Notes under the pieces: generated by a model
Database searches by the model: none
What the model saw: the letters and a program-made list of their open reading frames with translations, nothing else
Told to the model about the DNA's origin: nothing
Program-made: the position numbers and the translations under genes
In this document: positions 1 through 64,000 of the stretch, piece after piece
How positions within the stretch are numbered: the first letter of the stretch is position 1
Layout of the letters: each line of letters opens with the position of its first letter
Source of the DNA: Candidatus Latescibacterota bacterium
GTDB lineage: Bacteria; Latescibacterota; UBA2968; UBA8231
DNA: 64,000 nucleotides
Assembly: GCA_965248265.1 (NCBI GenBank)
Contig: CBDFJF010000001.1
Span: 1,728,001-1,792,000 of the forward strand
Direction: 5' to 3'

Positions 1-713
1 ACGGCGACGCGATCGCAGATGTGGCGGACGACGCTCAGGTCATGGGCGACGAAGATGTAAGTCAAGTTCAACTCGTCCTGCAGGTCTTCGAGCAGGTTTA
101 TGACCTGGGCCTGCACGGACACATCCAGGGCCGACACCGCCTCGTCGGCAACCACCAGGGACGGGTTCATGATCAGGGCACGGGCGATGCCGATGCGCTG
201 GCGCTGTCCGCCCGAAAAGGCGTGCGGGTAGCGGTTCATGTGCTCGCCTCGCAGGCCAACCTTGACCAACATCTGCTCGACCCTATCGCGACGCTCGTCG
301 TCGCTGGCGAGGCCGTGAATGCCCAGCGGCTCCCCGACAATGTCGCCGACTGACATGCGCGGGTTCAGCGACGAGAATGGATCCTGGAAGATCATCTGCA
401 TCTTCGTGCGCAACGGCTTAAGCTCTGCGTCTGACAGCATCGCCAGATCATAACGCTGGCCGTTGGTTCGAAACAGAATCTCTCCCCTGGTAGGTTGCAG
501 CGCCCGTAGGATGGTGCGCGCCGTCGTCGTCTTGCCGCAGCCGCTCTCGCCTACCAGACCTAGCGTTTCGCCCGGCATCAGGTCAAAGCTGATCTGATCC
601 GCAGCCTTGACCGTCCCCACCTGCTTCTTGAAGAACCCCTTGCTCATCACCGGGAAGTACTTGCACAGATCCCTGACCTGCAGCAAAGGCTGTGTGTGTT
701 CTGCGGCTGTCAT
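1..713 (-). CDS. Oligopeptide/dipeptide ABC transporter ATP-binding subunit (OppF/DppF-like), 3' end runs off the window
   Basis: Manual translation from ATG at 713 (TGATG overlap with upstream stop): [22 protein letters not shown]...[13 protein letters not shown] (Walker A); open to window edge. Confidence 0.9.
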
Positions 714-1804
714 CAAGCCATAGCTCCTGCCACGGTCTCGAGGGGTATCTCGTCAACTCGAAAACAGGCGACGATGTGACCGGACCCCACGCTCTCCAGC
801 ACGGGCGGAGCTCCCTGGTCGCATACCCCGGGCTTGGCGTGCGGACAGCGGGGATGGAAGGCGCAACCGGCGGGAATGCGGGTCACCGAGGGCACGCTGC
901 CCTCGATCGAAGCCAATCTCTGCTCTCGACCCGTTTTGGTGGCAGGTAGTGATTGTAGTAGCGCGGCCGTGTACGGATGCCGGGGCGACTTCATCACCGT
1001 GCGCACGTCGGCCTGCTCGACGACCCTGCCCAGGTACATGACGGCGACTTCCTCGGCGGTCTGAGCGACCACGCCCAGATCATGCGTGATCAACAGAACC
1101 GAGGTCTGCAGGTCTCGCTGCAGGGTCTTCAACAGCTGTAGAATCTGCGCTTGGATGGTCACGTCGAGGGCCGTCGTCGGCTCGTCGGCAATTAGCAATT
1201 CGGGATTGCAGGCCAGCGCCATGGCGATGACGGCGCGTTGACGCATGCCCCCGCTGAGCTGATGGGGGTAGAAGTCTATGCGTGCTTTTGGGCCGGGAAT
1301 GCCCACCTTCGAAAGCATGTCGATGGCCTGTTTCCTGGCTTCCTCCGGGGTGACTTCTCGATGAAGCAGGATGGCCTCGCAGATCTGGTCGCCGATCGTG
1401 TGCACGGGGCTCAGGGCCGTCATCGGCTCCTGGAAGACCATGCTCGCCGTACCGCCCCGGATCTTGTAAAGCTCCTCCGAATCCTCGTCGAGTTCGGTCA
1501 CGTCAATCTTGCGGCCATCCTTTGGCCGTAACTCGATGCGTCCGCCGACGATTCGGCCCGGTTCCTGAACCAGACGCAGAATCGAGTAGGCCGTCACGGT
1601 CTTGCCGCATCCGCTTTCTCCCACGATGGCGAGAAAACTGCCACGGCGAACCGAAAGGGTGACGCCATCGACGGCGCGAGCCACGCCCTCATCCGTGAAG
1701 AAGTAGACCTGCAGGTTCTCGATCAACAGCAACAGATCGTCAGCGTCAAACGGCGTTTTCCCTGACATTGCGTTTCCGTCTTCGACTGACAATTGCGCGC
1801 TCAT
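713..1804 (-). CDS. Oligopeptide/dipeptide ABC transporter ATP-binding subunit (OppD/DppD-like)
   Basis: [26 protein letters not shown]-terminal HPYT and CAFHPRC motifs. Confidence 0.93.
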
Positions 1805-1811
1805 GCGGGGC

Positions 1812-2789
1812 CTATTTGGACGAGTAAGGGTCTGCGGCGGCGAGAAAGCCCTCGACCTGCTTTCTCGTGGGAAGTGCCGCCATCGCCCCGGTCGCCGTTG
1901 CCGCGAGGGCCCCTACCGCGTTGGCGAAGCGGAAGATCTCATGCAGTCTCTCGGCGCTGCAAACCGCCGGCGTCTGTCCGTCGCTGAGGGCATCGCAGAC
2001 GCCGGCAGACAATCCCGCCACGAAGGCATCGCCGCACCCGGTGGTGTCGACCTCATCGACTTCAAACGCAGGCACGTGCCCGCGAGCCTGAGCGTTGCCG
2101 AAGTAGACCCCATCGCCGCCCAGCGTTATCGCACTGAGGGCCGGCCCCTGTTCGAGGATCCATCCAGCACCTTCCTCCGGATCCTTTATCCCGGAGAGAA
2201 ACTCCAGCTCCACTTCATTCAGCTTGCAGATGTCGCAGGTGCGCACCCCCTCCATGATACCGGCTCGAGCCACCTCCGTGCTCGGCCACAGCCGCGGTCG
2301 CAGATTCGCGTCGAAACTTACCAGGGTACTCGTACGCCTGGCCATCGATACCACATCAAGTCCAGCCTGATGCGAATTTCCCGTGAAGATTGGGGACCCG
2401 TAGCAAAGCACAGAGGCGGTGGCGATGTACGACTCGTCGAGGTGCTCGCTCAACAGCTCGGCGTCGGCTCCACGGTAGATGGTGAAATCCTGCTGTTCCG
2501 GAGTCGGACTAGCCACAAGAGCCGTCGTCGTGAAGTGCCCCTCCAGACTACAGAAATGGGTCGTATCCACACCCTCGGAGGTGATCAGCTCGATCAGATA
2601 GTCTCCGAACGAGTCTGCCCCAACTCGACCGATCAAACCAACCTCCCTGCCGAGTCTGGCGAGACAGACGCTGGTATTCGCCGGCCCGCCTCCTGCCGCA
2701 CGGGAAAACCGATCGGCGTCCTTGAGGGAAACTCCCGTGGGAGCGAACAGGTCGATGACGGCTTCGCCAACGCAGACGATTTCAGGCAT
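1812..2789 (-). CDS. PfkB-family carbohydrate kinase (fructokinase-like)
   Basis: GGGPAN, FDANLRPRLW, DTTGCGDAF. Confidence 0.9.
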   Translation of the reverse strand: MPEIVCVGEAVIDLFAPTGVSLKDADRFSRAAGGGPANTSVCLARLGREVGLIGRVGADSFGDYLIELITSEGVDTTHFCSLEGHFTTTALVASPTPEQQDFTIYRGADAELLSEHLDESYIATASVLCYGSPIFTGNSHQAGLDVVSMARRTSTLVSFDANLRPRLWPSTEVARAGIMEGVRTCDICKLNEVELEFLSGIKDPEEGAGWILEQGPALSAITLGGDGVYFGNAQARGHVPAFEVDEVDTTGCGDAFVAGLSAGVCDALSDGQTPAVCSAERLHEIFRFANAVGALAATATGAMAALPTRKQVEGFLAAADPYSSK

Positions 2790-2894
2790 GATGTCTCACA
2801 AGGGTCTGGGAGTTTCGGTATGGACGCTTGTTCCCGGACCAGTATGGAATAGATTTGGCACGCTTGCCACCAGCCTTCCAACCGTGAGTTTACT

Positions 2895-4058
2895 ATGTCC
2901 CTTAAATGCAACTCCACCACTTTTCGCGACCGCAAGGCGATCTGCCTTGAAAGCGATACCCTGCAGGTGATCACCCTTACCGGCTGCGGTCACCTGGCCA
3001 GCCTGCGTATTCCCGATGTCGATGTGAATCCGATGTGGGAGCCGCCGTGGGCCGGAATCGAGCCGGAGGACTGGGATCACGATCAGCATGTGCCAATCTA
3101 CGGCCCCGGCGAGGGCCGTCTGCTCGCCTCCCTGGCCGGTCACTCGCTGTGCCTGAATCACTTCGGCGACCTTACCGAGACCGAGATCGAGGCCGACGGC
3201 TACTTCCACGGTGAAGCCTCGAATCTTCCATGGACCGTCTTCGACCAGCGTGCGGAAGATGGCGAAGCCCGCCTCGATTACGGCCTGAAACTTCCCGAGG
3301 CTCGCATGCGTTTTCAGCGAACGCTGCGCATCCGCGAAGGTGAGTCGACCCTTTATTTCACGGAAAGCACGACGAATCTGACCCGCATCGATGCGGCTTT
3401 TTGCTGCCAGCAACACGTTACCCTCGGTCCACCATTCGTGGAGAGTAGTGTTTCACGCGTCGACCTACCAGCAAAACGCGGTCAAACAAACCCGGTCGTC
3501 ATCCATGAGACTGATCCGATAAAACCTGATCAGACTTATGACTGGCCCAATGCTCCGCTACAGGCTGGCGGCACCCGTAACCTGCAGCTCTACCCCGAGG
3601 AGCACTGCATGGCTGTGGTCAGTGTGCTGCTGGAACCAGAAGAGGAATTCGCTTACGCAGCCGTGTCGAATCCGAGGCTGGGATTGCTGCTCGTATACGT
3701 CTTCCCGCGTGAGATCTTTCCGTGGACAACCCTGTGGTACGAGCACGAAGCCGCCGAGTTTCTGCCGTACACCAACAGAGCCACGACCTGGGGCGTCGAG
3801 TTCGGTTCCGTGGCGCAGGCCGTCAAATTCATGGAGAATCTGACGGCAGGACCGTTGCTGGGACATCCGCGCTGTGGAATGTTGTCTGCCTTGCACACGG
3901 TCGATATCAACTACCAGGCTCACATGATGAAGATCCCGTCAGACTGGCAAGGGGTCGCACGCATCGAGCACGACAAGGGCGAGGCCTTGCCTGGGAAGTC
4001 GGATCCGACCGCAGTGCGCGAACACCTTCCGATTGGTTGGTGTCAACGCAGACCCTAA
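2895..4058 (+). CDS. Hypothetical protein, probable galactose-mutarotase-like (aldose epimerase/DUF4432-like) fold
   Basis: 387-aa ORF with FHGEA and QHVTLGPPF motifs typical of this fold; family is inference. Confidence 0.55.
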   Translation: MSLKCNSTTFRDRKAICLESDTLQVITLTGCGHLASLRIPDVDVNPMWEPPWAGIEPEDWDHDQHVPIYGPGEGRLLASLAGHSLCLNHFGDLTETEIEADGYFHGEASNLPWTVFDQRAEDGEARLDYGLKLPEARMRFQRTLRIREGESTLYFTESTTNLTRIDAAFCCQQHVTLGPPFVESSVSRVDLPAKRGQTNPVVIHETDPIKPDQTYDWPNAPLQAGGTRNLQLYPEEHCMAVVSVLLEPEEEFAYAAVSNPRLGLLLVYVFPREIFPWTTLWYEHEAAEFLPYTNRATTWGVEFGSVAQAVKFMENLTAGPLLGHPRCGMLSALHTVDINYQAHMMKIPSDWQGVARIEHDKGEALPGKSDPTAVREHLPIGWCQRRP

Positions 4059-4082
4059 CGCCGCGCTCGCCACACTGAATCC

Positions 4083-4475
4083 CTACTTGCGCTCTACGAG
4101 TTCGACTTCGTACCCGTCGGGATCCGTAACGAATGCCATCTTGCGTCCCTCCACGAACTGTTCACGCCAACCGTCAGGCCAGATCTCCAGGCCCTCTTTC
4201 TCTAGACGGTCGCAGTAGGAGATCAGGTCCGGCACACCGATGCAGGTATGGATGAGATCCTCGGGCACTTCCGGTTTGTAGTCGGATTCGCACAACTCGA
4301 GGGCAAAGCTGTTGCCGGGCAGTTCCAAAAAAGCCAGGCGATTGCCGGCTGGAGACGACGTCGAGCCCTTGGGACTGACACTCTTGGCTTCGAAACCAAG
4401 GTGGTTGACGTAGTAATCGACGGAACGGTCGATATCAGCGACTCGAAAGCGGACATGCAGGAATTGGTCGGCCAC
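4083..4475 (-). CDS. VOC/glyoxalase family protein (lactoylglutathione lyase-like)
   Basis: HVRFRVADIDRSVDYY...AFVTDPDGYEVELVE; GTG start with AGGAG RBS. Confidence 0.85.
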   Translation of the reverse strand: MADQFLHVRFRVADIDRSVDYYVNHLGFEAKSVSPKGSTSSPAGNRLAFLELPGNSFALELCESDYKPEVPEDLIHTCIGVPDLISYCDRLEKEGLEIWPDGWREQFVEGRKMAFVTDPDGYEVELVERK

Positions 4476-4646
4476 GATACTCTCCTGGTTTGTGATGTCG
4501 GAGTGATGACGGATATTTTGGATATCATAAGAAGGCATGATAGTCGTTGCGGTCAAGCCGGGGCGACTGCCTCTCGCGGAACAGTTTGCTCCCCCGGCAG
4601 TCTCCTCGAGAGAGCAGGATTCCGCCATCTAATCGAGAGAAAGCGG

Positions 4647-5387
4647 ATGAGCCCCTACGATTTTGATGCCAGCGTGAGTCGACGCACCGCCCTCGTGGGA
4701 CTGGGCAAGGCCAGCCTGTTGGGTCTGGCCGGCTTTCCTGCCTGCAGCTCAGACCCTGAACCGTCGGGTACACTGATCTCTCCCGCAGGCGCCGATGACA
4801 CCTCCTCCGCAGTCGATTGCGTGCTCACACCACACCAGGCCGAGGGGCCTTTCTATCTGCAGTCCAACATGGATCGGCGCGACATCACAGAGGGCAAGGA
4901 AGGAATCGCTCTCGGCATAAACCTCACCATCGTCGATGCAACCGAATGTGCTCCCCTGGCAGGCGCCGCCGTGCACATCTGGCACACGGACGCCAGTGGC
5001 GTTTACTCCGGCTACGCCTCTGTGGGCGACTTCGATGATGATGCTCGCGGCGAGACCTTCATGCGCGGTATGCAGGTAAGTGATGAACGCGGCCAGGTAC
5101 ACTTTGAGTCGGTATATCCGGGCTGGTATCCGGGTAGAGTGCCTCATATTCACATCAAGGTCTTCTTCGAAAATCAGACCTCCATTACCTCACAGCTGTA
5201 TTTCCCCGATGACGTCAGCAGAGCTGTGTTCGTGCTGGCGCCCTACGATTTGAGAGCCGGTGTGTTCGATCTTTCAGAGTCCTCCGATCCGGTGCTGCGC
5301 GGAGACAGCCCCGATTCGCTGCGTATGACATTGACCGGCGACCAGGCTGGCTACACGGCTTCGCACACCATCGGAATCGCTAGCTGA
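4647..5387 (+). CDS. Intradiol ring-cleavage dioxygenase family protein, Tat-exported probable lipoprotein
   Basis: SRRTAL twin-arginine signal, FPAC lipobox-like site, EGPFY, YPGWYPGRVPHIH. Confidence 0.85.
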   Translation: MSPYDFDASVSRRTALVGLGKASLLGLAGFPACSSDPEPSGTLISPAGADDTSSAVDCVLTPHQAEGPFYLQSNMDRRDITEGKEGIALGINLTIVDATECAPLAGAAVHIWHTDASGVYSGYASVGDFDDDARGETFMRGMQVSDERGQVHFESVYPGWYPGRVPHIHIKVFFENQTSITSQLYFPDDVSRAVFVLAPYDLRAGVFDLSESSDPVLRGDSPDSLRMTLTGDQAGYTASHTIGIAS

Positions 5388-5392
5388 CCATT

Positions 5393-6148
5393 ATGGACCA
5401 AGTAGGCCCAGCATTGCCGACATCACGTATGCCCAACTCACGGTGGAGTACCTGGCGATGGGCGGCGCTCACGTCCGTGGCTTTGTACGCGGGTTCTGCG
5501 GACCTGTTGCATGCCAGTGATTCCCCCACCACCGCGGGCAACCTGATGCTGACAGGCAGCACGAGCGGTTACTATAATGGTGGAGAGTGGCCGGAGCTGA
5601 CGCGCACGGTGTTGTCGGTCCTGTACCTGGCTATCATCGCCAACGACGACGAGGAAAACTACCACAGTCACAACAGGCACAACCATCACGGACACTGTTA
5701 CGACCACGACTGCTATTGCGACGAGGAGCTCGGAATTTCATTCCCGAAGGCGCAACTCGGTTTTGGTCTGAGCTATTTCGTTTCACCAGACCTGGCCGTG
5801 GGCGGCCGCTACATCTACCGGCATGATTTCAAAGACAACGCGCTGGAGACGTTGTGGGGCGGCGGACCGGAACTGACCTACTATTTCGGCCGGCCCCACC
5901 ATTCAGTCAGGCCGTTCGTCGGCGGCAGCCTGCTCTTCACCCGCGCCGTCGACCGCTACAGCCGGGAGCAACTCGAGCAGGGCACCTCGGTCAATGTTAG
6001 AGGCGGTTTCAACGTGGCCCTGTCACCATCCTGGGGACTCATCCTGCAAAGCGGCTACCAGAATGACCAGTTGCCCGGGGGAGACGGCGATCCGCGCATC
6101 AGCAAAACCCTCGGCTTCGGATTCGGATTGATGGCTTCGATAAACTGA
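5393..6148 (+). CDS. Outer-membrane beta-barrel protein with His/Cys-rich insert
   Basis: Signal peptide, amphipathic strands (GPELTYYF, RPFVGG, GFGFGL); start may be 5429. Confidence 0.6.
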   Translation: MDQVGPALPTSRMPNSRWSTWRWAALTSVALYAGSADLLHASDSPTTAGNLMLTGSTSGYYNGGEWPELTRTVLSVLYLAIIANDDEENYHSHNRHNHHGHCYDHDCYCDEELGISFPKAQLGFGLSYFVSPDLAVGGRYIYRHDFKDNALETLWGGGPELTYYFGRPHHSVRPFVGGSLLFTRAVDRYSREQLEQGTSVNVRGGFNVALSPSWGLILQSGYQNDQLPGGDGDPRISKTLGFGFGLMASIN

Positions 6149-6210
6149 CAATGAGATAAACTGACCACCACACCCTGCCGCAACTCATCCAGATTTATCA
6201 GCTCGGGAGA

Positions 6211-8082
6211 TCAGGCATCGGCCGCGGACGTGCGCCGCTCCTCTCCTCCCGTGTCCCAATCCAGCTCCGGGCGCACGTCAACGACGGCTTCGGCCAATTG
6301 ACCGCGGTGAACTCCGTCGATGGTTACATCCAGCGCAATGGTCTGGCGGCGGTAGGTCGTGGCTTGATCGGACGGAATCCGCAGGATAAAATCGACAATC
6401 TCCTTCTTCCCCGGTCCTGCTGTGACACTACCCTTGCCGGGCTGTGCCTCCCATCCATCCGGCAACACCAGCTCGTACTCCAGCGTCGATGGCTCCGGGC
6501 GAATGCACTCGAACCACACCTGCATCCGCACCTGCTCGCCTGGAGCTGCCGGCGGTTGGTACGGATAGAGGAACACATGATCCGGGTATAGGGCTTCTTC
6601 CAGATTGTCCGGGGCCGCCAGTGCTCGCCAGTGCTTCTGCTCAGTCATGCACCAGGTATGAAAACCCTTCCAATCGTCAGGACCCGTCTCGAACGGCCCG
6701 TTGTGGCCGGGGCAGGTCAGTTCCGGTTGATGCTCCAGGTAGAGCTTGCCGGTGATCTCGTGCGAGTTGGCGTGCACGTGATTGCGCCAGATGTTGTTGG
6801 AGGCGTAGCCATCGTTTCTGAACCCGACTTCATCTCCTGAGAACGCCACCCGCTTGCCGTCGATCTCCCCGAACATGGCCATGTGGTAGTCAGCGTGTCC
6901 GGGCGTGTGGAAGACCTGGAACTCGAACTCCTCCCACTGGAAGGTCTCCGCTTGCCCCAGGCTGCGCTCGACGTCCAGCGGCGCGGGAAAAGTGCAGCCG
7001 AGTTTGTAGGCGTGGGGATGTCTGAGGATGTCGGTCATGTTTTCGTAGCACCAGACCTTGGCGCCGTGATGCTGCTGCAGGTAGGGCAACCCATTGACGT
7101 GGTCGTCGTGGTAGTGGCTGGGCATGGCCAGATCGATCTGCTTCATGCCGAAGCTGTCGCGCAATATCTCCAGATTGTGCTCCAGTGGCCGCAGGCGGTT
7201 GCCCGCTTCAAACATGATGTCGAAGGAGTACATGAAGGTCCGGCTGGGAGAACCGTAGTCGACGAACAGGGCCTTGCCGCTGTCACTGATGACGATCCAG
7301 GTGTTCGAGCAACCGGGAATGTGAACCAGGTGCGGCAGCACCGAGTACGGCCTCACATCCACCGTTGGCGTCTCGAGCCCCCAGCGGTGCACCATGTACT
7401 CGCGGAATTTGGTCTCCAGTGCCAGAAGCCCCTCAGCAGTATCACCGAAGGGCCGGCCGTGTGAGGGGCACAGCATGTCGGTGCCTCGATCCCGCATCTT
7501 GCTCAGGGAGTAGATCATGTAGTCGGTGCCATCTCCCTGTCCATAGTTGTACTGCAAATCGAACAGGGTCTGCACTTTGCCGGGCGCGCTGATCAGGTCG
7601 CCGCTGAAGCCGACCTTCTTGCCGTCGATCTGGGCGATCAGGGCGATGTGTCCGAGCGAATGACCGGGCGTGGGTTGCACTAAGAAACTGTAGGGCCCCC
7701 ATTCAAAGGTCTCGTAGTCAACCAGTACCTGCGACGTGCGCACACTCTGAGCAAGGGTGAAAAAGGTCTGCCGGACGTCGTAGATGTCGTAGATCTGGCG
7801 CGAGCCCCAGAACACCTCGACCTCGTCGAAGTAGGAGCGCTCCTGGGCCGGCACGGCTATGGGAATGCCGCGCTCATTAGCCAGGTGATCACCCTGGCAC
7901 TGATCGCGATGGTGGTGGGTGTGCAGAATCCAGTCGACCTGGGTAACGCCGATGTCGCTGAGGTGATCGAGGACCTTGCCGCTGCCGAAATCAACCAGCA
8001 GGGCTCGGGTCCCATCCTTTACCACGTACACATTGCACGTATCCTCGTACCGGTAGAGGTTTTCCGTCATCTTCTCCAACAT
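6211..8082 (-). CDS. Tandem metallo-beta-lactamase-fold hydrolase
   Basis: Two MBL motif sets (THHHRDQ..PGH; SHYHDDH..PGH); ATG 8082 with GGAG RBS. Confidence 0.85.
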   Translation of the reverse strand: MLEKMTENLYRYEDTCNVYVVKDGTRALLVDFGSGKVLDHLSDIGVTQVDWILHTHHHRDQCQGDHLANERGIPIAVPAQERSYFDEVEVFWGSRQIYDIYDVRQTFFTLAQSVRTSQVLVDYETFEWGPYSFLVQPTPGHSLGHIALIAQIDGKKVGFSGDLISAPGKVQTLFDLQYNYGQGDGTDYMIYSLSKMRDRGTDMLCPSHGRPFGDTAEGLLALETKFREYMVHRWGLETPTVDVRPYSVLPHLVHIPGCSNTWIVISDSGKALFVDYGSPSRTFMYSFDIMFEAGNRLRPLEHNLEILRDSFGMKQIDLAMPSHYHDDHVNGLPYLQQHHGAKVWCYENMTDILRHPHAYKLGCTFPAPLDVERSLGQAETFQWEEFEFQVFHTPGHADYHMAMFGEIDGKRVAFSGDEVGFRNDGYASNNIWRNHVHANSHEITGKLYLEHQPELTCPGHNGPFETGPDDWKGFHTWCMTEQKHWRALAAPDNLEEALYPDHVFLYPYQPPAAPGEQVRMQVWFECIRPEPSTLEYELVLPDGWEAQPGKGSVTAGPGKKEIVDFILRIPSDQATTYRRQTIALDVTIDGVHRGQLAEAVVDVRPELDWDTGGEERRTSAADA

Positions 8083-8133
8083 GGTATTCACTCCTTCATC
8101 TTTCTCGATTGTTTCATCCAAAGACCGGACCTA

Positions 8134-9285
8134 ATGTCATACCCAATCGAGTTGACTTCCATAGAGTTCGTGCGAATACCGGCGACCGTGCGCACGACCT
8201 GGGTCATGGCACAGCTGCGGGAGGCCTCCGGTGAGCACACCTGGGTTGAGGTCGTCGGTAACATCAAACAGGAGTCAATCGAGACGTGCACCGAATTGGC
8301 GGCAGCCGTGGTCGCACTTGCCGGGCGTCCGATCGACGACGAGGCGGCCGTGGCTTCCATGCTCGACCTCACCGACACTGACCTGGGCGGCGACTTCATC
8401 CGTGCCACAGCGGTGAGCTGTCTGCGCTCGGCGGTGTCTCAACTGCAGGCAGTGCAGGCCGGCCAGACCTTGACTGAAGCCCTCGGCGGCGTAACGCAGG
8501 ACAGCGTTCAGCTGTACGGCAACATCAACCGCTCGTTACTGAACGAGCGCTCACCGGCTGCCCATGCCGCGGCTGCCACCATGGCCGTGGAACGCTGGGG
8601 CTTCGAGATCGTCAAGTGTGCTCCCTTCGATGAGGTTCATGCGAAACCAGATGACCGGACAACGGACATCCTGGATTCGGCCGCACCCGGTATCGCGCGG
8701 ATTGCGGCAGTATGTGAGGCCGTCGGTGGCGACGTTCGAGTTCTCGTCGACTGCCACAGCCGCTTCGATGAGCCCAGCGCGCTCGAGATCGGCGAAAGCC
8801 TGGCCGAGCTGGGTGTGGGCTGGTTCGAAGAGCCGGTCGACCCAACCCAGACGGAAACCCTTGCTCGCATCGCCACCTCCACCCGCCTGCCGATGGCCGG
8901 CGGCGAAGGCCTGTATGGGAAGGATAGCTTTGAGCACCTATTGTGTACTGGTGCAGTGGAAACCATCATGCCGGATATCAAACACTGTGGTGGCGTTGCT
9001 GAGGCCGTCCGCGCTGGTCGTACCGTGGCCAAAGCCGGCGGCACAACCTCCCTACACAGCCCCTCGGGCCCACTGTCGCTGTTGGCGAGCGCCCATGCCA
9101 CGGCAGCCGTAGATGGCGCGTTGGCGCTCGAACACGCCGTGGATGAGGTCGAATGGCGTGCGGAGGTTCTCGCTCCCACCGAACAGATCCGACAAGGCCG
9201 ATTGTGGATCCCACCGGGACCTGGCCTCGGTGCCACGCTCGACGAGGATACGATCCAGCGTCGTGGCCGTCGATGGAACCCGTGA
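8134..9285 (+). CDS. Mandelate racemase/muconate lactonizing enolase family protein
   Basis: KCAPFD, VDCH, WFEEP, AGGE, MPDIKHCGG, PGLG. Confidence 0.88.
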   Translation: MSYPIELTSIEFVRIPATVRTTWVMAQLREASGEHTWVEVVGNIKQESIETCTELAAAVVALAGRPIDDEAAVASMLDLTDTDLGGDFIRATAVSCLRSAVSQLQAVQAGQTLTEALGGVTQDSVQLYGNINRSLLNERSPAAHAAAATMAVERWGFEIVKCAPFDEVHAKPDDRTTDILDSAAPGIARIAAVCEAVGGDVRVLVDCHSRFDEPSALEIGESLAELGVGWFEEPVDPTQTETLARIATSTRLPMAGGEGLYGKDSFEHLLCTGAVETIMPDIKHCGGVAEAVRAGRTVAKAGGTTSLHSPSGPLSLLASAHATAAVDGALALEHAVDEVEWRAEVLAPTEQIRQGRLWIPPGPGLGATLDEDTIQRRGRRWNP

Positions 9286-9405
9286 CGCAGTCCGAGTGCA
9301 GAGTGGACCCTCATTGACCGGGTGCGGCAAAGCCGGCTTCTTGTCTATTAGTACCTTACTTACAGGTAACGGCACTTTAGCGAGCGATGTTGTGAGCAAG
9401 ACCTC

Positions 9406-10638
9406 ATGAAAATCACCGACGTAAAAACTTGGGTCGTCGCCAATCCGCCACCGCATTTTGGTGGCGCTTATTTCGTTTTCCTTAGGCTGACTACCGACAA
9501 CGACATCCACGGCTACGGCGAGGTCTACGGCGTTCCATTTCACCCGAGCAAGGTGACGCAGTTGATCGAAGATGTCGCCGAACGCCACGTCATCGGCTGT
9601 GAGCCGTTTCAGATCGAACACATGTGGCGGATCATATACAGCAGCGGTTTCGCTCAGCATCCAGATCTGTCAACGTGCGGCGTGTTGAGCGGTCTCGAGA
9701 TGGCTTGTTGGGACATCATCGGCAAGGCGCTGGGGCAGCCGATCTACAACCTGCTGGGCGGCCGGGTGCACGAGCGGGTGCGATCCTACACTTACCTGTA
9801 TCCTTCAAGCAACGAGCTGGCGGAGCAGGCCGAGAAGAAGGAAATCACACCCATGGACAGCGCCACCGGCGTCTTCGGAGATGCCGAGATCGGTCCGCGC
9901 CGGGCGCTCGAGTACGTCGAACAGGGATTCACCGGCATCAAGTTCGATCCCGTGATGCCGATGTCCTCCTTTGACCCGCGCCAACTCTCCATGGAGGCCC
10001 TCGACAACGCCGAAACCGTGACCGCCAATATTCGCGAGGCCGTCGGCAACCGCTGCGACCTGCTGATCGGCACCCACGGCCAGATGACAACCTCTAGCGC
10101 CATCCGCCTGGCCAAGAGATTGGAACGCTTCGACCCGTTGTGGTTGGAGGAACCCGTCCCACCGGAAAACCGAGACGAAATGGCACGCGTGGCGCGCTCG
10201 ACCAGCATACCCATTGCTTCCGGCGAACGCCTGGCCACCAAGTACGAGTTTGCCGAGCTGTTGGGTAAGCAAGCGGCCGCCATCATCCAGCCAGCGCTAG
10301 GCCGGGTCGGCGGCATCCTGGAAGCCAAGAAGATCGCCGGCATGGCCGAAGCCCATTACGCCGAGATCGCACCCCATCTCTACTGCGGACCGATCGAAGC
10401 GGCCGCCAACATTCAGATCGCCACCTGCAGCCCGAACTTCCTGATTCAGGAAAGCATCGAGACCTTCGGCGGTTTCCATGCCGAGATCGTCAAAGAGCCG
10501 ATTCGCTGGGAGGATGGTTACATCATTCCTCCGACGGCGCCGGGACTGGGCATCGAACTGGATGAAAAAGTGGCAGAGAACAATCCTTACACTGGCAATA
10601 CCGTTTTTCTCGATATTGTAGAAAGGCCGGTCTATTGA
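9406..10638 (+). CDS. Mandelate racemase/muconate lactonizing enolase family protein
   Basis: KFDP, GTHGQ, WLEEP, ASGER, APH, PTAPGLGIE. Confidence 0.92.
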   Translation: MKITDVKTWVVANPPPHFGGAYFVFLRLTTDNDIHGYGEVYGVPFHPSKVTQLIEDVAERHVIGCEPFQIEHMWRIIYSSGFAQHPDLSTCGVLSGLEMACWDIIGKALGQPIYNLLGGRVHERVRSYTYLYPSSNELAEQAEKKEITPMDSATGVFGDAEIGPRRALEYVEQGFTGIKFDPVMPMSSFDPRQLSMEALDNAETVTANIREAVGNRCDLLIGTHGQMTTSSAIRLAKRLERFDPLWLEEPVPPENRDEMARVARSTSIPIASGERLATKYEFAELLGKQAAAIIQPALGRVGGILEAKKIAGMAEAHYAEIAPHLYCGPIEAAANIQIATCSPNFLIQESIETFGGFHAEIVKEPIRWEDGYIIPPTAPGLGIELDEKVAENNPYTGNTVFLDIVERPVY

Positions 10639-11651
10639 AGGTTCTGGTCACAGGGGGTGCCGGCTTCATCGGCTCTCACACTTGCGTCGAGTTGCTGCAC
10701 GCCGGTTTCGAGGTCGTTGTCGTCGACAATTTGTTCAATAGCGATGCTGCGGCGGTAAGGCGAGTCGAGGAAATAGCCGGATGCGACCTTGTCTTCGCGG
10801 AAATCGACGTCCTCGATCGGACTGCGCTTCGAACAGTCTTCGCCGACAGCCAGCCTGAGGCTGTCATTCACTTTGCCGGGCTCAAAGCTGTCGGCGAATC
10901 CGTCGCTGAGCCACTGCGTTACTATCGAAACAACGTCACCTCGACCGTCGTGCTCTGCGAGGTCATGCGTGAACACGGCGTCAGCAATCTCGTGTTCAGT
11001 TCCTCAGCGACCGTCTATGGTGATCCCGATTCCGTGCCGATCCGCGAGGATGCCGTGCTCAATCCGACCAATCCGTATGGCCGTTCCAAGCTGATGATAG
11101 AGGAGATTCTGCGAGATCTCCACGTGTCAGCCTCCGACTGGAACATCGCCCTGCTGCGCTATTTCAATCCAGTGGGCGCGCACCCCAGCGGCCGTATCGG
11201 CGAAGATCCCAACGGCATTCCCAACAACCTGTTTCCCTACGTCACCCAGGTCGCCGTGGGCAAGCTGGCGGAAGTGTCCGTATTGGGCGACGACTATCCG
11301 ACGCCGGACGGTACGGGAGTGCGCGATTATATCCATGTCGTCGACCTTGCGCTCGGTCACCTCAAAGCCCTCGAGGCCCTAAACCGAGGTAGCGGGATGC
11401 AGACCTACAACCTGGGGACCGGCAAAGGCTACAGCGTTCTGGAAGTCCTCACAGCTTTTGAGAAAGCTTCGGGACACGACATACCTCGCCGCATCGTTCC
11501 TAGACGACCCGGCGATGTCGCCACCAGTTACGCCGATCCCTCGAAAGCTCATGCGGATCTCGATTGGCGAGCCGAACGCGACCTCGAGCAGATGTGCACG
11601 GATGCCTGGAACTGGCAACGACAGAACCCGGACGGCTACGCCCATGGCTGA
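10635..11651 (+). CDS. galE: UDP-glucose 4-epimerase
   Basis: GGAGFIGSH, HFAGLKAVGES, YGRSK, LRYFNPVGAH, DGTGVRDYIHV. Confidence 0.96.
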   Translation: MKVLVTGGAGFIGSHTCVELLHAGFEVVVVDNLFNSDAAAVRRVEEIAGCDLVFAEIDVLDRTALRTVFADSQPEAVIHFAGLKAVGESVAEPLRYYRNNVTSTVVLCEVMREHGVSNLVFSSSATVYGDPDSVPIREDAVLNPTNPYGRSKLMIEEILRDLHVSASDWNIALLRYFNPVGAHPSGRIGEDPNGIPNNLFPYVTQVAVGKLAEVSVLGDDYPTPDGTGVRDYIHVVDLALGHLKALEALNRGSGMQTYNLGTGKGYSVLEVLTAFEKASGHDIPRRIVPRRPGDVATSYADPSKAHADLDWRAERDLEQMCTDAWNWQRQNPDGYAHG

Positions 11652-12408
11652 GAACAGACGCCGCCGCACCCCAGATGGACGCCCGGAGACCCGCAGACTC
11701 GATGACATGCTCCAACAAGCCGTCGAGGGCGAGGACCTGACAAAACTGCCTGGCTACGGCAAGCCGGTCGACCTGAAGGGATACTCCACCAGCGACCCGG
11801 AGACCCGTGTTGCCAGCAAATTACTCGGCGACAACAACGTGCTGCCCCAGCCCCTGCAGGATCGCGTGGATGCCGAGAACCTGCGCCAGGAAGCCGACGA
11901 GTATCTCAAGGGTGAGGTTGAGCATCTGCGGGAAATGAAGCACGGAATCGAACCCGCGGCAGCCGCCTTCACGGCTCCGTTTCCCGATCGTCAAGCAATC
12001 CTCGACCTACTCGGCACGGAGAGCTGGCCATCCTACTTGCCCGAGCCGTCAGGCGCAGAACTGCAACGCCGCCAGACCTTCAAGCAGATGGGCAAGGTAT
12101 TGCTCGAGCAGGTATCGGGATATAACCGTCGCTTCGAGGTCGTCGTCTCGCAATACCTCGGGTGCCTGCAGCGCTACAATGACTGTGTCGAGCGAGTCAG
12201 CAAGCAGATCTCGCTGGCGCCCGGCCTGCCAACCGGGCCGACCGTACGGGCTGCTGATTTGGTTCAAGAAGAAGAAACGGCTCGGGCAAAACTCGGATCA
12301 CCGCTTGCGGCGTTGCCCACAGACATCGAACAGAGACTGGATCGATACCACCGCAGTGTCAGCCCATCCGCCTGGCAGCGGTTGATGTTCACTTTGCGCG
12401 GAAGCTGA
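11644..12408 (+). CDS. DUF1992 (DnaJ-associated domain)-like protein
   Basis: G..LPGYGKPVDL...KLLGDNNVLP motif; ATG overlaps galE end. Confidence 0.65.
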   Translation: MAENRRRRTPDGRPETRRLDDMLQQAVEGEDLTKLPGYGKPVDLKGYSTSDPETRVASKLLGDNNVLPQPLQDRVDAENLRQEADEYLKGEVEHLREMKHGIEPAAAAFTAPFPDRQAILDLLGTESWPSYLPEPSGAELQRRQTFKQMGKVLLEQVSGYNRRFEVVVSQYLGCLQRYNDCVERVSKQISLAPGLPTGPTVRAADLVQEEETARAKLGSPLAALPTDIEQRLDRYHRSVSPSAWQRLMFTLRGS

Positions 12409-12409
12409 C

Positions 12410-14419
12410 TCAACGGCGTTTCCTCGCTTTCTTCATTTTCCGTCCGCCGGGCTTCCCCCGTCCACCGCTGCCTTTGCGCTTGCCCCTGTCCTTGTCTCTC
12501 GCCGGCTTCTCGGATTCGCGCTTCGACGGCGCAGGGCGCTCGGCCAGCTCATAGTTGATCCGTCGATTGGGCAGATCGACCCGCACCATCTTGACCTTGA
12601 GCTCATCTCCCAGGGTCCAGCGCACCCCGGTGCTGCGGCCGACTATGGTTTGAGTTTCACTCCATACTTCGAAGTACTCACCACCACCTCTACCCAACGA
12701 CTCCATCGGGATGAGACCTTCGGCGAAAAAATCGTCCGGGCGCACGAACAAACCGGCTGTATGAACGCCGACGACTCGCGCCGCGAATACCTCCCCGACT
12801 CGCTTGCACGCCAACAGACAGGCTGCCAGGTGATCGATCTCGCGTTCGGCGCTCACGGCTCGGCGCTCTGTTTCCGAGCAGCGCTGTGCCGCGGCGTCGA
12901 GCCCGCGCAACACGGAACGGCCTTGCCAATGGTTCCACAATGCTCGATGCACCAGCAGGTCGGGATAGCGTCGAATCGGTGAAGTGAAATGGGCATAGGC
13001 TTCGGATGCCAGACCGAAGTGCAGAGATACCTGCGCCGAGTAATAGGCCTGCGACAACGTGCGCAGCAGCAGCAGCTGACCGGCCTCCGCCTGCGGAGCC
13101 TGTTTCAGACCCCGGACGAAGCGCGCCAGGCTCTTTGGATTATCGCGGTCCTTGGCCTGCAGTCTGAAGCCGAAGCTGTTCGCCCAGCCCTCCAACAGCT
13201 CCCACTTTTCCGGAGGCGGCGGTGGGTGGACGCGGTAAACACCTGCCAGACCCTGCTTGAGCAGGTACTCGGCGACCGACTCGTTCGCCGCGATCATGAG
13301 ATCCTCGATCACGTGGTGAGCTTCGTGCGATGTGCGAGGCACGATGTTCGTGGGCTCACCGTCGTCGTTGATGACGACGCGGGCCTCGGCGATGTCGAGA
13401 TCCAGTGATCCCCTGTGGAATCGCCGCCCGCGCAGCAAACGCGACACCGCGATGGCCTGCCGGACAACCTGCGCCGTCTCCTTGGGAACGGCGGCCCGGT
13501 CGCCATCGATGAATCGCTGGACCCGTGTGTAGGTGAGTCTTGCAGCACTGCAGATCAATGTGGGATAGACTCCGACGACGCGTCGGTTGCCATTCTTGTC
13601 CACCAGCATCTCACAGGTGAGTGTCAGACGCGGCTCACCCGGGACTAGCGAACACAAGCCATTGGAAAGGCGTTCGGGAAACATCGGCAGTACCTGCGTC
13701 GCCAGGTAGACACTAGTGCCGCGCACCCTGGCTTCGCGATCCAGCGCCGACCGCGCCTTGGCGTAGGAGGCGACATCCGCGATCGACACCCAAACGCGGT
13801 AACGCTCCCCCTCCTTTTCGACGGACACGGCATCATCGAAGTCGCGCGCGTCCTCACCGTCGATGGTGACGTGGGTGCACTCGCGCAAGTCGCGACGGTC
13901 GTCGGCCGCCAACACCTTGTCCGGCTGCACCTCACCGAAACCATCAGCCTGCGTCATCACATCCGTAGGAAAGTCGATCGGCAAGCCGAGATTGGCGACA
14001 GCCATCTTCAGCTGGGTCGCATCACTGCCGCCACTTCCCAGGCGTTCGACGACCGTCGCCAGGGCCGCGTGGATGTGCGTTTTCGGCTGGGCAATGCGGA
14101 AGCGGATGGCCTCGTCCGCCTCGCACTCATCGCCGGAACCATCACGGACGAACAGAGCCTTGCCATGAGGCTCGGGGTCGATCCAGACTGCGCCGCGCTG
14201 ACGGCGCAACCAGCCGACGCAGGGCTCACGGGGCTCTTCTGCAACCCGGGTACGTCTCTGAGCTGGACGCTTAACCTGCGTCTTCCTGCGTCGAGGCTGC
14301 GAAGCGGGCGGACCGGGGGCTCTCTTGCGCCCGGAGCGCTTCGGGGCCTTGTGACCCGCGGTACGGCTGCGGGCAGACTTACCTTTGCCTCGCGACTTAC
14401 GCGTAGCAGATTTGGCCAC
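12410..14419 (-). CDS. rnr: Ribonuclease R (RNB/VacB family)
   Basis: TIDGEDARDFDDAVS, HFTSPIRRYPDL, C-terminal S1 domain and basic tail. Confidence 0.9.
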   Translation of the reverse strand: MAKSATRKSRGKGKSARSRTAGHKAPKRSGRKRAPGPPASQPRRRKTQVKRPAQRRTRVAEEPREPCVGWLRRQRGAVWIDPEPHGKALFVRDGSGDECEADEAIRFRIAQPKTHIHAALATVVERLGSGGSDATQLKMAVANLGLPIDFPTDVMTQADGFGEVQPDKVLAADDRRDLRECTHVTIDGEDARDFDDAVSVEKEGERYRVWVSIADVASYAKARSALDREARVRGTSVYLATQVLPMFPERLSNGLCSLVPGEPRLTLTCEMLVDKNGNRRVVGVYPTLICSAARLTYTRVQRFIDGDRAAVPKETAQVVRQAIAVSRLLRGRRFHRGSLDLDIAEARVVINDDGEPTNIVPRTSHEAHHVIEDLMIAANESVAEYLLKQGLAGVYRVHPPPPPEKWELLEGWANSFGFRLQAKDRDNPKSLARFVRGLKQAPQAEAGQLLLLRTLSQAYYSAQVSLHFGLASEAYAHFTSPIRRYPDLLVHRALWNHWQGRSVLRGLDAAAQRCSETERRAVSAEREIDHLAACLLACKRVGEVFAARVVGVHTAGLFVRPDDFFAEGLIPMESLGRGGGEYFEVWSETQTIVGRSTGVRWTLGDELKVKMVRVDLPNRRINYELAERPAPSKRESEKPARDKDRGKRKGSGGRGKPGGRKMKKARKRR

Positions 14420-14485
14420 GATGCTCCGTGAAGGTTGGTAAGAGATTCGCGCCAGAGGCAGCGCGAACGGTGAAATGCCAGCCTA

Positions 14486-15895
14486 TCAATCGGTGGCAGA
14501 AGCAGTATCGAGCTTGTCCCCGGGAAACTCGACGGTGAATTGCGTGCCCAGTTGGTTTTGCATCTTGATGCTGCCGTGCAACTGGCTGACGAGGGTGTTG
14601 ATCAGCTGCAGCCCGAGTGACTCTGACGAACGGAAGTCGACCTCGGCCGGAAAGCCGATACCGTCATCGGCAACTTCGAGCGTGTAACCGATGTCCGATT
14701 GCGTCAAACGGACCCGAATCTCACCCTTGCGACCTGAGGGATACGCGTACTTGAGGGAGTTGGAGATGAGCTCGTTGATCATCAGTCCACATGGAATCGC
14801 GTGATCCAGATCCAGGGAAACGTCCTCGACTTCGGAATGAAAGCGAATATCCTGGGGACTGATCTTGTAACTCTTAAACAGGTAGTCCGCCAGGCCTTTC
14901 AGGTACTGGGCGAAATCCACCTTGGCCAGATCATCCGATTGGTAGAGCCGTTCGTGAATCGAAGCCATCGCCCGAATGCGATTGCGGCTGTTTTGAAACA
15001 TTTCCACTATGACCGGATCGGTGATCTGGCGCGTCTGCAGGCTGAGCAGACTGGATATGATTTGCATGTTGTTCTTGACGCGATGATGGATCTCTTTCAG
15101 CAGGACAACCTTCTCGGTGAGTGATTCCGTCAGCATCTTGTTGGCGTCAGAGATCTCCTGCGTCCGTTCTTCAACCCGTTGCTCCATCTCCTCGTCGCGC
15201 TGCTGGATCTGGTGCAACATGTCGTTGAATTCCTCGGTCAAATCACCAAGGTCGTCGTCGGCGAATTTGACGGCACGCAACGAGTAATCCCTGCTCTCCG
15301 AAACCTCGTTGGCCGTGTCGACCAAGTTCTCTATCGGCCGCGCGATCACCCGCAGTACACTCAGAGATATCAGCAGCGCGATGCCCGAGCAGAGTATGAT
15401 AATGACGGCCGTAACGATGACGGAACGCTCAAGCTGGCGGTAGAACAGATCCAGGTCAGCTATGATATGGATCGAGCCGATGAAATCGTCATCCTGGTAA
15501 ATGTGCTTGACCGAGATCACGTAGCTGCTGGTGAATGTGATGTCCTCTACGAGCGGCAGCGGTGGCATCACCAACTCTCCGCCGTCTCGAGAGTACGCGG
15601 CGAACACATCACCGTTTTCATCAAAGAAGCATGCTCCGCGCACATGGGGCTTCGCCGTGAGCGAAGTCAGCGTCGCTTCGGCGTCCCTCGGAACTGCGAA
15701 GCGAATAGCGGCGGCCCCGTTGGCGCCGATGACGTCGGCCGTGTTTTCCAGCTCACTGACCATGAAGTCCCTGAAACTGAGTACTTCGTAGGCGACGATC
15801 GCCACGGAGGCCATCAACATGGCGGCAATCGTCGTCACGATGATGATGATCGTCAGCTTGCGGTGCAGGGGTTGGTTTTGAAATCTCTGCTTCAT
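14486..15895 (-). CDS. Membrane sensor histidine kinase (periplasmic sensor, HAMP, HisKA_2)
   Basis: Two TM segments, HAMP, EIHHRVKNN, NELISNSLKYA, DDGIG, SLGL. Confidence 0.92.
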   Translation of the reverse strand: MKQRFQNQPLHRKLTIIIIVTTIAAMLMASVAIVAYEVLSFRDFMVSELENTADVIGANGAAAIRFAVPRDAEATLTSLTAKPHVRGACFFDENGDVFAAYSRDGGELVMPPLPLVEDITFTSSYVISVKHIYQDDDFIGSIHIIADLDLFYRQLERSVIVTAVIIILCSGIALLISLSVLRVIARPIENLVDTANEVSESRDYSLRAVKFADDDLGDLTEEFNDMLHQIQQRDEEMEQRVEERTQEISDANKMLTESLTEKVVLLKEIHHRVKNNMQIISSLLSLQTRQITDPVIVEMFQNSRNRIRAMASIHERLYQSDDLAKVDFAQYLKGLADYLFKSYKISPQDIRFHSEVEDVSLDLDHAIPCGLMINELISNSLKYAYPSGRKGEIRVRLTQSDIGYTLEVADDGIGFPAEVDFRSSESLGLQLINTLVSQLHGSIKMQNQLGTQFTVEFPGDKLDTASATD

Positions 15896-15903
15896 GCGAA
15901 CCG

Positions 15904-16470
15904 CTATTCGAAGATGCTTTTCGCCAGCTTGAACAGACTGGAACTCAACTCGAGTTGAGCTTCACGGGCGGCAGTGGCGTTTACTTCGAATCCGAGATGA
16001 TCGTCCACCAGCACGAGAGACAGAACGCCTCCCTGGCTCGCGAAGCCTTCGTCTTCACCGACGGAAAGCACATTGAGACTGTCCAGAAGCTGCGGGTAAT
16101 CCTCCGCAAAACGATTGAGACCGTCGATGTTGCAGAACAGCATCTGGCACGGTGCGAAATCCTCTGGACCGTCGAACTCAACGATTCTGATCGGCCGACC
16201 ATGAATGCGTTTGTCCTCCAGAAGTGCAAGAGCCTCGCCAAACGGATTGCCACCCATGATGCCAAAGATGAAGGATGAGTCATCGCTGGCGAAGGCGGAA
16301 TCAGGCCAGGTAACGAATTTCGCGAAGGAATAGATCAGCTCCGTCTTGGCTCGATACTCCTCCGCCTGCGTCACACTGTCGGCACGGCCTTCGCCAACCG
16401 TCAAAAACAACAGCCCAGCGGTTACCAGCGGGATTTTCCATAACCGCAAGAGAGCGAAATGAGAGTTCAT
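15904..16470 (-). CDS. YfiR-family (DUF4154) periplasmic protein
   Basis: Signal peptide; EYRAK..IYSFAKFVTWP, FEVN..AA...L.LSS.L..LA. Confidence 0.88.
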   Translation of the reverse strand: MNSHFALLRLWKIPLVTAGLLFLTVGEGRADSVTQAEEYRAKTELIYSFAKFVTWPDSAFASDDSSFIFGIMGGNPFGEALALLEDKRIHGRPIRIVEFDGPEDFAPCQMLFCNIDGLNRFAEDYPQLLDSLNVLSVGEDEGFASQGGVLSLVLVDDHLGFEVNATAAREAQLELSSSLFKLAKSIFE

Positions 16471-16869
16471 TGACGCCTCAGAATCTACCCTTCCACCTGA
16501 CCCCGAAGCGCCAGACTTCCTTTTTCTGCGGTCCGTTGAGGGACTGGTACACGGGTCCCCCATTCAAATTGTAGTGAGCGGTATACCCTGTAATCAGTAA
16601 TACTGGTAACTTCGAATTCATTCGTCTTCCCTCCGGTGGTGGACACGGCAAAGATACAGGGGTGTCAGGCGATTTCCAAGGAACCAGGTACTTGGAAGTC
16701 CATCATCCGCTCTCTATATTGGAGGCAACTCAACATGGTCGAACCAACAGGACCCGCATCCTCGCAACCGCAGCCGGAAGAAATGCACTGGGCAATCTCT
16801 TACCTTCGCATCGAGATCCGCAATGATCTGCGTGGTCTGCACGAGCGGTTAGACGGGACCAACTCCCGT

Positions 16870-16937
16870 AACTTCTGAATCCGAGTGTTAATCGGATCCG
16901 CCACGTAGATAAACCCCACCTCATCGACCGCCACACC
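16870..16937 (-). pseudogene. Isolated NHL-repeat fragment
   Basis: GVAVDEVGFIYVADPINTRIQKL matches the NHL repeat pattern but has no surrounding gene. Confidence 0.5.
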
Positions 16938-17147
16938 AGATCCTGCAAATACCCGTCCTGTTTTCCGGAAAGACAGCAGTCGACAGAGTTGATTCAGGGG
17001 TGAGATTGCGGAAAAGCGGACACACACCGCAGCAGGCTCCCCTCACATTCGTGCTGATGAGTTAACCGTTTGCAGACACCCCCCGATCGACCATCTACAT
17101 TGCCCAGAGACCAAAGTAGCTCAGACTCCCACGCCGACCACGCTCCA

Positions 17148-18116
17148 ATGATCCCCCACACCCCAAGCGGCCGCCACCACCTAGGCCTCACTCTAGCTTC
17201 ACTGACAACCCTGCAATGGGGCGTCCAGGGAGTCCTCCTCAAGATCCTGATGGGCCCCCTCGATGTCTACACCATCGCCTGGGCGCGGTTCTTCACTTCG
17301 GTCATCATCCTCTGCCCCTTCGTCCTGCGCCGCCAGGTCCTGCGATCGCTGCTGGGAGTGCGGGGCTGGCCGTTGATCTTGCTGTTGACCTGCATCGGTG
17401 CTTCGCTCACTAATCTTCTCACCTTCATGTCCGCGCTGGAGTATTTGTCGCCTGGCACCACCCAGGTCCTGATGCAACTGGCCCCGATGTTGATGCTTCT
17501 GGGCAGCATGGTCCTGTTCGGCGAGTCCTTCACCCGCATGCAATGGATACGTGTGATCGTCCTGGTCGCGGGACTTGCGCTGTTTTTCAGCCCGCGCCGC
17601 GACGAATTCTTCGGCGCCTTCGAATCGTTCGACGTCGGCATCGTGCTCGTTCTCATCGCGGCGCTTACGTGGGCCATATACCTGCTGGCCCAGAAACAGC
17701 TGCTCTCCAGTCTGTCGCCGGTTTCAGTCCTGTTCGGTATTTACCTTACCGGTTTGATTGTCCTTTTTCCCGTCACCCAACTCGGAGACTTTGCCAAACT
17801 CGACGGGCCTCACTGGATCCTCCTGAGCATCAGCTGCGTGATGACGGTGGCCTCCTATTTCTCCTACGCGCATGCGGTCGCGCACGTGGAGGCTTCGCGC
17901 GTCGGCGTCATATTCTCGTCGTCTCCGCTGATCATTTTCCTGATGGCGTGGTTGTTCTCGATCATAATGCCGGGGTCGATAGAGCCAGAGCACCTGACCC
18001 TGGTCAGTCTCACCGGCACCTTGATGGTCGTCGCCGGCTCGGCACTGGGAGCGCTTGGGAGGACGGTCCCCGAAGAGACACACGAAGAGGCGGAGGCCAT
18101 GGCGAGGCCTACCTGA
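17148..18116 (+). CDS. DMT/EamA-family transporter
   Basis: About 10 TM segments in two EamA-like halves. Confidence 0.88.
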   Translation: MIPHTPSGRHHLGLTLASLTTLQWGVQGVLLKILMGPLDVYTIAWARFFTSVIILCPFVLRRQVLRSLLGVRGWPLILLLTCIGASLTNLLTFMSALEYLSPGTTQVLMQLAPMLMLLGSMVLFGESFTRMQWIRVIVLVAGLALFFSPRRDEFFGAFESFDVGIVLVLIAALTWAIYLLAQKQLLSSLSPVSVLFGIYLTGLIVLFPVTQLGDFAKLDGPHWILLSISCVMTVASYFSYAHAVAHVEASRVGVIFSSSPLIIFLMAWLFSIIMPGSIEPEHLTLVSLTGTLMVVAGSALGALGRTVPEETHEEAEAMARPT

Positions 18117-18188
18117 TCTGGCTGCTACAGGACTACGAGGCCAGTCCTGTTTTCATCCCACCGCGATGAAGATGATGTGGGTGTGTCG

Positions 18189-19103
18189 TCATGGTTTGGC
18201 GTAGCCGTCCGGACTGGTGCGTCGCCAGTCCGGCAGGTAGCCCTCCTTTCTTCCGAAGCCGTAGGAAGGCCCGATCTGGTTCTCCGTCCTCCAGGGCCAT
18301 GCCTGTCCTCCGATGACGCGAAACTCATCGCCCTTGCCACGCAGCCAGTAAAACATGTGGGCGACGTAGCGCGCCATCTCATGACCACCGTAGTAGGCCA
18401 TGCTCAGATCGAAGTCCGGCTCCGCGATCCAGTCCTGCTGCGGGGGTACTGTGCGCCAGTAGTTGTACTTGAGCATGTGACGCATTCCAGTGGTGGTGGA
18501 TGCACCGCGGCGGTGCATGATGCTCTGATGATGAAGTCCTAGCGAACCGGCCGGGCCTGCCATAGGAACACCTTCATCATCGTCCTCTACCCTGCTCGGA
18601 CCGATGTGCGTCCCCGGCATGATCTCCGTCGGCCCCAGTTCGACCGGGGTATCCTGTGGGAAGTAGAAGACTTCGACGAATTCAAGCTCAGGGCCGAAGA
18701 TGTGATCGGCATCCTGATGCCAGTCGTGGTGGGGTTTCGGACACTCGACAGCGTGATCGCTCACGATCACCGGTAACCCAACGTTTTTCCCGAGCAGGGA
18801 CCGCATCACCCCGGCTAGATCGGCGTTGAGGAGAACGTGTTCGACGAACCAGCTTTCCAGGCAAATCGTGCTGGGCTCGCGAGACCGACGAATACGCTCC
18901 AGCTCTGCCTCGGTCATCCCATCAGGGACTGTATTCGGATCGGCGGGAATGCGGCCTTCCAGGTACTCGCAAGTGCGCTGGTTAATCTCGTCAGGCACCA
19001 CACCCTTGAGCATCAGATAGCCGTCAAGGCAGAACTGCAGCACCTGGCTGTCTGTCAGAGTGGCTTCGCAGTCGAAGGTGCGCTTGCTCTTGTCGTAGTT
19101 CAA
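18189..19103 (-). CDS. Phytanoyl-CoA dioxygenase (PhyH) family protein
   Basis: WHQD, YFPQDT..LGPT..PGTH, HQSIMHR. Confidence 0.85.
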   Translation of the reverse strand: MNYDKSKRTFDCEATLTDSQVLQFCLDGYLMLKGVVPDEINQRTCEYLEGRIPADPNTVPDGMTEAELERIRRSREPSTICLESWFVEHVLLNADLAGVMRSLLGKNVGLPVIVSDHAVECPKPHHDWHQDADHIFGPELEFVEVFYFPQDTPVELGPTEIMPGTHIGPSRVEDDDEGVPMAGPAGSLGLHHQSIMHRRGASTTTGMRHMLKYNYWRTVPPQQDWIAEPDFDLSMAYYGGHEMARYVAHMFYWLRGKGDEFRVIGGQAWPWRTENQIGPSYGFGRKEGYLPDWRRTSPDGYAKP

Positions 19104-19477
19104 CGTTGATCAGAGGTATCAGTTGAAATCGAGTCCATATAGCCCGTGAAGGAGACTCTTAACTTGGCCATCCTGCGTTCTTCAGCGCCCTTCTATGCGC
19201 CAGACGTGATCGTGACGCGCTAAGTTCGCCGTTCTCGGCGTAGACAACAATAGCCAGAGTCCATGTAGCTGACAATGCAGCATGGCGATTTCCACCAGGT
19301 GTGCAGCCCTCGATGCGACCGCACCCGCACCAATCCGTCGGGCGGTGACCTGCATGACAGGGAAGCGCCTCATCCTGCCGAGGTTCAGATTTCCGGGAAT
19401 GCTGGCAACGTGATGTTGTTCGACAGCCTGCCCGAAAGGTGAAACCACTTGTCCGTCATATGGTGGTATGAATCGGG

Positions 19478-19912
19478 CTAGCTGTCTTTTACCCCAAGAC
19501 GCACGCCCGGCCACTGGTCGTCGCTGGCGGTCACATCCACGGTGATTCCGTCCGGATCCTCCACCTTGAAGGCCCCGTCCTCGAGATTGTGGACGTCCAG
19601 AGGTACCTTGCCGGACAATCCATCCGAGAAGATCTCATAGCCCATGTCCAACAGGCGCTGGGCGGCCGCTTCCAGGTTGTCCGTGCGCACGCCGATGTGC
19701 AGGTAGTCGAGCATGCCGCTGACATGCCCTGGGCGAGATGGCCCGTCATGTTGAAACACGCGGAAGTTGTGATGGCCGTCGCTGAGATCGTAGCGCTTGC
19801 CTTCGTGCTCAACGACCGACAGTCCGAGGCCATCGCGCCAGAATGCGATGGTCTTCTCGATGTCGGTGGCGCGCACGCCGACATGAACGAGTGTTGGAAC
19901 TGGAGTAGGCAC
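19478..19912 (-). CDS. VOC family protein
   Basis: HVGVRATDIEKTIAFW, HIGVR, EDPDGITVD; GTG start with GGAGG RBS. Confidence 0.85.
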   Translation of the reverse strand: MPTPVPTLVHVGVRATDIEKTIAFWRDGLGLSVVEHEGKRYDLSDGHHNFRVFQHDGPSRPGHVSGMLDYLHIGVRTDNLEAAAQRLLDMGYEIFSDGLSGKVPLDVHNLEDGAFKVEDPDGITVDVTASDDQWPGVRLGVKDS

Positions 19913-20186
19913 AGTATTCCTCCCGAGTAGAAGTACTGGAAAACGATGGGCAGCCTCACACTTACGCTGCCTTCCTTTCATCACCATGTTTGAACTTGGT
20001 CGCGGTCGACAGCCTGCTTTGAGTGCCGCCTGAGGTCGATCCGCTGCAAGCGATCCGCTGCAGGCAATCGGACATGAAACGGGCGCCACAAGCCGTCAGC
20101 TGCTGCAATCGGGGAAGGTACTGTAGTCAGCCGGGTACCGGAACCCCGGCAGCCCGGCCGGGAAACTCATCATCATCGGAAGATCC

Positions 20187-21404
20187 ATGCAGAACATTCT
20201 GATTCAAGCCAATGCCAGGGCCCGGCAGGCCGATCTCAGCCGGGCCTCCACCAGCGGCTTCGCGGAACCGGCCGCAGCGAACGCCAGACGTTTTCACGCG
20301 ACGATCCCAGGCTATCAGCTGACTCCCTTGCACAAACTTTCTGCCCTTGGACTGCACTTCAATCTCCAGGCTCTGTGGTTGAAAGACGAGTCGCAGCGCT
20401 TCGGTCTGAACGCCTTCAAGGGACTTGGCGCATCCTACGCCATTGCCCGTCTGTTGGCCGAGCGTCTGGAGCTTGATCCGGATGATCTCAACTTCACCCA
20501 ACTGACTACGCCGGCTTCCCGTCGCGAACTGAAAGATGTCGTCTTCGCCAGCGCCACTGGTGGCAACCACGGTCGCGGAGTTGCCTGGATGGCGCAACAC
20601 CTGGGATGTCGCTGCGTCGTCTATCTTCCCGCCGGCTCGACCCAATCACGCGTCGCCAACCTCGAGATCCACGATGCCGAGGTGACGGTGACCGACGTCA
20701 ACTACGACGACTCCGTGCGCCTGATCAGCGAACGGGCCAACGACAACGGCTGGCTGCTCGTGCAGGACACGGCCTGGAAAGGTTACGAGGAGATTCCGCG
20801 CGCCATCATGCAGGGCTATCTGACCATGGTCAGCGAAGCCTTCGAGCAGTTGCATGACCAGATGCCGACGCATGTGCTGATTCAACTCGGCGTCGGCTCC
20901 CTGGCAACGGCGCTTCAGGGGTACCTGGTGGAACGCTTCGGTGATGAGCGGCCGAATGTGATCGCCGTCGAGGCAGCGGCTGCTCCCAAAGGCTGCCTTT
21001 CGATTGAGGCCGGCGGAAACGATCCGATCGTCCTCGATCAGTCGTCTGAAACCGTCCTCGCGACCATTGCATGTTGCGAAATGTCGCCGCTGGGTTGGCC
21101 GATCCTGCGCGATCACACGGACTACGTGTGCGCCGCTCCCGATTGGGTCGGCGCCCACGGCGTCAGGATTTTGTCGAACCCCACCGGTGATGATCCACGA
21201 ATCGTGGCGGGTGCTACCGGCGCTGTCACTGCAGGACTCCTGGCCGCCCTGTGTGATCCGAACCTACCAACGTCGGACTTAGACTCTGTTGGCCTGACAT
21301 CGGAGTCGCGCGTGCTGGTATTCCTGACGGAGGGGGCGACAGATCCGGTGGCGCACCGAAAAGCTGTCTGGTATGGAGGTTGGCCGACCCCGGCCTCGGA
21401 ATAA
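20187..21404 (+). CDS. dpaL: Diaminopropionate ammonia-lyase (PLP)
   Basis: KDESQRFGLNAFKGLG, GNHGRGVAW, VQDTAWKGYEEIP..IMQGY, TEGATDP. Confidence 0.88.
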   Translation: MQNILIQANARARQADLSRASTSGFAEPAAANARRFHATIPGYQLTPLHKLSALGLHFNLQALWLKDESQRFGLNAFKGLGASYAIARLLAERLELDPDDLNFTQLTTPASRRELKDVVFASATGGNHGRGVAWMAQHLGCRCVVYLPAGSTQSRVANLEIHDAEVTVTDVNYDDSVRLISERANDNGWLLVQDTAWKGYEEIPRAIMQGYLTMVSEAFEQLHDQMPTHVLIQLGVGSLATALQGYLVERFGDERPNVIAVEAAAAPKGCLSIEAGGNDPIVLDQSSETVLATIACCEMSPLGWPILRDHTDYVCAAPDWVGAHGVRILSNPTGDDPRIVAGATGAVTAGLLAALCDPNLPTSDLDSVGLTSESRVLVFLTEGATDPVAHRKAVWYGGWPTPASE

Positions 21405-21420
21405 CCGAGGGTCTTGTACG

Positions 21421-22350
21421 CTATTCGCTCGGCGCCCAGTCCGGATAGCGCTCGTGCAAGATGCGCTTGCTGGTCTGAAAATCCTCTTCCGTGAAATACT
21501 GATAGGGGGAGAGCAGGCGCAGTGGCATCTGTTCGAACCCACCCAGGCGCACGATCACCTTGTCGTAGGCTCCATCGATGCGGCTTTCCCCGCGCCCAGG
21601 CGACAACAGCAGGTCTTCGACCATGGTCGCAAACTGCTGGCGAAACTCCGAGACCTCTCCATCCCGCCCGTTGATGGCTGCGTCGAAGAACTGTTTGACC
21701 TTGGGCGGGCACATCGGCGCCCAGGACGACAGGAGGGAGCACTCGCCTTCAGCCAGGCCGAATGTAAAATTGCGCTCTCCGAGGAAGTGTTGCAGCTGTG
21801 AGGCATCCCTCACCAGAGCCCTGGTTCCCTCTTCATCATGCACGGTGTTTTTCGTGGCCACGAGATTGGGGACAGCGTCGATGAGCGGGAGATAGTGTTC
21901 AGCGGCGAGCACACGACGGGCGCGAGGCAGGTTATAGTGCAGGAACCGGGCGTCCGGAAAGGTGCCGCAAACGTCCATGAAATAGGTCAGCAACTCTGCA
22001 TCCGTCAGCTCACCCCAGGCCGGCAGTGACATCTGGAAAATCCGGAAGCCAGCGTCATAGGCGAAGCCCATGCGCTCGACGACATTGGCGGTGGATAATC
22101 CGATGATGCCGACCTGGACGTGCTTCTCTTCCCCGAGGTCTTTGGTCGCGTCGCGGAAGACCTCGACGATCTGCTGGAAGCGCCGGGTGTCTACCGCATA
22201 CCCCTCACCGGCTGTGCCGAAGATGTAGAAGTGATCGAACTCGTCATAGGTATGACGGACTTCCTGCCGGAAGACGTCCTCCAGCAACTCCTCGTTCTCG
22301 TCCCACGGAATTTCGCATGAGGTCAAGATTGCTTGCGGATAGCGCGGCAT
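21421..22350 (-). CDS. Dihydrodipicolinate synthase/N-acetylneuraminate lyase family protein
   Basis: YIFGTAGEG, HYNLPRA, VATKN Schiff-base lysine. Confidence 0.82.
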   Translation of the reverse strand: MPRYPQAILTSCEIPWDENEELLEDVFRQEVRHTYDEFDHFYIFGTAGEGYAVDTRRFQQIVEVFRDATKDLGEEKHVQVGIIGLSTANVVERMGFAYDAGFRIFQMSLPAWGELTDAELLTYFMDVCGTFPDARFLHYNLPRARRVLAAEHYLPLIDAVPNLVATKNTVHDEEGTRALVRDASQLQHFLGERNFTFGLAEGECSLLSSWAPMCPPKVKQFFDAAINGRDGEVSEFRQQFATMVEDLLLSPGRGESRIDGAYDKVIVRLGGFEQMPLRLLSPYQYFTEEDFQTSKRILHERYPDWAPSE

Positions 22351-22514
22351 TGATTTCGATCTCTGTTTAGATTCCTCGCTTCGGGCTACTGACGGCCCTG
22401 GACGACAATAGGTGCGATCTGGAAACCGGACAAGCGGATCAACGAGAGGCGGTTGGTGAGCAGAAAATTGCGGCACCCGTGGCGAGTTGATCTGGCAAGC
22501 ATGAGGAGCACACG

Positions 22515-23630
22515 ATGACTGACAGACGGCTGATTTTCGACGGCGACTACCCGATGGCCCCGACCGCGATGGAGTTGAACCGCGACTTGCTGCTGCCTAT
22601 CGACCAACTGCGCGCGTCCCTTCAGACCCATGCTGTTGCGAGCCGCATTGACGCCGAGACCTTGGCCACGATCCCGGAGTTGCGCCGCGGCCGTGTGGCC
22701 GGCGCCCTGGTCAAGGTCGTCGGCCGCATCTGGCGCCCGGATGATCGCAATCCGGTGGGTCATCGCACCGGCGAGATCGCCTACGCCTACGCCCGGTCAC
22801 ACCTGGCCTATTACCGTATCCTCGAAAGGCGCGGTGCGGTTCGACTGCTACGCAGCGGTACCGATGTCGACGATCACTTCACCTCCTGGGAGTCGGCCTC
22901 CGCGTACGATGAGTTACCCGTCGGTTTCGTCCTCGGCATGGAAGGCGCCGACTCCATCCTCTGGCCCGAGATGGTGCACGAATGGTGGGACGACGGTCTA
23001 CGCGTCATCAGCCTCTCTCACTATGGAAAGAGCGTGTACTGTCATGGGACCGGGACGGGAACCGAGGGTGGTCTGTTTCCGCCGGCTCGCGACCTGCTGG
23101 CCGAGATGGACAAGGCAGGCATGATCCTCGACCTCACCCACGCCTCCGACGCCTCGGTGCGCCAGGCACTGGAGCTGTTCTCCGGGCGTGTGCTGGCTTC
23201 GCACCAGAACTGTCGCGCCCTGGCACCCGGCGAACGGCAATTCCCCGATGACCAGTTGCAGGCCATCATCGACCGCGGCGGCATCGTCGGCCACTCCATG
23301 GATTCGTGGATGGTGTATCCCGGGGGCTGGGATGACTGGGGTGATATGCCGACCCGACCCGAGGTCTTCACTCGTGAAGAAGTCACCCTCGAGCACTACG
23401 CTGATCATGTCGATCATGTCTGTCAGTTGGCCGGCAACTCCCACCATGCCGCCATCGGCGGCGACACCGACGGCCAGGGCGGATGCGAGGGCACGCCGTT
23501 TGGGATCGACACGGTTGCAGACTATCACAAGCTCGAGCCGATTCTGGAAAAGCGCGGCTACAGCACGGACGACATCGACAACATCATGTGGAAGAACTGG
23601 AAGCGGTTCTTCAGCGACTACTTGCCCTGA
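22515..23630 (+). CDS. Membrane dipeptidase (peptidase M19) family
   Basis: GMEGAD, DLTH, ASHQNCRAL, IGGDTDG. Confidence 0.88.
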   Translation: MTDRRLIFDGDYPMAPTAMELNRDLLLPIDQLRASLQTHAVASRIDAETLATIPELRRGRVAGALVKVVGRIWRPDDRNPVGHRTGEIAYAYARSHLAYYRILERRGAVRLLRSGTDVDDHFTSWESASAYDELPVGFVLGMEGADSILWPEMVHEWWDDGLRVISLSHYGKSVYCHGTGTGTEGGLFPPARDLLAEMDKAGMILDLTHASDASVRQALELFSGRVLASHQNCRALAPGERQFPDDQLQAIIDRGGIVGHSMDSWMVYPGGWDDWGDMPTRPEVFTREEVTLEHYADHVDHVCQLAGNSHHAAIGGDTDGQGGCEGTPFGIDTVADYHKLEPILEKRGYSTDDIDNIMWKNWKRFFSDYLP

Positions 23631-23701
23631 GCCAGCGGAGACCCGGCAAGCCACTGTGGAGCAAAGGGTTCGAAATATTTCAGACTCATAAGGAGACGGT
23701 A

Positions 23702-24787
23702 ATGAGTTACGGTTTGAGTATCCGGGATGGGGCAGCGCTCGATTTCCTGTCATTGGGCGCCCTCGTGCACAGACTAGACCCTGGGATCGTACCCTTTCGC
23801 AAAGCAAACACGTGCCAGATACACGTCAGCGGCGGCGAATTCAATGTGGCCGCCAATCTCGCCGACTGCTTCGGCATGCGCACGGGTATTGCCTCGGCCA
23901 TGGCCGACTACCCGATTGGTGATCTGATAGCGGAGCGTGTCAGGGCCATGGGGGTGACGCCTTTCTACAAGCATTTCGAACACGACGGCGTTACCGGCCC
24001 CAACATGGCTACCGTCTTCAGCGACCGCGGCAACGGCGTGCGCGCCCCGGTCGTGTTCTACAACCGCTCCAACGAAGCCGCCGCGAGACTGCAACCCGGT
24101 GACTTCGACTGGAGTGCCATCTTCGATGCCGGCGCTCGCTGGTTCCACAGCGGCGGCATCTTCGCGGCGCTGTCGAAGACGACGGCACAGACCATCATCG
24201 AAGGCATGCAGGCGGCTAAAGCCTCAGAAGCCATCACCTCCTTTGATTTGAATTACCGTGAGAAGCTGTGGAAGATCGCCGGCGGGCTTGAGGGGGCCCA
24301 GGAAGTCATCGGCCGCATCGTCGACAACGTCGATGTCCTGCTTGGCAACGAGGAGGATCTGCAGAAGGGACTTGGGATCGCCGGACCGGAGGTGGCAGCA
24401 GGCAAGTCAAAGCTGGATCCCGGCGCCTTCTTCGGCATGATCGATCGTGTTTTAGAGAAATTCCCCAACATCAAGATCATCGCTACAACGTTGCGGGAAG
24501 TTCACTCAACCAATCGACACAGCTGGAGCGCCGTCGCCTGGATCGACGGTGAAACCTATGTTGCCCCAACAGCCGAGCTCGATGTCTACGACCGTGTCGG
24601 CGGCGGCGACGGCTTCGCCTCCGGCTTGATCTACAGCATACTGACCGACAAGAAACCGGAGTTGGCGATCAAGCTGGGTTGGGCCCACGGCGCGCTGATC
24701 ACGACCTTTCCCGGCGACACCACGATGTCGTCGCTGGAGCAGGTCGAGGCGTTCGCCGAGGGTGGGTCGGCGCGGATACAGCGTTAA
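23702..24787 (+). CDS. PfkB sugar kinase, 2-keto-3-deoxygluconate kinase-like
   Basis: SGGEFNVA, SFDLNYREKLW, DRVGGGDGF; ATG with GGAG RBS. Confidence 0.88.
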   Translation: MSYGLSIRDGAALDFLSLGALVHRLDPGIVPFRKANTCQIHVSGGEFNVAANLADCFGMRTGIASAMADYPIGDLIAERVRAMGVTPFYKHFEHDGVTGPNMATVFSDRGNGVRAPVVFYNRSNEAAARLQPGDFDWSAIFDAGARWFHSGGIFAALSKTTAQTIIEGMQAAKASEAITSFDLNYREKLWKIAGGLEGAQEVIGRIVDNVDVLLGNEEDLQKGLGIAGPEVAAGKSKLDPGAFFGMIDRVLEKFPNIKIIATTLREVHSTNRHSWSAVAWIDGETYVAPTAELDVYDRVGGGDGFASGLIYSILTDKKPELAIKLGWAHGALITTFPGDTTMSSLEQVEAFAEGGSARIQR

Positions 24788-24841
24788 AGCGCGAATTCTC
24801 GCCCACCACCTCTGTTGAGCCACCGTTTGCCACGCATTCGC

Positions 24842-25161
24842 TCAAACCGCCCGTTCCTCCAGCCACTCCTTCGTGATCTTCAGCCCGAACCCGGGCGCGT
24901 CGCTGGGTGTCAGGCGACCGTTACGAATGACGGGCGTTCCTGGCAGTTGCACCATCTCCTCCAACGGCACTCCCGGTGGAGACACCCCCTGACGCAGGCC
25001 GCTTTTTGCTCTCCAAGCTGAAAAGGCCAGTCCGCATGCTCTGGGTAGCGATGCATCGGAGTGACCATCTTTGGAGCATCCGCCACCCGCGGCACTCGTG
25101 GCTTAGTAGAGGGTATGGCGGTATGCGTTATCGGAACGGCTCGCACATCAACGATCTTCAT
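24842..25161 (-). pseudogene. Internally deleted enolase-superfamily dehydratase (rhamnonate dehydratase-like)
   Basis: N-terminus MKIVDVRAV...TPMHRYP joined out of frame near 24990 to C-terminus ...NGRLTPSDAPGFGLKITKEWLEERAV*. Confidence 0.72.
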
Positions 25162-25202
25162 GGCCTATAGCTTTCCTCTCAATCACGTCTGCTGGATTTC
25201 AA

Positions 25203-26201
25203 TCACATCTGCTGAATTTCCCGCCACAGCTCCTCGTCGACGTGTATGCCATTCGCCAGGTTGTCGCATCGCGTCGCCAGCATGCCCTGACCGGGATAGC
25301 GAACCTCGGCTCCCTCGAGCGCCGGAACATCACAGTAGTCGCTGAGGATCTGCTCAACTGTTTCTTCAAGAATCTGTGCGCCTGCCAGTGATTCGGCATC
25401 GATCGCGATGAAGACTTGAGACACGTTCATTTCACTCTCACGTTGTCGAATCACAGCCGTCGAATCGCCTCCGCTGATGATGGTGGCCAGCAAATCCAGA
25501 ACCAGTGCCAACCCGGATCCTTTCCAATAGCCGATGGGTAGCGCCCGCCTGGAATCGACGATAGCACCGGGATCCGTCGTCAGCTCGCCATCCTCATCAT
25601 AGCCGCCCGCCAGCGTCAGCTTCTCCCCTCGCCGCCGCATCACCTCCAGCTTGCCATTGGAATATTGGCTCATCGCCATGTCCAGGAGCACGTGGCCGTT
25701 CTTGTGGGGCACACAGAGTGTCAGCGGATTGTTACCTATGCGTTTGAGAGCCGATCCCCAGGGGGGCATCAGCGCCGTGGTGTTGGTCCAGCAAAGAGCG
25801 ATGCAACCCGCCTCACACGCCTGCAGCCCGTAAGATCCGGCTCGCATCCAGTGGTTCGTGTTCTTGAGACCGACACAGCCCATGCCATGATCGCGGGCGA
25901 TCTCTACCGCTCGCGCCATCGCAAACTGCGCATTGAGCAGCCCTACTCCACTCTTGCCATCGAACTGTTCGATAGTTCCAAGGCGTGCAACGAGTTCGGG
26001 GGTTGCTTCGATATCAACGGTGCCGTCCTGGCACGAACGCACGAACCCCGGAAATCGGTTGAGACCGTGAGAGACGACGCCATCGCAGGTGTTTTCTGCG
26101 AACAGCCGGGCGCAGCGATCACCGCGATCCTGCGAGAACCCCAGATTAAGGAGAATCCGTCTGAATTCAGTGTGTAGCGTGTCGAAGGAGATCCGTTCCA
26201 T
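25203..26201 (-). CDS. yiaK: 3-dehydro-L-gulonate 2-dehydrogenase (2,3-diketo-L-gulonate reductase)
   Basis: SHGLNRFP, NTNHWMRAGSYG, WTNT, IGNNPL, DMAMSQYS, GYWKGSGL. Confidence 0.9.
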   Translation of the reverse strand: MERISFDTLHTEFRRILLNLGFSQDRGDRCARLFAENTCDGVVSHGLNRFPGFVRSCQDGTVDIEATPELVARLGTIEQFDGKSGVGLLNAQFAMARAVEIARDHGMGCVGLKNTNHWMRAGSYGLQACEAGCIALCWTNTTALMPPWGSALKRIGNNPLTLCVPHKNGHVLLDMAMSQYSNGKLEVMRRRGEKLTLAGGYDEDGELTTDPGAIVDSRRALPIGYWKGSGLALVLDLLATIISGGDSTAVIRQRESEMNVSQVFIAIDAESLAGAQILEETVEQILSDYCDVPALEGAEVRYPGQGMLATRCDNLANGIHVDEELWREIQQM

Positions 26202-26212
26202 GGGCGCCTAAG

Positions 26213-27118
26213 CTAATCAGATTGCCTGGCCTGCCCCAGGAGCGTGTCGAGGGGACTCTCGATGCGTACGAGTTCCTTGCGCGTGACATGTGTGTAGACC
26301 TCGGTGGTCTTTGAACTCTTGTGTCCAAGAAGCTCTTGGATGTAGCGCAGATCGGTACCGCCCTCCAATAGATGGGTCGCGAAGCTGTGGCGCAGCGTGT
26401 GCACGGTTGCTCGTTTCTTGATTCCCACGGCGATAACAGCCCTGGCAAACACCTTCTGCACGGACCGCTCTGTCAGGTGGCGGCCCCGACGCGCTCCGGG
26501 GAAAAGCCATGTCGATGGCTGGTATGCTTTCCAGTACAGCCGCAGGCCCTCCAAAATAGACCTGGGCAGTATGGTGTACCGATCCTTGCGACCCTTGCCT
26601 TGCTTTACCCGGATGAGCATCCGCTCGCTGTCTATGTCACTCACCTTCAGACGAACTACCTCACCCACACGAAGCCCGCCGGCATACAACAAGGCGATGA
26701 TTACCCGGTGTTTCGGATTTCGCTGCGAGTCCAACAGTCGCAGCACTTCTCGCTGACTGAGTATCTCGGGCAGCTGGCGCCCACTCCGAGGCCTGCGCAG
26801 ACCTTCCAATGGGGCTGGCTGTTTCAGCACTTCCCCGTAGAGAAAGCTCAGAGCACTGTAGGCGATGTTGAAGGCTGAGCGGCTGACCTTACGATCGACG
26901 ATGAGCCACTCGAGATGTGATCTCACCTCGGACTGGCGGTCGCCCCAAAACCCGCGCTTCCATTGCAGGAAACGCCGGCAGTATCCCATGTATGACTTCT
27001 GTGTCTTCTTGGCGTAGCCCCTCAATCGCAGCTCTGACTCGAGGCGGTTGAGGATGGTCAGTTCTTCTTTGAAAAGATCCGGGTGTCTCCGATAGCGCCG
27101 CATGTTCGTGTTTCTCAA
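26213..27118 (-). CDS. Tyrosine recombinase, integron-integrase-like but lacking the IntI-specific insertion
   Basis: N-terminal LRLRGYAKKTQKSY domain; catalytic R (GLR), K (GKGRKDR), HTLRH, LGH, Y (TTEVY) intact; start may be ATG 27103. Confidence 0.92.
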   Translation of the reverse strand: MRNTNMRRYRRHPDLFKEELTILNRLESELRLRGYAKKTQKSYMGYCRRFLQWKRGFWGDRQSEVRSHLEWLIVDRKVSRSAFNIAYSALSFLYGEVLKQPAPLEGLRRPRSGRQLPEILSQREVLRLLDSQRNPKHRVIIALLYAGGLRVGEVVRLKVSDIDSERMLIRVKQGKGRKDRYTILPRSILEGLRLYWKAYQPSTWLFPGARRGRHLTERSVQKVFARAVIAVGIKKRATVHTLRHSFATHLLEGGTDLRYIQELLGHKSSKTTEVYTHVTRKELVRIESPLDTLLGQARQSD

Positions 27119-27293
27119 GCAAAGGTGTATCCCTTGCTTGAGAGAAATCGATGCCAGTCGGACTGCACGGCGAACGCTTCTGCTATCTCATACTCGCACA
27201 GGTGGATAACGTTGAAGCCCGCGTGTAAAACCTATTGCGACTGTTTACCCGAATACGCACCTTCGTGTCAGATAAGTAACACATAGCGTCGAT

Positions 27294-27329
27294 TATGCGA
27301 ACCTTTTGTTCGCATACAAGCAGTTAGAG
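27294..27329 (+). other. attI-like primary recombination site, crossover G27323|TTAGAGG
   Basis: GTTAGAGGC (27323-27331) is the exact reverse complement of GCCTCTAAC (28021-28029); preceded by the inverted repeat TATGCGAAC-ctttt-GTTCGCATA. Confidence 0.78.
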
Positions 27330-27352
27330 GCCATGCGGCCAAAGCGAAGACC

Positions 27353-27381
27353 TTGCACTCTATACGCCATTGGCGTATAGT
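27353..27381 (+). promoter_or_regulatory. Sigma70-type promoter and operator of TA cassette 1
   Basis: TTGCAC-17 bp-TATAGT overlapped by perfect palindrome CTATACGCCA-T-TGGCGTATAG (27360-27380); ATG begins 7 nt after the -10. Confidence 0.75.
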
Positions 27382-27387
27382 AGATCT

Positions 27388-27704
27388 ATGACCTTTGTTG
27401 AAACGCCCATCTTTTCAGAGGAAATTCTGACTCTACTACTCGACGATGGCTACCGAGCATTGCAACTGGCGATCCTGTTCCGACCCGATCAGGACAGATC
27501 ATCCCGCGCACAAGCGGCTTGCACAAATTGAGATGGAATTTGCCGCGTGGCGGCAAACGCGGCGGTTTGCGTGTCATTTACTACTGGGACAAACCCGACG
27601 ACACTGTTTACATGCTCTGGGTGTATCGCAAGAGTCGGCAGGAGGATCTAACGGCTCAGCAAGCCAGACTGCTCAGCAAACTTGTGAAGGAGTACCTGTC
27701 ATGA
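27388..27704 (+). pseudogene. RelE/HigB-family toxin, frameshifted (cassette 1)
   Basis: MTFVETPIFSEEI..YRALQLAILFRPDQ continues in another frame as IIPRTSGLHKLRW..GKRGGLRVIYYW; one base missing near 27492. Confidence 0.82.
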
Positions 27705-27991
27705 AAGATCGCGACTTTGACAAACTTGTAGATAGCGTCAAACAAGCCGGTGCGATCAAGCGCGGCAAACTCAAACCGGGCCGAACCATCCAGATGGACC
27801 CTGACGATGTCAGATTGATCCGCAAGAAACTGCAAAAGTCCCAATCTGAATTTGCCCTGATGATAGGGGTCAGTGTCTCTACTCTGCAAAACTGGGAGCA
27901 GGGACGCCGCAATCCCGAGGGCCCGGCTCGAGCCCTGCTCAAGATCGCTTCGGAGAATCCCGAAGCAGTGGCGCGATCCTTGAGTGCGTAG
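27701..27991 (+). CDS. HigA/NadS-like HTH-XRE antitoxin (cassette 1)
   Basis: SQSEFALMIGVSVSTLQNWEQGRRNPEGPA; ATGA overlap with toxin stop. Confidence 0.9.
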   Translation: MKDRDFDKLVDSVKQAGAIKRGKLKPGRTIQMDPDDVRLIRKKLQKSQSEFALMIGVSVSTLQNWEQGRRNPEGPARALLKIASENPEAVARSLSA

Positions 27992-28022
27992 CGAGCCCAC
28001 ACCCCGCCCCTGACCACACAGC

Positions 28023-28123
28023 CTCTAACAAACGGTTTACACTGCGCCGCCTTCAGCGGCTTGGCCTTCGGCAATCTGCCTTCGCTGTGCTCGACAGATT
28101 CGTAAACCGTAGAAACGTTATGT
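28023..28123 (+). repeat. attC-like site 1
   Basis: CTCTAAC...ACGGTTTAC/GTAAACCGT arms...GTTATGT; internal GGCCTTCGGCAA. Confidence 0.88.
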
Positions 28124-28158
28124 GCCATGAATGGAAAAGCCGTTCCCTGCCCACCCAC

Positions 28159-28188
28159 TTGACCAAGACGTACCACAATTGGTACATT
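28159..28188 (+). promoter_or_regulatory. Promoter and operator of TA cassette 2
   Basis: TTGACC-18 bp-TACATT with inverted repeat GTACCA-caat-TGGTAC (28170-28185); ATG at 28196, no RBS. Confidence 0.65.
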
Positions 28189-28195
28189 ACGACCT

Positions 28196-28546
28196 ATGAA
28201 TCGAGACAAGCCGTTGGCCGTTCGCTTCTTTTGCACGTCGACAGGCCGAGAGCCTGTCAGAGAGTGGCTGCGCAGCTTGAACCGCGAATCAAAGAAGGTC
28301 ATTGGTGCGGACATCAAGACGGTTCAGTTTGGATGGCCGCTCGGGATGCCGCTGGTGCGCAAGCTCGAGAGCAATATTTGGGAGGTACGCAGCACGCTTC
28401 CAAGCTCAATAGCTCGCGTTCTCGTAACGATTGACCAAGAAACCGTTGTCTTGTTGCATGGTTTCATCAAGAAGAGTCAGAAGACTCCCGCGAGAGATCT
28501 GGCATTGGCACGCACCAGACTTAAGATGCTTCAGGAGGAATCATGA
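28196..28546 (+). CDS. RelE/ParE-superfamily toxin, Gp49/DUF891-like (cassette 2)
   Basis: GREPVREWL, GWPLGMPLVRKL..IWEVR, LLHGFIKKSQKTP. Confidence 0.9.
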   Translation: MNRDKPLAVRFFCTSTGREPVREWLRSLNRESKKVIGADIKTVQFGWPLGMPLVRKLESNIWEVRSTLPSSIARVLVTIDQETVVLLHGFIKKSQKTPARDLALARTRLKMLQEES

Positions 28547-28824
28547 ATAAGAAACACGTCGGCAGCAGCTTCGATGAATTCCTCGCAGAAGAAGACCTGC
28601 TCAGCGAGGCAGAAGCAACTGCGGTGAAGCGCGTTATCGCCTATCAGTTGACTCAGTTCATGGAGGATAACGAGCTGTCAAAAACCGCGATGGCAAGGCG
28701 AATGCAAACCAGTCGTTCTGCACTCGACCGGCTGCTTGACCCAGCCAATCCCTCCGTGACACTACAAACTATGGATCGAGCAGCTCGAGCCTTGGGCAAA
28801 AAGCTGCGTATCGAACTGACCTGA
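28543..28824 (+). CDS. HTH-XRE antitoxin (cassette 2)
   Basis: HVGSSFDEFL, SKTAMARRMQTSRSALDRLLDP; ATGA overlap. Confidence 0.9.
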   Translation: MNKKHVGSSFDEFLAEEDLLSEAEATAVKRVIAYQLTQFMEDNELSKTAMARRMQTSRSALDRLLDPANPSVTLQTMDRAARALGKKLRIELT

Positions 28825-28869
28825 CTGTAAGCGATTCAACTCGCAAGGCTGTGGAATCGACTTCACAGC

Positions 28870-28960
28870 ACATAACAGCACTGTTCGCGCGGCGCGCCAT
28901 ACGGCGCTTGGCCTTCGGCAACCCGCATGCGCGGGTTCGCAAACCGGCAAGACGTTAACT
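28870..28960 (+). repeat. attC-like site 2
   Basis: ACATAAC...GTTAACT; 51 nt (28907-28957) identical to site 3 (30829-30879). Confidence 0.9.
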
Positions 28961-28983
28961 GACATTCTAGTTTAGCAGAACTC

Positions 28984-29466
28984 ATGACATTTTATCTTGG
29001 CCTTTTCATTGTTGGCATTGCATTCGGTACATTGGCGCTCACCTTCATGTCCATTTCTCGGTTGGAGAGTGTGAAGTTCAATACGGGCGAGGTTCAGTGG
29101 AAAACAGTCTTGCTATGTTACGTGTGCAGCACCAGCTATATCACCGGGCGCCCGCTTCGCCCTCTTTATGGATATTCGCTCTTGCTAGTGGCCATCACCC
29201 TTTACCCGGCAGCGTTCGCCATTGGCCAAGGATTCGATGGTACGTTTGGATCCTCACATTTTCTCGTCTTGTCTCGCTTGGCGAACATTCTATGCCAATT
29301 GTGCGATTGGCCAGCGATGGGCTTTTGTCTTGAATACCTCGGATTTCGTTTCCGATCTGTCTTCTGCGTAGCTGGGTTTGCCGTCACAGGCTTCCTACTG
29401 CTATTCAATCCGATCGCCTTCTTTGGCTACTGGCCACCCTTCATGACCGAGTATGTGAGGATTTGA
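28984..29466 (+). CDS. Hypothetical membrane protein (cassette 3)
   Basis: 160-aa hydrophobic ORF starting just after the R' box of site 2. Confidence 0.65.
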   Translation: MTFYLGLFIVGIAFGTLALTFMSISRLESVKFNTGEVQWKTVLLCYVCSTSYITGRPLRPLYGYSLLLVAITLYPAAFAIGQGFDGTFGSSHFLVLSRLANILCQLCDWPAMGFCLEYLGFRFRSVFCVAGFAVTGFLLLFNPIAFFGYWPPFMTEYVRI

Positions 29467-29469
29467 CGA

Positions 29470-30783
29470 TGCAGCAACCGGGCTGATAGGTAACAGTCTA
29501 AACCGGGTTGATGGGTGACACTATTGTTTTGATTGAATTCACTCCCGTACGATCATGTCCCTCTCGTCGACGGTGGCTAGGAGGACGGTGTTGAAGTAGA
29601 TGGCCCAGACGCCGTCGTCGATCTCCTCGAGACCGATGTCGAGATGCTTGAGAGACTGAGCGATGAAGATGAGCTTGTGGCCGAGGCGTATGGTCCCGGC
29701 TCGGGTGACGTGCTTGATGACGAAGTGACCGGGGTACTCAATGGTCGGCATGCGGCCGGGATAGGGCCGGGGTGATGGGTGGTACCGGGAGCCAGGAGTC
29801 TTGCCGTTGAGGGCGTCATGGGGACGCTCGTCGTTGTAGAGCTGTCGGAAGCGCTGGAAGGATCGCTGCTGGGCGGCCTTGTTGGCGGCGGGTGGCCGAC
29901 AGGTAGCGGCCTTCAAGGTGCGATGCATGCGTTCGTGGGCGCCATTTTCCTGCGGCGATGCCGGGCGGATCCGCTGGTGCACGATGCCGAGCCTCATCCA
30001 CCAAACGTTGAGTCGGCATAGCCCATGCAATCCTCTGGAAGCAAAGGGAACGCCGTTGTCGGTGCGAATGGCCTGAGGCAGGCCGAATTCGCGGAAGGCT
30101 CTCTCGAAGACCGGACGCGCATGCAAGGTCTTGATGTCGGGCAGGGCGCGGCAGGTCAGGAGATAGCGAGTGTGCTGATCGCTGATGGTGAGAGGGAAAC
30201 ACCAAACTCCGTTCTTGGTAGGAAATTGGCCTTTGAAGTCGGCCGTCCACAGATCGTTGGGGTTGTCGGTGGTCGGCGGCACGGCTCCGGGGTGCTGACG
30301 TGGGCGTCGTCGTCGTCGCTTCTTCACCAGGCCTTCGCGCACCAGCAGATCGCCTGCCGTACTGACCGCCGGCCAGGAGCAGATGTGCGGATGTCGAGGC
30401 GCCAGCCAGTCCAACAGTTTGTTCGGTCCCCAATCGGGGTGCCGTGTGCGCGCTCCGAGAATGAGCTCGGCAATCTCTGGCGCCATGCGATGCGGACAGG
30501 TGTGGGGCGCGTGACTGCGGTCCTGTAACCCGGGCACCCCCTCTTCGGCGTGCCGCTGAAGCCACTTGTATCCGGTTTTGCGGCTGATCCCGTATCGCTC
30601 GCACAGCTCCGCTCTCGAGTAGTGCCCGCGCTGATCGTCGGCGATAAATCGCTTACGTTGTTCCATGGGTGCTGTCTCCATCCAGGGCATCGACCAACCT
30701 CCCAATTGGGGTTGGTCAAAAAGTAGAAGGAGTGTCACCCATCAACCCGGTCAGATGTGTTACCAATCTACCCGGTTTGTACC
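29470..30783 (-). mobile_element. IS481-family insertion sequence
   Basis: About 50-bp imperfect terminal inverted repeats, each with two AACCGGG..GAT.GGT.ACA units; ends approximate, no target duplication seen. Confidence 0.85.
29539..30690 (-). CDS. IS481-family DDE transposase
   Basis: MPWMET start, HTH GISRKTGYKW, WTADFKG, RTDNG, PQENGAHERMHRTLK, YNDERPH. Confidence 0.93.
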   Translation of the reverse strand: MPWMETAPMEQRKRFIADDQRGHYSRAELCERYGISRKTGYKWLQRHAEEGVPGLQDRSHAPHTCPHRMAPEIAELILGARTRHPDWGPNKLLDWLAPRHPHICSWPAVSTAGDLLVREGLVKKRRRRRPRQHPGAVPPTTDNPNDLWTADFKGQFPTKNGVWCFPLTISDQHTRYLLTCRALPDIKTLHARPVFERAFREFGLPQAIRTDNGVPFASRGLHGLCRLNVWWMRLGIVHQRIRPASPQENGAHERMHRTLKAATCRPPAANKAAQQRSFQRFRQLYNDERPHDALNGKTPGSRYHPSPRPYPGRMPTIEYPGHFVIKHVTRAGTIRLGHKLIFIAQSLKHLDIGLEEIDDGVWAIYFNTVLLATVDERDMIVRE

Positions 30784-30792
30784 GTGCACGTC

Positions 30793-30882
30793 ACTTAACA
30801 CACGGTTTGCGCTGCGGCGCATTCGCGCCTTGGCCTTCGGCAACCCGCATGCGCGGGTTCGCAAACCGGCAAGACGTTAGAT
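30793..30882 (+). repeat. attC-like site 3
   Basis: ACTTAAC...CGGTTTGCG/CGCAAACCG perfect arms...GTTAGAT. Confidence 0.9.
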
Positions 30883-30949
30883 GAAATGGGAACGGATGGA
30901 TTAAGGCCTCGGTCCCATATCTCCAAAAAGTGGTATACGGATACATAGG

Positions 30950-31453
30950 GTGAGAATCGTGACTACGTATTTCGCGGATTATAGGTGGTCTAAGCGCGAG
31001 CCAAAGGGGATATCGCCGATTGATGATCCCGCGGGCAAGGAGCATTTCCGCCTTTTTGAAGTCAATGGTGGCATGCGGCTAGAGCAGTTTGATGAGGCCG
31101 GCAAGTTCCGACGTCTTGTCTACTGTCCGCACGACGCGAAAATGGCGCGCGGTACGACATTTGAAGTCTCAGATGACCATACGCATAACATTCGTCGTTC
31201 TGAGGATGGTGCTGTGCGATCCTACGAAGTATACGTGTGGCCCGATGGCGACTATTCTGAGGATGTGCATCCGGAAGTCAGGATCTTCAATGAACACGGC
31301 AGGCTTGTGTGGCAACATCGACCACAGCGTGTGTCGGAATCTGCCTGGGATATTCACGTATTCGACGCGCTGGGCAAACCACGCGTGGTCTTGCACCACA
31401 CCGATTGCGACGGTCCTGAACCTGACACGATCGTTGAGGAATGGCTTGAATAG
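30950..31453 (+). CDS. Hypothetical protein (cassette 4)
   Basis: 167-aa ORF between sites 3 and 4; no motif recognised. Confidence 0.6.
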   Translation: MRIVTTYFADYRWSKREPKGISPIDDPAGKEHFRLFEVNGGMRLEQFDEAGKFRRLVYCPHDAKMARGTTFEVSDDHTHNIRRSEDGAVRSYEVYVWPDGDYSEDVHPEVRIFNEHGRLVWQHRPQRVSESAWDIHVFDALGKPRVVLHHTDCDGPEPDTIVEEWLE

Positions 31454-31547
31454 AGGAACGAACCGGCTGCATCAGGTAACACACTAGACGTCTGGGCCCA
31501 CGTGGCTTCTATTGTTGAGGTGCAGGCAGATGAGTGTCCCACATCAC

Positions 31548-31636
31548 ATATCACAGCAATTCACGCTACGCGCCGTTCGGCGCTAGACTTTGGGCAAGCC
31601 GCATTCGCGGCTTCGTGAATTGTGAAGACGTTAGAC
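31548..31636 (+). repeat. attC-like site 4 (degenerate R'')
   Basis: ATATCAC...CAATTCACG/CGTGAATTG arms...GAAGAC-GTTAGAC; same internal hairpin layout. Confidence 0.8.
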
Positions 31637-31652
31637 GAAACTGAGTCATAGT

Positions 31653-32420
31653 ATGGTACACGCCTGTGAGTTCGAATCCTTCCATTTGGATCAACTGCAG
31701 TATCTCATAAACAGCCATTTGGGATCACTGATCCCTGGATGGGCACTTCCGTCTGAGTACATCGCTTCCTGTCTAGAACGCAATCCAAGCGAATTCGTCA
31801 CTGATCCGTGGGTTTGCGAGCGCAAGACCTTCATCGCGATGAAGAATGACCGCGTGTGTGCTGCCGCCCATATTCTGAGATATCGAAAAGACTCGCCGGC
31901 AGAAGGCAGGGGTGAAATCGATTGGTTTGTGTGTTGGCCAAAGGAAGCAGAAGCAGGCGACGTCGTCTTATCAACTTCGGTGCAACAGCTTGATTCCTGG
32001 CAGACCCGCGCACCTTTGGCAGGGTGCAATCTCCCTGTGCGGGTTTTTTTTTTCGGGCGTACCAGAATCTTGGCAACGCATAATCGAGCTTCTCAAGCGG
32101 GCGGGCTTTACGCCAGGGCACGATGAGGCTGAGGCTATATACGGAGGGGGGCTGGCCTCGGTGGAACCATTGGCGGCGGCATGGCAGGCTTGTACGGTGT
32201 TGGGGTGGTGAAGAAGGCACGACGGCAAGGCATTGGAACTGCCGTAACAGCCGGTGCATGCTCATTTGCCCACGAATTGGGTTATCGTGCAGCGACATTG
32301 TTTGCTTCGGGTCAAGGCAAGTACTTGTATCCACATCTCGGCTTCGAGTTTATAGGCACATTCAGCCATTGGTCATATTCCAAGACGCGACAAAGAAAAC
32401 ATCAGGGGCTGAAGGCATGA
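31653..32420 (+). pseudogene. Disrupted GNAT acetyltransferase(s) (cassette 5)
   Basis: Frameshift at T10 run 32044-32053 and second break at G-run near 32146-32151; C-terminal piece has V..ARRQGIG..LY..LGF GNAT motif. Confidence 0.7.
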
Positions 32421-32424
32421 GGAC

Positions 32425-32458
32425 GCCTAACAAAGCGGATAGTTACTATCCGTTCACA
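32425..32458 (+). repeat. Truncated attC-like remnant
   Basis: CGCCTAAC just after the stop (1 mismatch to the complement of GTTAGACG), then short hairpin CGGATAGT-T-ACTATCCG. Confidence 0.5.
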
Positions 32459-32481
32459 AGCCTGAAAGGGGCCCTCCAAAA

Positions 32482-32946
32482 ATGGCGAAACGAAAAATCA
32501 GGGTTATTCATCCTACCGACCCCATAAATATCACCTTCGGAGCAGGCGATGAATATCGGTATCTTGCCACCGGAGACCACACGGACGGTGAATATTTCCT
32601 TGTTGAAGCCACTGTACCACCTGGTGGTGGCCCTCCCCCCCATATTCAAACCCGAGAGGAAGAAGCGTTCTATATTTTAGAAGGCGAGCTTACGTTTTAC
32701 AGCGAAGAGGGAGAGATTGTCGCCGGACCCGGAACCTATTTAAACATCCCCAAAGGGGCCACGCATCGTTTTCGCAACAACGGGAATCAGACGGCCAAGA
32801 TGCTCTTTTTCTTTGCGCCCGCCGGTATTGAAAAGCTCTTTGACGAGTTCAGTAAAATGGATGCCCCCGAAGACGACTTGAAAGCTGCAATCAAAGCCAT
32901 GAACACCTTGGGCCAAGAGTATGGTGTCGAGTACTTGGGAGAATAA
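32482..32946 (+). CDS. Cupin domain protein (quercetinase-like)
   Basis: GGGPPPHIQTREEEAFYILEG, PKGATHRF. Confidence 0.85.
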   Translation: MAKRKIRVIHPTDPINITFGAGDEYRYLATGDHTDGEYFLVEATVPPGGGPPPHIQTREEEAFYILEGELTFYSEEGEIVAGPGTYLNIPKGATHRFRNNGNQTAKMLFFFAPAGIEKLFDEFSKMDAPEDDLKAAIKAMNTLGQEYGVEYLGE

Positions 32947-33024
32947 GCTAGACAGGCGTGCCATCTTGGAACAACCGCTCGATAACCGAGTCGCATTATG
33001 ACTCTCCATCGAACGGAGACGCTC

Positions 33025-33639
33025 ATGAAGCTCACGAGTCTCTTCACGTCTCCTCAGATCGACATTCTCGCTGACCTTCACGAACGGGATAGCCGAGAAC
33101 GGCAGGAAGGGATACGAGAGGAGTCCAGTCTCAAGGCCCTTGCGCCGGCGGTCGCGCAGTTGCTTTACCTTCTCATTGTCCGAAAAAGCGCAAAGACGAT
33201 CGTCGAATTTGGCACCTCACACGGCTACTCAACGATTCACCTGGCCGCGGGGGCCGACAGGACGGATGGTCGCGTCTACACGGTGGACATGATTCCCGAG
33301 AAGACAACATCGGCTAGGGACAACCTCGCAGCGGCTGACCTCCTGCATCGGGTTACACTGGCGACTTGTGATGGAGCCGCCTTCGCTACGTCGCTGCCCG
33401 AGAGCATCGACTTCGTCCTGGTCGACTACGGCATCCCAGCGTTTGCGCCTGCCTGGGACGCGCTGCGCGGCAAGACTGAACCAGGGTGTCTAATTTTTTT
33501 CGATGGCGGCCCAAAGGGTTACTGGGAATCGGGGGCAGCAATGGGCTTCAAGGCGCTTCTTGAAGACGACCCCGCGTTCATTGTCTCGATCCTGCCGATG
33601 GAGAAGGACCAGTTGATCGGCGTAAGAATCGCGGAGTGA
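33025..33639 (+). CDS. Class I SAM-dependent O-methyltransferase
   Basis: IVEFGTSHGYSTIHLA, IDFVLVD; GGAG RBS. Confidence 0.85.
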   Translation: MKLTSLFTSPQIDILADLHERDSRERQEGIREESSLKALAPAVAQLLYLLIVRKSAKTIVEFGTSHGYSTIHLAAGADRTDGRVYTVDMIPEKTTSARDNLAAADLLHRVTLATCDGAAFATSLPESIDFVLVDYGIPAFAPAWDALRGKTEPGCLIFFDGGPKGYWESGAAMGFKALLEDDPAFIVSILPMEKDQLIGVRIAE

Positions 33640-33704
33640 TCAACCTTCAGTCTCCGTGAGGCTACCGCGACTGGGATGCGAATCAGATTAAGTGCGACCG
33701 ATGT

Positions 33705-33772
33705 ATACAGCAGCACTTGCGGATCAGGCCTGCGGGCCTTCGGCAAGTTCGCGAATGGGCGGAACGTTATAT
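33705..33772 (+). repeat. Degenerate attC-like site 5
   Basis: Retains GGCCTTCGGCAA and TTCGCGAA...GAAC-GTTATAT; left half eroded. Confidence 0.65.
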
Positions 33773-33823
33773 GACATATAAGATCCAAATGCATATAGAC
33801 ATCAGCAGGTCTATGTAAGGACG

Positions 33824-34875
33824 ATGGGGTTCCTGATGAGATCGGCGATATATGGTTTTCTTCTGGTGTGCGGCTGGACCGTTGGCAGCGAAGCGGAGGA
33901 GCGTAAACTCGGCGTGACGGTGGATCCCCGCATAGAATTGCTGTCGGTAGTTGGTGTTTTGGCGGGGCACCAGGGGCTTACCAACTATGACATCAGATAC
34001 AAGCAAGAGATTCTGAACCACTTTTCAGGGCATAGGGATCACCATGCCGTCAGGTTTCTGCGGGGCGTTATGGCCAGAGCCCTTGCTTCTGATGCTTACG
34101 CGATGGTGATGATTCATTTGTCTCAACCGCCAGCATTAGTCTTCGAGAGCCCAATCATCGATGACGAAATGGAAGACTATATTACGCGAGCGTTTGGTGG
34201 CGACATCAACATCATTGCATTCGTGGAAGGGCTCCGAGGCTTCGCCAACGACGCCAATTTCAATGAGTTTTTCGCCTCTAACGAGGACTTCTACCAATCT
34301 CTGCTCTCGGAAACTCTCGCCAAGCTTGGCAACACGGATTACATGGCTGCGCTCGAAGAGTCCTTGGACCAGTACTGCATCATGGCGGATTTGGGCCAAG
34401 TATCGTGCGTGATACAGGGATGATCGACCTTTTCAGTATTATCGGCCCTGTCGCAGAGAATGACGGTATTCCCGATTTCGGAGACGTTGCCAGACTTCAA
34501 GATGTCTTATGGCATGAGTTCGCCCATTCGTTTGTCGATCCCATAACCGCAGAGCATCTTGAAAGCGTCGAGAAATACTCAACCTTGTATGTCCCTATTG
34601 CAGATGAAATGATGAACGCCGGGGGGTATATGAACTGGCAAACCTGCGTTAACGAGCACATAATCAGGGCCATTACATGTCGATTGTTTCACGCTGAGAT
34701 TGGGCCAGCTGCCGGCGAGAAGGCGCTGGAAGCCGAAAGAGAGAAGGGCTTCAAGTACATCGACTCGATTTACTCTAGTCTGCTTATCTACGAAGCCAAT
34801 CGGTCCACGTACTCCTCCTTCGAGAGTTACTACCCCCAAATTGTTGCATCTTTCGGAGAGATTGCTGGAGAATGA
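33824..34875 (+). pseudogene. DUF4932-like secreted metallopeptidase (HExxH), frameshifted
   Basis: Signal peptide and VDPRIELLSVV; second frame LGPVLHHGGFGPSI...WHEFAHSF...NEHIIRA; break near 34360. Confidence 0.72.
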
Positions 34876-34910
34876 AAGACCCGATGTCCGTCGGTGTACT
34901 GTGCTCCAAC

Positions 34911-34933
34911 GTCACATAACAACACTGTTTCGC
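34911..34933 (+). repeat. attC-like left half-site, end of recognisable array
   Basis: GTCACATAAC (1 mismatch to the complement of GTTATATGAC at 33766) followed by AACACTGTTTCGC, similar to site 2. Confidence 0.65.
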
Positions 34934-35073
34934 AAGGAGTGATCGCTTTCACTATTGGGTATCCTTTTCTGGTTTCCAAATCTTGCTCATATCTATTAGT
35001 CTAAGACTGCACTTGGCCTTCTCTTTCACGGTGTTCGCTCTTAGCAGTTTCGAATCTCGAATTCACCTATGGA

Positions 35074-36072
35074 GTGTTGGTAGTGAATGAATCTGAAAGT
35101 TACGGCCCCGGCCCCGGACCGGGCATGCTGCTATCGACTGCACAGCTTGACGAGTTCAAAGCAGAGGGAGCGGTCGCGATTCCGGCATTGATACCTCCTG
35201 ATGTGCTTGCCGGATGGCAGGCTCAGATACGAGCCGCTTGCTCCGATGGCGTCGACTTTGACGACCCGGACACCTGGAAGCCCACTGGGCGCTACGCACC
35301 CGAGGGTGGCTGGCCCGAGTTCAGCCCCTGCCTGTATGATGTACCGAGTCTGCAGTCCATCGTGGAGCAGATCGGCGGCGGCGCCTTTGCCCCTTCCCAC
35401 CCAGCGGGGACGCGATGGACGCCGCAGGTACCGATGACACGGGTGATCCTGCCGAATGACCCGGACAAGGATTGGACCCCCCCGCACAACGGCCACCTCG
35501 ATGGCTACGCGTCAAGCTGGGGCGGGGGGTTCATGGCGATCTTCGTTGTGCTGCTCTGGGACGTCAGCAGCCCTACCGGCGGCGGCACAGCCTACTGGCC
35601 AAGGTCGCACCTGACCAATCACCGCTACTTCCTCAAGCACCCTGAGCAGTTCGACGGCTCGTACATGTTCTCTGAGCCTGTGAAGAGCGGTGGGCACCTG
35701 GCACTGTTGGAGGGGGACGACAGTGTGGGTGAGGTGGTATGCATGACGGCGCGAGCTGGCGACGCCATGCTGCTCCATGGCCTCACCACGCACATCGGTT
35801 CAGCTAACGCCCCGGGGACGAGGCAGGCACGGGTAGCGCAGTTTGCCCGGTACTGCTGCAGGGAAATGCGCGAGCAGGCACCGGCAGTCATGTTCCCTGA
35901 CAAGGATGGCACGCCATGGTCGCCGGACAAGGACGACCCCGCTGACGAACGAGCGAGGGCAACAGGATTTCTACCGCTGGATCACCCTGGCCGGCAGCTC
36001 TCACGATATGATGTGCCGGAAAACCTCTGGAAGTATTGGGGCCCTGCTGTCAACACAGAGCTCGCTGAATAA
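35074..36072 (+). CDS. PhyH-family dioxygenase
   Basis: HLDGY, GGGTAYWPRSH, AGDAMLLHGLTTH; start uncertain. Confidence 0.75.
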   Translation: MLVVNESESYGPGPGPGMLLSTAQLDEFKAEGAVAIPALIPPDVLAGWQAQIRAACSDGVDFDDPDTWKPTGRYAPEGGWPEFSPCLYDVPSLQSIVEQIGGGAFAPSHPAGTRWTPQVPMTRVILPNDPDKDWTPPHNGHLDGYASSWGGGFMAIFVVLLWDVSSPTGGGTAYWPRSHLTNHRYFLKHPEQFDGSYMFSEPVKSGGHLALLEGDDSVGEVVCMTARAGDAMLLHGLTTHIGSANAPGTRQARVAQFARYCCREMREQAPAVMFPDKDGTPWSPDKDDPADERARATGFLPLDHPGRQLSRYDVPENLWKYWGPAVNTELAE

Positions 36073-36388
36073 GTGAAGACCGATCTACTGCAGCGTGTGG
36101 TTGAGGTGTTTGCACGTGGATTCTGCTTTACGCGCAGTTTTACACACCCCTATCTGGCTGATGACGTCGGGCATGCAACCTGGTGCTCTAACATGTATGT
36201 GGATCCAAAATTTCGCCGTCGCGGAATCGGTCGAGCGATGATGTCTGCAATGCTGCGTGACGACCACACGAACGGCTCTGCGTTGGCCGTACTTACCGCC
36301 AGCCACACGGGTGCTAAACTCTATCCGGTTGTGGGGTACAAGCAAATCGGTACACTCTTTGTTGTTTACACCGAAGAAGAAGCAATAG
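36073..36388 (+). pseudogene. GNAT acetyltransferase remnant
   Basis: MYVDPKFRRRGIG..LY..VGY motif with very short N-part; removing one T near 36358 gives a natural end LLLFTPKKKQ*. Confidence 0.6.
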
Positions 36389-36440
36389 CAGCACAGCGAG
36401 TGCTCGATTCAGTCCCAAGTTCCAGTATCACAACTGAGAT

Positions 36441-36905
36441 ATGTCAACCCGACGGAAACCCAAGGTTGGAGTCCAGGCGCTCATCGTTCGTGACGGCTGC
36501 CTGCTGGCCATCGTCAAGGAATACCCTGAAGGTACCTCGTACATCCTCCCTGGTGGTGGTCAAGAGCATGGTGAAACACTGGCCATCGCGATCCAGCGCG
36601 AATACGAGGAAGAGCTTGGGGTGAAGGTGGAGGTTGAGAAACTCCTGTTTGTCCGCGAATACATTGGAAAGAACCACGAGAATGCTGTCGCAGACAGGGA
36701 TATTCACGTCGTAAACATCGTTTTCGCCTGCAGCGTACCTGAGGATTACCTCGCGGCCGTGGGGCCAGCACCCGATCCTGACCAGGTGGGTGTCACCTGG
36801 CTACCTATTGAGAAACTGAATCAATATCGATTCTATCCTGGTGCGCTTCGAGAAGCTCTGCTTGACATTGCTCAATGTCAGGTCTATCTGGGAGACGTCA
36901 ACTGA
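36441..36905 (+). CDS. NUDIX hydrolase
   Basis: Nudix box GGGQEHGETLAIAIQREYEEELG. Confidence 0.9.
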   Translation: MSTRRKPKVGVQALIVRDGCLLAIVKEYPEGTSYILPGGGQEHGETLAIAIQREYEEELGVKVEVEKLLFVREYIGKNHENAVADRDIHVVNIVFACSVPEDYLAAVGPAPDPDQVGVTWLPIEKLNQYRFYPGALREALLDIAQCQVYLGDVN

Positions 36906-36953
36906 GCCCTTGAGTGCAGGCCAGTTCGCCAACCAGACACAGGAGGCACAACA

Positions 36954-37505
36954 ATGGCTGCACAACATGCGACGATGAACCGACTGCAGCGCCGGGCAAG
37001 GAAACCTGGCGAACAACGCATCAGCGGCGCAGAAATCTGGCGACTGGTCGACCTTTCAAAGAGCAAGGACCCCGAAGACCGGTTGGAAGCCGCCGACAAT
37101 CTTTGTCCGTGCCACGTTCGACGGCGGATTGATGAAGTATGGGAGGCACTCTACCGGCTGCTCGAAGACTCGGACGTAAAGGTGCGCAAAGCCGCTTTCC
37201 ACACGCTCCACGACGGTGGCGATCTGAGTGACCCCGCTCTGGACCCGATCCTGGAGCGCGGAAGCAGGAATGAGACTGATCGAAAGCTCAAACGGACGAT
37301 CACGAGGCTGCTGAAGGAACGTGGCGTCAAGACGAGAGAACGAGCCGAACTCACCCAACAGGTACAAGTGACGGTCGGAGCATATCCCGAGCAAGGCAAG
37401 TGTGACTTCTGTGGAGAGACAGGCCCGGTCAAAAAGGACTTCGACACCACGATACCGGATCAAGGCGGCTCCAGACCGGCCATGATCTGCGCGGCCTGCG
37501 ATTGA
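36954..37505 (+). CDS. HEAT-repeat protein with CPCH motif and C-terminal Zn ribbon
   Basis: LCPCH, LLEDSDVKVRKAA, CDFC...CAAC; GGAGG RBS. Confidence 0.75.
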   Translation: MAAQHATMNRLQRRARKPGEQRISGAEIWRLVDLSKSKDPEDRLEAADNLCPCHVRRRIDEVWEALYRLLEDSDVKVRKAAFHTLHDGGDLSDPALDPILERGSRNETDRKLKRTITRLLKERGVKTRERAELTQQVQVTVGAYPEQGKCDFCGETGPVKKDFDTTIPDQGGSRPAMICAACD

Positions 37506-37592
37506 AATGAAAGCGCAACGTGGGGCTCTTGCCCAGCTTCCTTCTTTCAAGCCTGTAGCGCGGACGCCAGGCGTAGTGCGAAAGGAGGCCGT

Positions 37593-38744
37593 GTGCCTAC
37601 TTCAAATTTACCTTCCTCTCCCAGTATTGAAAATCTCCGGAAACAAGCCAAGGGGCTTCTACGAGATCACAAGGCTGATAAAGCGGAAGCCCTGTCGCGA
37701 ATCAAGCAATCTCATCCAGATTTCTCGAAATCTGAATCCGCAGCACTTGACAGAGGGCAGTTCACACTTCAAGACGCACAGCTCGTCGTCGCCATCGAAT
37801 ACGGATTTCGCAATTGGCCAGAGCTTGCGCAGACCGCACAGGTCAGCGGTGAACGAATGGGACTCGTAAGAGACGCCATTGATGAGGACGACGACAGCAG
37901 CCTGAAGAGGTTGCTCGACGACGATCCGACTCTTGTTCAGGCAGAGTTCGCGTGGACGGATCGCAAGGATCGCTCCAGGTCAATTACGCCCTTCCGGTAC
38001 GCTCACATGCGCAACGCGCTCGGCTGCATGGAAGTCCTGAAGAGCGCCGGGGCGGATACGCGTTTTCTCGGCCACATGCTCTGGTGTAATGCCTACAACC
38101 TGAAGCTGACGCAGATCAGGAGATTTCTGTCACTTGGCGTTGATCCCAATCGATCTGGTGTGATGAGTGCTGCCATCGGATCCCATTGGGTCTTCGATGT
38201 TCGTCGACGCCACGAATGCATCAATACGCTCATTGAAGCTGGAGCCGTCTATGAGGATGGCCCCGTGATGGACATCCATCGAGGTCGCCTCGATGCGCTT
38301 GAAGACAGAATCAGCCGTGATCGGTCACTGCTTTCCAGCCATTTCGACTACAGGTCTGTAGACAACATGGTAACCGGAGTCACCTTACTCCACATCGCAG
38401 CGGCTCACAATGAAGTCAGGTGTGCGCAACTGCTTGTCGAGCTTGGTGCCGGTATCGATACAAAGGCCCGGATCCGTGAGGATGGCTCGGGCGGACAGAC
38501 ACCGCTCTATCACACCATCGGCTCACCTCGCGGCTCCTGCTACGATGTGTTCGAGTGCCTCCTCGAGATGGGGCCTGATCTGACTGTTCGCGCCAGCATC
38601 GATCATGATGGCGAGATTCGCCAACTCACACCGCTGGGTTACGCGCGTGCCCGGTTGGACTTCTATTCCAGGCACAAGCCAGTTACGCGACACTCATTGG
38701 CCCGCGAGATCGAAAAACTACGCCAACTTGGAGCACCGGAATGA
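37593..38744 (+). CDS. Ankyrin-repeat protein
   Basis: N-terminal LP..PSIENLRKQAK...AQLVVAIEYGFRNW domain; GVTLLHIAA, GQTPLY; AAGGAGG RBS. Confidence 0.85.
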   Translation: MPTSNLPSSPSIENLRKQAKGLLRDHKADKAEALSRIKQSHPDFSKSESAALDRGQFTLQDAQLVVAIEYGFRNWPELAQTAQVSGERMGLVRDAIDEDDDSSLKRLLDDDPTLVQAEFAWTDRKDRSRSITPFRYAHMRNALGCMEVLKSAGADTRFLGHMLWCNAYNLKLTQIRRFLSLGVDPNRSGVMSAAIGSHWVFDVRRRHECINTLIEAGAVYEDGPVMDIHRGRLDALEDRISRDRSLLSSHFDYRSVDNMVTGVTLLHIAAAHNEVRCAQLLVELGAGIDTKARIREDGSGGQTPLYHTIGSPRGSCYDVFECLLEMGPDLTVRASIDHDGEIRQLTPLGYARARLDFYSRHKPVTRHSLAREIEKLRQLGAPE

Positions 38745-39463
38745 ACCCCATCGACTCACCTCAGACGCTGTCTGGTTGGCCCATTCCGTGGCCGGCGTTC
38801 GAGATAGAATGGACACGTACGGCTCTCATCGTAGTCGATTATCAGAACTACAGTTCCAATCCGGATGTAGGACTGGTCAAGATGCTGGCTGAACAATTCC
38901 CCGAAATAGCCGGATACTACAAGCCTCGCCTGGCCGAGATAGCCATCCCCAACACCCGCCGCCTGATCGAAGCCTTTCGTGCAGCCGAAAGAGAGGTCAT
39001 CTACACCCGCCACGGAGCCCTGCTGCCAGATGGGCGGGACATGATTCTGCGCCGCCAGCGCCGGGACATCGACGCCATGGAAGCGACTGACCGGCCACAC
39101 CTGTGGTCTCGCGGCAGTTTCGAACATGATATCATCGAACCGTTGGCTCCGCTGGCCGGCGAGCTGGTCATCGACAAGAATGCCTCCAGCGCCTTCAATG
39201 GCAGTGCCATCGACCAGCTGTTGCGCAACATGGGCGTCGACACCCTGATCGTGACCGGAATGGCGACGGACATGTGTGTGGAGACGACGAGCCGCGATGC
39301 TGCTGACCGCGGCTACAACGTGGTACTGGTTGAAGACGCCACCGCCACCTTCGTCGAGGAGCATCATCAAGCTGCCCTGTCATCCCTCGCGCGAGTTTAT
39401 GGCCAGGTATGGGATACCCAGGGCGTGATATCAGCGCTCGAGGCGCGGGAGTCCTCTGTTTGA
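38741..39463 (+). CDS. Isochorismatase-family cysteine hydrolase
   Basis: TALIVVDYQN, K..SAF, GMATDMCVETTSRDAADRGY. Confidence 0.9.
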   Translation: MNPIDSPQTLSGWPIPWPAFEIEWTRTALIVVDYQNYSSNPDVGLVKMLAEQFPEIAGYYKPRLAEIAIPNTRRLIEAFRAAEREVIYTRHGALLPDGRDMILRRQRRDIDAMEATDRPHLWSRGSFEHDIIEPLAPLAGELVIDKNASSAFNGSAIDQLLRNMGVDTLIVTGMATDMCVETTSRDAADRGYNVVLVEDATATFVEEHHQAALSSLARVYGQVWDTQGVISALEARESSV

Positions 39464-40290
39464 CCAGATTCCATGATCAGCATTTGCATTCAAGGTTCTC
39501 CGGGGATTCGAAGGCCGATCCCAGGGCCAACTGCCTCCACGCCATCGATCAGGGACTCAGTGGACTCACCTTCACCGAGCACTACGACAGACACCCGACG
39601 GAGCGGGATTCATGCATATGGGATTATGCTGTCAACGCCGATTCCGTCTCGGCACTGCGTGAGGAATTCTCAGATCGTTTGACGGTAAATCTGGGTATCG
39701 AAGTCTGCTACCAACCCGACGCCATGCCCGAGATTCTCGACCATCTGCAGAGCAACCACTTCGATCTTGTCCTTCTCAGCATTCACTGGTGCGGCGGCCG
39801 GCCGCTGCACGTCAAGAAGGAATGGAGCGGAATCGACCACAGAGCAGCAACCCGGACCTATTTCGAGACCGCCCTCGAAGCCATGCAGTTTTGTTTGAAA
39901 TTGAAGAACACCGGCCAACGAGCTTTCGACGTACTCGGCCACATGGATCTGGTCAAGCGCTATGCCAGACGGTATTGGGATGCCTTCGACATTCACGAAT
40001 GCGAAGACCTCGTAGACGAGATCTGGCGCACAGTCATCGCAGCGGATATCCTTCCAGAGATCAACACCAGCACCCTGCGGGATCGCGTCGGTGAACCCAT
40101 GCCGGGCGAGTGGACGATTGGACGCTACGTGGAATCAGGGGGCAAGGTCATGAGCATTGGCAGCGACTCCCACAGAAGCGATCATATCGGGGCTGGGTTC
40201 GACACTGCCAAAGCAACACTACTGCGTGCAGGCATTGAGGCCGCGGCCGTTTTCACCAACCGCGAAATGGAGGTTATTCCTCTTGCTTAG
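39460..40290 (+). CDS. PHP-family histidinol-phosphatase (HisJ/HisK-like)
   Basis: DQHLHSRFS, FTEH, GIE, GHMD, EINTS, GSDSH; TTG start overlapping upstream stop. Confidence 0.85.
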   Translation: MTRFHDQHLHSRFSGDSKADPRANCLHAIDQGLSGLTFTEHYDRHPTERDSCIWDYAVNADSVSALREEFSDRLTVNLGIEVCYQPDAMPEILDHLQSNHFDLVLLSIHWCGGRPLHVKKEWSGIDHRAATRTYFETALEAMQFCLKLKNTGQRAFDVLGHMDLVKRYARRYWDAFDIHECEDLVDEIWRTVIAADILPEINTSTLRDRVGEPMPGEWTIGRYVESGGKVMSIGSDSHRSDHIGAGFDTAKATLLRAGIEAAAVFTNREMEVIPLA

Positions 40291-40652
40291 ATCGCAGTGT
40301 TTGACCGCTTCAGCAGTCTTGCTGGTCTACTTCGCTGCCGGTTGCTCAAGCGACAAGACCATCACCATCGCCGGGCCCGGCGATCCCGCGGTAACGATCG
40401 TCCCCGGTGACACGCTCCCGATCGACACCCACGGCAGCCGTGGAAAGCAGTGGTGACTACGAGCTGCCCGACGACGCCGTCCGGCTGAGTTGGCGCTGCA
40501 CTGGAAGTGCCTCGGTCGAGGTTCAATCAACGTCGGGCTCATCCAGCCAGACCTGCCTCGATTCACAGCAGAGTGTGACGGTCCAGAGTCCGGGATCAGT
40601 CACCGTTGAACTTGCGGAGAGTGCCTCTTTGGTGATTCTGGCAGCGAGCTGA
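40283..40652 (+). pseudogene. Small lipoprotein, apparently frameshifted
   Basis: Lipobox AAGC after hydrophobic signal; reading continues in another frame from about 40425 (AAVESSGDYEL...). Confidence 0.4.
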
Positions 40653-40674
40653 AAACACCTTACGGAGCAACCTC

Positions 40675-41019
40675 ATGCCCAGTGTTTCATTCCTGAAGGA
40701 GTTCGCCGACGCCTGGAACAGGCACGATCTCGACGCGCTGATGGAACACATGGCCGAGGACGGTGTGTTCATCTCATCAAGCGGTTCGAGGGTGGAGGGT
40801 CGCGAAGCCGTGTACGAGGCCTTCGCTTCCGTGTTTGAGGCCTTCCCCGATGCTCGCTGGGAATCCGGCACCCACTTCGTCAGCGGCAACCGCGGTCTAT
40901 CTGAGTGGATATTCTCGGGGACTGACGACGAGGATGGCGCAGTTGTAAAAGAAAAAGGCTGCGACGTTTTCACCTTCGAAAACGGCAAGATCCTGATCAA
41001 GGATACGTACTTGAAGTAA
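40675..41019 (+). CDS. SnoaL/NTF2-like protein
   Basis: FADAWNRHDLDALM, GCDVFTF.NGKI..KD. Confidence 0.85.
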   Translation: MPSVSFLKEFADAWNRHDLDALMEHMAEDGVFISSSGSRVEGREAVYEAFASVFEAFPDARWESGTHFVSGNRGLSEWIFSGTDDEDGAVVKEKGCDVFTFENGKILIKDTYLK

Positions 41020-41030
41020 CCCCAGGGCAC

Positions 41031-42164
41031 CTACTGCCAGAGCGGCTCCCCGTTTTCCATCTGCCTCTGCAGAAATTCCTGGTTGAGCTCCACTCCCAGG
41101 CCCGGTCTCTCTGACAGCACCACATGCCCCTGCTGAATTGCCGGCTCCTCTGAGACGATCACGTCATTCCAGGTCGGATCATCGTAACGGTGGAACTCCA
41201 GGGCCAGGAAGTTCGGCACACTGGCGCACACATGCGCGTCCCCTACCGTGCTCAGGGCGCTTGAGTTGTTGTGCGGGGCGAACGGGATGTAGTAGATCTC
41301 AGCCATGTTGGCGATCTTCCGGCACTCGGAGAGCCCTCCGCATTTGGAGATGTCCGGCATGATGATGTCGACGGCCTGCTCCTCCAGCAGATCGCGAAAG
41401 CCGTAGCGCAGATAAAGATTCTCACCCGCACAGATCGGCGTGCTCGTCGACTCGGTTATGCGCCCGAGGGCATCGACGTTTTCGGGTGGCACCGGCTCTT
41501 CCAACCACATCAGGTTCAGATCCTCGATGGCCTGGGCCACCTTGAGGCCGGCCGTGGCATCGTAGCGGCCGTGCAGGTCGATGGCCAGATCCATCTCGGG
41601 TCCCACGGCCTCGCGAATCTCGTGGGCCTGATCGACCATGATCTCCAGCTCACCCGGTGACACGGACCAGTTCCAGGGATCGAGTTTGTGAGGATTGCCG
41701 GCGTCGTCGAGATCGAACTTGATCGCGGTGAAGCCATCGGCACGCACCTGCTCTGCTCTCTTCGCCGTGTCCTCATGAGCGCTGTCGACATATAACCGCA
41801 CGCGGTCGCGGAACTTGCCTCCCAGCAGGCGGTACACCGGCACGCCCTGCGCCTTTCCGGCCAGATCCCAAAGCGCGATCTCCAGACCGGTCAATGCCGA
41901 TATACCCAGCCCCGAGAACCCACCGCGGAAGAGGTAGCTGCGGCGAATACCCTCGAAGCAGGCATCGACATCACGCGGATCCTTGCCGATGAGTTGAGGA
42001 ACCATGGAACGGGTAGTTCCCCTCCAACCGCCGTCCACGTGGCTGGCCTCGCCAGTTCCATAAACGCCTTCATCCGTATGAATACGCACGTAGTAGTATG
42101 TATAGTGTGGCACGCCATCGACCTTGACGCGGACCTCGGCGGTTTTGATGTCGGTGATTTTCAT
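41031..42164 (-). CDS. MR/MLE enolase family, galactonate dehydratase-like
   Basis: ALWDLAGK, KFD, DLHGRY, WLEEP, CAGEN, APHN. Confidence 0.9.
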   Translation of the reverse strand: MKITDIKTAEVRVKVDGVPHYTYYYVRIHTDEGVYGTGEASHVDGGWRGTTRSMVPQLIGKDPRDVDACFEGIRRSYLFRGGFSGLGISALTGLEIALWDLAGKAQGVPVYRLLGGKFRDRVRLYVDSAHEDTAKRAEQVRADGFTAIKFDLDDAGNPHKLDPWNWSVSPGELEIMVDQAHEIREAVGPEMDLAIDLHGRYDATAGLKVAQAIEDLNLMWLEEPVPPENVDALGRITESTSTPICAGENLYLRYGFRDLLEEQAVDIIMPDISKCGGLSECRKIANMAEIYYIPFAPHNNSSALSTVGDAHVCASVPNFLALEFHRYDDPTWNDVIVSEEPAIQQGHVVLSERPGLGVELNQEFLQRQMENGEPLWQ

Positions 42165-42252
42165 CCTGTCTCCTTTTGCTTGCGAAGGCCCTACATTATC
42201 CTACGACAACCATCCTCATCGCGTCAGCTCTCCGGGAGGAAGCACCTTCCCC

Positions 42253-42762
42253 ATGAATGAAAGTCTGGTAATGACGGTAATCGGCGATGACCGACCGGGG
42301 CTTGTCGAAGCACTAGCCCGCACGGTGTCAGCCCATGAAGGCAGCTGGCTCGAGAGTCGCATGGCGCGGCTCGGGGGCAAGTTCGCCGGCATTCTTCGCG
42401 TCACCGTTCCAGAGGACAAGGTCGACCCACTGCTGGAAACTCTGCGTGAGTTGGACGCCCAGGGCCTCCGGGTCACTTCGGAGCGCGGCACGGCCCCGGA
42501 GGAGCGATCGCAGCCAGTACGACTGGAGTTGATGGGAGCTGATCACCTCGGCATCGTCCGCGACATATCCGCTCTGCTCACCAGTCAGCACATCAACGTC
42601 GATGAGTTCACGACCGACTGCGAGCCCGCACCGATGTCTGGACAGCCGCTGTTCAAGGCAACGGCACTGCTGCACCTGCCCCCAGGAGTCTCCGAGGACG
42701 AGTTGCGCGCGAGCCTCGAAAATCTGGCCTCCGACCTGATGGTCGACATCAGTCTGGGCTGA
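42253..42762 (+). CDS. GcvR-like tandem ACT-domain protein
   Basis: GDDRPGLV..ESRMARLGG; GADHLGIV..APMSGQPLF. Confidence 0.85.
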   Translation: MNESLVMTVIGDDRPGLVEALARTVSAHEGSWLESRMARLGGKFAGILRVTVPEDKVDPLLETLRELDAQGLRVTSERGTAPEERSQPVRLELMGADHLGIVRDISALLTSQHINVDEFTTDCEPAPMSGQPLFKATALLHLPPGVSEDELRASLENLASDLMVDISLG

Positions 42763-42785
42763 GCCGTTTTCCGACGAGCCTGCAT

Positions 42786-43097
42786 TCACACTTCGTCCGG
42801 ATTCTCCCGCTCCTGCCGTCTCTTTTGTCGACTGCGCCGCCGCTTCTCAATCCGTTCGTGCCTCCGGGCTCCGCGGCCCTGCCGCTGCGGTTGCACCTTG
42901 ATATGCCCTTGCGGCTCGGGAACCGGATGGCCGTCCTCCGTCGCTTCATCGATCCAGTCAGCCACTGACTTGTCGACCGCCGCCAGGGCGGCTTCCTGAG
43001 TCGGCCCCTCGGCGATACAACTCGACAACTCCGGCACCTCGGCGACGAATACCTCGTCTTCCTCAACCCAGTAAATGACGACCTGATACCTGTGCAT
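42786..43097 (-). CDS. HicB-family antitoxin-like protein (orphan)
   Basis: YWVEEDEVFVAEVPELSSCIAEGPTQEAAL...PVPEP. Confidence 0.82.
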   Translation of the reverse strand: MHRYQVVIYWVEEDEVFVAEVPELSSCIAEGPTQEAALAAVDKSVADWIDEATEDGHPVPEPQGHIKVQPQRQGRGARRHERIEKRRRSRQKRRQERENPDEV

Positions 43098-43233
43098 GCG
43101 AATGCTCTTAGATCCTGGAGTGCGTTTCAGACGGCAATCTGCAAGCAGTACTGTATAGTGCCGGCGAGTGTTCCGTCAACTCCCACACACACCCTTGCCC
43201 ACCCGGCCTCGCCCCTCTAACTTCGCCGTCACG

Positions 43234-44034
43234 ATGGCCGAGCCCCTACCACTAAACGCCTTCACAACACTCGAAGAGCAGGCTGAAGCCCTCTTCCGTG
43301 ACGGCTACGTCTACCTGCCTGGCGTGCTCGATGCCGATCAGGTCTCACACCTGCGCGATCGCATGGACGCGCTCGACGCCATTCCGGAGTGTTTCGACAA
43401 GCACACCGATCCGGCCAAGCACGGTTTCCTGAACAAGTCCATCAACAACACCTTCAATCGGCACGTGCGTTTCCTGCAGTTCCTGGACTGGCCGGGGGTA
43501 ATCGAAATCGCTGAAGCCGTCCACGGGGAGGACTGCCACTGCATCGGCATGACTGCCTGGATGACCGGTGATGGACGCCCGGACCAGACCCTCCACGTGG
43601 ATTGGTTGCCGGTCAGCCTGCCGCAAGACGTCCTGGCCGACCCGCGCGTTCGTCTGCCGATTTTCATCACCACCGCACACTTCTACTTGGACGACCTGAC
43701 ACAGGAGCTTGGTCCGACCAATTTCGTCCCGGGCAGCCATCTTTCGGGTCAGGGGCCCGAACACGAAACCACCTGGCAGGGGCAGAGTGAGAAATCGATT
43801 CTGTGCAATGCCGGTGATGTCGTCATATTTCGCAGTGAAGTTTGGCATCGCGGAACCGCCAACACCAGCGGTCGCACCCGCTACCTGTTGCAGGTCCATT
43901 ACGCCAAGCGCATGATTACGCAGAAATATCCGCCCTACTTGAACCGCTTTCAGTTCGACCCGCATGTTCTCGAACAGGCGTCACCGCGGCAGCTACGCCT
44001 GATGGGCGACCACCGACGCAGCAACTACGACTAG
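43234..44034 (+). CDS. PhyH-family dioxygenase
   Basis: LHVD, LGPTNFVPGSH, VWHRG. Confidence 0.85.
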   Translation: MAEPLPLNAFTTLEEQAEALFRDGYVYLPGVLDADQVSHLRDRMDALDAIPECFDKHTDPAKHGFLNKSINNTFNRHVRFLQFLDWPGVIEIAEAVHGEDCHCIGMTAWMTGDGRPDQTLHVDWLPVSLPQDVLADPRVRLPIFITTAHFYLDDLTQELGPTNFVPGSHLSGQGPEHETTWQGQSEKSILCNAGDVVIFRSEVWHRGTANTSGRTRYLLQVHYAKRMITQKYPPYLNRFQFDPHVLEQASPRQLRLMGDHRRSNYD

Positions 44035-44043
44035 GACTTCACC

Positions 44044-44589
44044 GTGCCTGATCCCGCACAGATTCCGCATCTGCTGAGACTGATCGACGATGACTCGGAA
44101 CCCGTCCGCCTGGCCGTCGCCAGCGCGCTGGCAGCGTTTGGTCCCTCGTTGCCGGACGAGTTGGCCCGCCTCACCGAGCCACCCAGTGACGCTCAGATGC
44201 AGATGATCCAGGACCTGCTCGAAAATCATGGCAGGCAAAGCCACGGCGCCCAGGCTGTTGAAGAGAAGGATGCAACCGAACCGCGGTTCGAACCCGGTCA
44301 ACTGGTCGTGCATCGTCGTTATGGCTACCGCGGTGTAGTCGTCGCCTTCGACGTCACCTGTGAGGCGGAGGATGACTGGTACCTGACCAACCAGACCCAA
44401 CCTAGTCGTGACCAGCCCTGGTATCACGTCCTCGTCCACGACTCAGAGCAGATCACCTATGCCGCCCAGACCAGCCTCCAGGCTGACGACTCCGATCAGC
44501 AGATCAGTCACCCGCTGGTCGAGCACTTCTTCTCTTCCTTCAGCGACGGCCACTACTTCAGAAACGACGAGGCCTGGCCGCCAACCTGA
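44044..44589 (+). CDS. HspQ/YccV-domain protein with N-terminal helical extension
   Basis: GQLVVHRRYGYRGVV, QPWYHVLV, TYAAQ, HPLVEHFF. Confidence 0.85.
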   Translation: MPDPAQIPHLLRLIDDDSEPVRLAVASALAAFGPSLPDELARLTEPPSDAQMQMIQDLLENHGRQSHGAQAVEEKDATEPRFEPGQLVVHRRYGYRGVVVAFDVTCEAEDDWYLTNQTQPSRDQPWYHVLVHDSEQITYAAQTSLQADDSDQQISHPLVEHFFSSFSDGHYFRNDEAWPPT

Positions 44590-44647
44590 AGTCATCGGGG
44601 AACGGGATCCTGGCCTGGAAGTCCAGGAATTCAGAGAGGAATGGATC

Positions 44648-45196
44648 ATGAGAGGAGCATCTCCGAGAGTAGCCCCCTCGGTGTTGGTGCTGAGTCTGGC
44701 GCTCTCGGGAGCGGTGCCCTCCGGCGCCGGTGAGGCGCTTCAGTTCGTACTGCCCGATATCGATGGCCGGGAATTCTCACTGAAGAAGGAGGTGGGCGCC
44801 GGACCTCTGGTCCTCGATTTTTGGGCTACCTGGTGCAAACCCTGTATCAAGGAACTGCCCGTATTGCAGGAAATCTCCACCGATTACGAGAAGCGAGGCG
44901 TCAGGGTCGTCACCATCAATATTGACGGACCACACAACCAGGCCAAGATTCGACCCTTCATGCATCGTCACCGCTTGCAGCTACCCGTACTCCTCGACAA
45001 GACAGGTAGTGTCATCAAGCAGTTTCAGTTGATATCGGTCCCTTCTACCGTGATCATCTCTTCCGCTGGCGAGGTGGTGTACAAACACTCGGGATATAAA
45101 CCTGGCGATGAGAAGGTATTGCGAAGCAAATTGGATGAATTGCTCGACCACGGTGCACCAATTAACACGAACCAGGAAGTCGAGGCTGGTTCGTGA
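44648..45196 (+). CDS. TlpA-family disulfide reductase (exported)
   Basis: Signal peptide; DFWATWCKPC; VP cis-Pro loop. Confidence 0.92.
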   Translation: MRGASPRVAPSVLVLSLALSGAVPSGAGEALQFVLPDIDGREFSLKKEVGAGPLVLDFWATWCKPCIKELPVLQEISTDYEKRGVRVVTINIDGPHNQAKIRPFMHRHRLQLPVLLDKTGSVIKQFQLISVPSTVIISSAGEVVYKHSGYKPGDEKVLRSKLDELLDHGAPINTNQEVEAGS

Positions 45197-45215
45197 CCTA
45201 TTTCGGAGGCATCCC

Positions 45216-45899
45216 GTGCACTACTGGTCGCTGGCCGTTGCGGCCGCTTGCTCGATAACTCTCGCGACATCACCTTGCGCTGCAATCCCGCAGCTGGGTG
45301 AGCAGGCCCCGGACTTTACCCTGGAACAGTTGGATGGTGGATCGGTCTCGCTGAGCGACTTCGACAGCAAGGTCATCTTCATCAACTTCTTCGGTTACAT
45401 CTGAAGCCAGTGTCTCGCGGAGGCCGCGAATATCGAGCAGATCTGGCAGGATTACCGCGAAAACGAGGATTTTGTCACCATCGGAGTGGACGCGTGGGAC
45501 GGGGCCGCCAATCAGGTAGAAAACCTCTTTCGCGTCCGCACCGGCACGACCTATCCCCTGTTGCTCATGGGCAGACAGGTGGCTCGAGGTTACGGCTTCG
45601 ACCGCCACAATTACGCCGTCGTCGATCACGATCGAGTGCTCCGATATCGATCGACGGGCTCTATCAGCTCACGCTTCGATCCGGACGCCATTCGCGGTGC
45701 CATCGACCTGGCTCTGGCCGCTTTGCCTGGGGCCATGGCCTCTCCTGACTTCGACGGCGACGGCCACGTCAGCTTCACCGATTTCTTCCTCTTCATCGAT
45801 GCCTATGGCACGACCGACCCTCGTTTCGACATGAATGGCAGTGGGGGAGCGGTTGATGCCGAAGATTTCTTCCTCTTTGCCGATCAGTTCGGACGTTAG
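45216..45899 (+). CDS. Probable selenoprotein: AhpC/TSA-TlpA redoxin (UxxC) with C-terminal dockerin/EF-hand-like repeat
   Basis: GGAGG RBS and GTG; APDFTL...VIFINFFGYI-UGA(45402-45404)-SQC, frame stays open to 45899. Confidence 0.82.
45415..45429 (+). promoter_or_regulatory. Candidate bacterial SECIS hairpin
   Basis: TCGCGG-AGG-CCGCGA stem-loop with 10 nt between the UGA and the stem; G-containing loop. Confidence 0.55.
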
Positions 45900-45906
45900 T
45901 CAGCGA

Positions 45907-47469
45907 ATGAGATTGCGCCGAAGTTTCCGCCGGGCACGGCCTGTGGTTGCCCTATCGGTGCTGTTGGCCACTCCACCCACCGACGCGCAGGAGCACCTGC
46001 ACCTGACGGCGCTGACCGAGGTGCAGGTGGGCAACCTGCCGGATCGAGCACCACGGGATCTGCGCACCATCTACCAGCAGTTGAATCTCGACTATACGGC
46101 ATCCGGATTTCAGGCAGGTCTGCGCAGCGAGAACTTTGGCACTGACACCTCGGGGCGTGACTACAACCATCTGGCGCAGCGTTTCGTCCGCTACAACCAA
46201 GGCAACCTGCAGGTCACGGCCGGTCATTTCTTCTCAATTCTCGGCAACGGCCTGCTCATGCACGCCTTCGAGCTGCCCTCCGTGATCACGGAGGACCGGG
46301 GCTGGCGCCGGCGTTACCAGCTGACCCGTGACCTGGATGGTCTACAGATCGGTTACAGGTGGAACAGCACCGAAGTCACCCTGCTGCGAGGCACCCCAGT
46401 CAACAGCGCCCTCCCTCCCGGTGACCTGGGTGGACCTGAGCGTCGCGACGGTACCCTCCAGGGGGGCTCGATCGAGATCCATCCGGTCGATTACTTCAGC
46501 GGCGGCATCGGATTGCTGCAAATCAAGGCAGCCGATGGGGACAAGCTGGGCGCCACCCTTCACGGACGCTGGCGACTGGCTCCTCTGATACAGCGCCTGG
46601 GCCTGGCAGATGTGTACGCCGATCTCTATGGCGAGTACGCCCAGCGCGATTTCGAGGCTGGACGCTGGTTCTCCCTGGATCGCGATTTTCCTCGCGCCCT
46701 ATACCTTTCCAGCACCGTCACGGCCGGTCCCTGGGGATTGAGTCTGGAGTACAAGGATTATTGGGACTTCCTGATCGCGGAGGTCAACAATCCCCCCACC
46801 TTGATCAGGGAACACGAGGCTTTCCTCCTCAACCGCGATACCCATGTACTGCTGGCTGACGACGAGTCCGGAATCCAGGCTGAATTGAGCTACTACTTCA
46901 CGATCGGTCAGGCCCTGACAGCCAACTTCACCAGAGCCGAGCGCCGACAGGGACCAGGGGCGGACGACAACATGGACCTGCAGACGCTCTTTTTACAGGC
47001 GGACTCTCCGCTCGGAGAAAACCTGAGTGGCCAGCTGTGGGCCGATTTCAGCCGCGACCACATTTTTGCCCACGACAACCGCAAATCCGTCGGCACGGTC
47101 GTGGACTGGCAGATCGACGGTACTTATAGCCTCAACACGGACCTCCAGTTCCAGACTGTCGACCGCTCATTCGGCGATCTGGTTTTTCCTTACAAGAACC
47201 TCTACCTGGGATTGGAACTGCACCGGTCCCCAGGTCTATCCGGAGCCCTCCTCGTGCAGCGCTCCACCGATACCCTCGAGACCGGGGCCTCCGAAACGGG
47301 TCCAACCTACTGGTACGGTGGCAGCATCGGCTGGCAGGTCCGCGAAGGCCACAGCCTCAACCTCTTTGGCGGCAAGCGCCGCACCGGGTTGGCCTGCACC
47401 GCCGGCACCTGCTACGAGCTGCTCGGCTTCGAGGGGGTGGAGGTTCGCCTGATCAACCAGTTCCTGTAG
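45907..47469 (+). CDS. Outer-membrane beta-barrel protein, DUF6029-like
   Basis: Signal peptide, GHFFSILGNGL, YKDY, NNPPTL, C-terminal GLACTAGTC..GVEVRL...L. Confidence 0.7.
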   Translation: MRLRRSFRRARPVVALSVLLATPPTDAQEHLHLTALTEVQVGNLPDRAPRDLRTIYQQLNLDYTASGFQAGLRSENFGTDTSGRDYNHLAQRFVRYNQGNLQVTAGHFFSILGNGLLMHAFELPSVITEDRGWRRRYQLTRDLDGLQIGYRWNSTEVTLLRGTPVNSALPPGDLGGPERRDGTLQGGSIEIHPVDYFSGGIGLLQIKAADGDKLGATLHGRWRLAPLIQRLGLADVYADLYGEYAQRDFEAGRWFSLDRDFPRALYLSSTVTAGPWGLSLEYKDYWDFLIAEVNNPPTLIREHEAFLLNRDTHVLLADDESGIQAELSYYFTIGQALTANFTRAERRQGPGADDNMDLQTLFLQADSPLGENLSGQLWADFSRDHIFAHDNRKSVGTVVDWQIDGTYSLNTDLQFQTVDRSFGDLVFPYKNLYLGLELHRSPGLSGALLVQRSTDTLETGASETGPTYWYGGSIGWQVREGHSLNLFGGKRRTGLACTAGTCYELLGFEGVEVRLINQFL

Positions 47470-47609
47470 ATTTTAGTCGCCCGCCCGGAACAGGCTGGCC
47501 CTACCACGGATAGTTTTCCGATATTTGGTATTGTGGTGTGCGGCAAGGATTACGACCTTTTTTGCCGCACCATTTCGCCATCCCATTTCATCTCTGGACC
47601 AATTGCAGC

Positions 47610-47945
47610 ATGACAGAACTCATACCCTACATGTTCCTGATTCTGGCGGCGGGACTTGGCGGCATCAGCATGAGGATGATGCTGGAATACAAGAAGCGCG
47701 CAGCCCGCTTTGAACGCGAGCATGTGAAGATCCGCCGGCGCAGGGATGAACACGTAGCGGTTATCGAGGAGCAGGAGGCCAAAATCAAGGAGATGGAAAG
47801 CGAAATTGAGAAGGACCAGACTGCCTTGACGGAGCTCCAGATGCAACAGCGGGAGGCGACGACGCGCTTGACTGAACTGGAAGAAATACAGGAGCGGCTC
47901 AGTCCCTCGTCTCGCCGCGTCGAGACCGACCGGGAGCAACAATAG
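47610..47945 (+). CDS. Small membrane-anchored coiled-coil protein
   Basis: N-terminal TM followed by E/K/R-rich heptads. Confidence 0.65.
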   Translation: MTELIPYMFLILAAGLGGISMRMMLEYKKRAARFEREHVKIRRRRDEHVAVIEEQEAKIKEMESEIEKDQTALTELQMQQREATTRLTELEEIQERLSPSSRRVETDREQQ

Positions 47946-48248
47946 ATGCTGATTCTTACGGTCGCTCTGTGCGTCGGCATGATGACCGTGTGCGCCCTGG
48001 TCAAAGGCTTTACGAGCCGCCGGCTGTCGGAGCTGAAGCGGGAATTGTCCACCCTGAACATCGAAGAGGGGCGCCTCAAGGAAGAACGTGGGAGGATCGA
48101 AATTCGGCTCGAGAGTGCCGAGGCTCGCAACAACAACCTGACCTTCGAACTCGAGAAGGGCAATAAAGAGCTGGAAGACCTGTCGGAGCTGGTCGGCGAG
48201 TTGGAGACCAAGATGTCGAGGGCGGAAGCCAACGACGAAGACGCCTGA
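47946..48248 (+). CDS. Small membrane-anchored coiled-coil protein
   Basis: N-terminal TM and leucine heptads; abuts previous gene. Confidence 0.65.
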   Translation: MLILTVALCVGMMTVCALVKGFTSRRLSELKRELSTLNIEEGRLKEERGRIEIRLESAEARNNNLTFELEKGNKELEDLSELVGELETKMSRAEANDEDA

Positions 48249-48321
48249 TTTCCGGGTTTACCGACCACCCCCTATATTATTTTGTCTCTGTTTTGCGGCT
48301 CATTATCAAGGATTTGGTTCC

Positions 48322-49194
48322 ATGCTGACCCAAGCTCAAATCGACGAATACCGCGCCAGGGGCTTTCTCGCCGTCGACGATGTTCTCACTCCAACCGAGG
48401 TGCAGGAACTGAAGGACGTCACCGATGAGTTCATCGACAAATCACGCGCCTTCACCGAACACACTGACGTGTTCGATCTGGAGCCCGATCACACCGCGGA
48501 TGCTCCCAAGTTGCGACGCCTGGTCAATCCCGCCAGCAACCACGAGGCCTACGACCGCACCCTGCGACATGACAGGATTCTCGACATGGTCTCCCAGTTG
48601 GTCGGCACGGCATCCGTTCGCACCAACGGTGACAAGCTCAACATGAAGGCAAGCGAGGCGGGTAGTCCAGTCGAATGGCACCAGGACTGGGCTTTTTATC
48701 CCCACACCAATGACGACCTGTTGGCGGTCGGCGTGGCCATCGACGACATGACCCAGCAGAACGGGTGTCTGCTGGTAATTCCCGGATCGCATAAGGGTAA
48801 GGTGTACGACCACCACCAGGACGGCCGATTCGTCGGCGCCGTGACCGAGCCGAATTTCGACGACTCCAGTGCAGAGGCAATCGAGGTAAGAGCGGGGGGC
48901 ATATCCATTCACCATGTTCGCACCCTGCACGGCTCCATGCCCAACACCTCGTCCAATCCACGTCGGCTTTTCCTGCTCATGTACTGCTCTGGGGACTCCT
49001 TCTCCCTGACCGCGACCCCGGGCCAGATAACGGATTGGGAAGACTACGAGAAATCCTTCCTTCGAGGAGGGCCCTCCCAGGATGTACGCATCGAGGCATG
49101 CCCCGTGCGCCTGCCACTTCCCGGGCCCTTGAAGCCGGGATCGATCTTCGAGAACCAGACGGTTCTCAGACAATCGAACATCAAGACGGCCTGA
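48322..49194 (+). CDS. PhyH-family dioxygenase
   Basis: WHQDWAFYP, NGCLLVIPGSH, LHGS.PN...RR. Confidence 0.9.
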   Translation: MLTQAQIDEYRARGFLAVDDVLTPTEVQELKDVTDEFIDKSRAFTEHTDVFDLEPDHTADAPKLRRLVNPASNHEAYDRTLRHDRILDMVSQLVGTASVRTNGDKLNMKASEAGSPVEWHQDWAFYPHTNDDLLAVGVAIDDMTQQNGCLLVIPGSHKGKVYDHHQDGRFVGAVTEPNFDDSSAEAIEVRAGGISIHHVRTLHGSMPNTSSNPRRLFLLMYCSGDSFSLTATPGQITDWEDYEKSFLRGGPSQDVRIEACPVRLPLPGPLKPGSIFENQTVLRQSNIKTA

Positions 49195-49287
49195 GAACTA
49201 CACGGCGGCCGCTTCTGACCCTGATTGGGTTGGACATCAGTCCAGTCACCGACTGGGCCGCCACGACTCCATCCTGACAGGATCTCC

Positions 49288-50376
49288 ATGAAAACCTACC
49301 GCACTGCCCTCATCGGCTGCAGCCGCATGGGCGCCTTCATCGACAACGAGACACCGCCCGATCACCTGGCGTACTCTCACGCTGCCGGCTACGAGGAATG
49401 CGCACGCACGGAGATGGTGGCCTGCGCGGACCTGCGAGAGGATCTCATGGAACAGGTCGGCATCCGCTACGGTGTGCCCAAAGAAAGACAGTACCTCGAC
49501 TACCGCGAGATGATCGAAGCGGAAAAGCCAGACATCGTCAGCGTCGCCACCCAGCCTGAACCCCGGGCCCAGATGGTCGTCTACGCTGCCGAACATGGGG
49601 TCCCGGCGATCTACTGCGAGAAGGCCATGGCCGCTTCCCTGGCCGACGCGGATGCCATGGTGGAGGCCGTCGAACGCAACGGGGTATTCCTCAACATGGG
49701 TACCAACCGGCGTTGGGACCCTGGATATGATGCGTTGAAGGCGGTCATCGACGGTGGTCGACTTGGCGACCTGAAAAGCGCCATCAGCCACTCCTGTGGG
49801 CCGCTCTTCAACTCCGCCAGTCACATGTTCGACCTGCTCCTGCGTGTCAACGACGACGTGCCGGTGGCCTGGGTGCAGGCGCACCTCACCGACGCGGACG
49901 AGATCATCGACGGGGAACTTCTGCGCGGCGATCCTGTCGGCGAGGGCATCATACAGGCTGAGAATGGCGTCACCCTCTACGCCTTGAACTCCAACCGGGG
50001 GGTCGAGCTGGAGGCCATATGCGAGCGTGGCACCCTTGAGGGATGGAACAACGCTACCTCCTGGTTCCTGCGCGAGTCGGGAGGCCTCGACTATACCCGC
50101 CGCCGCCACATCCTGGTCCCCGGAGAATTTCCGCCCTTCGAAGATGCCAGTTCCACGGTGCGGCTGATCGAAGACCTGGTGCATTCCCTCGATACCAGCG
50201 AGCCTCCTCGCGGCGGCGTGCGTGTGGCCCGCGCCAACATGGAGTTGATCTTCGCCTTCGTGGAATCGCACGCCCGTGGAGGCCAACGCGTGGAACTACC
50301 GTTGGCAGACAGTGCCTACCGCCTGCAGATACCGCCGAGGACAGCACGACCCAGGCTGGAGCGGACAGACTCCTGA
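49288..50376 (+). CDS. Gfo/Idh/MocA oxidoreductase
   Basis: ALIGCSRMG, PDIVSVAT, CEKAMA, SHMFD. Confidence 0.88.
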   Translation: MKTYRTALIGCSRMGAFIDNETPPDHLAYSHAAGYEECARTEMVACADLREDLMEQVGIRYGVPKERQYLDYREMIEAEKPDIVSVATQPEPRAQMVVYAAEHGVPAIYCEKAMAASLADADAMVEAVERNGVFLNMGTNRRWDPGYDALKAVIDGGRLGDLKSAISHSCGPLFNSASHMFDLLLRVNDDVPVAWVQAHLTDADEIIDGELLRGDPVGEGIIQAENGVTLYALNSNRGVELEAICERGTLEGWNNATSWFLRESGGLDYTRRRHILVPGEFPPFEDASSTVRLIEDLVHSLDTSEPPRGGVRVARANMELIFAFVESHARGGQRVELPLADSAYRLQIPPRTARPRLERTDS

Positions 50377-50399
50377 CCCGTCGGTAACCTGGCACGGCC

Positions 50400-51314
50400 T
50401 CACCGCTGTACCTTCACTTCTACTCCCATCACCCTTTCCCACACCTTCACCATCGCCGCCTTGCTCTCGTCACCATGTCCTTGAGCCAGGGCCATCTGAT
50501 AGGTCTGCATGGCCGCGGACGCCACCGGCAGCGGCACCCGGCGTTCGTTCGCTCTGGCCATGATGTTGTCCATGTCCTTGTAGGCCAGATGCATCTTGTA
50601 ACCGGTCTCAAAATCGCCCTGAAGAATCCGCTCTGAAAAGAAATCGAAACCGAAACTTTGCCCTGAGCTGGTACCGACAACCGCTCTGACCTTTTCGGGA
50701 TCGAGCCCCAGCCTGGTCGCGAAGGGGAGCATCTCAGCCAGTGCTGCACAGGAAATATTGAACAATACGTTATTCGTCATCTTCATCAGCTGCCCGTTGC
50801 CGGCGGGTCCCATGTGCACGACGAGCTCGCCAATCGTATGCAAAAGTGGCAGGACTTTTTCGAAGGCACCCTCATCTCCACCCACCATGATGGTCAGGGT
50901 GCCGTCCTCGGCACGCGCATCCAGGCCAGACACCGGCGCGTCCAGCCAAAAAACACCACTGGCGGCCTGCTCCTCCGCCAGCTCACAGGTCTGCGTGGGA
51001 TCCGTGGTGCCACAGTCGATGATGATCTGACCCCGACGCAGCGCCTGGCTCATCCCCCCATCGCCGTGGAGGACCTCGTTGACTGACTTGCCATCCGGGA
51101 GGGATAGGATTAGCCAATCGCACTGCTCCGCGACATAGCGTGGACTGTCGGCGGCATGGGCGCCGGCGCGGACGATCGGGTCTAGCGCCTCGGCCCGCAC
51201 ATCGTAAGCCCACAGGTCATAGCCCTGTTCGATGACGTTGCGTGCCATTCGTCCACCCATGGCGCCTACTCCGATGAAGCCGATGACTCCGTCGACGTCG
51301 ACACTCTCTTTCAT
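50400..51314 (-). CDS. NAD(P)-dependent oxidoreductase, 3-hydroxyisobutyrate dehydrogenase/tartronate semialdehyde reductase family
   Basis: GFIGVGAMG, DAPVSG, LTIMVGG, KMTNN, KD. Confidence 0.9.
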   Translation of the reverse strand: MKESVDVDGVIGFIGVGAMGGRMARNVIEQGYDLWAYDVRAEALDPIVRAGAHAADSPRYVAEQCDWLILSLPDGKSVNEVLHGDGGMSQALRRGQIIIDCGTTDPTQTCELAEEQAASGVFWLDAPVSGLDARAEDGTLTIMVGGDEGAFEKVLPLLHTIGELVVHMGPAGNGQLMKMTNNVLFNISCAALAEMLPFATRLGLDPEKVRAVVGTSSGQSFGFDFFSERILQGDFETGYKMHLAYKDMDNIMARANERRVPLPVASAAMQTYQMALAQGHGDESKAAMVKVWERVMGVEVKVQR

Positions 51315-51387
51315 TACCCAATTCTCCTGAGTAGATTTCTGCCCTTGCTATTGCTGTTAGACGATTTGCCACGACGAGGAGGTTGTT

Positions 51388-51951
51388 GTGCCGACCCGAA
51401 TTCCACAGTTGGACAGATCAGACCTCCATGAGAGCCACCGCCCCATCTACGATTCCGTCGTCGCCAGCCGGGGTACGATCAGCGGGCCCTTCCGCATCTG
51501 GCTGCACAGCCCCGAGTTCGCGGACCGGGCTCAGCGCCTCGGACAGTTCGTGCGCTATGACACCAGCCTGCCGGCCAGGCTCAGCGAACTGGCCATTCTG
51601 GTCTGTGCCCGCTTCATGGACTGCCAGGTGGAGTGGAGTCTGCATGAACAAGCGGCCCTGGACGGCGGCCTGGCCGTTGATGTCGTCGACGCGATTCGCG
51701 AGCGGCGTGTTCCGGCATTCGGTTCGGAGGACGAACGTGCGGTGTACAATTTTACCGGCGAACTACTGGAATCCCGGTCCGTCGAGGACCACACCTTCGC
51801 CAACACCCGCAGCCACCTGGCGGATGCCCAACTGGTCGAACTCACCGGACTCATCGGTTACTACTGCACCGTCGCCATGACCCTCAACGCCTTCCAGGTG
51901 CCACTTCCCGAGGGTACCCTGCCCACGCTGGTCGATTGCCCGACCTTCTGA
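51388..51951 (+). CDS. Carboxymuconolactone decarboxylase family protein
   Basis: GPF.IWLHSP, ELAIL, EW..H, ELTGLIGYY. Confidence 0.85.
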   Translation: MPTRIPQLDRSDLHESHRPIYDSVVASRGTISGPFRIWLHSPEFADRAQRLGQFVRYDTSLPARLSELAILVCARFMDCQVEWSLHEQAALDGGLAVDVVDAIRERRVPAFGSEDERAVYNFTGELLESRSVEDHTFANTRSHLADAQLVELTGLIGYYCTVAMTLNAFQVPLPEGTLPTLVDCPTF

Positions 51952-51990
51952 CCTCCGGAAGACCCCAGCATGGTGATCAGTTTATTGCAA

Positions 51991-52884
51991 TCAGTTCTTT
52001 ATGAACGTCCCGTTGTTCAATTCGGCGTACGCCGCGCGCAATTCCTCTTGCGTATTCATCACAATCGGACCGCGCCAGGCGACCGGCTCCTCCAGCGGTT
52101 GACCCGATACCAGTAGAAAGCGAATTCCGGATTCACCGGCCTGTACGGTGACCTCGTCGCCCCGATCGAAGAGCACCAGCGATCGATTCACAACCAGGCT
52201 CCCATCAGCCGCGCCTACGCCTTCCGTCAACACCTCCTGCGGCTCGGAGGCGTCGCGGAAGGTGCCCGCTCCGTTGAAGACGTAGGCGAAGGCATGCCGC
52301 GACGTCTCAACGGGAAGCGTCTTGCGTTGGCCCGGCGGCACCCACACATCGAGATAGCGCGGATCCGTGGCGATGCCATCTACGGGGCCGGTCTTGCCCC
52401 AGAATTCCCCGCAGATGATGCGGACACTGGTGCCGTCGTCGTCGGTAACCTCCGGGACATCTCCTGAAATGACGTCCTGGTACCTGGGGGCCGTCATCTT
52501 CTCGCTTGCCGGCAGATTGGCCCACAGCTGAAAGCCGTGCATGCGACCCTGGGGATCGCCCTGGGGCATCTCCTGATGCAGGATCCCTCGTCCCGCAGTC
52601 ATCCACTGCACGTCACCAGCCGCCAACGCCCCCCGGTTGCCCAGACTGTCGCCGTGGGAGACCGTGCCGGCCAGCACATAGGTGATGGTCTCTATGCCGC
52701 GGTGAGGGTGCCAGGGGAAACCGGCGAGATAATCATTGGGGTCGTCGTTGCGAAAATCGTCGAACAGCAGAAAAGGGTCGAACTCCTCGGTCTCGCCGAA
52801 GCCGAAGGCGCGGTGCAGCCGCACTCCGGCGCCTTCTACGGTGGGTTTGCCCGCGATGACTCGCTTGACTGGTCGGATGGACAC
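51991..52884 (-). CDS. Pirin family protein
   Basis: DPFLLFD, HPHRGIET, QWMTAGRGILHQE, GPIVMN. Confidence 0.95.
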   Translation of the reverse strand: MSIRPVKRVIAGKPTVEGAGVRLHRAFGFGETEEFDPFLLFDDFRNDDPNDYLAGFPWHPHRGIETITYVLAGTVSHGDSLGNRGALAAGDVQWMTAGRGILHQEMPQGDPQGRMHGFQLWANLPASEKMTAPRYQDVISGDVPEVTDDDGTSVRIICGEFWGKTGPVDGIATDPRYLDVWVPPGQRKTLPVETSRHAFAYVFNGAGTFRDASEPQEVLTEGVGAADGSLVVNRSLVLFDRGDEVTVQAGESGIRFLLVSGQPLEEPVAWRGPIVMNTQEELRAAYAELNNGTFIKN

Positions 52885-53054
52885 GTGTGTTACCTCGTAA
52901 AGGAGAATGGACGTTGGCTTTTTGACGCGCGACGCCAGCTGGCTACCTTCGAATGGTAGCAGTCAGCTATTAGTATGTCGGATGCCACACCAGTTGTCGA
53001 GGGCCGGTCCCCCCACACCCGACGATCTCACGATTGTCCATGAGAAAGAGCGCG

Positions 53055-54104
53055 ATGCCCAACTTCACTGAAGAGCAGTTGACGGAAACCATGACCAAAA
53101 TCCTTGCCGCCGTCGGACTGTCAGAGGAAAATGCCCGGTTGGTGGCGCAGCTGTTGGCCGAGGCCAATAGCATGGGCCACGATTCCCATGGAATCATCCG
53201 TATCCCGCAGTACCTCGATTTGGTCGAGAAGGGTGAAATCGTTGCGGATGCCGAGGTCGAGGTGCTTCAGGATAGCATGCTCACTCCGATCGTCGACGGG
53301 AATTGGGGATTCGGACAGGTCACCATGAACCGGGCGGTTGAGATCGGCCTCGAAAAAGCCAGCCAAAGCGGCCTCGCGGCCGTCGCCGTGCGCGGCTCCA
53401 ACCACATTGGGCGCCTTGGCAGCTACGTCGATCGCATCGCCCGTCAGGGGATGATCGGTCTGATGTTCGTCAATGCCGTGGGCACCCCCGCCTTCAGAAT
53501 GGCTCCCTGGGGAGGGACCGAGCCACGGCTGGTGACGGACCCACTGGCCTTCGGCATCCCGTCCCCATCTGGTGAACCCATCGTCATGGACATGACGACG
53601 ACGGTTGTTGCCGAGGGCAAAGTCAGAGTCAAACGCAACCGCGGCGAGCAGACACCGGATGGCTGGTTGCTCGACTCCGATGGGAACCCCACCAATGACC
53701 CCAACGACCTCTACGGGGATCCGCCCGGCAGCATCCTGCCGCTGGGAGGTGCTACGGCTGGCCACAAGGGCTACGGACTCAATATTGCCATCGAACTTCT
53801 CGCCGGCGTGCTGACCGGAACCGGATCCACCGGCACTGGTGAGCGGCTGGCCAATGGTGTCCTCCTCATCATCCTCGACATCGCCCAGTTCCTGCCGCTG
53901 GATGAATTCCACCAGCAGGCGAATTCCTTCATCGCCCACGTCAAATCCTCACCGCCAGCCCCCGGATTCGACGAGATCCTGCTCCCCGGAGAAATAGAGC
54001 ATAAGGTGAGGGAACAACGCACCCAGGACGGCATCTTCGTCGAGGATGAAACCTGGGAGCAGATCATCGAATGGGGAAACAAGCTCGGAGTCAGCCTGTC
54101 GTAG
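53055..54104 (+). CDS. Ldh_2 (malate/L-lactate/sulfolactate dehydrogenase) family oxidoreductase
   Basis: GHDSHG, NHIGRLG, DMTT, HKGYGL, LPGE. Confidence 0.9.
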   Translation: MPNFTEEQLTETMTKILAAVGLSEENARLVAQLLAEANSMGHDSHGIIRIPQYLDLVEKGEIVADAEVEVLQDSMLTPIVDGNWGFGQVTMNRAVEIGLEKASQSGLAAVAVRGSNHIGRLGSYVDRIARQGMIGLMFVNAVGTPAFRMAPWGGTEPRLVTDPLAFGIPSPSGEPIVMDMTTTVVAEGKVRVKRNRGEQTPDGWLLDSDGNPTNDPNDLYGDPPGSILPLGGATAGHKGYGLNIAIELLAGVLTGTGSTGTGERLANGVLLIILDIAQFLPLDEFHQQANSFIAHVKSSPPAPGFDEILLPGEIEHKVREQRTQDGIFVEDETWEQIIEWGNKLGVSLS

Positions 54105-54140
54105 CAACGCTGACGGCCATCTTCCGCGGGTAACAGGACC

Positions 54141-54698
54141 CTACTCAGCGGGCGCGTCGTCCGCTGGCTCCGCCGGGGCTTCCTCTGCCGCATCCTCCGC
54201 GGGAGTCTCCTCGGTATCTGCGTCCTCGATCTCCTCCGACATGGCTTCTTTCCCTATTCTGCCACCACCCTTTTCCGGGACGGCCAGGACCGGGACGGGT
54301 GAAGCGCGCATGACCTTATCCACGACGCTGCCGATCATGAGCCGTTTGAGCCCGCTCAGTCCGTGTGTCCCCATGACGATGAGGTCCGCTTTTTCCTTCT
54401 TGGCCAGGTAGACGACCTGGGCAGCCGGCAGGCCCGGAACAATTCGCTTTTCTACTTTCCTGCTCTTTGGCAGGCACTTCTTGACGAAGTCGTCCATCAT
54501 CTTGTGCGCCGCTTCGTCCAGGTTTCGCAGCACCTTCTTTCCGGGTTTTTTCGAGGCGTAGAAACCCGGAGAGTTGGCGGGGTCATGGATGACGTGCAGG
54601 AGAATCATCTTGGTGTTGAACTTCGTGGCGATCTTGTCGGCGAACGCCAGAGCCTTGCGGGACCCCTGGGAGAAATCAACTGCGACGAGGATCTTCAT
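54141..54698 (-). CDS. Universal stress protein with acidic tail
   Basis: ILVAVDFS, DLIVMGTHG..IGSV, PVPVLAV. Confidence 0.92.
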   Translation of the reverse strand: MKILVAVDFSQGSRKALAFADKIATKFNTKMILLHVIHDPANSPGFYASKKPGKKVLRNLDEAAHKMMDDFVKKCLPKSRKVEKRIVPGLPAAQVVYLAKKEKADLIVMGTHGLSGLKRLMIGSVVDKVMRASPVPVLAVPEKGGGRIGKEAMSEEIEDADTEETPAEDAAEEAPAEPADDAPAE

Positions 54699-54728
54699 GG
54701 TCCATGTCTCCTTGCTGGACTGTTCGAA

Positions 54729-56585
54729 CTACGACTGCTGCTGCGTGGCAGCCAACGGTTGCGGCCCGCCCTTCTTACGCTCGCCGCCTCGGGTATCGAG
54801 ATAACCCTCGAGCATGGTGTAAGCAATCGTTTCCGCGTATGAATTGATGCGCTGCAGGTAATCGGCCACGTCGAGATACAGGTGGTTGACCTCGCGCGAC
54901 CCTTCCTGAACGCTGCTCAGCTCGCCGAAGTGCGTCATCTCGTAGCGGTGGCCCAGATCGGTCAGGGCCTCCCTTGACCGAATGACCTGACGTGCTTCCT
55001 CCGGGCTGTTGCGCTCGAAGGCCTGCATGACTGTCTCAAAATTCCGCAGCACGCCCCGGTGATACCCGCGCAGTTGCTCGTTACCCTCGTCCGAAAACTC
55101 GATGCCCGCTTCCCCTTTTCGCCGTAGCAGTGGTACGAGATCTCTGCGGACAAGATCGCTGATGTGCTCCAGATCGGTGGCGATATTCATCAACTGCGTG
55201 CCGAACGCTGATTGCTCCTGGTTCAGAGGCCGGCGTGAAATCTCAAGCAGGTAGTTGTCGATTTCCTCAGCGACATATTCGACCTCGTCCTGCCGTTTGA
55301 GAATATCGTCGCCGACACTGACATGGTTGGCAATAAAAGCCGGAACGATGTCTTCGACGATGCCCCGAACCATTTCGGCGATTCGCGCTATCTCGCCGCG
55401 GGTTTGCTCGAGCGCGATCGAAGGCACCGCGAACAGGTCGGGGTCGAGGTGAATGGTCGTCCACTCCCGTCGAGTCACATCGGCAACCGCCTCCTCTTCC
55501 CTATCGGGCAGCAAGAACTCGACGATGCGAGCAAACTGACCGGCAAACGGTAAGAACACGATGGTGTTGACGACGTTGAAAATCGTGTGTGCGTTGGCGA
55601 TCTGGCGCGGAGTCTCAGCTGCCGTTTTCTCCACCCCCGAGAGACCGGCCGCAACCGGGGATATCCACACCACGATTTTTCCCAGCTGGTCAATCAAGCC
55701 CACCCACAGCAATACCCCGATGACGTTGAAGAGGATGTGGACGAGGCTGGCACGTACCGCCTCACGCGGTTTGCCGATGGATGCCAATATCGCTGTAATG
55801 CAGGTGCCGATGTTGGCGCCGAACGCCAGGGCAATGCCCGCCGGCAGGCTGATCAACCCCTGACCTGCCATGACGATTACGATACCCGTGGTCGCAGCCG
55901 AGGACTGGATAAGGCCCGTGAACGCGGCCGCTACCGTAATCGCCAGCAGGGGCGACTCCATTTGGGTCATGAGCTCGAGGAAGGGTCCGTAGGAGCGCAG
56001 GGGATGCATGGCGCTGCTCATCATCCCCATGCCCATACACATGAAGCCGTATTGCTTGAGCTCTTCCTTCTTGCCCAGGAAGGATGCGGCAAAACCCACG
56101 GCCACCAGCAGCAAGGCGTACTTGGTTACCTTGAAAGCGATGATCTGAGCCGTGACAGTGCTGCCAATATTGGCGCCGAAGATGACACTGACGGATTGGG
56201 ACAGGGACATGATGTTGGCGGTGATGAAACCCACCACGAGCACCGTGGTCACCGAGGAGGACTGTACGCAGGCGGTGACGAAGGCTCCGGTCAGCGCTCC
56301 GGTGACGCGGTTGGTAGTCAGCCTGGCGAGAACGTCTTTCAGGCTGTCGCCAGCGCGGGCCTTCAGCGCATCTGCCAGCTGTTCCATGCCGAACAGAAAA
56401 AGGGCCAGTCCGCCCACCAGCCCCATACCCATGGTGAAGATGTCGAGTTGACTCGGTGCGGCCGCATCTTCCTTACTCAAGGCGAAGACCCGGATGCTGA
56501 CCAGACCCACCAGAAGGCTGGACAGGAAGAGCAGCCTCAGAATCGGCTGGCGTCGTATGAAACTGAAGACCCCGATCGTACTCAT
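54729..56585 (-). CDS. Na/Pi cotransporter family protein with PhoU domains
   Basis: QSSSVTT..GANIGST and QSSAATT..GANIGT repeats, C-terminal PhoU-like helices. Confidence 0.9.
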   Translation of the reverse strand: MSTIGVFSFIRRQPILRLLFLSSLLVGLVSIRVFALSKEDAAAPSQLDIFTMGMGLVGGLALFLFGMEQLADALKARAGDSLKDVLARLTTNRVTGALTGAFVTACVQSSSVTTVLVVGFITANIMSLSQSVSVIFGANIGSTVTAQIIAFKVTKYALLLVAVGFAASFLGKKEELKQYGFMCMGMGMMSSAMHPLRSYGPFLELMTQMESPLLAITVAAAFTGLIQSSAATTGIVIVMAGQGLISLPAGIALAFGANIGTCITAILASIGKPREAVRASLVHILFNVIGVLLWVGLIDQLGKIVVWISPVAAGLSGVEKTAAETPRQIANAHTIFNVVNTIVFLPFAGQFARIVEFLLPDREEEAVADVTRREWTTIHLDPDLFAVPSIALEQTRGEIARIAEMVRGIVEDIVPAFIANHVSVGDDILKRQDEVEYVAEEIDNYLLEISRRPLNQEQSAFGTQLMNIATDLEHISDLVRRDLVPLLRRKGEAGIEFSDEGNEQLRGYHRGVLRNFETVMQAFERNSPEEARQVIRSREALTDLGHRYEMTHFGELSSVQEGSREVNHLYLDVADYLQRINSYAETIAYTMLEGYLDTRGGERKKGGPQPLAATQQQS

Positions 56586-56873
56586 CGTTGCCCCCCTTGT
56601 CGGAGATGGACCATCAGTATTTGCACCCCCAAATCAACAGAACTTGGACCTGGCCATAGAGGAGGCCAGGTCTCGCAAAACGCCTAAAGCCTACAAAGTC
56701 CTCGAATAAGGTAGCAAAGTGAGACCGCCGTGACACATCCCGTCCGAACCTGGCTGCAGCGACTGGGAACAGGGATCATCCGTTGCGTAATCCGGGCGCC
56801 TTGACCACACGCCGGAGAATGGGCTTAATCCACTGTAATACACGAGTACCAGGTACTCATTAACCCAACGAAA

Positions 56874-59180
56874 TTGGATACTGTTGTGATCGATTACGAA
56901 CCCAACGCGGTCCTGTCGACGGTGGAATACCGGGTCGTCGGCAAACGCCCGGTGCGTCATGACGGGGCCGACAAAGTGACCGGTAAGGCGCGTTACGGGG
57001 CAGATATGGGACTGCCCGGCATGCTCTACGGCGCCATCCTGCGCAGTCCGCACGCCCACGCTCGGATTGTCAGCATCGACACCAGCCGGGCTGAGGCGGC
57101 GGCGGTCAAAGCAGTAGTTACGGCGGCGGACTTTCCTGACCCAGGACCGGCCCCCGGCAGTTTCCAGCTGCTCAACCTGATGGCTCGAGACAAGGTTCAC
57201 TACAAGGGCCATGCGCTGGCGGCTGTGGCAGCGGTGAGTCAGCAAGCGGCGTGGGATGCACTGGCGTTAATCCAGGTCGAATATGAAGCCCTGCCGATCG
57301 TCATCGACGCCGAGGACGCCATGGCGGATGGGGCGACCACGCTGTTCGAAGACCTGCAGGCGATGATGGATCCGGAAAGCGTCGACCTCGAGACCTGGCC
57401 TCCCAATGTGGCCAATCACCTCGAGCAGGAAATCGGTGATGTCACCGAGGGCTTCTCCCGCGCTGAGATCACCGTGGAAAGACACACGCGCACGTGCGCT
57501 GTTCATCAGGGATACATAGAACCCCACGCCGGCACCGCTGTATGGCACGAGGATGGGCGCCTGACCGTCTACAGCAGCAGTCAAGGGCACTTCTCGGTCA
57601 GGGATCTGACCGCCCGGGTATGTGGAGTGCCGGTATCCCAGGTGCGTGCCGTGCCGCTTGAGATCGGCGGCGGTTTTGGCGCCAAGCTGCGGGCTTACGT
57701 CGAACCGGTGGCGGCCTTGCTGGCGCGCAAAGCCGGCGCGGCAGTGAAAATCGTGATGACTCGCGCAGAGGTCTTCGAAGGCACCGGGCCGACCTCGGGA
57801 ACCCGGGTAGAGGTAAAGCTTGGAGCCACTCTCGACGGGCGGATCACGGCCGCGTCGGCACGCCTGGTGTACGAAGCGGGCGGCTTTCCCGGATCATCCG
57901 TCGGCGGTGGAGTCCGTGGCATATTCTCGCCCTACGACATCCCCAACGCCCGCATCGAGGGTTTTGACGTCGTCGTCAACCGGCCAAAAACATCGGCGTA
58001 TCGTGCCCCGGGCACTCCCGCGGCCGCCTTTGCCATGGAAACAGCCCTGGACGAGTTGGCCGAGCGCCTCGACATGGATCCGCTCGAGTTGCGCCTGAAA
58101 AACTGCGCTCGCGAGGGCACCCGTCTCGTGTCCGGAGTACAGCTGCCGAAGGTCGGCTTCACGGAAGTGCTCGAAGCGGCGCGTGCGCACCCACATTACA
58201 GCGCCCCCCTCGAAGGTCCGTGGCGCGGTCGCGGTGTCGCCAGCGGCTACTGGAGCAACGGCAGCGGCCCCTCGAGTGCGGTGGCTGTCGTTCACCCGGA
58301 CGGCACCGTCCACCTGGCAGAGGGCTCTCCCGACATCGGCGGCTCTCGCACCGCCGTGGCACAGCAGTTCGCCGAGACCCTGGGTATCGCTGTCGAGGAT
58401 GTCCATCCGGAGGTCGTCGACACCGACTCAGTGGGGTTCACCTCGAACACCGGCGGCAGCGGCGTCGCCTTCAAGACCGGGTTCGCCGCGATCACGGCAG
58501 CCGAGGACATCAAGGGGCAGCTGATCCAGCGCGCCGCCCTGATCTGGGAGTGCGATGCAAATGAGGTGCATTACCTCGACGGCACTCTGCGGAACAAGGT
58601 TGATCCCAACCGTCAGCTCACGATCCAGGATATCTCCTCGAGGGCGACCGCTACCGGTGGCGCCATAGTCGGCCGCGCCGGCGTTAACCCATCGGGCGCG
58701 GGACCGACCATCGCCACTCACATCGTCGACGTCGAGGTCGATCCGGAAACAGGCAAGGTGACCGTGCTGCGTTATACCGCGTTGCAGGACGCAGGCAAGG
58801 CCATTCACCCCAGCTACGTCGAGGGCCAGATGCAAGGAGCAGTGGCTCAGGGTGTCGGCTGGGCGTTGAACGAAGAGTATTTTACCAACGATGCCGGCGT
58901 CATGGAGAACTCGACATTCCTCGACTATCGGATGCCGACGAGCCTGGACCTGCCCATGATCGACACCGTCATCGTCGAGGTCGCCAATCCCAACCACCCT
59001 TTCGGCGTGCGCGGCGTCGGTGAGGTGCCGATCGTGCCTCCCGTGGCCGCAATGGCAAATGCCATCCACGCCGCCACCGGCGTGCGCCTGAACCAGCTGC
59101 CAATGAAGCCGTCTGCCGTGGTGGCCGCCCTTGCCCGGCGCGACGAGTCGTCAGCCGGGGCTGCCGGCGGAGGCAGCTGA
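56874..59180 (+). CDS. Xanthine dehydrogenase-family molybdopterin-binding subunit
   Basis: DKVTG, LRSPHAHA, GGGFGAK, AYRAPG, EGQMQG, RGVGE. Confidence 0.92.
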   Translation: MDTVVIDYEPNAVLSTVEYRVVGKRPVRHDGADKVTGKARYGADMGLPGMLYGAILRSPHAHARIVSIDTSRAEAAAVKAVVTAADFPDPGPAPGSFQLLNLMARDKVHYKGHALAAVAAVSQQAAWDALALIQVEYEALPIVIDAEDAMADGATTLFEDLQAMMDPESVDLETWPPNVANHLEQEIGDVTEGFSRAEITVERHTRTCAVHQGYIEPHAGTAVWHEDGRLTVYSSSQGHFSVRDLTARVCGVPVSQVRAVPLEIGGGFGAKLRAYVEPVAALLARKAGAAVKIVMTRAEVFEGTGPTSGTRVEVKLGATLDGRITAASARLVYEAGGFPGSSVGGGVRGIFSPYDIPNARIEGFDVVVNRPKTSAYRAPGTPAAAFAMETALDELAERLDMDPLELRLKNCAREGTRLVSGVQLPKVGFTEVLEAARAHPHYSAPLEGPWRGRGVASGYWSNGSGPSSAVAVVHPDGTVHLAEGSPDIGGSRTAVAQQFAETLGIAVEDVHPEVVDTDSVGFTSNTGGSGVAFKTGFAAITAAEDIKGQLIQRAALIWECDANEVHYLDGTLRNKVDPNRQLTIQDISSRATATGGAIVGRAGVNPSGAGPTIATHIVDVEVDPETGKVTVLRYTALQDAGKAIHPSYVEGQMQGAVAQGVGWALNEEYFTNDAGVMENSTFLDYRMPTSLDLPMIDTVIVEVANPNHPFGVRGVGEVPIVPPVAAMANAIHAATGVRLNQLPMKPSAVVAALARRDESSAGAAGGGS

Positions 59181-59185
59181 ACATC

Positions 59186-59455
59186 GTGGCCCTGGTCTGG
59201 ATCCCGCCTCGGCTACAGCCGCTCACCGAGGGCCGCAAGCAGGTCGAGGTCTCAGGATCGACCGTGCGCCAGATCATCGACGCGCTCGATGATCACTTCC
59301 CCGGACTCAAAGCCAAACTCTACGATGCTGAGCGCGACAGCCTGGTCCGCGGCATCGCGGTCACAGTCGATGCCATGACCAGTGAGGTGGGCTTGCTGGA
59401 GAAGGTCGGCGAGGACAGTGAAGTGCACTTCCTTGCCGCCATCGCAGGTGGTTGA
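59186..59455 (+). CDS. MoaD/ThiS sulfur-carrier protein
   Basis: Ubiquitin-like length, C-terminal AIAGG. Confidence 0.88.
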   Translation: MALVWIPPRLQPLTEGRKQVEVSGSTVRQIIDALDDHFPGLKAKLYDAERDSLVRGIAVTVDAMTSEVGLLEKVGEDSEVHFLAAIAGG

Positions 59456-59456
59456 G

Positions 59457-61091
59457 ATGACGGCAGCCGACCTCCTCGTCGACGAACTGAAGGCCCGAGG
59501 CGTTCCCTTCATCTCCACCCTCAATGGCCATGGACTGGATCCCTTCTACCTGGCGTGCCGCCGCGCCGGCATGCGCATGATCGATGTGCGCAACGAACAG
59601 GCGGCCAGTTACATGGCCGAAGTGACCGGCCGGCTCAGTCGTTGTGTCGGTGTTTGTGCGGTCAGCGGCGCCGTCGCCCACGCCAACGGCCTTACCGGGG
59701 TGCTCAATGCCTGGTTCGACGGGGCTCCCATGCTGTTGATTACTGGTATGACCCCGCTGGCTCGTCTGGGGTATGGCGATTTCCAGGACTTCAATCCGGT
59801 GCCGATGGCGTCCCCGATTTGCAAGTACGCCCGGGTCATCGACGTCCCAGAATTGACCAGGCAGATCGTCCACGAGGCGTTCGAGGCGGCGACCTCCGGC
59901 CGCCCCGGCCCGGTTCATCTGGCGTTGCCAATGGACGTGGCCGCAGCTGAGGTCGATGACGCGCAGATTCCGCAGTCGAGAGTCAGAAGTGGTCAGGTCC
60001 GTCCTGGTGGCGCAGCCGAGCAAGTCCTGATCGAAGATGCCGTCCAACGGTTGCTTCGCTCAAAACGCCCCGTCCTGATCGCCGGCAGCGGCGTATACTA
60101 CTCGCGAGGCGAGACCGTGCTGGCCGACTTCATGCGCCAGCAACAGATCCCAACTCTGGTACCCAACTGGGACCGGGGCAGCATTGTCGGTCGGCTGGAG
60201 CCCTTCGTGGGGGTCGTCGGCTCAGCTTCGGGCAGTCCCGCCATATTGCCGGATGCCGATCTCGTCATCCTGGCCGGGGTTGAGTTCGACTATCGCATCG
60301 GACAGCTCGATCCGCCCACGGTCAGCGCGGACGCCGATATCATCCGGATCCATGCGGATGCATCTCGTTTACGCCAGGGCTCCGATGCTGGATTGTCGAT
60401 TCAGGCCTCGCCGGCCGTTGCCCTGGATCAGCTGACCCGGGCGTGTCTCGAGTTGCCGTGTCCGCCTTGCGGCGAGTGGCTGGCCGAGGCAAAGCAGCGA
60501 CGCAACGACTTCCGTGAGCGATGCCGCGTCGCTGCCGACAAGCTTCCTCCGGGGATTTCAGGACGCGATGTGGTGGATGTACTTGCCAATGTCCTCACGG
60601 ACGATACGGTCGTCCTTGTCGATGGCGGCAACATAGGACAATGGTTTCACCAGCTCCTGGACCGCTACCCTGGCCACTGGGTCAGCTGCGGAGCCAGCGG
60701 CGTCATCGGCTGGGGCTTGCCCGGCGCGATGGCGGCCCGCGCCCTGTACCCGGAACGCCCAGTGATCCTGCTCTCCGGCGATGGCTCCTTCACCTTCACG
60801 GTCGCTGAATTGGAATGCGCGGCACGGCAGAGGTTATCGTTCGTGGCCGTGGTTGCCGACGATGAGTGTTGGGGCATATCGGTGACCGGCCAGCAGCAGC
60901 GTTACGGCGAACCGCTCTACAGCGACCTTGGACCGACGCGACTGGATCTGGTCGCCGAGGGCTTCGGGTGCCGCGGCGTCAGAGTCGAACAGATCGACCT
61001 CCTTCAGGATGAGATCGAAGCAGGGCTTGCAGCTGATCGGCCGACAGTTATCCAGGTCCCCATCGTGCATGGTGGACCGGGTGGCCAGTGA
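59457..61091 (+). CDS. Thiamine pyrophosphate-binding enzyme (acetolactate synthase/oxalyl-CoA decarboxylase-like)
   Basis: VRNEQAA, GRPGPVHL, GDGSF TPP motif. Confidence 0.9.
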   Translation: MTAADLLVDELKARGVPFISTLNGHGLDPFYLACRRAGMRMIDVRNEQAASYMAEVTGRLSRCVGVCAVSGAVAHANGLTGVLNAWFDGAPMLLITGMTPLARLGYGDFQDFNPVPMASPICKYARVIDVPELTRQIVHEAFEAATSGRPGPVHLALPMDVAAAEVDDAQIPQSRVRSGQVRPGGAAEQVLIEDAVQRLLRSKRPVLIAGSGVYYSRGETVLADFMRQQQIPTLVPNWDRGSIVGRLEPFVGVVGSASGSPAILPDADLVILAGVEFDYRIGQLDPPTVSADADIIRIHADASRLRQGSDAGLSIQASPAVALDQLTRACLELPCPPCGEWLAEAKQRRNDFRERCRVAADKLPPGISGRDVVDVLANVLTDDTVVLVDGGNIGQWFHQLLDRYPGHWVSCGASGVIGWGLPGAMAARALYPERPVILLSGDGSFTFTVAELECAARQRLSFVAVVADDECWGISVTGQQQRYGEPLYSDLGPTRLDLVAEGFGCRGVRVEQIDLLQDEIEAGLAADRPTVIQVPIVHGGPGGQ

Positions 61092-61120
61092 CGAGCCGCG
61101 TTTCTGACGCCGCCGAACTC

Positions 61121-61693
61121 CTACTTGCCCTTGTCGACGACGAGGCTGAGGTTGACGTTGCGCAGTGGCAGGAACACACCCAGGTAGTGCTCCATCATCT
61201 TGGACTTTTTTGCCAGCCGAAAAAGTGCCCGCGCTAACGGTCCGGGCCGGATGCCAAAACAGTCGAGGCTTCCGGCCGCAATCGTAAACGGAATCGGCGG
61301 CACACTCTGGGCAAAGTAGCCGTAGGTAGCGCCGTACTTCGTGGTCGGATCGAAGTGATCGAATGCCCTGCAACCGAGAAACTTGCGGTGGGTGATATCG
61401 TTGTGAGCACCCGGCGAGCTGTAGTGCGGGAAGCGCACCGTGACGAGTGCCTGATCAGTGGCAACACGGTGAATTTCCTCAAGCAAGGCAGCGATGTCGG
61501 AGACGTGTTCGACAAAGTCCTGCAGGTTGATGCGGGTGAAGGAGCCGTCTCTGAAAGGGATGTGTGTGCCCGGATCATAGCAGTAGCGCACGTCGATGCC
61601 GGAAAGACTGGGATGCATGTCGACACCGATGGAGCCGGGCAACTTGCTCTGCCCGCATCCCAAATCGAGTATGCGTTCTGCTGTTTGTGACAT
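61121..61693 (-). CDS. Class I SAM-dependent methyltransferase
   Basis: ILDLGCG, VEH...EEIHRV, D.TH motif. Confidence 0.82.
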   Translation of the reverse strand: MSQTAERILDLGCGQSKLPGSIGVDMHPSLSGIDVRYCYDPGTHIPFRDGSFTRINLQDFVEHVSDIAALLEEIHRVATDQALVTVRFPHYSSPGAHNDITHRKFLGCRAFDHFDPTTKYGATYGYFAQSVPPIPFTIAAGSLDCFGIRPGPLARALFRLAKKSKMMEHYLGVFLPLRNVNLSLVVDKGK

Positions 61694-61957
61694 GCTGCTT
61701 CCCTTTGACTCGTGCGATTGACGAGCCCCTCGTGTTTCAGAGTGTGACAACCGCCTGATTCGGTCAAGGTCGCATCGAACGCAGTCTCATCCCTCGCTCC
61801 CAGATGCCTTATATTTTGCGGGAACCGGCATTCCGATAGTACGTGTCCGGAGTAACCCCTTGCTAAAAGGCACCTCCAAATGATCGCAATTCAAGAGCCC
61901 TCCGCGGGCTCGCCGTCCATTCACTTCTTCACGTGCTGGTAGTCGTGTCAGGACCCG

Positions 61958-63520
61958 GTGACATTGCCCACCGTTGACACCCAGACACACGCATCTCGCG
62001 AAGAGCTGGACGCGGACATAAGCGACCTGACCCGAGGCTCGCTGGTCACCTTCGTCGGCAAGTTGGGACGCCTGTCTAGGGGGGCCTTCATCTGGGTCAT
62101 TACTCTGCTGTGCGGAACCGAGGTGCAGGGTCTGTATTCCGCCGCATGGGGTTTGGTCTCAACCGTAAACCGAGTTGCTCACTTCGGCATGGAGCGTGGC
62201 GTCGTTCGTTTCCTGACAGCTGCCAGACGCGGCGACGGTGACGAGGGGGAAAGCGCCGTCATAGGTGCAGCGCTTCGAATCGGATTGACGGCCAGCATAC
62301 TCACATCGCTAACCTTGTTTCTGACAGCAGACTACCTGGAAGCCTATTTCGACGAACCTATCGGCACTGCCATATTGATTGTCGCATTCACGGCACCATT
62401 TACGGCGTTAACCGGTATTTTCGTCGCCGCCACGCGCGCCTTACGGATCATGCGCTACGATGTATACGTCACGTCCATTGCCGGCCCGCTCATTCTCCTG
62501 GTTGGCGGTGTCGCGGCCGGACTGACTGGAGCGGGGTTGCACGGTGTGATGTACGCTCAGCTCGCCATGACCATTGGAGCATGTCTGTTATCGGTCGTGT
62601 ATTTTCGTCACTTCTTCCGGTTGGGGGCTTCTGTTCGTCGCATCTGGAATACTCCATGGCGTCCACTTGCCAGCTTCTCTTCTCCGGTCATGCTCGCCGA
62701 TGTGTTGTCGGGAATCCTGACTCAACTCGACGGGATCATGTTGTTGAAGATGGCATCTGCCCACGATGTGGGCATCTTCGTGTTGGCACGGCGACTGGCG
62801 AGCACGATGCTCAAACCGTTGCAGTCGGTCGACCCTATTTTCAGCTCTGTGGTCAGCGATCTGTCGGCCGGCGGCAAGCACGCCGAACTCCAGCATCGCT
62901 TCGGGGTCGTATCCAGATGGGTCCTCATCATCAATCTGCCGATTCTGGCGATTCTGCTACTGATAGGCTACGAGCTGCTACCGCTGGTAGATAAGACAGG
63001 CCAGATGGCCGGGATGGCCGATGTCGAACTGGGTTTCTCAATCCTGCTAGTTCTGTGCGTCGGCATGCTGATTCAGGGTATCTACGGAATTGCCGAACCG
63101 CTGATCGCCATGTGCGGCCGGCCGCAACTCAACCTCTACAACAACATCGTCTGGTTGATCGCCAACTTCGGTCTCAATCTTTGGCTGATCTCTGCGTACG
63201 GGATCATGGGTGCTGCGATCGGAGCGACTGTGGCCGTCGTGCTCGTAAACATCATTCGGGTCCTGCAGCTGTACTGGATACAGAAGTTCAAACCATTCGA
63301 CAGAACACAGCTCAAGCCTGTCTTCGCTGCCGCCTCGAGTGGCCTGCTCACATGGCTGGTGTCAGCCCAGCTTCCCTCTGGCGTCCTTTGGGCCGTAGCC
63401 ACCCTGCTTTTGTTTCTCGCTTCCTATTTGCTGGTGCTGCGGGCACTGGGACTGGAAGAAGAGGACAGGCTGGCAATGAGCCGAATCCGCGAACGTCTGC
63501 GCCGGAGTCCTCCCAAATGA
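61958..63520 (+). CDS. Oligosaccharide flippase (Wzx/MATE-like)
   Basis: Many TM segments, NFGLNLWLISAYGIMGAAI motif; precedes a glycosyltransferase. Confidence 0.85.
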   Translation: MTLPTVDTQTHASREELDADISDLTRGSLVTFVGKLGRLSRGAFIWVITLLCGTEVQGLYSAAWGLVSTVNRVAHFGMERGVVRFLTAARRGDGDEGESAVIGAALRIGLTASILTSLTLFLTADYLEAYFDEPIGTAILIVAFTAPFTALTGIFVAATRALRIMRYDVYVTSIAGPLILLVGGVAAGLTGAGLHGVMYAQLAMTIGACLLSVVYFRHFFRLGASVRRIWNTPWRPLASFSSPVMLADVLSGILTQLDGIMLLKMASAHDVGIFVLARRLASTMLKPLQSVDPIFSSVVSDLSAGGKHAELQHRFGVVSRWVLIINLPILAILLLIGYELLPLVDKTGQMAGMADVELGFSILLVLCVGMLIQGIYGIAEPLIAMCGRPQLNLYNNIVWLIANFGLNLWLISAYGIMGAAIGATVAVVLVNIIRVLQLYWIQKFKPFDRTQLKPVFAAASSGLLTWLVSAQLPSGVLWAVATLLLFLASYLLVLRALGLEEEDRLAMSRIRERLRRSPPK

Positions 63521-64000
63521 GAATCTGCCTGGACGCCCGCCAGATTCGCCGTTACCCGACCGGCCTGGGCAGCTATGCCAGGTACCTGGTCCAGCATCTG
63601 GCAGCCATCGACGATGACCATGACTACGTCGTCCTGCGCCACGACGCAGATTCCCCTGTCGTCGAAAAGCACAATTTCACGGAGATCACCCTTCCCTACA
63701 CCATCTTCACCTTGCGCAACATGCTCGCTGGAGCAGGTGCGGTGCACCGCGTCGAGGCCGACATCTACCACTCCCTGTTCCACTTCCTACCACTCGGAGG
63801 CGGATTGCCGAGAACGGTCGTAACGCTGCACGACCTCATCGCCGTCGAACACAGCAAGCTGTCACTCGACTCTCCAGCGAAACGGTGGTGGAAGAGCAAC
63901 TGCGTGCGTCCTCTGCTGCGTCATGCTCTCAGCAAGGCGGACCACATCGTGGCTGATTCTGATAGCACGCGCAGTGCGGCGCTGGCTCGCTACCAGCTGG
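63517..64000 (+). CDS. Glycosyltransferase family 4, truncated by window end
   Basis: MRICLDAR...TGLGSYARYLV...VVTLHDL...ADHIVADS..T; ATGA overlap with flippase. Confidence 0.85.
   Translation, partial: MRICLDARQIRRYPTGLGSYARYLVQHLAAIDDDHDYVVLRHDADSPVVEKHNFTEITLPYTIFTLRNMLAGAGAVHRVEADIYHSLFHFLPLGGGLPRTVVTLHDLIAVEHSKLSLDSPAKRWWKSNCVRPLLRHALSKADHIVADSDSTRSAALARYQL

Follow-up and report, generated by a model that had tools for sequence, protein, structure and literature searches.

An integron-like cassette array in a Latescibacterota genome, linked to a tyrosine recombinase that lacks the I2 insertion

The locus described here is best read as a sedentary chromosomal platform for cassette capture that works like an integron and is run by a tyrosine recombinase without the I2 insertion, a reading to which we assign a probability of roughly 80%. 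It occupies positions 26,213 to 34,933 of the window (i.e. the whole stretch of 64,000 nucleotides that was analysed) and consists of a recombinase gene, a divergent attI-like site and seven co-oriented cassettes. No description of an I2-less integron was found in the literature searched.

The recombinase gene (26213..27118, reverse strand) comprises a 301-aa ORF with Pfam domains PF13495 and PF00589. Translation probably begins at the Met of residue 6, for a protein of 296 aa; the database copy P0001 has the same start, which also agrees with the conserved MRRYRRH start of the relatives. The reading frame is intact, and the catalytic positions R150, K175, H240, R243, H266 and Y275 are invariant in an alignment of 35 sequences. 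The distance from KDRYTI to WLFP is exactly 20 aa (LPRSILEGLRLYWKAYQPST), so that both the complete catalytic set and the spacing of about 20 aa reported in the initial annotation were confirmed. Against three intact orthologues the gene had dN/dS values of 0.07–0.12, which indicate strong purifying selection. The flank beyond the integrase gave no tblastx similarity to the flanks of loci L009, L010 or L104.

The absence of the IntI signature insertion, also claimed initially, was borne out by several alignments. The integron integrase model TIGR02249, which is its best family match, scored the recombinase at 239.6 bits (cut-off 265) and matched it in two pieces, model positions 1–177 and 233–315, leaving positions 178–232 unmatched. 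The best PDB match, both by sequence and by fold, was VchIntIA (2a3v), in which chain residues 174–236 lie opposite only residues 189–209 of the query. In BLASTP, IntI1 was 36% identical to the recombinase, the alignment being broken by gaps of 7, 24 and 10 residues, and the ALERKYP segment of IntI1 falls inside the 24-residue gap. The shortfall at the IntI-specific I2 region amounts to about 41–55 residues, and no additional helix separates H186-199 from H217-231 in the AF2 model (pLDDT 87). Scores were also below the cut-offs of the XerC (173.4 vs 335), XerD (171.3 vs 330) and XerA (207.3 vs 220) models. Since I2 is absent and the TIGR02249 score lies under the cut-off, standard integron detectors would probably not call this locus an integron; in the relevant parts of two reports (PMC4889954, PMC9176274), detection pipelines use I2 to define integrons. 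Database names for the relatives are ‘tyrosine-type recombinase/integrase’ or ‘XerD’, much as the initial annotation had anticipated in expecting a XerD-like label only.

The attI-like primary site (27175..27326, forward strand) is divergent from the recombinase gene, about 200 nt upstream of it, and is made up of conserved blocks and a covarying palindrome (27291–27315), ending at the crossover G27323|TTA where the co-oriented array begins. Across seven genomes conservation runs to CAG(T/A)TA, and the sequences diverge immediately beyond. A conserved CGAAC/GTTCG element is common to the attI palindrome and the attC sites, and four more attI-like cores were found at the heads of integrase-free arrays. 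A promoter scan near attI (26950–27750) returned no sigma-70-like sites, with the qualification that the promoter type of this phylum may differ.

Cassette ORFs are all on the forward strand, and G|TT junctions lie at 27323, 28117, 28954, 30876, 31630, about 32452, and 33766. The closing sites were scored with R1, a covariance model of the attC-like site built in this analysis. Cassette 1 (27324..28117) carries a frameshifted RelE-like toxin gene (27370–27704) and an HTH antitoxin gene (27701–27991; Pfam RelE and HTH_3/MqsA), and is closed by attC1 (28018–28126, 66.5 bits). Cassette 2 (28118..28954) holds a Gp49-like toxin (28196–28546) and an HTH antitoxin (28543–28824; Pfam Gp49 and HTH_37) followed by attC2 (28865–28963, 109 bits). 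Cassette 3 (28955..30876) combines a 160-aa ORF of no known family (28984–29466) with an inserted IS481-like element (29470–30784), which has inverted repeats, a reverse-strand transposase gene (29539–30738; Pfam rve/LZ_Tnp_IS481) and nine copies in the genome, and ends in attC3 (30788–30885, 114.8 bits). A 167-aa ORF, likewise of no family (30950–31453), and attC4 (31541–31639, 99.9 bits) form cassette 4 (30877..31630). Cassette 5 (31631..32452) contains a split GNAT-like gene (31653–32126 and 32181–32420, with Acetyltransf_10 found on the second piece) and a short, degenerate attC (32422–32459) that had no R1 match and folds only into a 7-bp hairpin. Cassette 6 (32453..33766) has two genes, encoding a cupin (32482–32946; Cupin_2) and a methyltransferase (32998–33639; Methyltransf_24), and a weak attC6 (33698–33775, 17.7 bits, E 0.014). 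The last, cassette 7 (33767..34933), bears a split DUF4932 gene (33824–34423 and 34405–34875, Pfam DUF4932 on both pieces); here the array ends at a truncated attC (34905–34933) that retains its 5' part only and gave neither a fold nor an R1 match. Thus five of the seven boundaries have R1 support (four strong, one weak) and two are degenerate. The divergent primary site and the seven or so co-oriented cassettes proposed in the initial annotation stand, with junction positions confirmed. In cassettes 1, 2, 3 and 7 the first bases are complementary to the inner box of the cassette's own attC, which, like the uniform strand of the cassette ORFs, speaks against a chance arrangement.

The fold was assessed on 100 sites in an alignment fitted to the R1 model, in which 94% of cells pair and 22 of 28 pairs have compensatory changes; none of 500 shuffles and no slid control matched these values. 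TAAC is present in 87/100 sites and GTTA in 90/100, and all 100 share one orientation relative to the cassettes. From the base upwards, an R box (TAAC/GTTA) leads through a 5:1-nt loop and 2 bp to a one-base bulge, above which stand a 9-bp stem and three small hairpins; the spacers of 7 and 4 nt resolve into the 5:1 asymmetric loop plus two pairs. Among the 66 sites with 7/4 spacers, 52 have the one-base bulge on the 3' half, and its base is unconserved (T 25, A 24, C 14, G 3); no second conserved extrahelical base was found in these sites, where the 5:1 loop stands instead. The bulge persists on the half where the canonical extrahelical base sits, which we count against our main reading. An L stem devoid of extrahelical bases (no inserted residue in 96/100 sites on the 5' side and 88/100 on the 3' side) was considered and dropped, as two further covarying pairs leave a one-base bulge. 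A mirror-image polarity, with the 7/4 asymmetry making the top strand reactive, was unsupported: the bulge is on the canonical half, and replication orientation fits both readings. The ‘different site grammar’ claimed at the outset consequently holds in part. The asymmetric 5:1 loop, the unconserved bulged base, the long 9-bp upper stem and the conserved three-hairpin top are distinctive, while, as in integrons, an R box is followed by an unpaired spacer, then by an L stem whose one-base bulge lies on the same half, and by a variable top.

Evidence for cassette movement comes from a second copy of cassette 1 in another array of the same genome (C1:779833-781951), with 98.3% identity over 181 nt and 99.7% over 627 nt. 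The identity begins exactly at GTTA and stops at the next GTTA, and the contexts differ, the copy in the window being joined to the attI-like site exactly at GTTA and the other lying behind an attC. Between genomes with 79–86% identical enzymes cassette content is wholly different, and tblastx of the window array against the arrays of eight loci from other genomes found no shared match. These comparisons indicate that each cassette moves as a separate unit, with exchange at G|TT.

The attI-like site, an R1 array and the integrase, intact or decayed, occur together in seven Latescibacterota genomes (that of the window, L009/G078, L010, G147, G055, G087 and G094), and the integrase is broken or truncated in four of them (G055, G147, G087 and G094). 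In G057 the integrase gene is flanked by R1 sites on either side, and BLAST found no attI there; like the broken integrases, this weighs against our main reading. Genomes with an integrase at least 73% identical also number seven, and six of these have 10–27 R1 sites. The linkage of homologues to similar arrays with variable content, proposed initially as a check, was therefore found in the seven linked genomes. A canonical IntI elsewhere in the genome was among the refuting conditions named initially, and no TIGR02249 match over the cut-off was present in the 7.32 Mb (2 contigs, an estimated 92% complete), although an IntI could still lie in the remainder. On each of those conditions the outcome favoured the initial proposal. 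One candidate at C1:538569, matching model positions 185–302, proved to be a 394-aa phage-type integrase.

These data bear on the strongest competing explanation, in which a classical integron lost its IntI, or is served by one in trans, and left the array as a relic (CALIN), the adjacent Xer-like enzyme being unrelated to it. Many genomes do have R1 sites although searches turned up no linked integrase; in G120, G121, G123, G131 and G142, for example (single contigs with 10–14 R1 sites), no integrase was detected at the thresholds used. G085 has a canonical IntI and 23–53 R1 sites, together with a decayed insertion-less gene only, which heads one array. Canonical IntI could thus act in trans in general, and within the window itself several cassette genes are frameshifted and two attCs degenerate. 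However, the divergent geometry of gene, attI and array is repeated in seven genomes with conservation stopping at the crossover, and among the phylum's 15 genomes with canonical IntI only three have R1 sites and 12 have none. In G085 and G060 the two are well separated, the canonical IntI of G085 being about 84 kb from the nearest R1 site and no R1 site having been found within about 65 kb of that of G060. Both systems are present in G060, where they use separate site types: the canonical IntI heads its own array, made up of short attCs unlike R1, and 1.3 kb downstream of the insertion-less integrase lies an R1 site. Together with the near-identical cassette copy in a genome without IntI and the strong purifying selection on the recombinase gene, this makes a relic unlikely.

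It is less probable still that the recombinase belongs to a mobile element targeting attC or attI (e.g. one of IS91 type, in which a tyrosine-recombinase gene lies upstream) and does not run the array. Relatives' genes are often near contig ends and G105 has six copies, as such an element might; but the contig-end positions are accounted for by the repeat arrays lying just downstream, and both G105 copies that were fetched head R1 arrays. In the window genome the gene is single-copy; Ldh_2 dehydrogenase and PfkB kinase genes adjoin it on the side away from attI, and no IS91/HUH transposase was found by Pfam searches of the neighbouring ORFs.

A further explanation, which we consider very improbable to a similar degree, is that the window clade represents canonical IntI with a secondary loss of I2, inactive or crippled, and that the array is frozen. 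In a quick tree of 98 rows the insertion-less proteins grouped as one clade (98*), and a clean sister clade was at one point entertained; this was dropped in view of the AU test, which did not reject the window clade and canonical IntI as one group (p 0.52), and of a quick tree of 50 rows with an unresolved backbone. The initial placement in a different integrase clade accordingly holds insofar as the enzyme falls outside the canonical IntI clade, to which it may nevertheless be sister. Both the AU result and the unresolved backbone would suit secondary loss, as would the finding that half of the close orthologues are pseudogenes. Against it, the recombinase is 33–40% identical to canonical IntI vs 43–59% to dozens of insertion-less proteins, intact copies have a dN/dS of about 0.1, cassette contents differ fully between genomes with similar enzymes, and a recent cassette duplication is present. 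Finally, the GC-rich hairpins downstream of genes might suggest commonplace structured intergenic repeats (REP-like or terminators) and not recombination sites; this idea is practically untenable, being contradicted by cassette identity bounded exactly by GTTA in two contexts, by cassette starts complementary to their own site's inner box and by the uniform orientation of all sites.

If the locus is a cassette-capture platform as we propose, the recombinase would insert and excise cassettes through site-specific exchange at the G|TTA core. Its partners would be a fixed attI-like site lying upstream of the recombinase gene and the attC-like sites closing each cassette, the latter presumably acting as folded structures. 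It is from linkage to the array that we infer the window recombinase to be the catalyst of this exchange; a single-stranded substrate, and which of its strands reacts, we infer as well. The enzyme would do so without the I2 helix, with which canonical IntI docks extrahelical bases, and hence site and strand recognition must use other features, for which the asymmetric loop is one candidate and the conserved CGAAC/GTTCG element another. The pertinent part of PMC7790495 presents the I2 helix as the innovation by which a Xer-like enzyme came to recombine folded single-stranded attC safely. A natural, conserved and apparently active cassette system lacking I2 makes the real role of this helix directly testable with natural enzyme and sites.

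Insertion-less relatives in Paenibacillus, Clostridia and Bacteroidota head TAAC...GTTA repeat arrays, and others occur in Patescibacteria and elsewhere. In a more distant Latescibacterota clade, and in the Bacillota and Bacteroidota relatives, the array is downstream of the integrase and co-directional with it. We see about even odds that these proteins form a second, ancient and widespread integron class recombining folded attC-type sites without I2, with canonical IntI as one lineage within or beside it that gained I2. If so, cassette capture would be older than I2, and the I2-based definition would be responsible both for some of the unexplained ‘CALIN’ load and for the seeming lack of integrons in Gram-positive bacteria. 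An apparently active system lacking I2 in itself implies that present surveys overlook an entire class of cassette platforms, among others in phyla said to be integron-free, and it might explain some attC clusters without IntI. In the portions of Cury et al. 2016 (PMC4889954) relevant here, complete integrons are absent from all Firmicutes genomes, and 50 non-IntI PF00589 proteins adjoin attC sites, of which four are ‘intermediate between IntI and Xer’; those portions do not take the 50 further.

Among known systems, the window array is most like the sedentary chromosomal integrons (Vibrio cholerae superintegron, VchIntIA, VCR). It shares with them the divergent integrase and attI, co-oriented and mostly single-gene cassettes without obvious promoters, homogeneous folded attCs with conserved AAC...GTT and a G|TT crossover, toxin-antitoxin cassettes, inserted IS elements, and orphan arrays elsewhere in the genome. 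It differs in its enzyme, which lacks the I2 insertion and scores under the TIGR02249 cut-off; in its sites, with their 7/4-nt spacers, 5:1 loop and two pairs, unconserved bulge (T/A/C) and conserved three-hairpin top; and in an attI with a covarying palindrome and four further attI-like cores at the heads of arrays without an integrase. Formally, the window array and the other arrays of this genome, as clusters of attC sites with no I2-bearing IntI, would qualify as CALIN provided that the attC model recognises them, yet a conserved cognate recombinase and an attI-like site are attached to the window array. The co-directional arrays of the distant Latescibacterota clade and of the Bacillota and Bacteroidota relatives resemble reverse integrons of the Treponema denticola type in layout, whereas the window's own clade has the classical divergent one; reverse integrons carry canonical IntI with the insertion. 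The upstream tyrosine recombinase of IS91-family elements would be of the same broad SAM_4 and Phage_integrase type as the window enzyme, but the window gene is single-copy, has no adjacent HUH/IS91 transposase and keeps a conserved position beside attI. Compared with Xer (XerC/D, XerA, dif), the window enzyme is alike in length and fold where IntI carries I2, but it lies under the cut-offs of all three Xer models and is linked to a cassette array rather than to a lone dif site.

The window encodes, at 26213-27118 on the reverse strand, a tyrosine recombinase (301 aa; SAM_4 and Phage_integrase domains) whose start is probably the Met at residue 6, matching the 296-aa database copy and the orthologues. 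Its top curated family was TIGR02249 (integron integrase), at 239.6 bits and hence below the cut-off of 265, and since this match fell in two pieces (model positions 1-177 and 233-315), the alignment skips the segment specific to IntI, I2. The closest solved structure by sequence was VchIntIA (2a3v), in which chain residues 174-236 stood opposite recombinase residues 189-209. The alignment to IntI1, taken from a plasmid record, had 36% identity and was interrupted by gaps (7, 24 and 10 residues), with the ALERKYP region of I2 inside the one of 24 residues. In an AlphaFold2 model (pLDDT 87) merely a short link joined helices 186-199 and 217-231, and the nearest fold neighbours were 2a3v and, second, XerA. 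The catalytic residues were invariant in an alignment of 35 sequences, and the spacing of 20 residues between KDRYTI and WLFP, from which the initial annotation had argued that the insertion is missing, was exact on recount.

On the strand opposite to the recombinase gene, ∼200 nt upstream of it, an attI-like site ends in CAAGCA G|TTA at 27323, and downstream of it lie seven units, all co-oriented. A covariance model of the attC-like sites (R1), seeded with five sites, of which the window supplied three and one relative the other two, matched four window sites at 66-115 bits and one at 17.7 bits, leaving two degenerate sites unmatched. The first bases of a cassette and the inner box of its own site are complementary (e.g. 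GTTAGAGGC with GCCTCTAAC, and GTTATGTGC with GCACATAAC), which is the mark left when a cassette circle opens at G|TT. Two of the cassettes carry toxin-antitoxin pairs, in each of which the antitoxin is of the HTH type; the toxin is RelE-like and frameshifted in one pair and Gp49-like in the other. The remaining content comprises two ORFs that match no family, split genes of the GNAT-like and DUF4932 families, a cupin with a methyltransferase and, inside cassette 3, an IS481-like IS. Past the truncated last site, positions 35074-37505 carry small unrelated genes of uneven G+C (PhyH-like, GNAT fragment, NUDIX, HEAT-repeat) in which the R1 scan found no sites; these may be decayed cassettes or ordinary flank.

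Evidence of cassette movement was found within the same genome, which contains 29 R1 sites spread over several arrays. Cassette 1 has a second copy on contig C1 (C1:779833-781951; 98.3% and 99.7% identity on either side of an IS3-like insertion). The identity runs precisely from one GTTA to the next, the first of them being preceded by attI in the window and, in the second array, by a different attC. This is what attI × attC and attC × attC exchange at the core is expected to produce. The IS3-like element itself (two-ORF transposase; 3014-4326 of the fetched locus L121, C1:780013-781325) breaks the RelE-like gene of the duplicated cassette, and the window copy of that gene is frameshifted at the same spot (∼27494-27519). 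The IS481-like IS (window 29470-30784; rve transposase, 399 aa) occurs in nine copies in the genome, the others being at C1:965647, C1:1010163, C2:3899640 and five more places. Because four of the nine, including that of the window, lie immediately 5' of an attC-like site, with similarity extending into the site, either attC-targeted insertion or co-mobilisation with the site is suggested.

Four other arrays of the genome (C1:661787-661820, C1:778546-778579, C1:841079-841114 and, on the second contig, C2:3895768-3895802) are headed by a copy of the final 35 nt of attI, comprising the palindrome and GTTA (88-92% identity), and have in common an upstream module of their own of ∼130 nt. A search of two flanks of these arrays (L120 and L121) turned up no integrase remnant, and a single enzyme may thus serve several attI-headed arrays in trans. 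The dnaA gene (C1:2962995-2964449, i.e. C1:2.963 Mb) coincides with the GC-skew minimum; 28 of the 29 R1 sites share a strand, and all major arrays fall in one replichore. Cassette genes of the major arrays run head-on to replication, such that the cassette-coding strand is the leading-strand template and its complement the lagging-strand template, an orientation that favours folding of the complementary strand. It is the minority orientation among the classical chromosomal integrons described in PMC5371416.

The association between integrase, attI and array is conserved in other Latescibacterota. Intact close orthologues of the integrase (79-86% identical) were present in three further genomes of the phylum (L009/G078, L010 and G057), with dN/dS of 0.07-0.12 among the four intact genes, and decayed copies in four more (G147, stop; G055, frameshift; G087, truncated; G094, C-terminus only). 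In seven genomes (that of the window, L009/G078, L010, G147, G055, G087 and G094) the attI-like block is kept up to CAG(T/A)TA, with divergence straight afterwards, and is followed downstream by R1 sites in the same orientation; the arms of the attI palindrome covary across genomes. The remaining genome, G057, falls outside this set: a BLAST search for attI found none there, and its integrase gene is flanked by R1 sites on either side. Six of seven genomes with close orthologues carried 10-27 R1 sites; the seventh, G076 (84% complete), had none. A tblastx comparison of the window array with arrays at eight loci of other genomes returned no shared match.

Insertion-less arrangements extend beyond this group. 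In a second clade of Latescibacterota (45-62% identity), R1 arrays lie downstream of the integrase gene and are co-directional with it, and the clade has an attI of its own that comes right after the stop codon and ends at GTTA. At four loci (L112, L113, L114 and L117) this site consists of the inverted repeat ATTACCGTAAC / GTTCGGTAAT, 6 nt and then GTTA, immediately past which the four genomes part. Another genome of the same class, G105, has six nearly identical insertion-less copies (47-49% identity to that of the window), and as both of the copies fetched (L115 and L116) head downstream R1 arrays, they suggest that the platform also exists in a multi-copy or mobile form. A crude repeat screen covered 63 fetched loci, each 8 kb or longer. 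In 12 of them it found dispersed repeats, at least three per locus, that begin 0.4-3.4 kb downstream of the integrase, a count that is a lower bound because many contigs stop shortly after the gene. The positive loci came from Paenibacillus, Marinisporobacter and Bacteroidota, and the three inspected (L055, L012 and L082) had TAAC...GTTA ends and hairpin arms. N-terminal extensions of ∼200-340 aa precede the recombinase core in Bacteroidota family members (L039, L052, L056, L057 and others), and of ∼70-130 aa in many Clostridia members.

Database searches returned thousands of insertion-less relatives that align to the query in a single stretch. The window integrase was 43-59% identical to many of them, versus 33-40% to canonical IntIs (I2-bearing and over the TIGR02249 cut-off) of its own phylum. 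A quick tree of 98 rows placed the canonical IntIs in one clade (support value 99) and the window clade in another (100), and split both, together with other insertion-less proteins, from the other tyrosine recombinases of the genome, the outgroup (97). Since an AU test did not reject a grouping of the window clade with IntI (p 0.52) and a quick tree of 50 rows was a polytomy, our claim is limited to exclusion: the window clade lies outside the canonical IntI clade.

A canonical IntI elsewhere in the genome, which the initial annotation had raised as the enzyme that might process these sites, was not found, with no TIGR02249 match over the cut-off in 7.32 Mb (two contigs, estimated 92% complete). 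A second IntI candidate, a weak match spanning the insertion positions, turned out to be a phage-type integrase. Across the phylum, canonical IntI was detected over the cut-off in 15 of 151 genomes, merely three of which had R1 sites, and the R1 scan (150 genomes, E ≤ 1e-6) found sites in 63; the canonical integrons of the phylum appear to use another site type. Both systems occur in G060. There the canonical IntI heads an array (locus L102, G060:C1:3538500-3558499; IntI and array at ∼9733-15228) of at least three short attC of classical type, which measure ∼60 nt and have an additional base in the inner L box, and it has no R1 site within 65 kb. G060 also contains R1-type arrays, and its insertion-less integrase has an R1 site 1.3 kb downstream. 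A strict one-to-one link of R1 sites with the insertion-less integrase is countered by G085, which has 23-53 R1 sites, a canonical IntI 84 kb from the closest of them and only one decayed insertion-less gene (44% identity), heading one array, and by the many R1-bearing genomes that had no integrase at the thresholds used.

The site fold was assessed on 100 R1 sites from 13 sources, aligned in a single orientation relative to the cassettes. Paired cells made up 94.1% and two-sided changes occurred in 22 of 28 pairs, in an alignment that was fitted to the R1 model and is thereby biased toward structure; the covariation score was 0.411 versus 0.116 in shuffles (reached by none of 500), with slid controls at 0.03-0.05. 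The fold is under selection. On the strand complementary to coding, a site comprises TAAC (87/100), a 7-nt spacer, a 9-bp stem, three small hairpins, the returning stem, a 4-nt spacer and GTTA (90/100), with spacers of 7/4 in 66 sites, 7/3 in 17 and 6/4 in 12. Among the 66 sites with 7/4 spacers, 52 form two extra pairs (CG/CG 20, GC/GC 19), so that a single base (T 25, A 24, C 14, G 3) bulges out on the 3' half and a 5:1 loop is left beside the R box, which makes the layout integron-like. The bulge falls on the half that carries the extrahelical bases in canonical attC. The R1 sites differ from canonical attC in that the identity of the bulged base varies, the asymmetry of the loop favours the opposite half, the long upper stem has a conserved CGAAC at its end, and the top of the structure is conserved. 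The GTTCG/CGAAC element also makes up the attI palindrome.

Alongside the observed anatomy, covariation, conserved linkage, cassette duplication and canonical-IntI absence, we propose that the window enzyme would catalyse the cassette exchanges, that attC would react as a folded single strand and that resolution would be replicative, as in integrons, where PMC7790495 credits I2 both with choosing the strand and with blocking second-strand exchange. In the full-text literature searched, which covers a minority of the subscription journals, nothing was found that describes an integron-like system driven by an enzyme lacking I2. The nearest printed hints are the 50 non-IntI recombinases adjoining attC sites reported by Cury et al. 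2016 (PMC4889954), of which four were 'intermediate between IntI and Xer', and the remark of Smyshlyaev et al. 2021 that the insertion is 'not fully conserved' within their integron-like subgroup. With the window enzyme as its presumed catalyst, the system appears to work like an integron, yet it fails the feature by which the integron enzyme is defined.

Follow-up and report, generated by a model that had tools for sequence, protein, structure and literature searches.

A cassette array with G|TT-bounded units beside a tyrosine recombinase that lacks the I2 region in a Latescibacterota chromosome

The closest described systems are the classical integrons, represented here by those of IntI1 and V. 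cholerae VchIntIA/IntI4 (PDB 2a3v). One account holds the I2 domain to be required for capturing cassettes and to be the innovation behind integrons, with no known intermediates (PMC7790495), and detectors define IntI by this domain (PMC4889954). In the latter paper, Cury et al. 2016 report 21 recombinases without intI_Cterm beside attC, four of which were placed between IntI and Xer; the sites detected beside them numbered fewer than three, and they were not counted as IntI (PMC4889954). In the literature we searched, with most subscription journals outside its scope, we found no description of an integron without I2.

Here we describe a locus in a 64,000-nucleotide stretch (the window) of a Candidatus Latescibacterota genome (G000). 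Like classical integrons it has a divergent recombinase gene, an attI-like site and co-oriented cassettes joined at G|TT, with R'' boxes complementary to the start of their own cassette, hairpin sites, toxin-antitoxin cassettes and dispersed clusters without an integrase. It differs from them in that the recombinase has no 41-residue I2 region, the attI inverted repeat is a perfect 9 bp, and the sites mostly have no L-box extrahelical base, have a 4/7 loop and carry an R' consensus of GTTA-NNN-G rather than GTTRRRY. Set against the recombinases of Cury et al., as described by those authors, it offers long arrays and shows movement of cassettes. The cassette footprint is already known and was correctly recognised in a preliminary description of the locus; the unusual part is the machinery, enzyme and sites alike, whose non-canonical nature that description missed. 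We hold with reasonable confidence that this is a chromosomal cassette array with G|TT-bounded units, probably built by the adjacent I2-less tyrosine recombinase, whose activity we infer from sequence. The system is likely to be a second, overlooked version of the integron.

A tyrosine recombinase without the I2 region

The recombinase gene has an Ldh_2-family gene and the cassette array as its neighbours (Table 1), and its product matches PF00589 (E 5.6e-41). The catalytic residues R150, K175, H240, R243, H266 and Y275 are present and are conserved in at least 90% of 112 relatives. We found that 59 residues separate the catalytic K and H motifs, whereas IntI1 and six canonical IntIs from the same phylum have 100 there. 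The 41-residue insertion specific to IntI is absent, which shows also as a gap in the alignment with IntI1. The alignment to VchIntIA (2a3v; 38% identity in structural alignment) is split, whereas that to XerA (4a8e) is continuous. The TIGR02249 score was 239.6 bits, below the cut-off of 265 and with the match in two stretches. Scores were also below the cut-offs of the XerA, XerC and XerD families (207 against 220 for NF040815, 173 against 335 for TIGR02224 and 171 against 330 for TIGR02225).

An alignment-based structure model (pLDDT 87; a single-sequence run gave pLDDT 38 and was unusable) predicts a fold whose best structural match is XerA 4a8e (Z 22.6, rmsd 10.1, 256 residues aligned). 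XerA, XerC and XerD have the same length between catalytic motifs; unlike them, the window enzyme heads a variable cassette array and is not acting at dif. It falls outside the 13-row clade of canonical IntIs (SH-aLRT 99) in a quick tree that, with its long outgroup branches, is read for this grouping and not for deeper order, and from which no order of events is claimed. IS91-associated recombinases (y4qK-like) share 38-44% identity and the same short patch region. However, they form a separate clade in the quick tree, no IS91 transposase lies beside the window gene, and three of their loci gave no cassette array and one isolated site-like match. Close relatives of the enzyme also adjoin IS91 transposases, with no array there. 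The recombinase gene has an internal stop in G002, though this genome has the longest array, and is apparently frameshifted in G010 and G101.

Table 1. Features of the array, with positions in the window
Feature	Coordinates	Strand	Description
Tyrosine recombinase	26213..27118	-	301 aa; IntI-like, no I2 insertion; divergent from array; alternative ATG start at 27103 possible
Candidate LexA-type operator	27257..27268		Putative; upstream of integrase
attI-like site	27294..27332	+	Inverted repeat 27294-27316 (9-bp arms, 5-nt loop), then 6-nt spacer and G|TT crossover at 27323
Cassette 1	27324..28117	+	RelE-like toxin (frameshifted near 27490) and HTH antitoxin
attC-like site 1	28020..28126	+	R'' 28020-28029; 2/6-nt loop; R' at 28117; unbulged 9-bp stem, 28032-28040 with 28102-28110; top branched
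Cassette 2	28118..28954	+	Gp49/RelE-like toxin and HTH antitoxin
attC-like site 2	28867..28963	+	4/7-nt loop; R' at 28954
Cassette 3	28955..30876	+	160-aa ORF without Pfam/NCBIfam match, then inserted IS481
IS481-family insertion sequence	29470..30783	-	Inserted 12 nt ahead of TAAC of R''
attC-like site 3	30790..30885	+	3/7-nt loop; perfect 9-bp stem; R' at 30876
Unit 4	30877..31630	+	167-aa ORF without family match
attC-like site 4	31543..31639	+	R'' 31543-31552 ending TATC; 4/7-nt loop; perfect 9-bp stem; R' at 31630
Cassette 5	31631..32431	+	Frameshifted GNAT acetyltransferase; R'' 32422-32431 retained, remainder of attC lost
Cupin and O-methyltransferase genes	32432..33766	+	No intact sites
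Shortened attC-like site	~33699-33775	+	R' at 33766
Last recognisable cassette	33767..34940	+	DUF4932 gene, split; site reduced to R'' (34911-34920) and left arm

Complementary cassette ends and movement of units

According to the preliminary description, the start of a cassette complements the R'' at the far end of the same cassette better than the R'' of its own repeat. All ten strings behind the five complementarities are where it placed them and its scores of 9/9, 9/9, 9/10, 7/8 and 9/10 were reproduced, on window lengths that had been chosen pair by pair and differed between pairs. Using a fixed 10-nt window, the own-cassette match was 9, 9, 9, 7 and 9 of 10 for cassettes 1, 2, 3, 5 and 7, and pairing within the same repeat gave 6 and 6 of 10 for cassettes 2 and 3. 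Cassette 4 had been called an exception, and it matches at 4/7 (positions 4-10) in own-cassette and same-repeat pairing alike. Unit 4 is likely from its sequence to be a fusion of two cassettes, because there is an R''-like remnant (31471-31480) after the ORF and a cassette of the G-A-T-A type would suit the R'' found at site 4. PADLOC gave domain-level matches only on the cassette genes.

We pooled 72 units, partly non-independent through kinship and duplicated cassettes, from seven array sets (the window, other G000 sites, G002, G010, G015 and two G018 loci), excluding 13 unparsable profile hits and units longer than 2.6 kb. The own-cassette match at positions 4-10 was 5.53/7 across the 72 units and the same-repeat match was 3.87/7, own pairing being better in 51, worse in 10 and tied in 6 (n=67). 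Shuffled R'/R'' pairings, set beforehand as the comparison that could refute the observation, averaged 3.66 with a maximum of 4.11, and 5.53 was reached by 0/10,000. The signal resides in positions 5-7, 9 and 10, while positions 1-4 and 8 are near-invariant. A second set, 22 units of distant relatives, gave 2.32/3 against 0.99 when shuffled, a value reached by 0/5,000. Every cassette brings along an R'' of its own, together with stem and branched top, and its R'' therefore complements the start of that same cassette. End complementarity with G|TT is the textbook integron footprint and belongs to ordinary integron biology.

Cassettes were also found in other surroundings. A second copy of cassette 1 is present at G000:C1:779833-781951 (99.7% over 627 nt, 98.3% over 181 nt), and the neighbours of the two copies differ on both sides. 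In run X5, an independent metagenome from a different study, a related integrase lies on a contig of 3,318 nt; about 2.1 kb beyond it the same contig has cassette 1 as exactly the bases from 27323 to 28120, with the right arm of an attC before it and another cassette after it. A relative of cassette 2 (78%) lies in G018 behind a different attC, and one cassette begins with the same 14 bases in three genomes, where it directly follows attI (G101) or one of two different attC (G015 and G018). Cassette content varies among relatives. In shared cassettes the difference begins at base -1 and runs leftwards, and cassettes starting G-A-T-A have the matching change at their own far end; the crossover is therefore confined to between -1 and +2 of GTT. 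Pairing test and unit-wise movement agree on integron-type cassettes joined at G|TT, as first described, and by sequence comparison the units move whole, bounded at G|TT. No circle junction such as 28954-to-28118 was found among the contigs of 4 runs, but contigs lose rare forms, so this says nothing about circles; X1, X2 and X4 are one sample, which may be the source of the assembly.

It had further been argued that perfect matches proximally and mismatches distally place the newest cassettes nearest the integrase. We did not recover this gradient: the last cassette scores 9/10 in the fixed window, the same as the first, and the rank correlation with position was -0.23 in G002 (p 0.19, n 34), +0.31 in G010 (n 10), +0.11 in G018 (n 5) and -0.77 in the window (p 0.23, n 4). 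It was significant in G015 only (-0.95, p 0.014, n 5), where the distal units span truncated sites. The order itself is still likely, with the newest cassettes apparently nearest the integrase, because attC1-3 are whole while the distal sites are altered or truncated.

These comparisons bear on whether the short enzyme could build the array by double-strand recombination, Xer-style, with two strand exchanges at a simple site made of the right half of attC or attI. The Xer-like length and modelled fold of the enzyme would suit this, the perfect attI inverted repeat could serve as a double-stranded binding site, and a few cassettes end in short sites that lack a hairpin. However, two strand exchanges by tyrosine recombinases normally require identical spacers, and here the spacers differ between partners and remain with the left-hand site after movement. 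In addition, R'' covaries with R' 60-110 nt away in the circle and the stems show paired changes. We therefore regard double-strand exchange as quite unlikely and prefer recombination of folded sites by the short enzyme.

Geometry of the sites and the place of attI

The canonical bulged geometry, with an L-box extrahelical base and a central spacer of 5/5-6 nt, fits 2/81 attC-like sites, compared with 7/7 controls in canonical register (3/3 class 1 sites and four sites beside canonical IntIs of the phylum). A generic detector of canonical attC recovered 1/3 control sites and was superseded for the final count. In most attC-like sites the loop is 4/7 nt and the 9-bp stem has no bulge, and the stems show paired changes. 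The loop offset is +3 in 51% of the 81 sites against 1.5% in shuffled arms. The bottom strand is predicted to be the more stable in 69/81. By eye, a one-base stem bulge in another register was seen in 9/81, and one site is fully symmetric. Rfam identified no family at the window sites (three chance-level matches) and none at the sites of 7 related loci, where one unrelated T-box was found. The folding predictions indicate that the sites of this array fold differently from canonical attC.

By profile definition the array is a CALIN, with no I2 domain, yet it has an attI and a linked recombinase. We asked if it could be an ordinary CALIN whose maker was a canonical IntI, either acting in trans or no longer present, with the short recombinase as a bystander or degenerate neighbour. 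Its G|TT footprint does not differ from that of classical integrons, and 15/151 genomes of the phylum, including members of the same family, have canonical IntI. Cury et al. judged their 21 I2-less recombinases beside attC to be non-IntI (PMC4889954). Integration by a canonical IntI in trans would be possible because IntI1 tolerates the loss of extrahelical bases in attI x attC, integrating a site stripped of them at only an approximately 6-fold lower rate (PMC2727003). In contrast, IntI1 and VchIntIA are reported to fail in attC x attC when both sites lack extrahelical bases, and the canonical register is rare among these sites. No IntI above the TIGR02249 cut-off was found in G000, G002, G010, G011, G015, G018, G080 and G101, which are 84-97% complete, and a six-frame motif search for a hidden IntI gave chance matches only. 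Moreover, attI keeps a fixed place beside the short integrase gene in 6 genomes with 6 different first cassettes, while its stem shows paired changes. Together this makes a canonical IntI an unlikely builder of the array and favours the adjacent short recombinase.

A host recombinase, XerC/D-like or another tyrosine recombinase of G000, might act on the folded sites, as CTX phage uses XerC. G000 encodes approximately ten further tyrosine recombinases, one XerD-like, and the R'' consensus presumably resembles the XerC arm of dif. Xer recombinases, which have no I2, are known to integrate folded single strands, as with CTX phage, which the present system would resemble in this respect (PMC7790495). 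However, the array's own recombinase gene stays beside attI across several phyla and no dif-like site was seen at attI, which makes this explanation very improbable next to action of the array's own enzyme.

A LexA-type pattern (27257) occurs in 7/7 integrase upstream regions, 1/2 lexA and 1/2 recA, against a genome rate of 0.07 per 250 nt, the pattern having been derived from the sequences on which it was scored. The attI inverted repeat was rejected as a LexA box; it has 31 genome matches (reversed control 11), none of them just upstream of the two lexA and two recA genes. On sequence, the motif at 27257 is the better LexA candidate. A sigma-70 promoter scan of 26900-27500 found 0.

We propose that an excised cassette would leave the array as a circle and travel in that form, with R'' paired to R', and that the enzyme would read the site as folded single-stranded DNA, probably of the bottom strand. 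A single strand would be exchanged at the R box and replication would resolve the junction, as in classical integrons, with new cassettes entering at attI. The three extra unpaired bases on the R' side may stand in for the extrahelical bases, setting which strand is used and preventing cleavage by the second enzyme subunit. LexA may control expression of the enzyme.

Related loci and a possible second class of integron

A profile of the sites gave 10 matches in 2 short-integrase loci, while 11 loci around canonical IntI gave 0. Among the distant loci, 27 had both flanks, and in these 64/71 asymmetric sites lie downstream of the gene and on its strand; the distant loci include many Paenibacillus kin and so are not independent. 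Most of 80 related loci have no site, many since the contig ends near the gene. In cultured Paenibacillus the same 4/7-loop sites come after the same kind of gene. Among the arrays pooled for the pairing test, the size reached is 34 parsed sites in 40 kb.

A broader suggestion, which we offer tentatively, is that these loci represent a second, widespread integron class in which the I2 helix was never acquired and which would be a living counterpart of the missing Xer-to-IntI step. Such a class would recombine folded single-stranded sites with the strand marked by an asymmetric loop, not by flipped-out bases, and attI would perhaps also be read as a hairpin.

The necessity of I2 becomes testable by standard assays with a natural enzyme that lacks it and is accompanied by its own attI and dozens of matching sites. 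Should the enzyme work, a class of gene-capture systems has gone unnoticed in surveys, cultured Paenibacillus included. If the second class is real, the range of complete integrons would widen to Bacillota and Bacteroidota, in which present detectors find few or none.

Complementary ends and unit-wise movement of cassettes

Complementarity between the start of a cassette and the R'' box (an outer box of the attC-like site) at its far end had been read as an integron footprint. All five complementary pairs of the preliminary description were found in the sequence, and in a fixed 10-nt window cassettes 1, 2, 3, 5 and 7 score 9, 9, 9, 7 and 9. A profile made from 11 sites was used to gather sites in related arrays and the whole genome, and each cassette start was scored against three kinds of R'', namely the one at the cassette's own far end, the one in the same repeat and those of shuffled partners, leaving out 13 unparsable profile hits and units above 2.6 kb. 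We found that over 72 units the mean match, of 7, was 5.53 for the own far end, 3.87 for the own repeat and 3.66 for shuffled partners; none of 10,000 shuffles equalled the observed mean, which bears out the claim that own-cassette pairing exceeds chance. Twenty-two further units, an independent set drawn from distant relatives, gave 2.32 of 3 versus 0.99 (0/5,000). The proposed gradient from perfect proximal to mismatched distal pairs is not a rule, being present in only one of five arrays. The complementarity is real; the footprint as such is ordinary integron biology.

Cassettes move as units. Cassette 1 has a second copy in the window's own genome (G000, with contigs C1 and C2), where both the preceding site and the following cassette differ. 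In an independent metagenome run from another study (X5) a related integrase and cassette 1 lie on one contig about 2.1 kb apart, and the match to cassette 1 spans 27323 to 28120 and stops there. One cassette occupies first position in the related genome G101 and deeper positions in G015 and G018, and cassette 2 has a 78% relative in G018 behind another site. Cassettes common to several places diverge leftwards from base -1, and cassettes beginning G-A-T-A terminate in matching T-A-T-C, which places the crossover between -1 and +2, consistent with the joining at G|TT proposed earlier.

The X5 copy of the first-cassette toxin shows a one-base difference at the frameshift region. The far end of a cassette shared by loci L108 and L109 varies: it is a full site in G101, a hairpin-less site in G015 and a short attI-spacer-like end in G018; the delta-attI cassettes of PMC12901181 offer a comparison.

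Coordinates of features in the window (unprefixed) and in related sequences
Feature	Position	Strand	Remark
Tyrosine recombinase, 301 aa	26213-27118	-	oriented away from array
Candidate LexA-type box	27257-27268		upstream of integrase gene
attI (insertion site)	ends at G|TT 27323		
RelE-like toxin, first cassette	27388-27704		frameshifted in both G000 copies; antitoxin intact
IS481	29470-30783		
PhyH-family gene	35066-36054		past array; two paralogues on C2 (78-80%); no attC-like site seen
Cassette 1, second copy	G000:C1:779833-781951		carries IS3-like insert
24 attC-like sites away from integrase	G000:C2:3899193-3907684; C1 near 662-676, 759-783, 843-851, 967-970, 1011 kb		9 in one run on C2
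Four tyrosine recombinases, closely related	G000:C1:685766-686401; C1:703326-703961; C2:3033622-3034059; C2:3930322-3930984		long branch in tree
G002 array (L104/L112)	G002:C1:2023100-2062900		34 or more parsed sites within 40 kb, reaching the end of the stretch analysed; three cassettes duplicated; adjoining integrase gene with one internal stop
Tandem pair of 410-nt cassettes	L108 ~2825-3656		73% alike; positions 2 and 3 of G015 array
Putative intron	L002 ~4200-6200 (locus coordinates)		reverse strand 14680-16670

The array and its recombinase

The array has lower GC, and attI is followed by two toxin-antitoxin cassettes and an IS481-interrupted cassette; next come an unknown ORF and a GNAT gene with a frameshift, then genes for a cupin and a methyltransferase, and last a DUF4932 gene, which is split. 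Sites 1-3 are complete. In site 4 the R'' is altered, and further along the array the sites are truncated or missing. Contigs from the same sample run through the distal genes uninterrupted, so the frameshifts there are probably real. The nearest named relatives are Candidatus Latescibacterota (85-86% identity). Site-profile matches in G000 number 29, five in the window and 24 elsewhere, singly or in small clusters. In IS481 and its eight further G000 copies TAAC lies 10-16 nt beyond the same end (9/9 long copies), exactly 12 nt in six, against a background of 0.8% per position window; four of the nine directly precede an attC-like R'', which suggests a target preference.

The recombinase is not a canonical IntI. 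It lacks I2, the IntI-specific 41-residue insertion, scores below the TIGR02249 cut-off with a match in two stretches, and aligns in two pieces to VchIntIA and in one to XerA. Its catalytic residues are all present, with 59 residues from the K to the H motif versus 100 in IntI1 and six canonical IntIs of the same phylum, and its structure model (pLDDT 87) gives Z 22.6 with XerA and 19.0 with VchIntIA. A quick tree joins the six close relatives in one clade (100) and places them apart from the canonical IntIs, which make up a clade of their own (99); short enzymes, IS91-associated enzymes and IntI fall into a common group whose internal order this tree does not resolve. No IntI above the cut-off was found among 21 matches in G000, nor in G002, G010, G011, G015, G018, G080 and G101 (84-97% complete); canonical IntI occurs in 15/151 genomes of the phylum. 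Because the LexA-type box also precedes lexA and recA of G000 (pattern fitted post hoc), it suggests that the integrase gene may be under SOS control.

Site geometry and linkage to the short enzyme

The best ungapped stem offset among 81 distinct sites was +3 in 43, +2 in 15 and +4 in 9. The commonest form has AAC, four unpaired bases, a 9-bp stem with a branched top, and seven unpaired bases ahead of GTT. At offset +3, at least 6/7 bases pair in 51% of sites versus 1.5% with shuffled arms. In the 40 sites of the 4/7 register, a choice that favours pairing, 91% of stem cells are paired and 19 additional pair types occur; when arms were exchanged between sites, the figure was at most 66%. Two of the 81 sites fit the canonical register, which has an extrahelical base; as controls, 3/3 class 1 sites and four sites next to canonical IntI genes of this phylum fit it. 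A bulge was seen by eye in nine of the 81, and in 69 the bottom strand gives the more stable fold. Window-type sites are not canonical attC. The attI carries a 9-bp inverted repeat 6 nt ahead of G|TT, which six genomes retain with paired changes and G011 has in a shortened form.

Enzyme and sites are linked: the profile found 10 sites at two additional short-integrase loci and none at 11 canonical IntI loci. Among 10 relatives out of 40 matching at E 1e-40 or lower, the close ones have a divergent array on the upstream side of the gene. The distant relatives come from Paenibacillus, Clostridia, Bacteroidota and other Latescibacterota; there, 64/71 asymmetric sites are found downstream of the gene and on its strand, counted over 27 loci having both flanks, many of them kin; 18 of the 27 hold at least two sites. 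Of 80 related loci, the majority were too short or without a site.

Proposed mechanism and relation to integrons

The short enzyme, known here from sequence, would be the catalyst, and cassettes would form circles. The substrate may be a folded strand, because R'' covaries with the distant R' and the spacers are neither identical nor exchanged. By analogy, one strand exchange would be followed by replicative resolution, as is established for classical integrons. A different strand mark would be needed here, because I2 and the extrahelical bases are absent together, and the asymmetric loop is a candidate replacement. In classical integrons, according to the parts available of the respective sources, I2 docks the extrahelical bases and prevents a second exchange (PMC7790495), and the first extrahelical base picks the strand (PMC2727003).

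Four points count against assigning these sites to the short enzyme. The genomes in which IntI was sought are incomplete; IntI1 integrates bulge-stripped sites at a rate only 6-fold lower, according to PMC2727003; the recombinase gene is disrupted in G002 and seemingly also in G010 and G101; and enzyme relatives also adjoin IS91 transposases without arrays.

The available text of Cury et al. sets aside 21 I2-less recombinases beside attC sites (PMC4889954), and that of Escudero et al. describes intermediates as lacking (PMC7790495). Archaeal integrons, as far as the available text describes them, retain the I2 domain (10.1101/2022.02.06.479319). No description of an I2-less integron system was found in the literature searched. 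The window system works like an integron yet lacks two of the features that define one, an I2 domain and attC sites of the bulged type, and from its sequence it would be a variant of the integron, apparently undescribed.

Follow-up and report, generated by a model that had tools for sequence, protein, structure and literature searches.

A chromosomal integron-like platform in a Candidatus Latescibacterota genome with an I2-less integrase and attC-type sites of asymmetric spacing

Analysis of a 64,000-nt stretch of a Candidatus Latescibacterota genome (GCA_965248265.1, CBDFJF010000001.1:1728001-1792000; hereafter the window) indicated that four sites of one design are probably cassette recombination sites, the equivalents of attC, in a chromosomal integron-like platform. 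Its components are an intact IntI-like tyrosine recombinase that has no I2/additional domain, an attI-like site that is conserved, and five cassettes, each closed by a site of this design. In the window, an intI gene with attI next to it is combined with an array of cassettes that share one orientation. The design is common to about 100 sites beside homologous I2-less integrases in two phyla and is unlike that of attC sites beside canonical IntI. These data are best read as a distinct integron lineage, sister to canonical IntI; a description of such a lineage was not found in the literature searched. The array starts at the attI-like site adjoining the recombinase gene, each site lies 3' of cassette ORFs on the plus strand, and the cassettes carry two toxin-antitoxin pairs, hypothetical genes and a methyltransferase. 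The features, with positions counted from the first letter of the window, are as follows.

26213-27103, minus strand: IntI-like tyrosine recombinase without the I2/additional domain, 296 aa from ATG (the ORF as listed extends to TTG at 27118)
27268-27326, plus strand: attI-like site, a block conserved in the window and two relatives (L041, L042)
27323-28120, plus strand: cassette 1, toxin-antitoxin
28022-28124, plus strand: attC-type site 1 (TAAC 28026-28029, GTTA 28117-28120; 75.2 bits, E 8e-18)
28196-28824, plus strand: genes of cassette 2, toxin-antitoxin pair
28869-28961, plus strand: attC-type site 2 (GTTA 28954-28957; 93 bits, E 5e-23)
28984-29466, plus strand: ORF of cassette 3, 160 aa, no family match
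29470-30787, minus strand: IS481-family insertion sequence within cassette 3 (transposase 29539-30738; NF033577, 243.3 bits)
30792-30883, plus strand: attC-type site 3 (GTTA 30876-30879; 102.4 bits, E 9e-26)
30950-31453, plus strand: ORF of cassette 4, 167 aa, no family match
31545-31637, plus strand: attC-type site 4 (GTTA 31630-31633; 77.7 bits, E 1.5e-18)
31653-33639, plus strand: last, long cassette with several ORFs, including a class I methyltransferase
33702-33773, plus strand: degenerate terminal fifth site (17.8 bits, E 0.42, a weak match)

The initial annotation had proposed an integrase lacking the I2 helix, and indeed the alignments of the recombinase with TIGR02249, 2a3v and IntI1 all miss this region. 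TIGR02249 was matched only at profile positions 1-177 and 233-315, leaving 178-232 unmatched, with a score of 239.6 bits, below the cut-off of 265; the score against NF040815 (207.3) is likewise below its cut-off of 220. The closest solved structure is VchIntIA (IntI4; 2a3v, E 2.6e-47), ahead of a XerA-like one (5.8e-35), and its alignment consists of two blocks in which VchIntIA residues 175-235 face just 19 residues. Aligned with IntI1, the protein lacks two inserts of the latter (31 and 10 aa) and retains the catalytic R, K, HxxR, H and Y regions as well as the C-terminal SPLD. PF13495 and PF00589 were both assigned to the protein, placing it in the tyrosine recombinase fold. In a tree of 34 rows, obtained by a quick search and with long outgroup branches, the nine canonical IntI group together (SH-aLRT 98) with the 19 I2-less proteins as their sister group (support 87), and both are separated from six other recombinases of this genome (support 98). 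The window integrase is closer to IntI than to Xer, and a search of this genome for canonical IntI returned no match above the TIGR02249 cut-off.

The attI-like site consists of TCAGATAAGTAACAC, a gap of 11 nt, the hairpin TATGCGAAC/GTTCGCATA (27294-27316), the spacer CAAGCA and the crossover box GTTA at 27323-27326. Similarity among the window, L041 and L042 stops directly after this GTTA, where three different first cassettes follow, and the hairpin carries a compensatory change in L041. Among the 12 Paenibacillus loci compared, similarity ends at GTTA likewise.

In cassette 1, a RelE-like toxin gene (27388-27704; Pfam RelE, 24.4 bits), broken by a frameshift, precedes an HTH/MqsA-NadS-like antitoxin gene (27701-27991; HTH_3, 39.9 bits; NF041265 NadS), and in cassette 2 a Gp49/HigB-like toxin gene (28196-28546; Pfam Gp49, 77.1 bits) precedes an HTH antitoxin gene (28543-28824; HTH_37/HTH_26). 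The methyltransferase of the last cassette lies at 32998-33639 (Pfam Methyltransf_24, 44.9 bits). The IS481 element ends 12 nt before the TAAC (AAC core) of the R'' box of site 3, and all eight full copies in the genome are placed similarly, 10-16 nt upstream of a C-N3-TAAC motif. A second copy of cassette 1, with identical ends, lies behind another site of this genome (C1:779833-781951). It is also present, with six differences and two gaps in 798 nt, behind a different site in a contig of run X1, from a relative in another study, whose integrase piece differs at 58 of 315 positions. Cassette ends thus fall in the right-hand GTTA. Moreover, two P. xylanilyticus strains have the integrase and the far flank in common, and the array of roughly 4.9 kb between them differs.

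All four sites are present on the plus strand where the initial annotation had placed them, with the arms and hairpins that it had quoted. In the shared layout, C-N3-TAAC-A is followed by a 3-4 nt spacer, an 8-9 bp stem and three hairpins on a four-way junction, and then by the return arm, a 6-7 nt spacer ending in AAC and GTTA-N3-G. The arms are ACGGTTTAC/GTAAACCGT in site 1, CTGTTCGCG and CGCAAACCG, paired at seven of nine positions, in site 2, CGGTTTGCG/CGCAAACCG, a 9 bp stem without mismatch, in site 3, and CAATTCACG/CGTGAATTG in site 4. Hairpin 2 is GCC-TTC-GGC, eroded in site 4, whose R'' is also eroded to TATCAC; hairpin 3 occurs as AACCCGC/GCGGGTT, AAGCCGC/GCGGCTT and AATCTG/CAGATT. 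The fifth site retains its 3' half (GGCCTTCGGC...GCGGAAC GTTA) and is eroded in its 5' half. When both strands were folded as DNA, a check that had been suggested with the annotation, the minimum-energy structure was the stem with the three-hairpin junction in site 3 (both strands; z -3.3 and -3.5, none of 200 shuffles as good) and in site 1 (z -2.4 and -2.0), and two hairpins in site 4 (z -3.5 and -4.05). Site 2 folded no better than its shuffles (z -0.33 and -1.16; 72 and 24 of 200 as good).

A covariance model was built from 22 sites, again as had been suggested; it scores the four window sites at 75-102 bits (E 8e-18 to 9e-26) and detects relatives in other Latescibacterota and in Paenibacillus. 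With a hand-set structure, 87.3% of cells pair, against 28-38% with partners slid, and 17 of 32 pairs change on both sides, values reached by none of 500 shuffles. Among 103 aligned matches the corresponding figures are 89.5% against 30-38% and 26 of 32 pairs, again with no shuffle of 500 as high, although these counts lean towards the structure because the alignment was fitted to the covariance model. The sites are imperfect palindromes kept by structure rather than by sequence, and covariation, found in four of the five helices, supports the folded single-stranded form that had been put forward for them. TAAC and GTTA are near-invariant, and the boxes have the inverse core form RYYYAAC / GTTRRRY with the crossover at GTT. 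An A directly follows TAAC in 100 of 102 complete sites, the junction linkers are CTGC in 47/102 and TTG in 71/102, and hairpins 2 and 3 adjoin without an intervening base.

Sites of this architecture also lie beside I2-less integrases of other Latescibacterota and, among distant bacteria, at 14 of 15 Paenibacillus loci. A conserved site next to the integrase is where the arrays begin in at least eight genomes of the phylum and at 14 Paenibacillus loci. In 47 kb of sequence surrounding three I2-less integrases the model detected 26 sites, whereas 48 kb surrounding three canonical IntI genes from this phylum yielded none (E up to 1); nor did the model pick up class 1 attC sites, the best of which, aadA25, reached 10.6 bits (E 1.7). 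At the level of genomes the linkage is loose: among 151 genomes of the phylum, 62 have sites and 24 an I2-less integrase (called at E up to 1e-45), with both in 15, sites only in 47 and the integrase only in nine. Similarly, a site with E of 0.001 or below was present at only 19 of the 80 loci that encode a homologous integrase. In one genome (G085), 22 sites and a canonical IntI were detected, and a search of it for an I2-less integrase found none; canonical IntI may therefore act on such sites.

Could these be ordinary attC sites of an ordinary chromosomal integron, with a lineage-specific terminal structure, normal spacer variation and a decayed IntI? Several features do agree with integrons, namely the R''/R' boxes, the A that follows AAC, the C that precedes GTT, the arrangement of the cassettes and their toxin-antitoxin genes, and branched terminal structures are described for chromosomal integrons (PMC5027507). 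In addition, CALINs are reported in Firmicutes (PMC4889954, PMC9024848), so that the standard attC model may already detect such sites. We nevertheless consider this explanation quite unlikely on the basis of geometry and of the integrase. Canonical attC sites have an unpaired central spacer of five to six bases per arm (PMC5027507), and the ten attC sites that we examined next to canonical IntI genes (three from this phylum) all have spacers of 5 and 5-6 nt and a bulged L''. In the present family the 5' spacer is 3-4 nt in 99/102 sites and the 3' spacer 6-7 nt in 98/102, with a difference of 3 or 4 nt in 94/102, and an extra base on the L'' side occurs in 5/102. A rule for canonical geometry (5 nt; 5-6 nt; 3 bp, one extra L'' base, 3 bp) fits 10/10 canonical and 0/102 family sites, and a rule for the family geometry fits 0/10 and 84/102, respectively, both rules having been drawn up with six of the canonical sites and the present family already known. 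The absence of canonical bulges and spacers claimed in the initial annotation was thereby borne out. Its description of the arms as unbulged holds for sites 1, 3 and 4, the three well-paired window sites, which all lack the extra L'' base, and for most relatives (96/102 without an extra stem base), but not for six of 102, which carry one (L'' side in five, L' side in one); stem mismatches are absent from 46/102 sites and number one to three in 56. Conservation of the junction and its linkers extends from Latescibacterota to Paenibacillus, so that they do not behave as a 'variable' end. As for decay, the I2 region is also missing in 19 of 19 other family members aligned (20/20 with the window protein, from several phyla), which keep the catalytic regions and form a group of their own, so that the absence of the domain is a trait of the family rather than a sign of decay.

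It is also conceivable that the enzyme acts in a Xer-like manner on double-stranded DNA at the 3' half of the site (L' arm, 7 bp spacer, GTTA), with the hairpins serving in termination or mRNA stability. The enzyme has no I2, whose acquisition is tied to the shift from double- to single-strand recombination (PMC7790495), many sites vary less in their 3' half (CGCAAACCG GCAAGAC GTTA), which attI resembles, than in their 5' half, and the sites lie directly 3' of ORFs, where terminators belong. However, the L stem covaries, with eight of nine pairs changing on both sides in the 103-site alignment, which a duplex half-site would not require, and the L' arm and R' box, compared by eye, are not inverted copies and thus do not form the usual two-arm core. 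Folding of coding-strand RNA should make top-strand G.U exceed A.C, whereas 46 and 63, respectively, were counted in the four inner helices, and no T run follows the hairpins. We therefore regard this explanation as unlikely. An identity with Xer/dif sites, with one two-armed duplex core per replicon, was considered and rejected, as the copies are many and arrayed and neither arm, L' or R', is an inverted copy of the other. That the sites are REP- or MITE-like repeats, spreading independently and near the recombinase by chance, is extremely unlikely. About 25-30 copies do lie outside the window, in several integrase-less clusters and nearly all in one orientation, but copies of the family occur one per gene or gene pair, on the gene strand, in arrays that start from the conserved site by the integrase, and the mobile unit is a cassette with its site, ending at GTTA. 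The initial annotation had named dispersal of this kind as grounds for discarding its proposal; the copies sit instead at cassette boundaries, and the recurring cassette ends exactly at GTTA.

Under the preferred reading, a distinct integron lineage, the sites would recombine as folded single strands. The bottom strand folds better in 72/102 sites, the mean difference being -1.1 kcal/mol (Wilcoxon 5.6e-6, a test that overstates the bias because the sites are related), and the top strand is more stable in 29/102; the strand bias is small, and the bottom-strand advantage reported for 263 mobile attC sites, 2.12 kcal/mol, is larger (PMC5027507). In the L stem, A.C on the top strand (G.T on the bottom strand) occurs 27 times and the reverse 14 times. 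The asymmetric loop or the junction may be the cue for strand selection, since both are conserved features that differ between strands. In the mechanism that we propose, the folded bottom strand would contain an R-box duplex (C-N3-TAAC / GTTA-N3-G) and, beyond an internal loop, an L stem of 8-9 bp. The loop would be asymmetric, with 6-7 nt contributed by the 5' arm that is cleaved and 3-4 nt by the opposite arm, and the four-way junction with its fixed linkers would cap the structure. The I2-less integrase would then cleave R' at AAC/GTT, one strand would be exchanged with attI or another site, and replication would resolve the product, in the manner of integrons. The spacer asymmetry, constant at 3-4 nt, and the junction linker present on one side (CTGC, top strand) would take the place of the extrahelical bases and the I2 helix in distinguishing the two strands and in preventing the L-box monomer from cutting. 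There is precedent for such a reaction in XerC/XerD, which also lack I2 and recombine folded single strands (PMC5027507).

The platform resembles canonical integrons in its tyrosine recombinase, closest to IntI, in the attI adjoining the integrase gene, in promoterless-looking cassettes of one orientation, some of them toxin-antitoxin, and in integrase-less clusters elsewhere in the genome. The sites likewise have inverse boxes (xxxTAAC ... GTTAxxx) whose right-hand GTT contains the crossover, are imperfect palindromes that covary, and have the more stable fold on the bottom strand. In contrast, the integrase has no I2/additional domain and does not reach the TIGR02249 cut-off. In the sites, spacers of 3-4 and 6-7 nt replace the 5-6 nt of each canonical arm, an extrahelical base is not conserved on the L'' arm (5/102 vs 10/10), and a conserved four-way junction with three hairpins and fixed linkers stands where canonical sites have a 'variable' end. 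The array of Paenibacillus and of some Latescibacterota, moreover, is located downstream of an integrase gene that is on the same strand. The action of XerC/XerD on attP of the CTX phage is similar in combining a recombinase without I2 with a folded single strand, although single-strand use is inferred in the present case. The CTX reaction has a double-stranded partner and only one strand exchange, and involves a single phage site, the chromosomal dif and two different recombinases; the present system is, by contrast, an array of cassettes. In reverse integrons of Treponema (10.1101/2020.05.09.085589), integrase and cassettes point the same way, as they do in the Paenibacillus-type loci. The Treponema integrases differ in that they are probably canonical IntI with the additional domain.

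It is possible, though this proposal is tentative, that the family represents a second, old integron lineage whose integrases never had I2 and whose folded single-stranded sites use spacer asymmetry and the junction in place of the lock between extrahelical bases and I2. If so, single-strand cassette recombination would predate I2 or be independent of it, and Paenibacillus, among the Firmicutes, and Latescibacterota, both counted as nearly integron-free, would carry complete integrons that current finders miss or file as CALINs. The additional domain is held to be the mark of integron integrases and necessary for their function (Ghaly preprint; PMC8138268), and the acquisition of I2 is presented as the step from double- to single-strand recombination (PMC7790495). 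A cassette platform with an I2-less sister integrase and redesigned sites would be a living test case for the evolution of I2 and would show a second structural solution for strand choice. Paenibacillus is cultivable, which would open the system to bench testing there, and surveys built on an IntI-specific profile would undercount integrons in this genus in particular. Several integrase-less clusters of the same sites occur in this genome; the window cluster does have an integrase, and a finder requiring the IntI-specific domain would not count it as having one.

The segment at 26213-33773 is a complete integron-like platform. The window belongs to a 7.3 Mb genome of two contigs (G000, contigs C1 and C2), and protein comparison placed the nearest relatives of the integrase in Candidatus Latescibacterota genomes. 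The platform comprises the following parts, with five cassette units that all lie on the plus strand and each contain at least one ORF with a structured site behind it:

26213-27103, minus strand: tyrosine recombinase of 296 aa (the integrase)
27268-27326: attI-like site in the intergenic stretch between integrase and cassettes, with its GTTA end at 27323-27326
27323-28120, plus strand: unit 1 (cassette 1), frameshifted RelE-like toxin gene and HTH antitoxin; site 1 at 28022-28124
Unit 2, plus strand: Gp49/HigB-like toxin and HTH antitoxin; site 2 at 28869-28961
Unit 3, plus strand: 160-aa ORF, the unit being interrupted downstream by an IS481-family element; site 3 at 30792-30883
Unit 4, plus strand: 167-aa ORF; site 4 at 31545-31637
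Unit 5, plus strand: longer, includes a methyltransferase
33702-33773: fifth, eroded site, which closes the array

The frameshift in the RelE-like toxin gene of cassette 1 (27388-27704) lies near 27490-27530, and the antitoxin is intact. At 32003-32049, inside the overlap of ORFs 31653-32126 and 32123-32527, a G+C-rich inverted repeat is followed by about ten T, possibly a terminator or else a tract prone to frameshifts; Rfam gave just one match there, SorX, at chance level. An Rfam scan of 26000-34000 returned nothing relevant, its three matches being chance ones (E 0.4-6.8).

Re-reading of the sequence confirmed the positions of sites 1-4 in the initial annotation and all the arms and hairpins quoted there. 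DNA folding of both strands gave the stem and three hairpins proposed for these sites in site 3 (z about -3.4) and, more weakly, in site 1, two hairpins in site 4, and for site 2, with 7 of 9 stem pairs, nothing better than shuffled sequences. RNAalifold on a plain MAFFT alignment recovered hairpin 1 alone because the variable hairpins were misaligned, and the structure was therefore set by hand on 22 sites from G000 and two relatives, from which a covariance model (R1) was built. In this alignment 87.3% of cells pair, versus 28-38% with slid partners, and double-sided changes occur in 17 of 32 pairs, values reached by none of 500 shuffles; hairpin 2 is conserved here and does not covary. Searching the window and 80 loci encoding homologous integrases with R1 yielded 91 matches at E up to 1. 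An alignment of 103 R1 matches showed 89.5% pairing versus 30-38% when slid, and double changes in 26 of 32 pairs, hairpin 2 now included, figures that lean towards the structure as this alignment was fitted to R1. The annotated observation as a whole is borne out, and its interpretation finds support in the main points.

The design is conserved among 102 complete sites, hereafter the family. An A follows the C-N3-TAAC box in 100 sites. Spacer length is 3-4 nt on the 5' side in 99 sites and 6-7 nt on the 3' side in 98, and the 3' spacer ends in AAC in 76. The asymmetric spacers noted in the window are general, the 3' spacer exceeding the 5' one by 3 or 4 nt in 94 of 102 sites. Stem and hairpin 1 are joined by a linker of 4-5 nt (CTGC in 47/102), hairpins 1 and 2 by one that reads TTG in 71/102; no bases separate hairpin 2 from hairpin 3 or hairpin 3 from the return arm in the 102 sites. 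Stems are fully paired in 46 of 102 sites. The arms, described at first as unbulged, are so as a rule but not as a law: an extra stem base is absent from 96 of 102 sites, and lies in L'' in five and in L' in the remaining one. At G000 C1:779768-779844 (2765-2846 of locus L122), a site lacks the 7 nt spacer, and its L' arm CGCAAACC abuts GTTAGAGG of a cassette 1 copy, an aberrant junction.

For comparison with canonical attC, we used class 1 integrons from five plasmids and one canonical Latescibacterota integron (G060) whose IntI exceeds the cut-off (265 bits) of the integron-integrase profile TIGR02249. Their ten attC sites have spacers of 5 nt and 5-6 nt, with a single extra base following position 3 of L'', matching the geometry described by Nivina et al. 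2016 (PMC5027507). An explicit rule for canonical geometry accepted 10/10 comparators versus 0/102 family sites, and a rule for family geometry 0/10 versus 84/102, both rules having been written after the data were seen, with four of the ten canonical sites added later and fitting. Left out of this count are five class 1 intergenic stretches (L154 4778-4861, 4040-4143, 1560-1604 and 758-796; L155 1205-1332) in which a pattern search of the class 1 arrays found no credible site. R1 without filters misses the class 1 sites (best 10.6 bits, E 1.7). A small covariance model of canonical attC, intended as a stand-in for the standard model, was abandoned in favour of the geometry rule, the MAFFT alignment of its six sites being at odds with their structure; a perfect-stem scan and a 'best geometry' search were too greedy or too strict for use. 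Of three canonical IntI genes examined in the phylum, only that at L149 had canonical sites nearby; direct-repeat searches around the other two (L148, L150) showed no array.

The suggestion that the integrase lacks the I2 helix, part of the IntI-specific additional domain, proved correct on three agreeing lines. The window integrase matches TIGR02249 at positions 1-177 and 233-315 only, its alignment to VchIntIA falls into two blocks that skip residues 175-235, and the IntI1 inserts of 31 and 10 aa are absent from it and from all 19 other aligned family members. The catalytic regions are retained, as is the C-terminal SPLD. A quick maximum-likelihood tree was built from 34 rows (truncated row L067 left out; outgroup branches long). 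In it, the nine canonical IntI group as one clade (SH-aLRT 98) with the 19 I2-less proteins as its sister group (support 87), and both are set apart from six other G000 recombinases (98). Given an I2-less outgroup, a single gain of I2 on the branch leading to canonical IntI is the more parsimonious account; the absence may alternatively reflect a single loss. According to Smyshlyaev 2021 (PMC8138268), the IntI insertion is not fully conserved within the 'integron-like' subgroup of that study. Many I2-less members (L049, L061, L079, L085, L087, L090, L044, L050, L064, L065, L110) are extended at the N-terminus by ~70-100 aa containing a conserved R-x-W ... K-x-W-x-I/V-P pattern; the window integrase and its two closest relatives have no such extension. 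Two archaeal contigs, L065 (Candidatus Undinarchaeales) and L076 (Nitrosotalea), encode proteins 48-55% identical to the window integrase; an R1 search beside these two genes found no family site.

Integrase type goes with site type, the link being loose at the genome level. Within the phylum, an unfiltered R1 search of 47 kb surrounding three I2-less integrases returned 26 sites; in 48 kb surrounding three canonical IntI genes it returned no match at E up to 1. Among 151 Latescibacterota genomes, 62 have R1 sites; 24 encode an I2-less integrase (15 with sites) and 15 a canonical IntI over the cut-off (2 with sites), and integrase and array lie within 7 kb in eight genomes among the matches listed. 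Sites occur without an I2-less integrase in 47 genomes, as in CALINs, and nine genomes, mostly fragmented assemblies, have the integrase without sites. In G085, which has 22 sites, the sole integrase found is a canonical IntI. Outside the phylum, arrays accompany 14 of 15 Paenibacillus loci. A site at E up to 0.001 is present in only 19 of the 80 loci with a homologous integrase, and the greater part of the wider integrase family, Bacteroidota and many Clostridia included, has other sites or another function. In a relative, at L152 (G147 C1:2044001-2063000), ~20 sites in 17 kb lie beside an integrase gene with one TAA stop.

Family sites are recombination sites, as seen from the boundaries of what moves between them. 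Cassette 1 has a second copy at G000 C1:779833-781951, behind another site and with a 1.3 kb insertion; similarity between the copies starts at GTTAGAGG and stops at GTTA. A 3318-nt contig of a sequencing run from another study (X1) combines an integrase piece differing at 58/315 positions with a cassette 1 that has six differences and two gaps in 798 nt and identical ends, lying behind a different site and not first in the array. The attI block is kept in three species up to GTTA, beyond which stand three unrelated first cassettes; one of these species has a compensatory change in the 9 bp hairpin of the block. Paenibacillus loci have a conserved block 3' of the integrase stop; it ends in GAT|GTTA, where divergence starts in the 12 loci compared. 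Intervals between sites in the Paenibacillus arrays hold about one same-strand ORF each. Two P. xylanilyticus strains agree in the integrase (95.8%) and in the far flank (97%) but not in the intervening array. Joints between sites in contigs of runs X2-X4 (one sample, probably the window's own) were indistinguishable from other loci, this being a repeat family seen in contigs only, and no inference was drawn. The insertion in the second cassette 1 copy (G000 C1:780013-781325) sits at the place matching window 27494-27497, the spot of the frameshift near 27490-27530.

What is established is the layout and covariation of the sites, the crossover box, the absence of I2 and the association of integrase type with site type. 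We propose that the bottom strand would be the recombination substrate. The crossover lies in the right-hand box, as it does in integrons. By tyrosine-recombinase geometry, the R-box cut falls on the 5' arm of the folded strand. Of the two strands, the bottom one has the lower folding energy in 72 of 102 sites (mean difference -1.1 kcal/mol), and in the L stem A.C on top (G.T below) occurs 27 times versus 14 for the reverse. Escudero et al. 2016 (PMC4792948) describe how, in canonical integrons, the strand is selected by extrahelical bases, which also act via the integrase to restrain the L-box tyrosine, leading to a single strand exchange. Because spacer asymmetry and one-sided junction linkers are the only conserved strand differences in the family, we propose that they replace the extrahelical bases in both jobs; the uncut arm, with 3-4 nt, would offer no proper central region for the L-box monomer to cut across. 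Over both contigs of G000, the plus strand holds 23 of the 24 sites scoring E below 0.001, 22 of those in stretches where GC skew is negative. Provided that the leading strand is the G-rich one, the bottom strands of these sites would be the lagging-strand template; Loot et al. 2017 (PMC5371416) report the opposite orientation for 25 of 30 sedentary chromosomal integrons.

Neither an integron platform with an I2-less integrase nor this site design turned up in full-text searches, which covered the main texts of openly accessible articles. For Firmicutes, Cury 2016 (PMC4889954) and Neron 2022 (PMC9024848) report only CALINs and a single complete integron, and the present arrays may already be listed somewhere as CALINs.

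The IS481-family element has eight full copies, at window 29470-30787 and at G000 C1:1010163, C1:965647, C1:2293651, C2:3899640, C2:1875352, C2:2777850 and C2:428143. No target duplication is evident around the eight. The right end of the IS481-family element lies 10-16 nt upstream of C-N3-TAAC (the R'' box) in 8/8 copies, at 12 nt in five, and four copies stand directly before a full family site; from these positions it looks like an insertion sequence targeting these sites, much as IS1111-attC elements do with attC.
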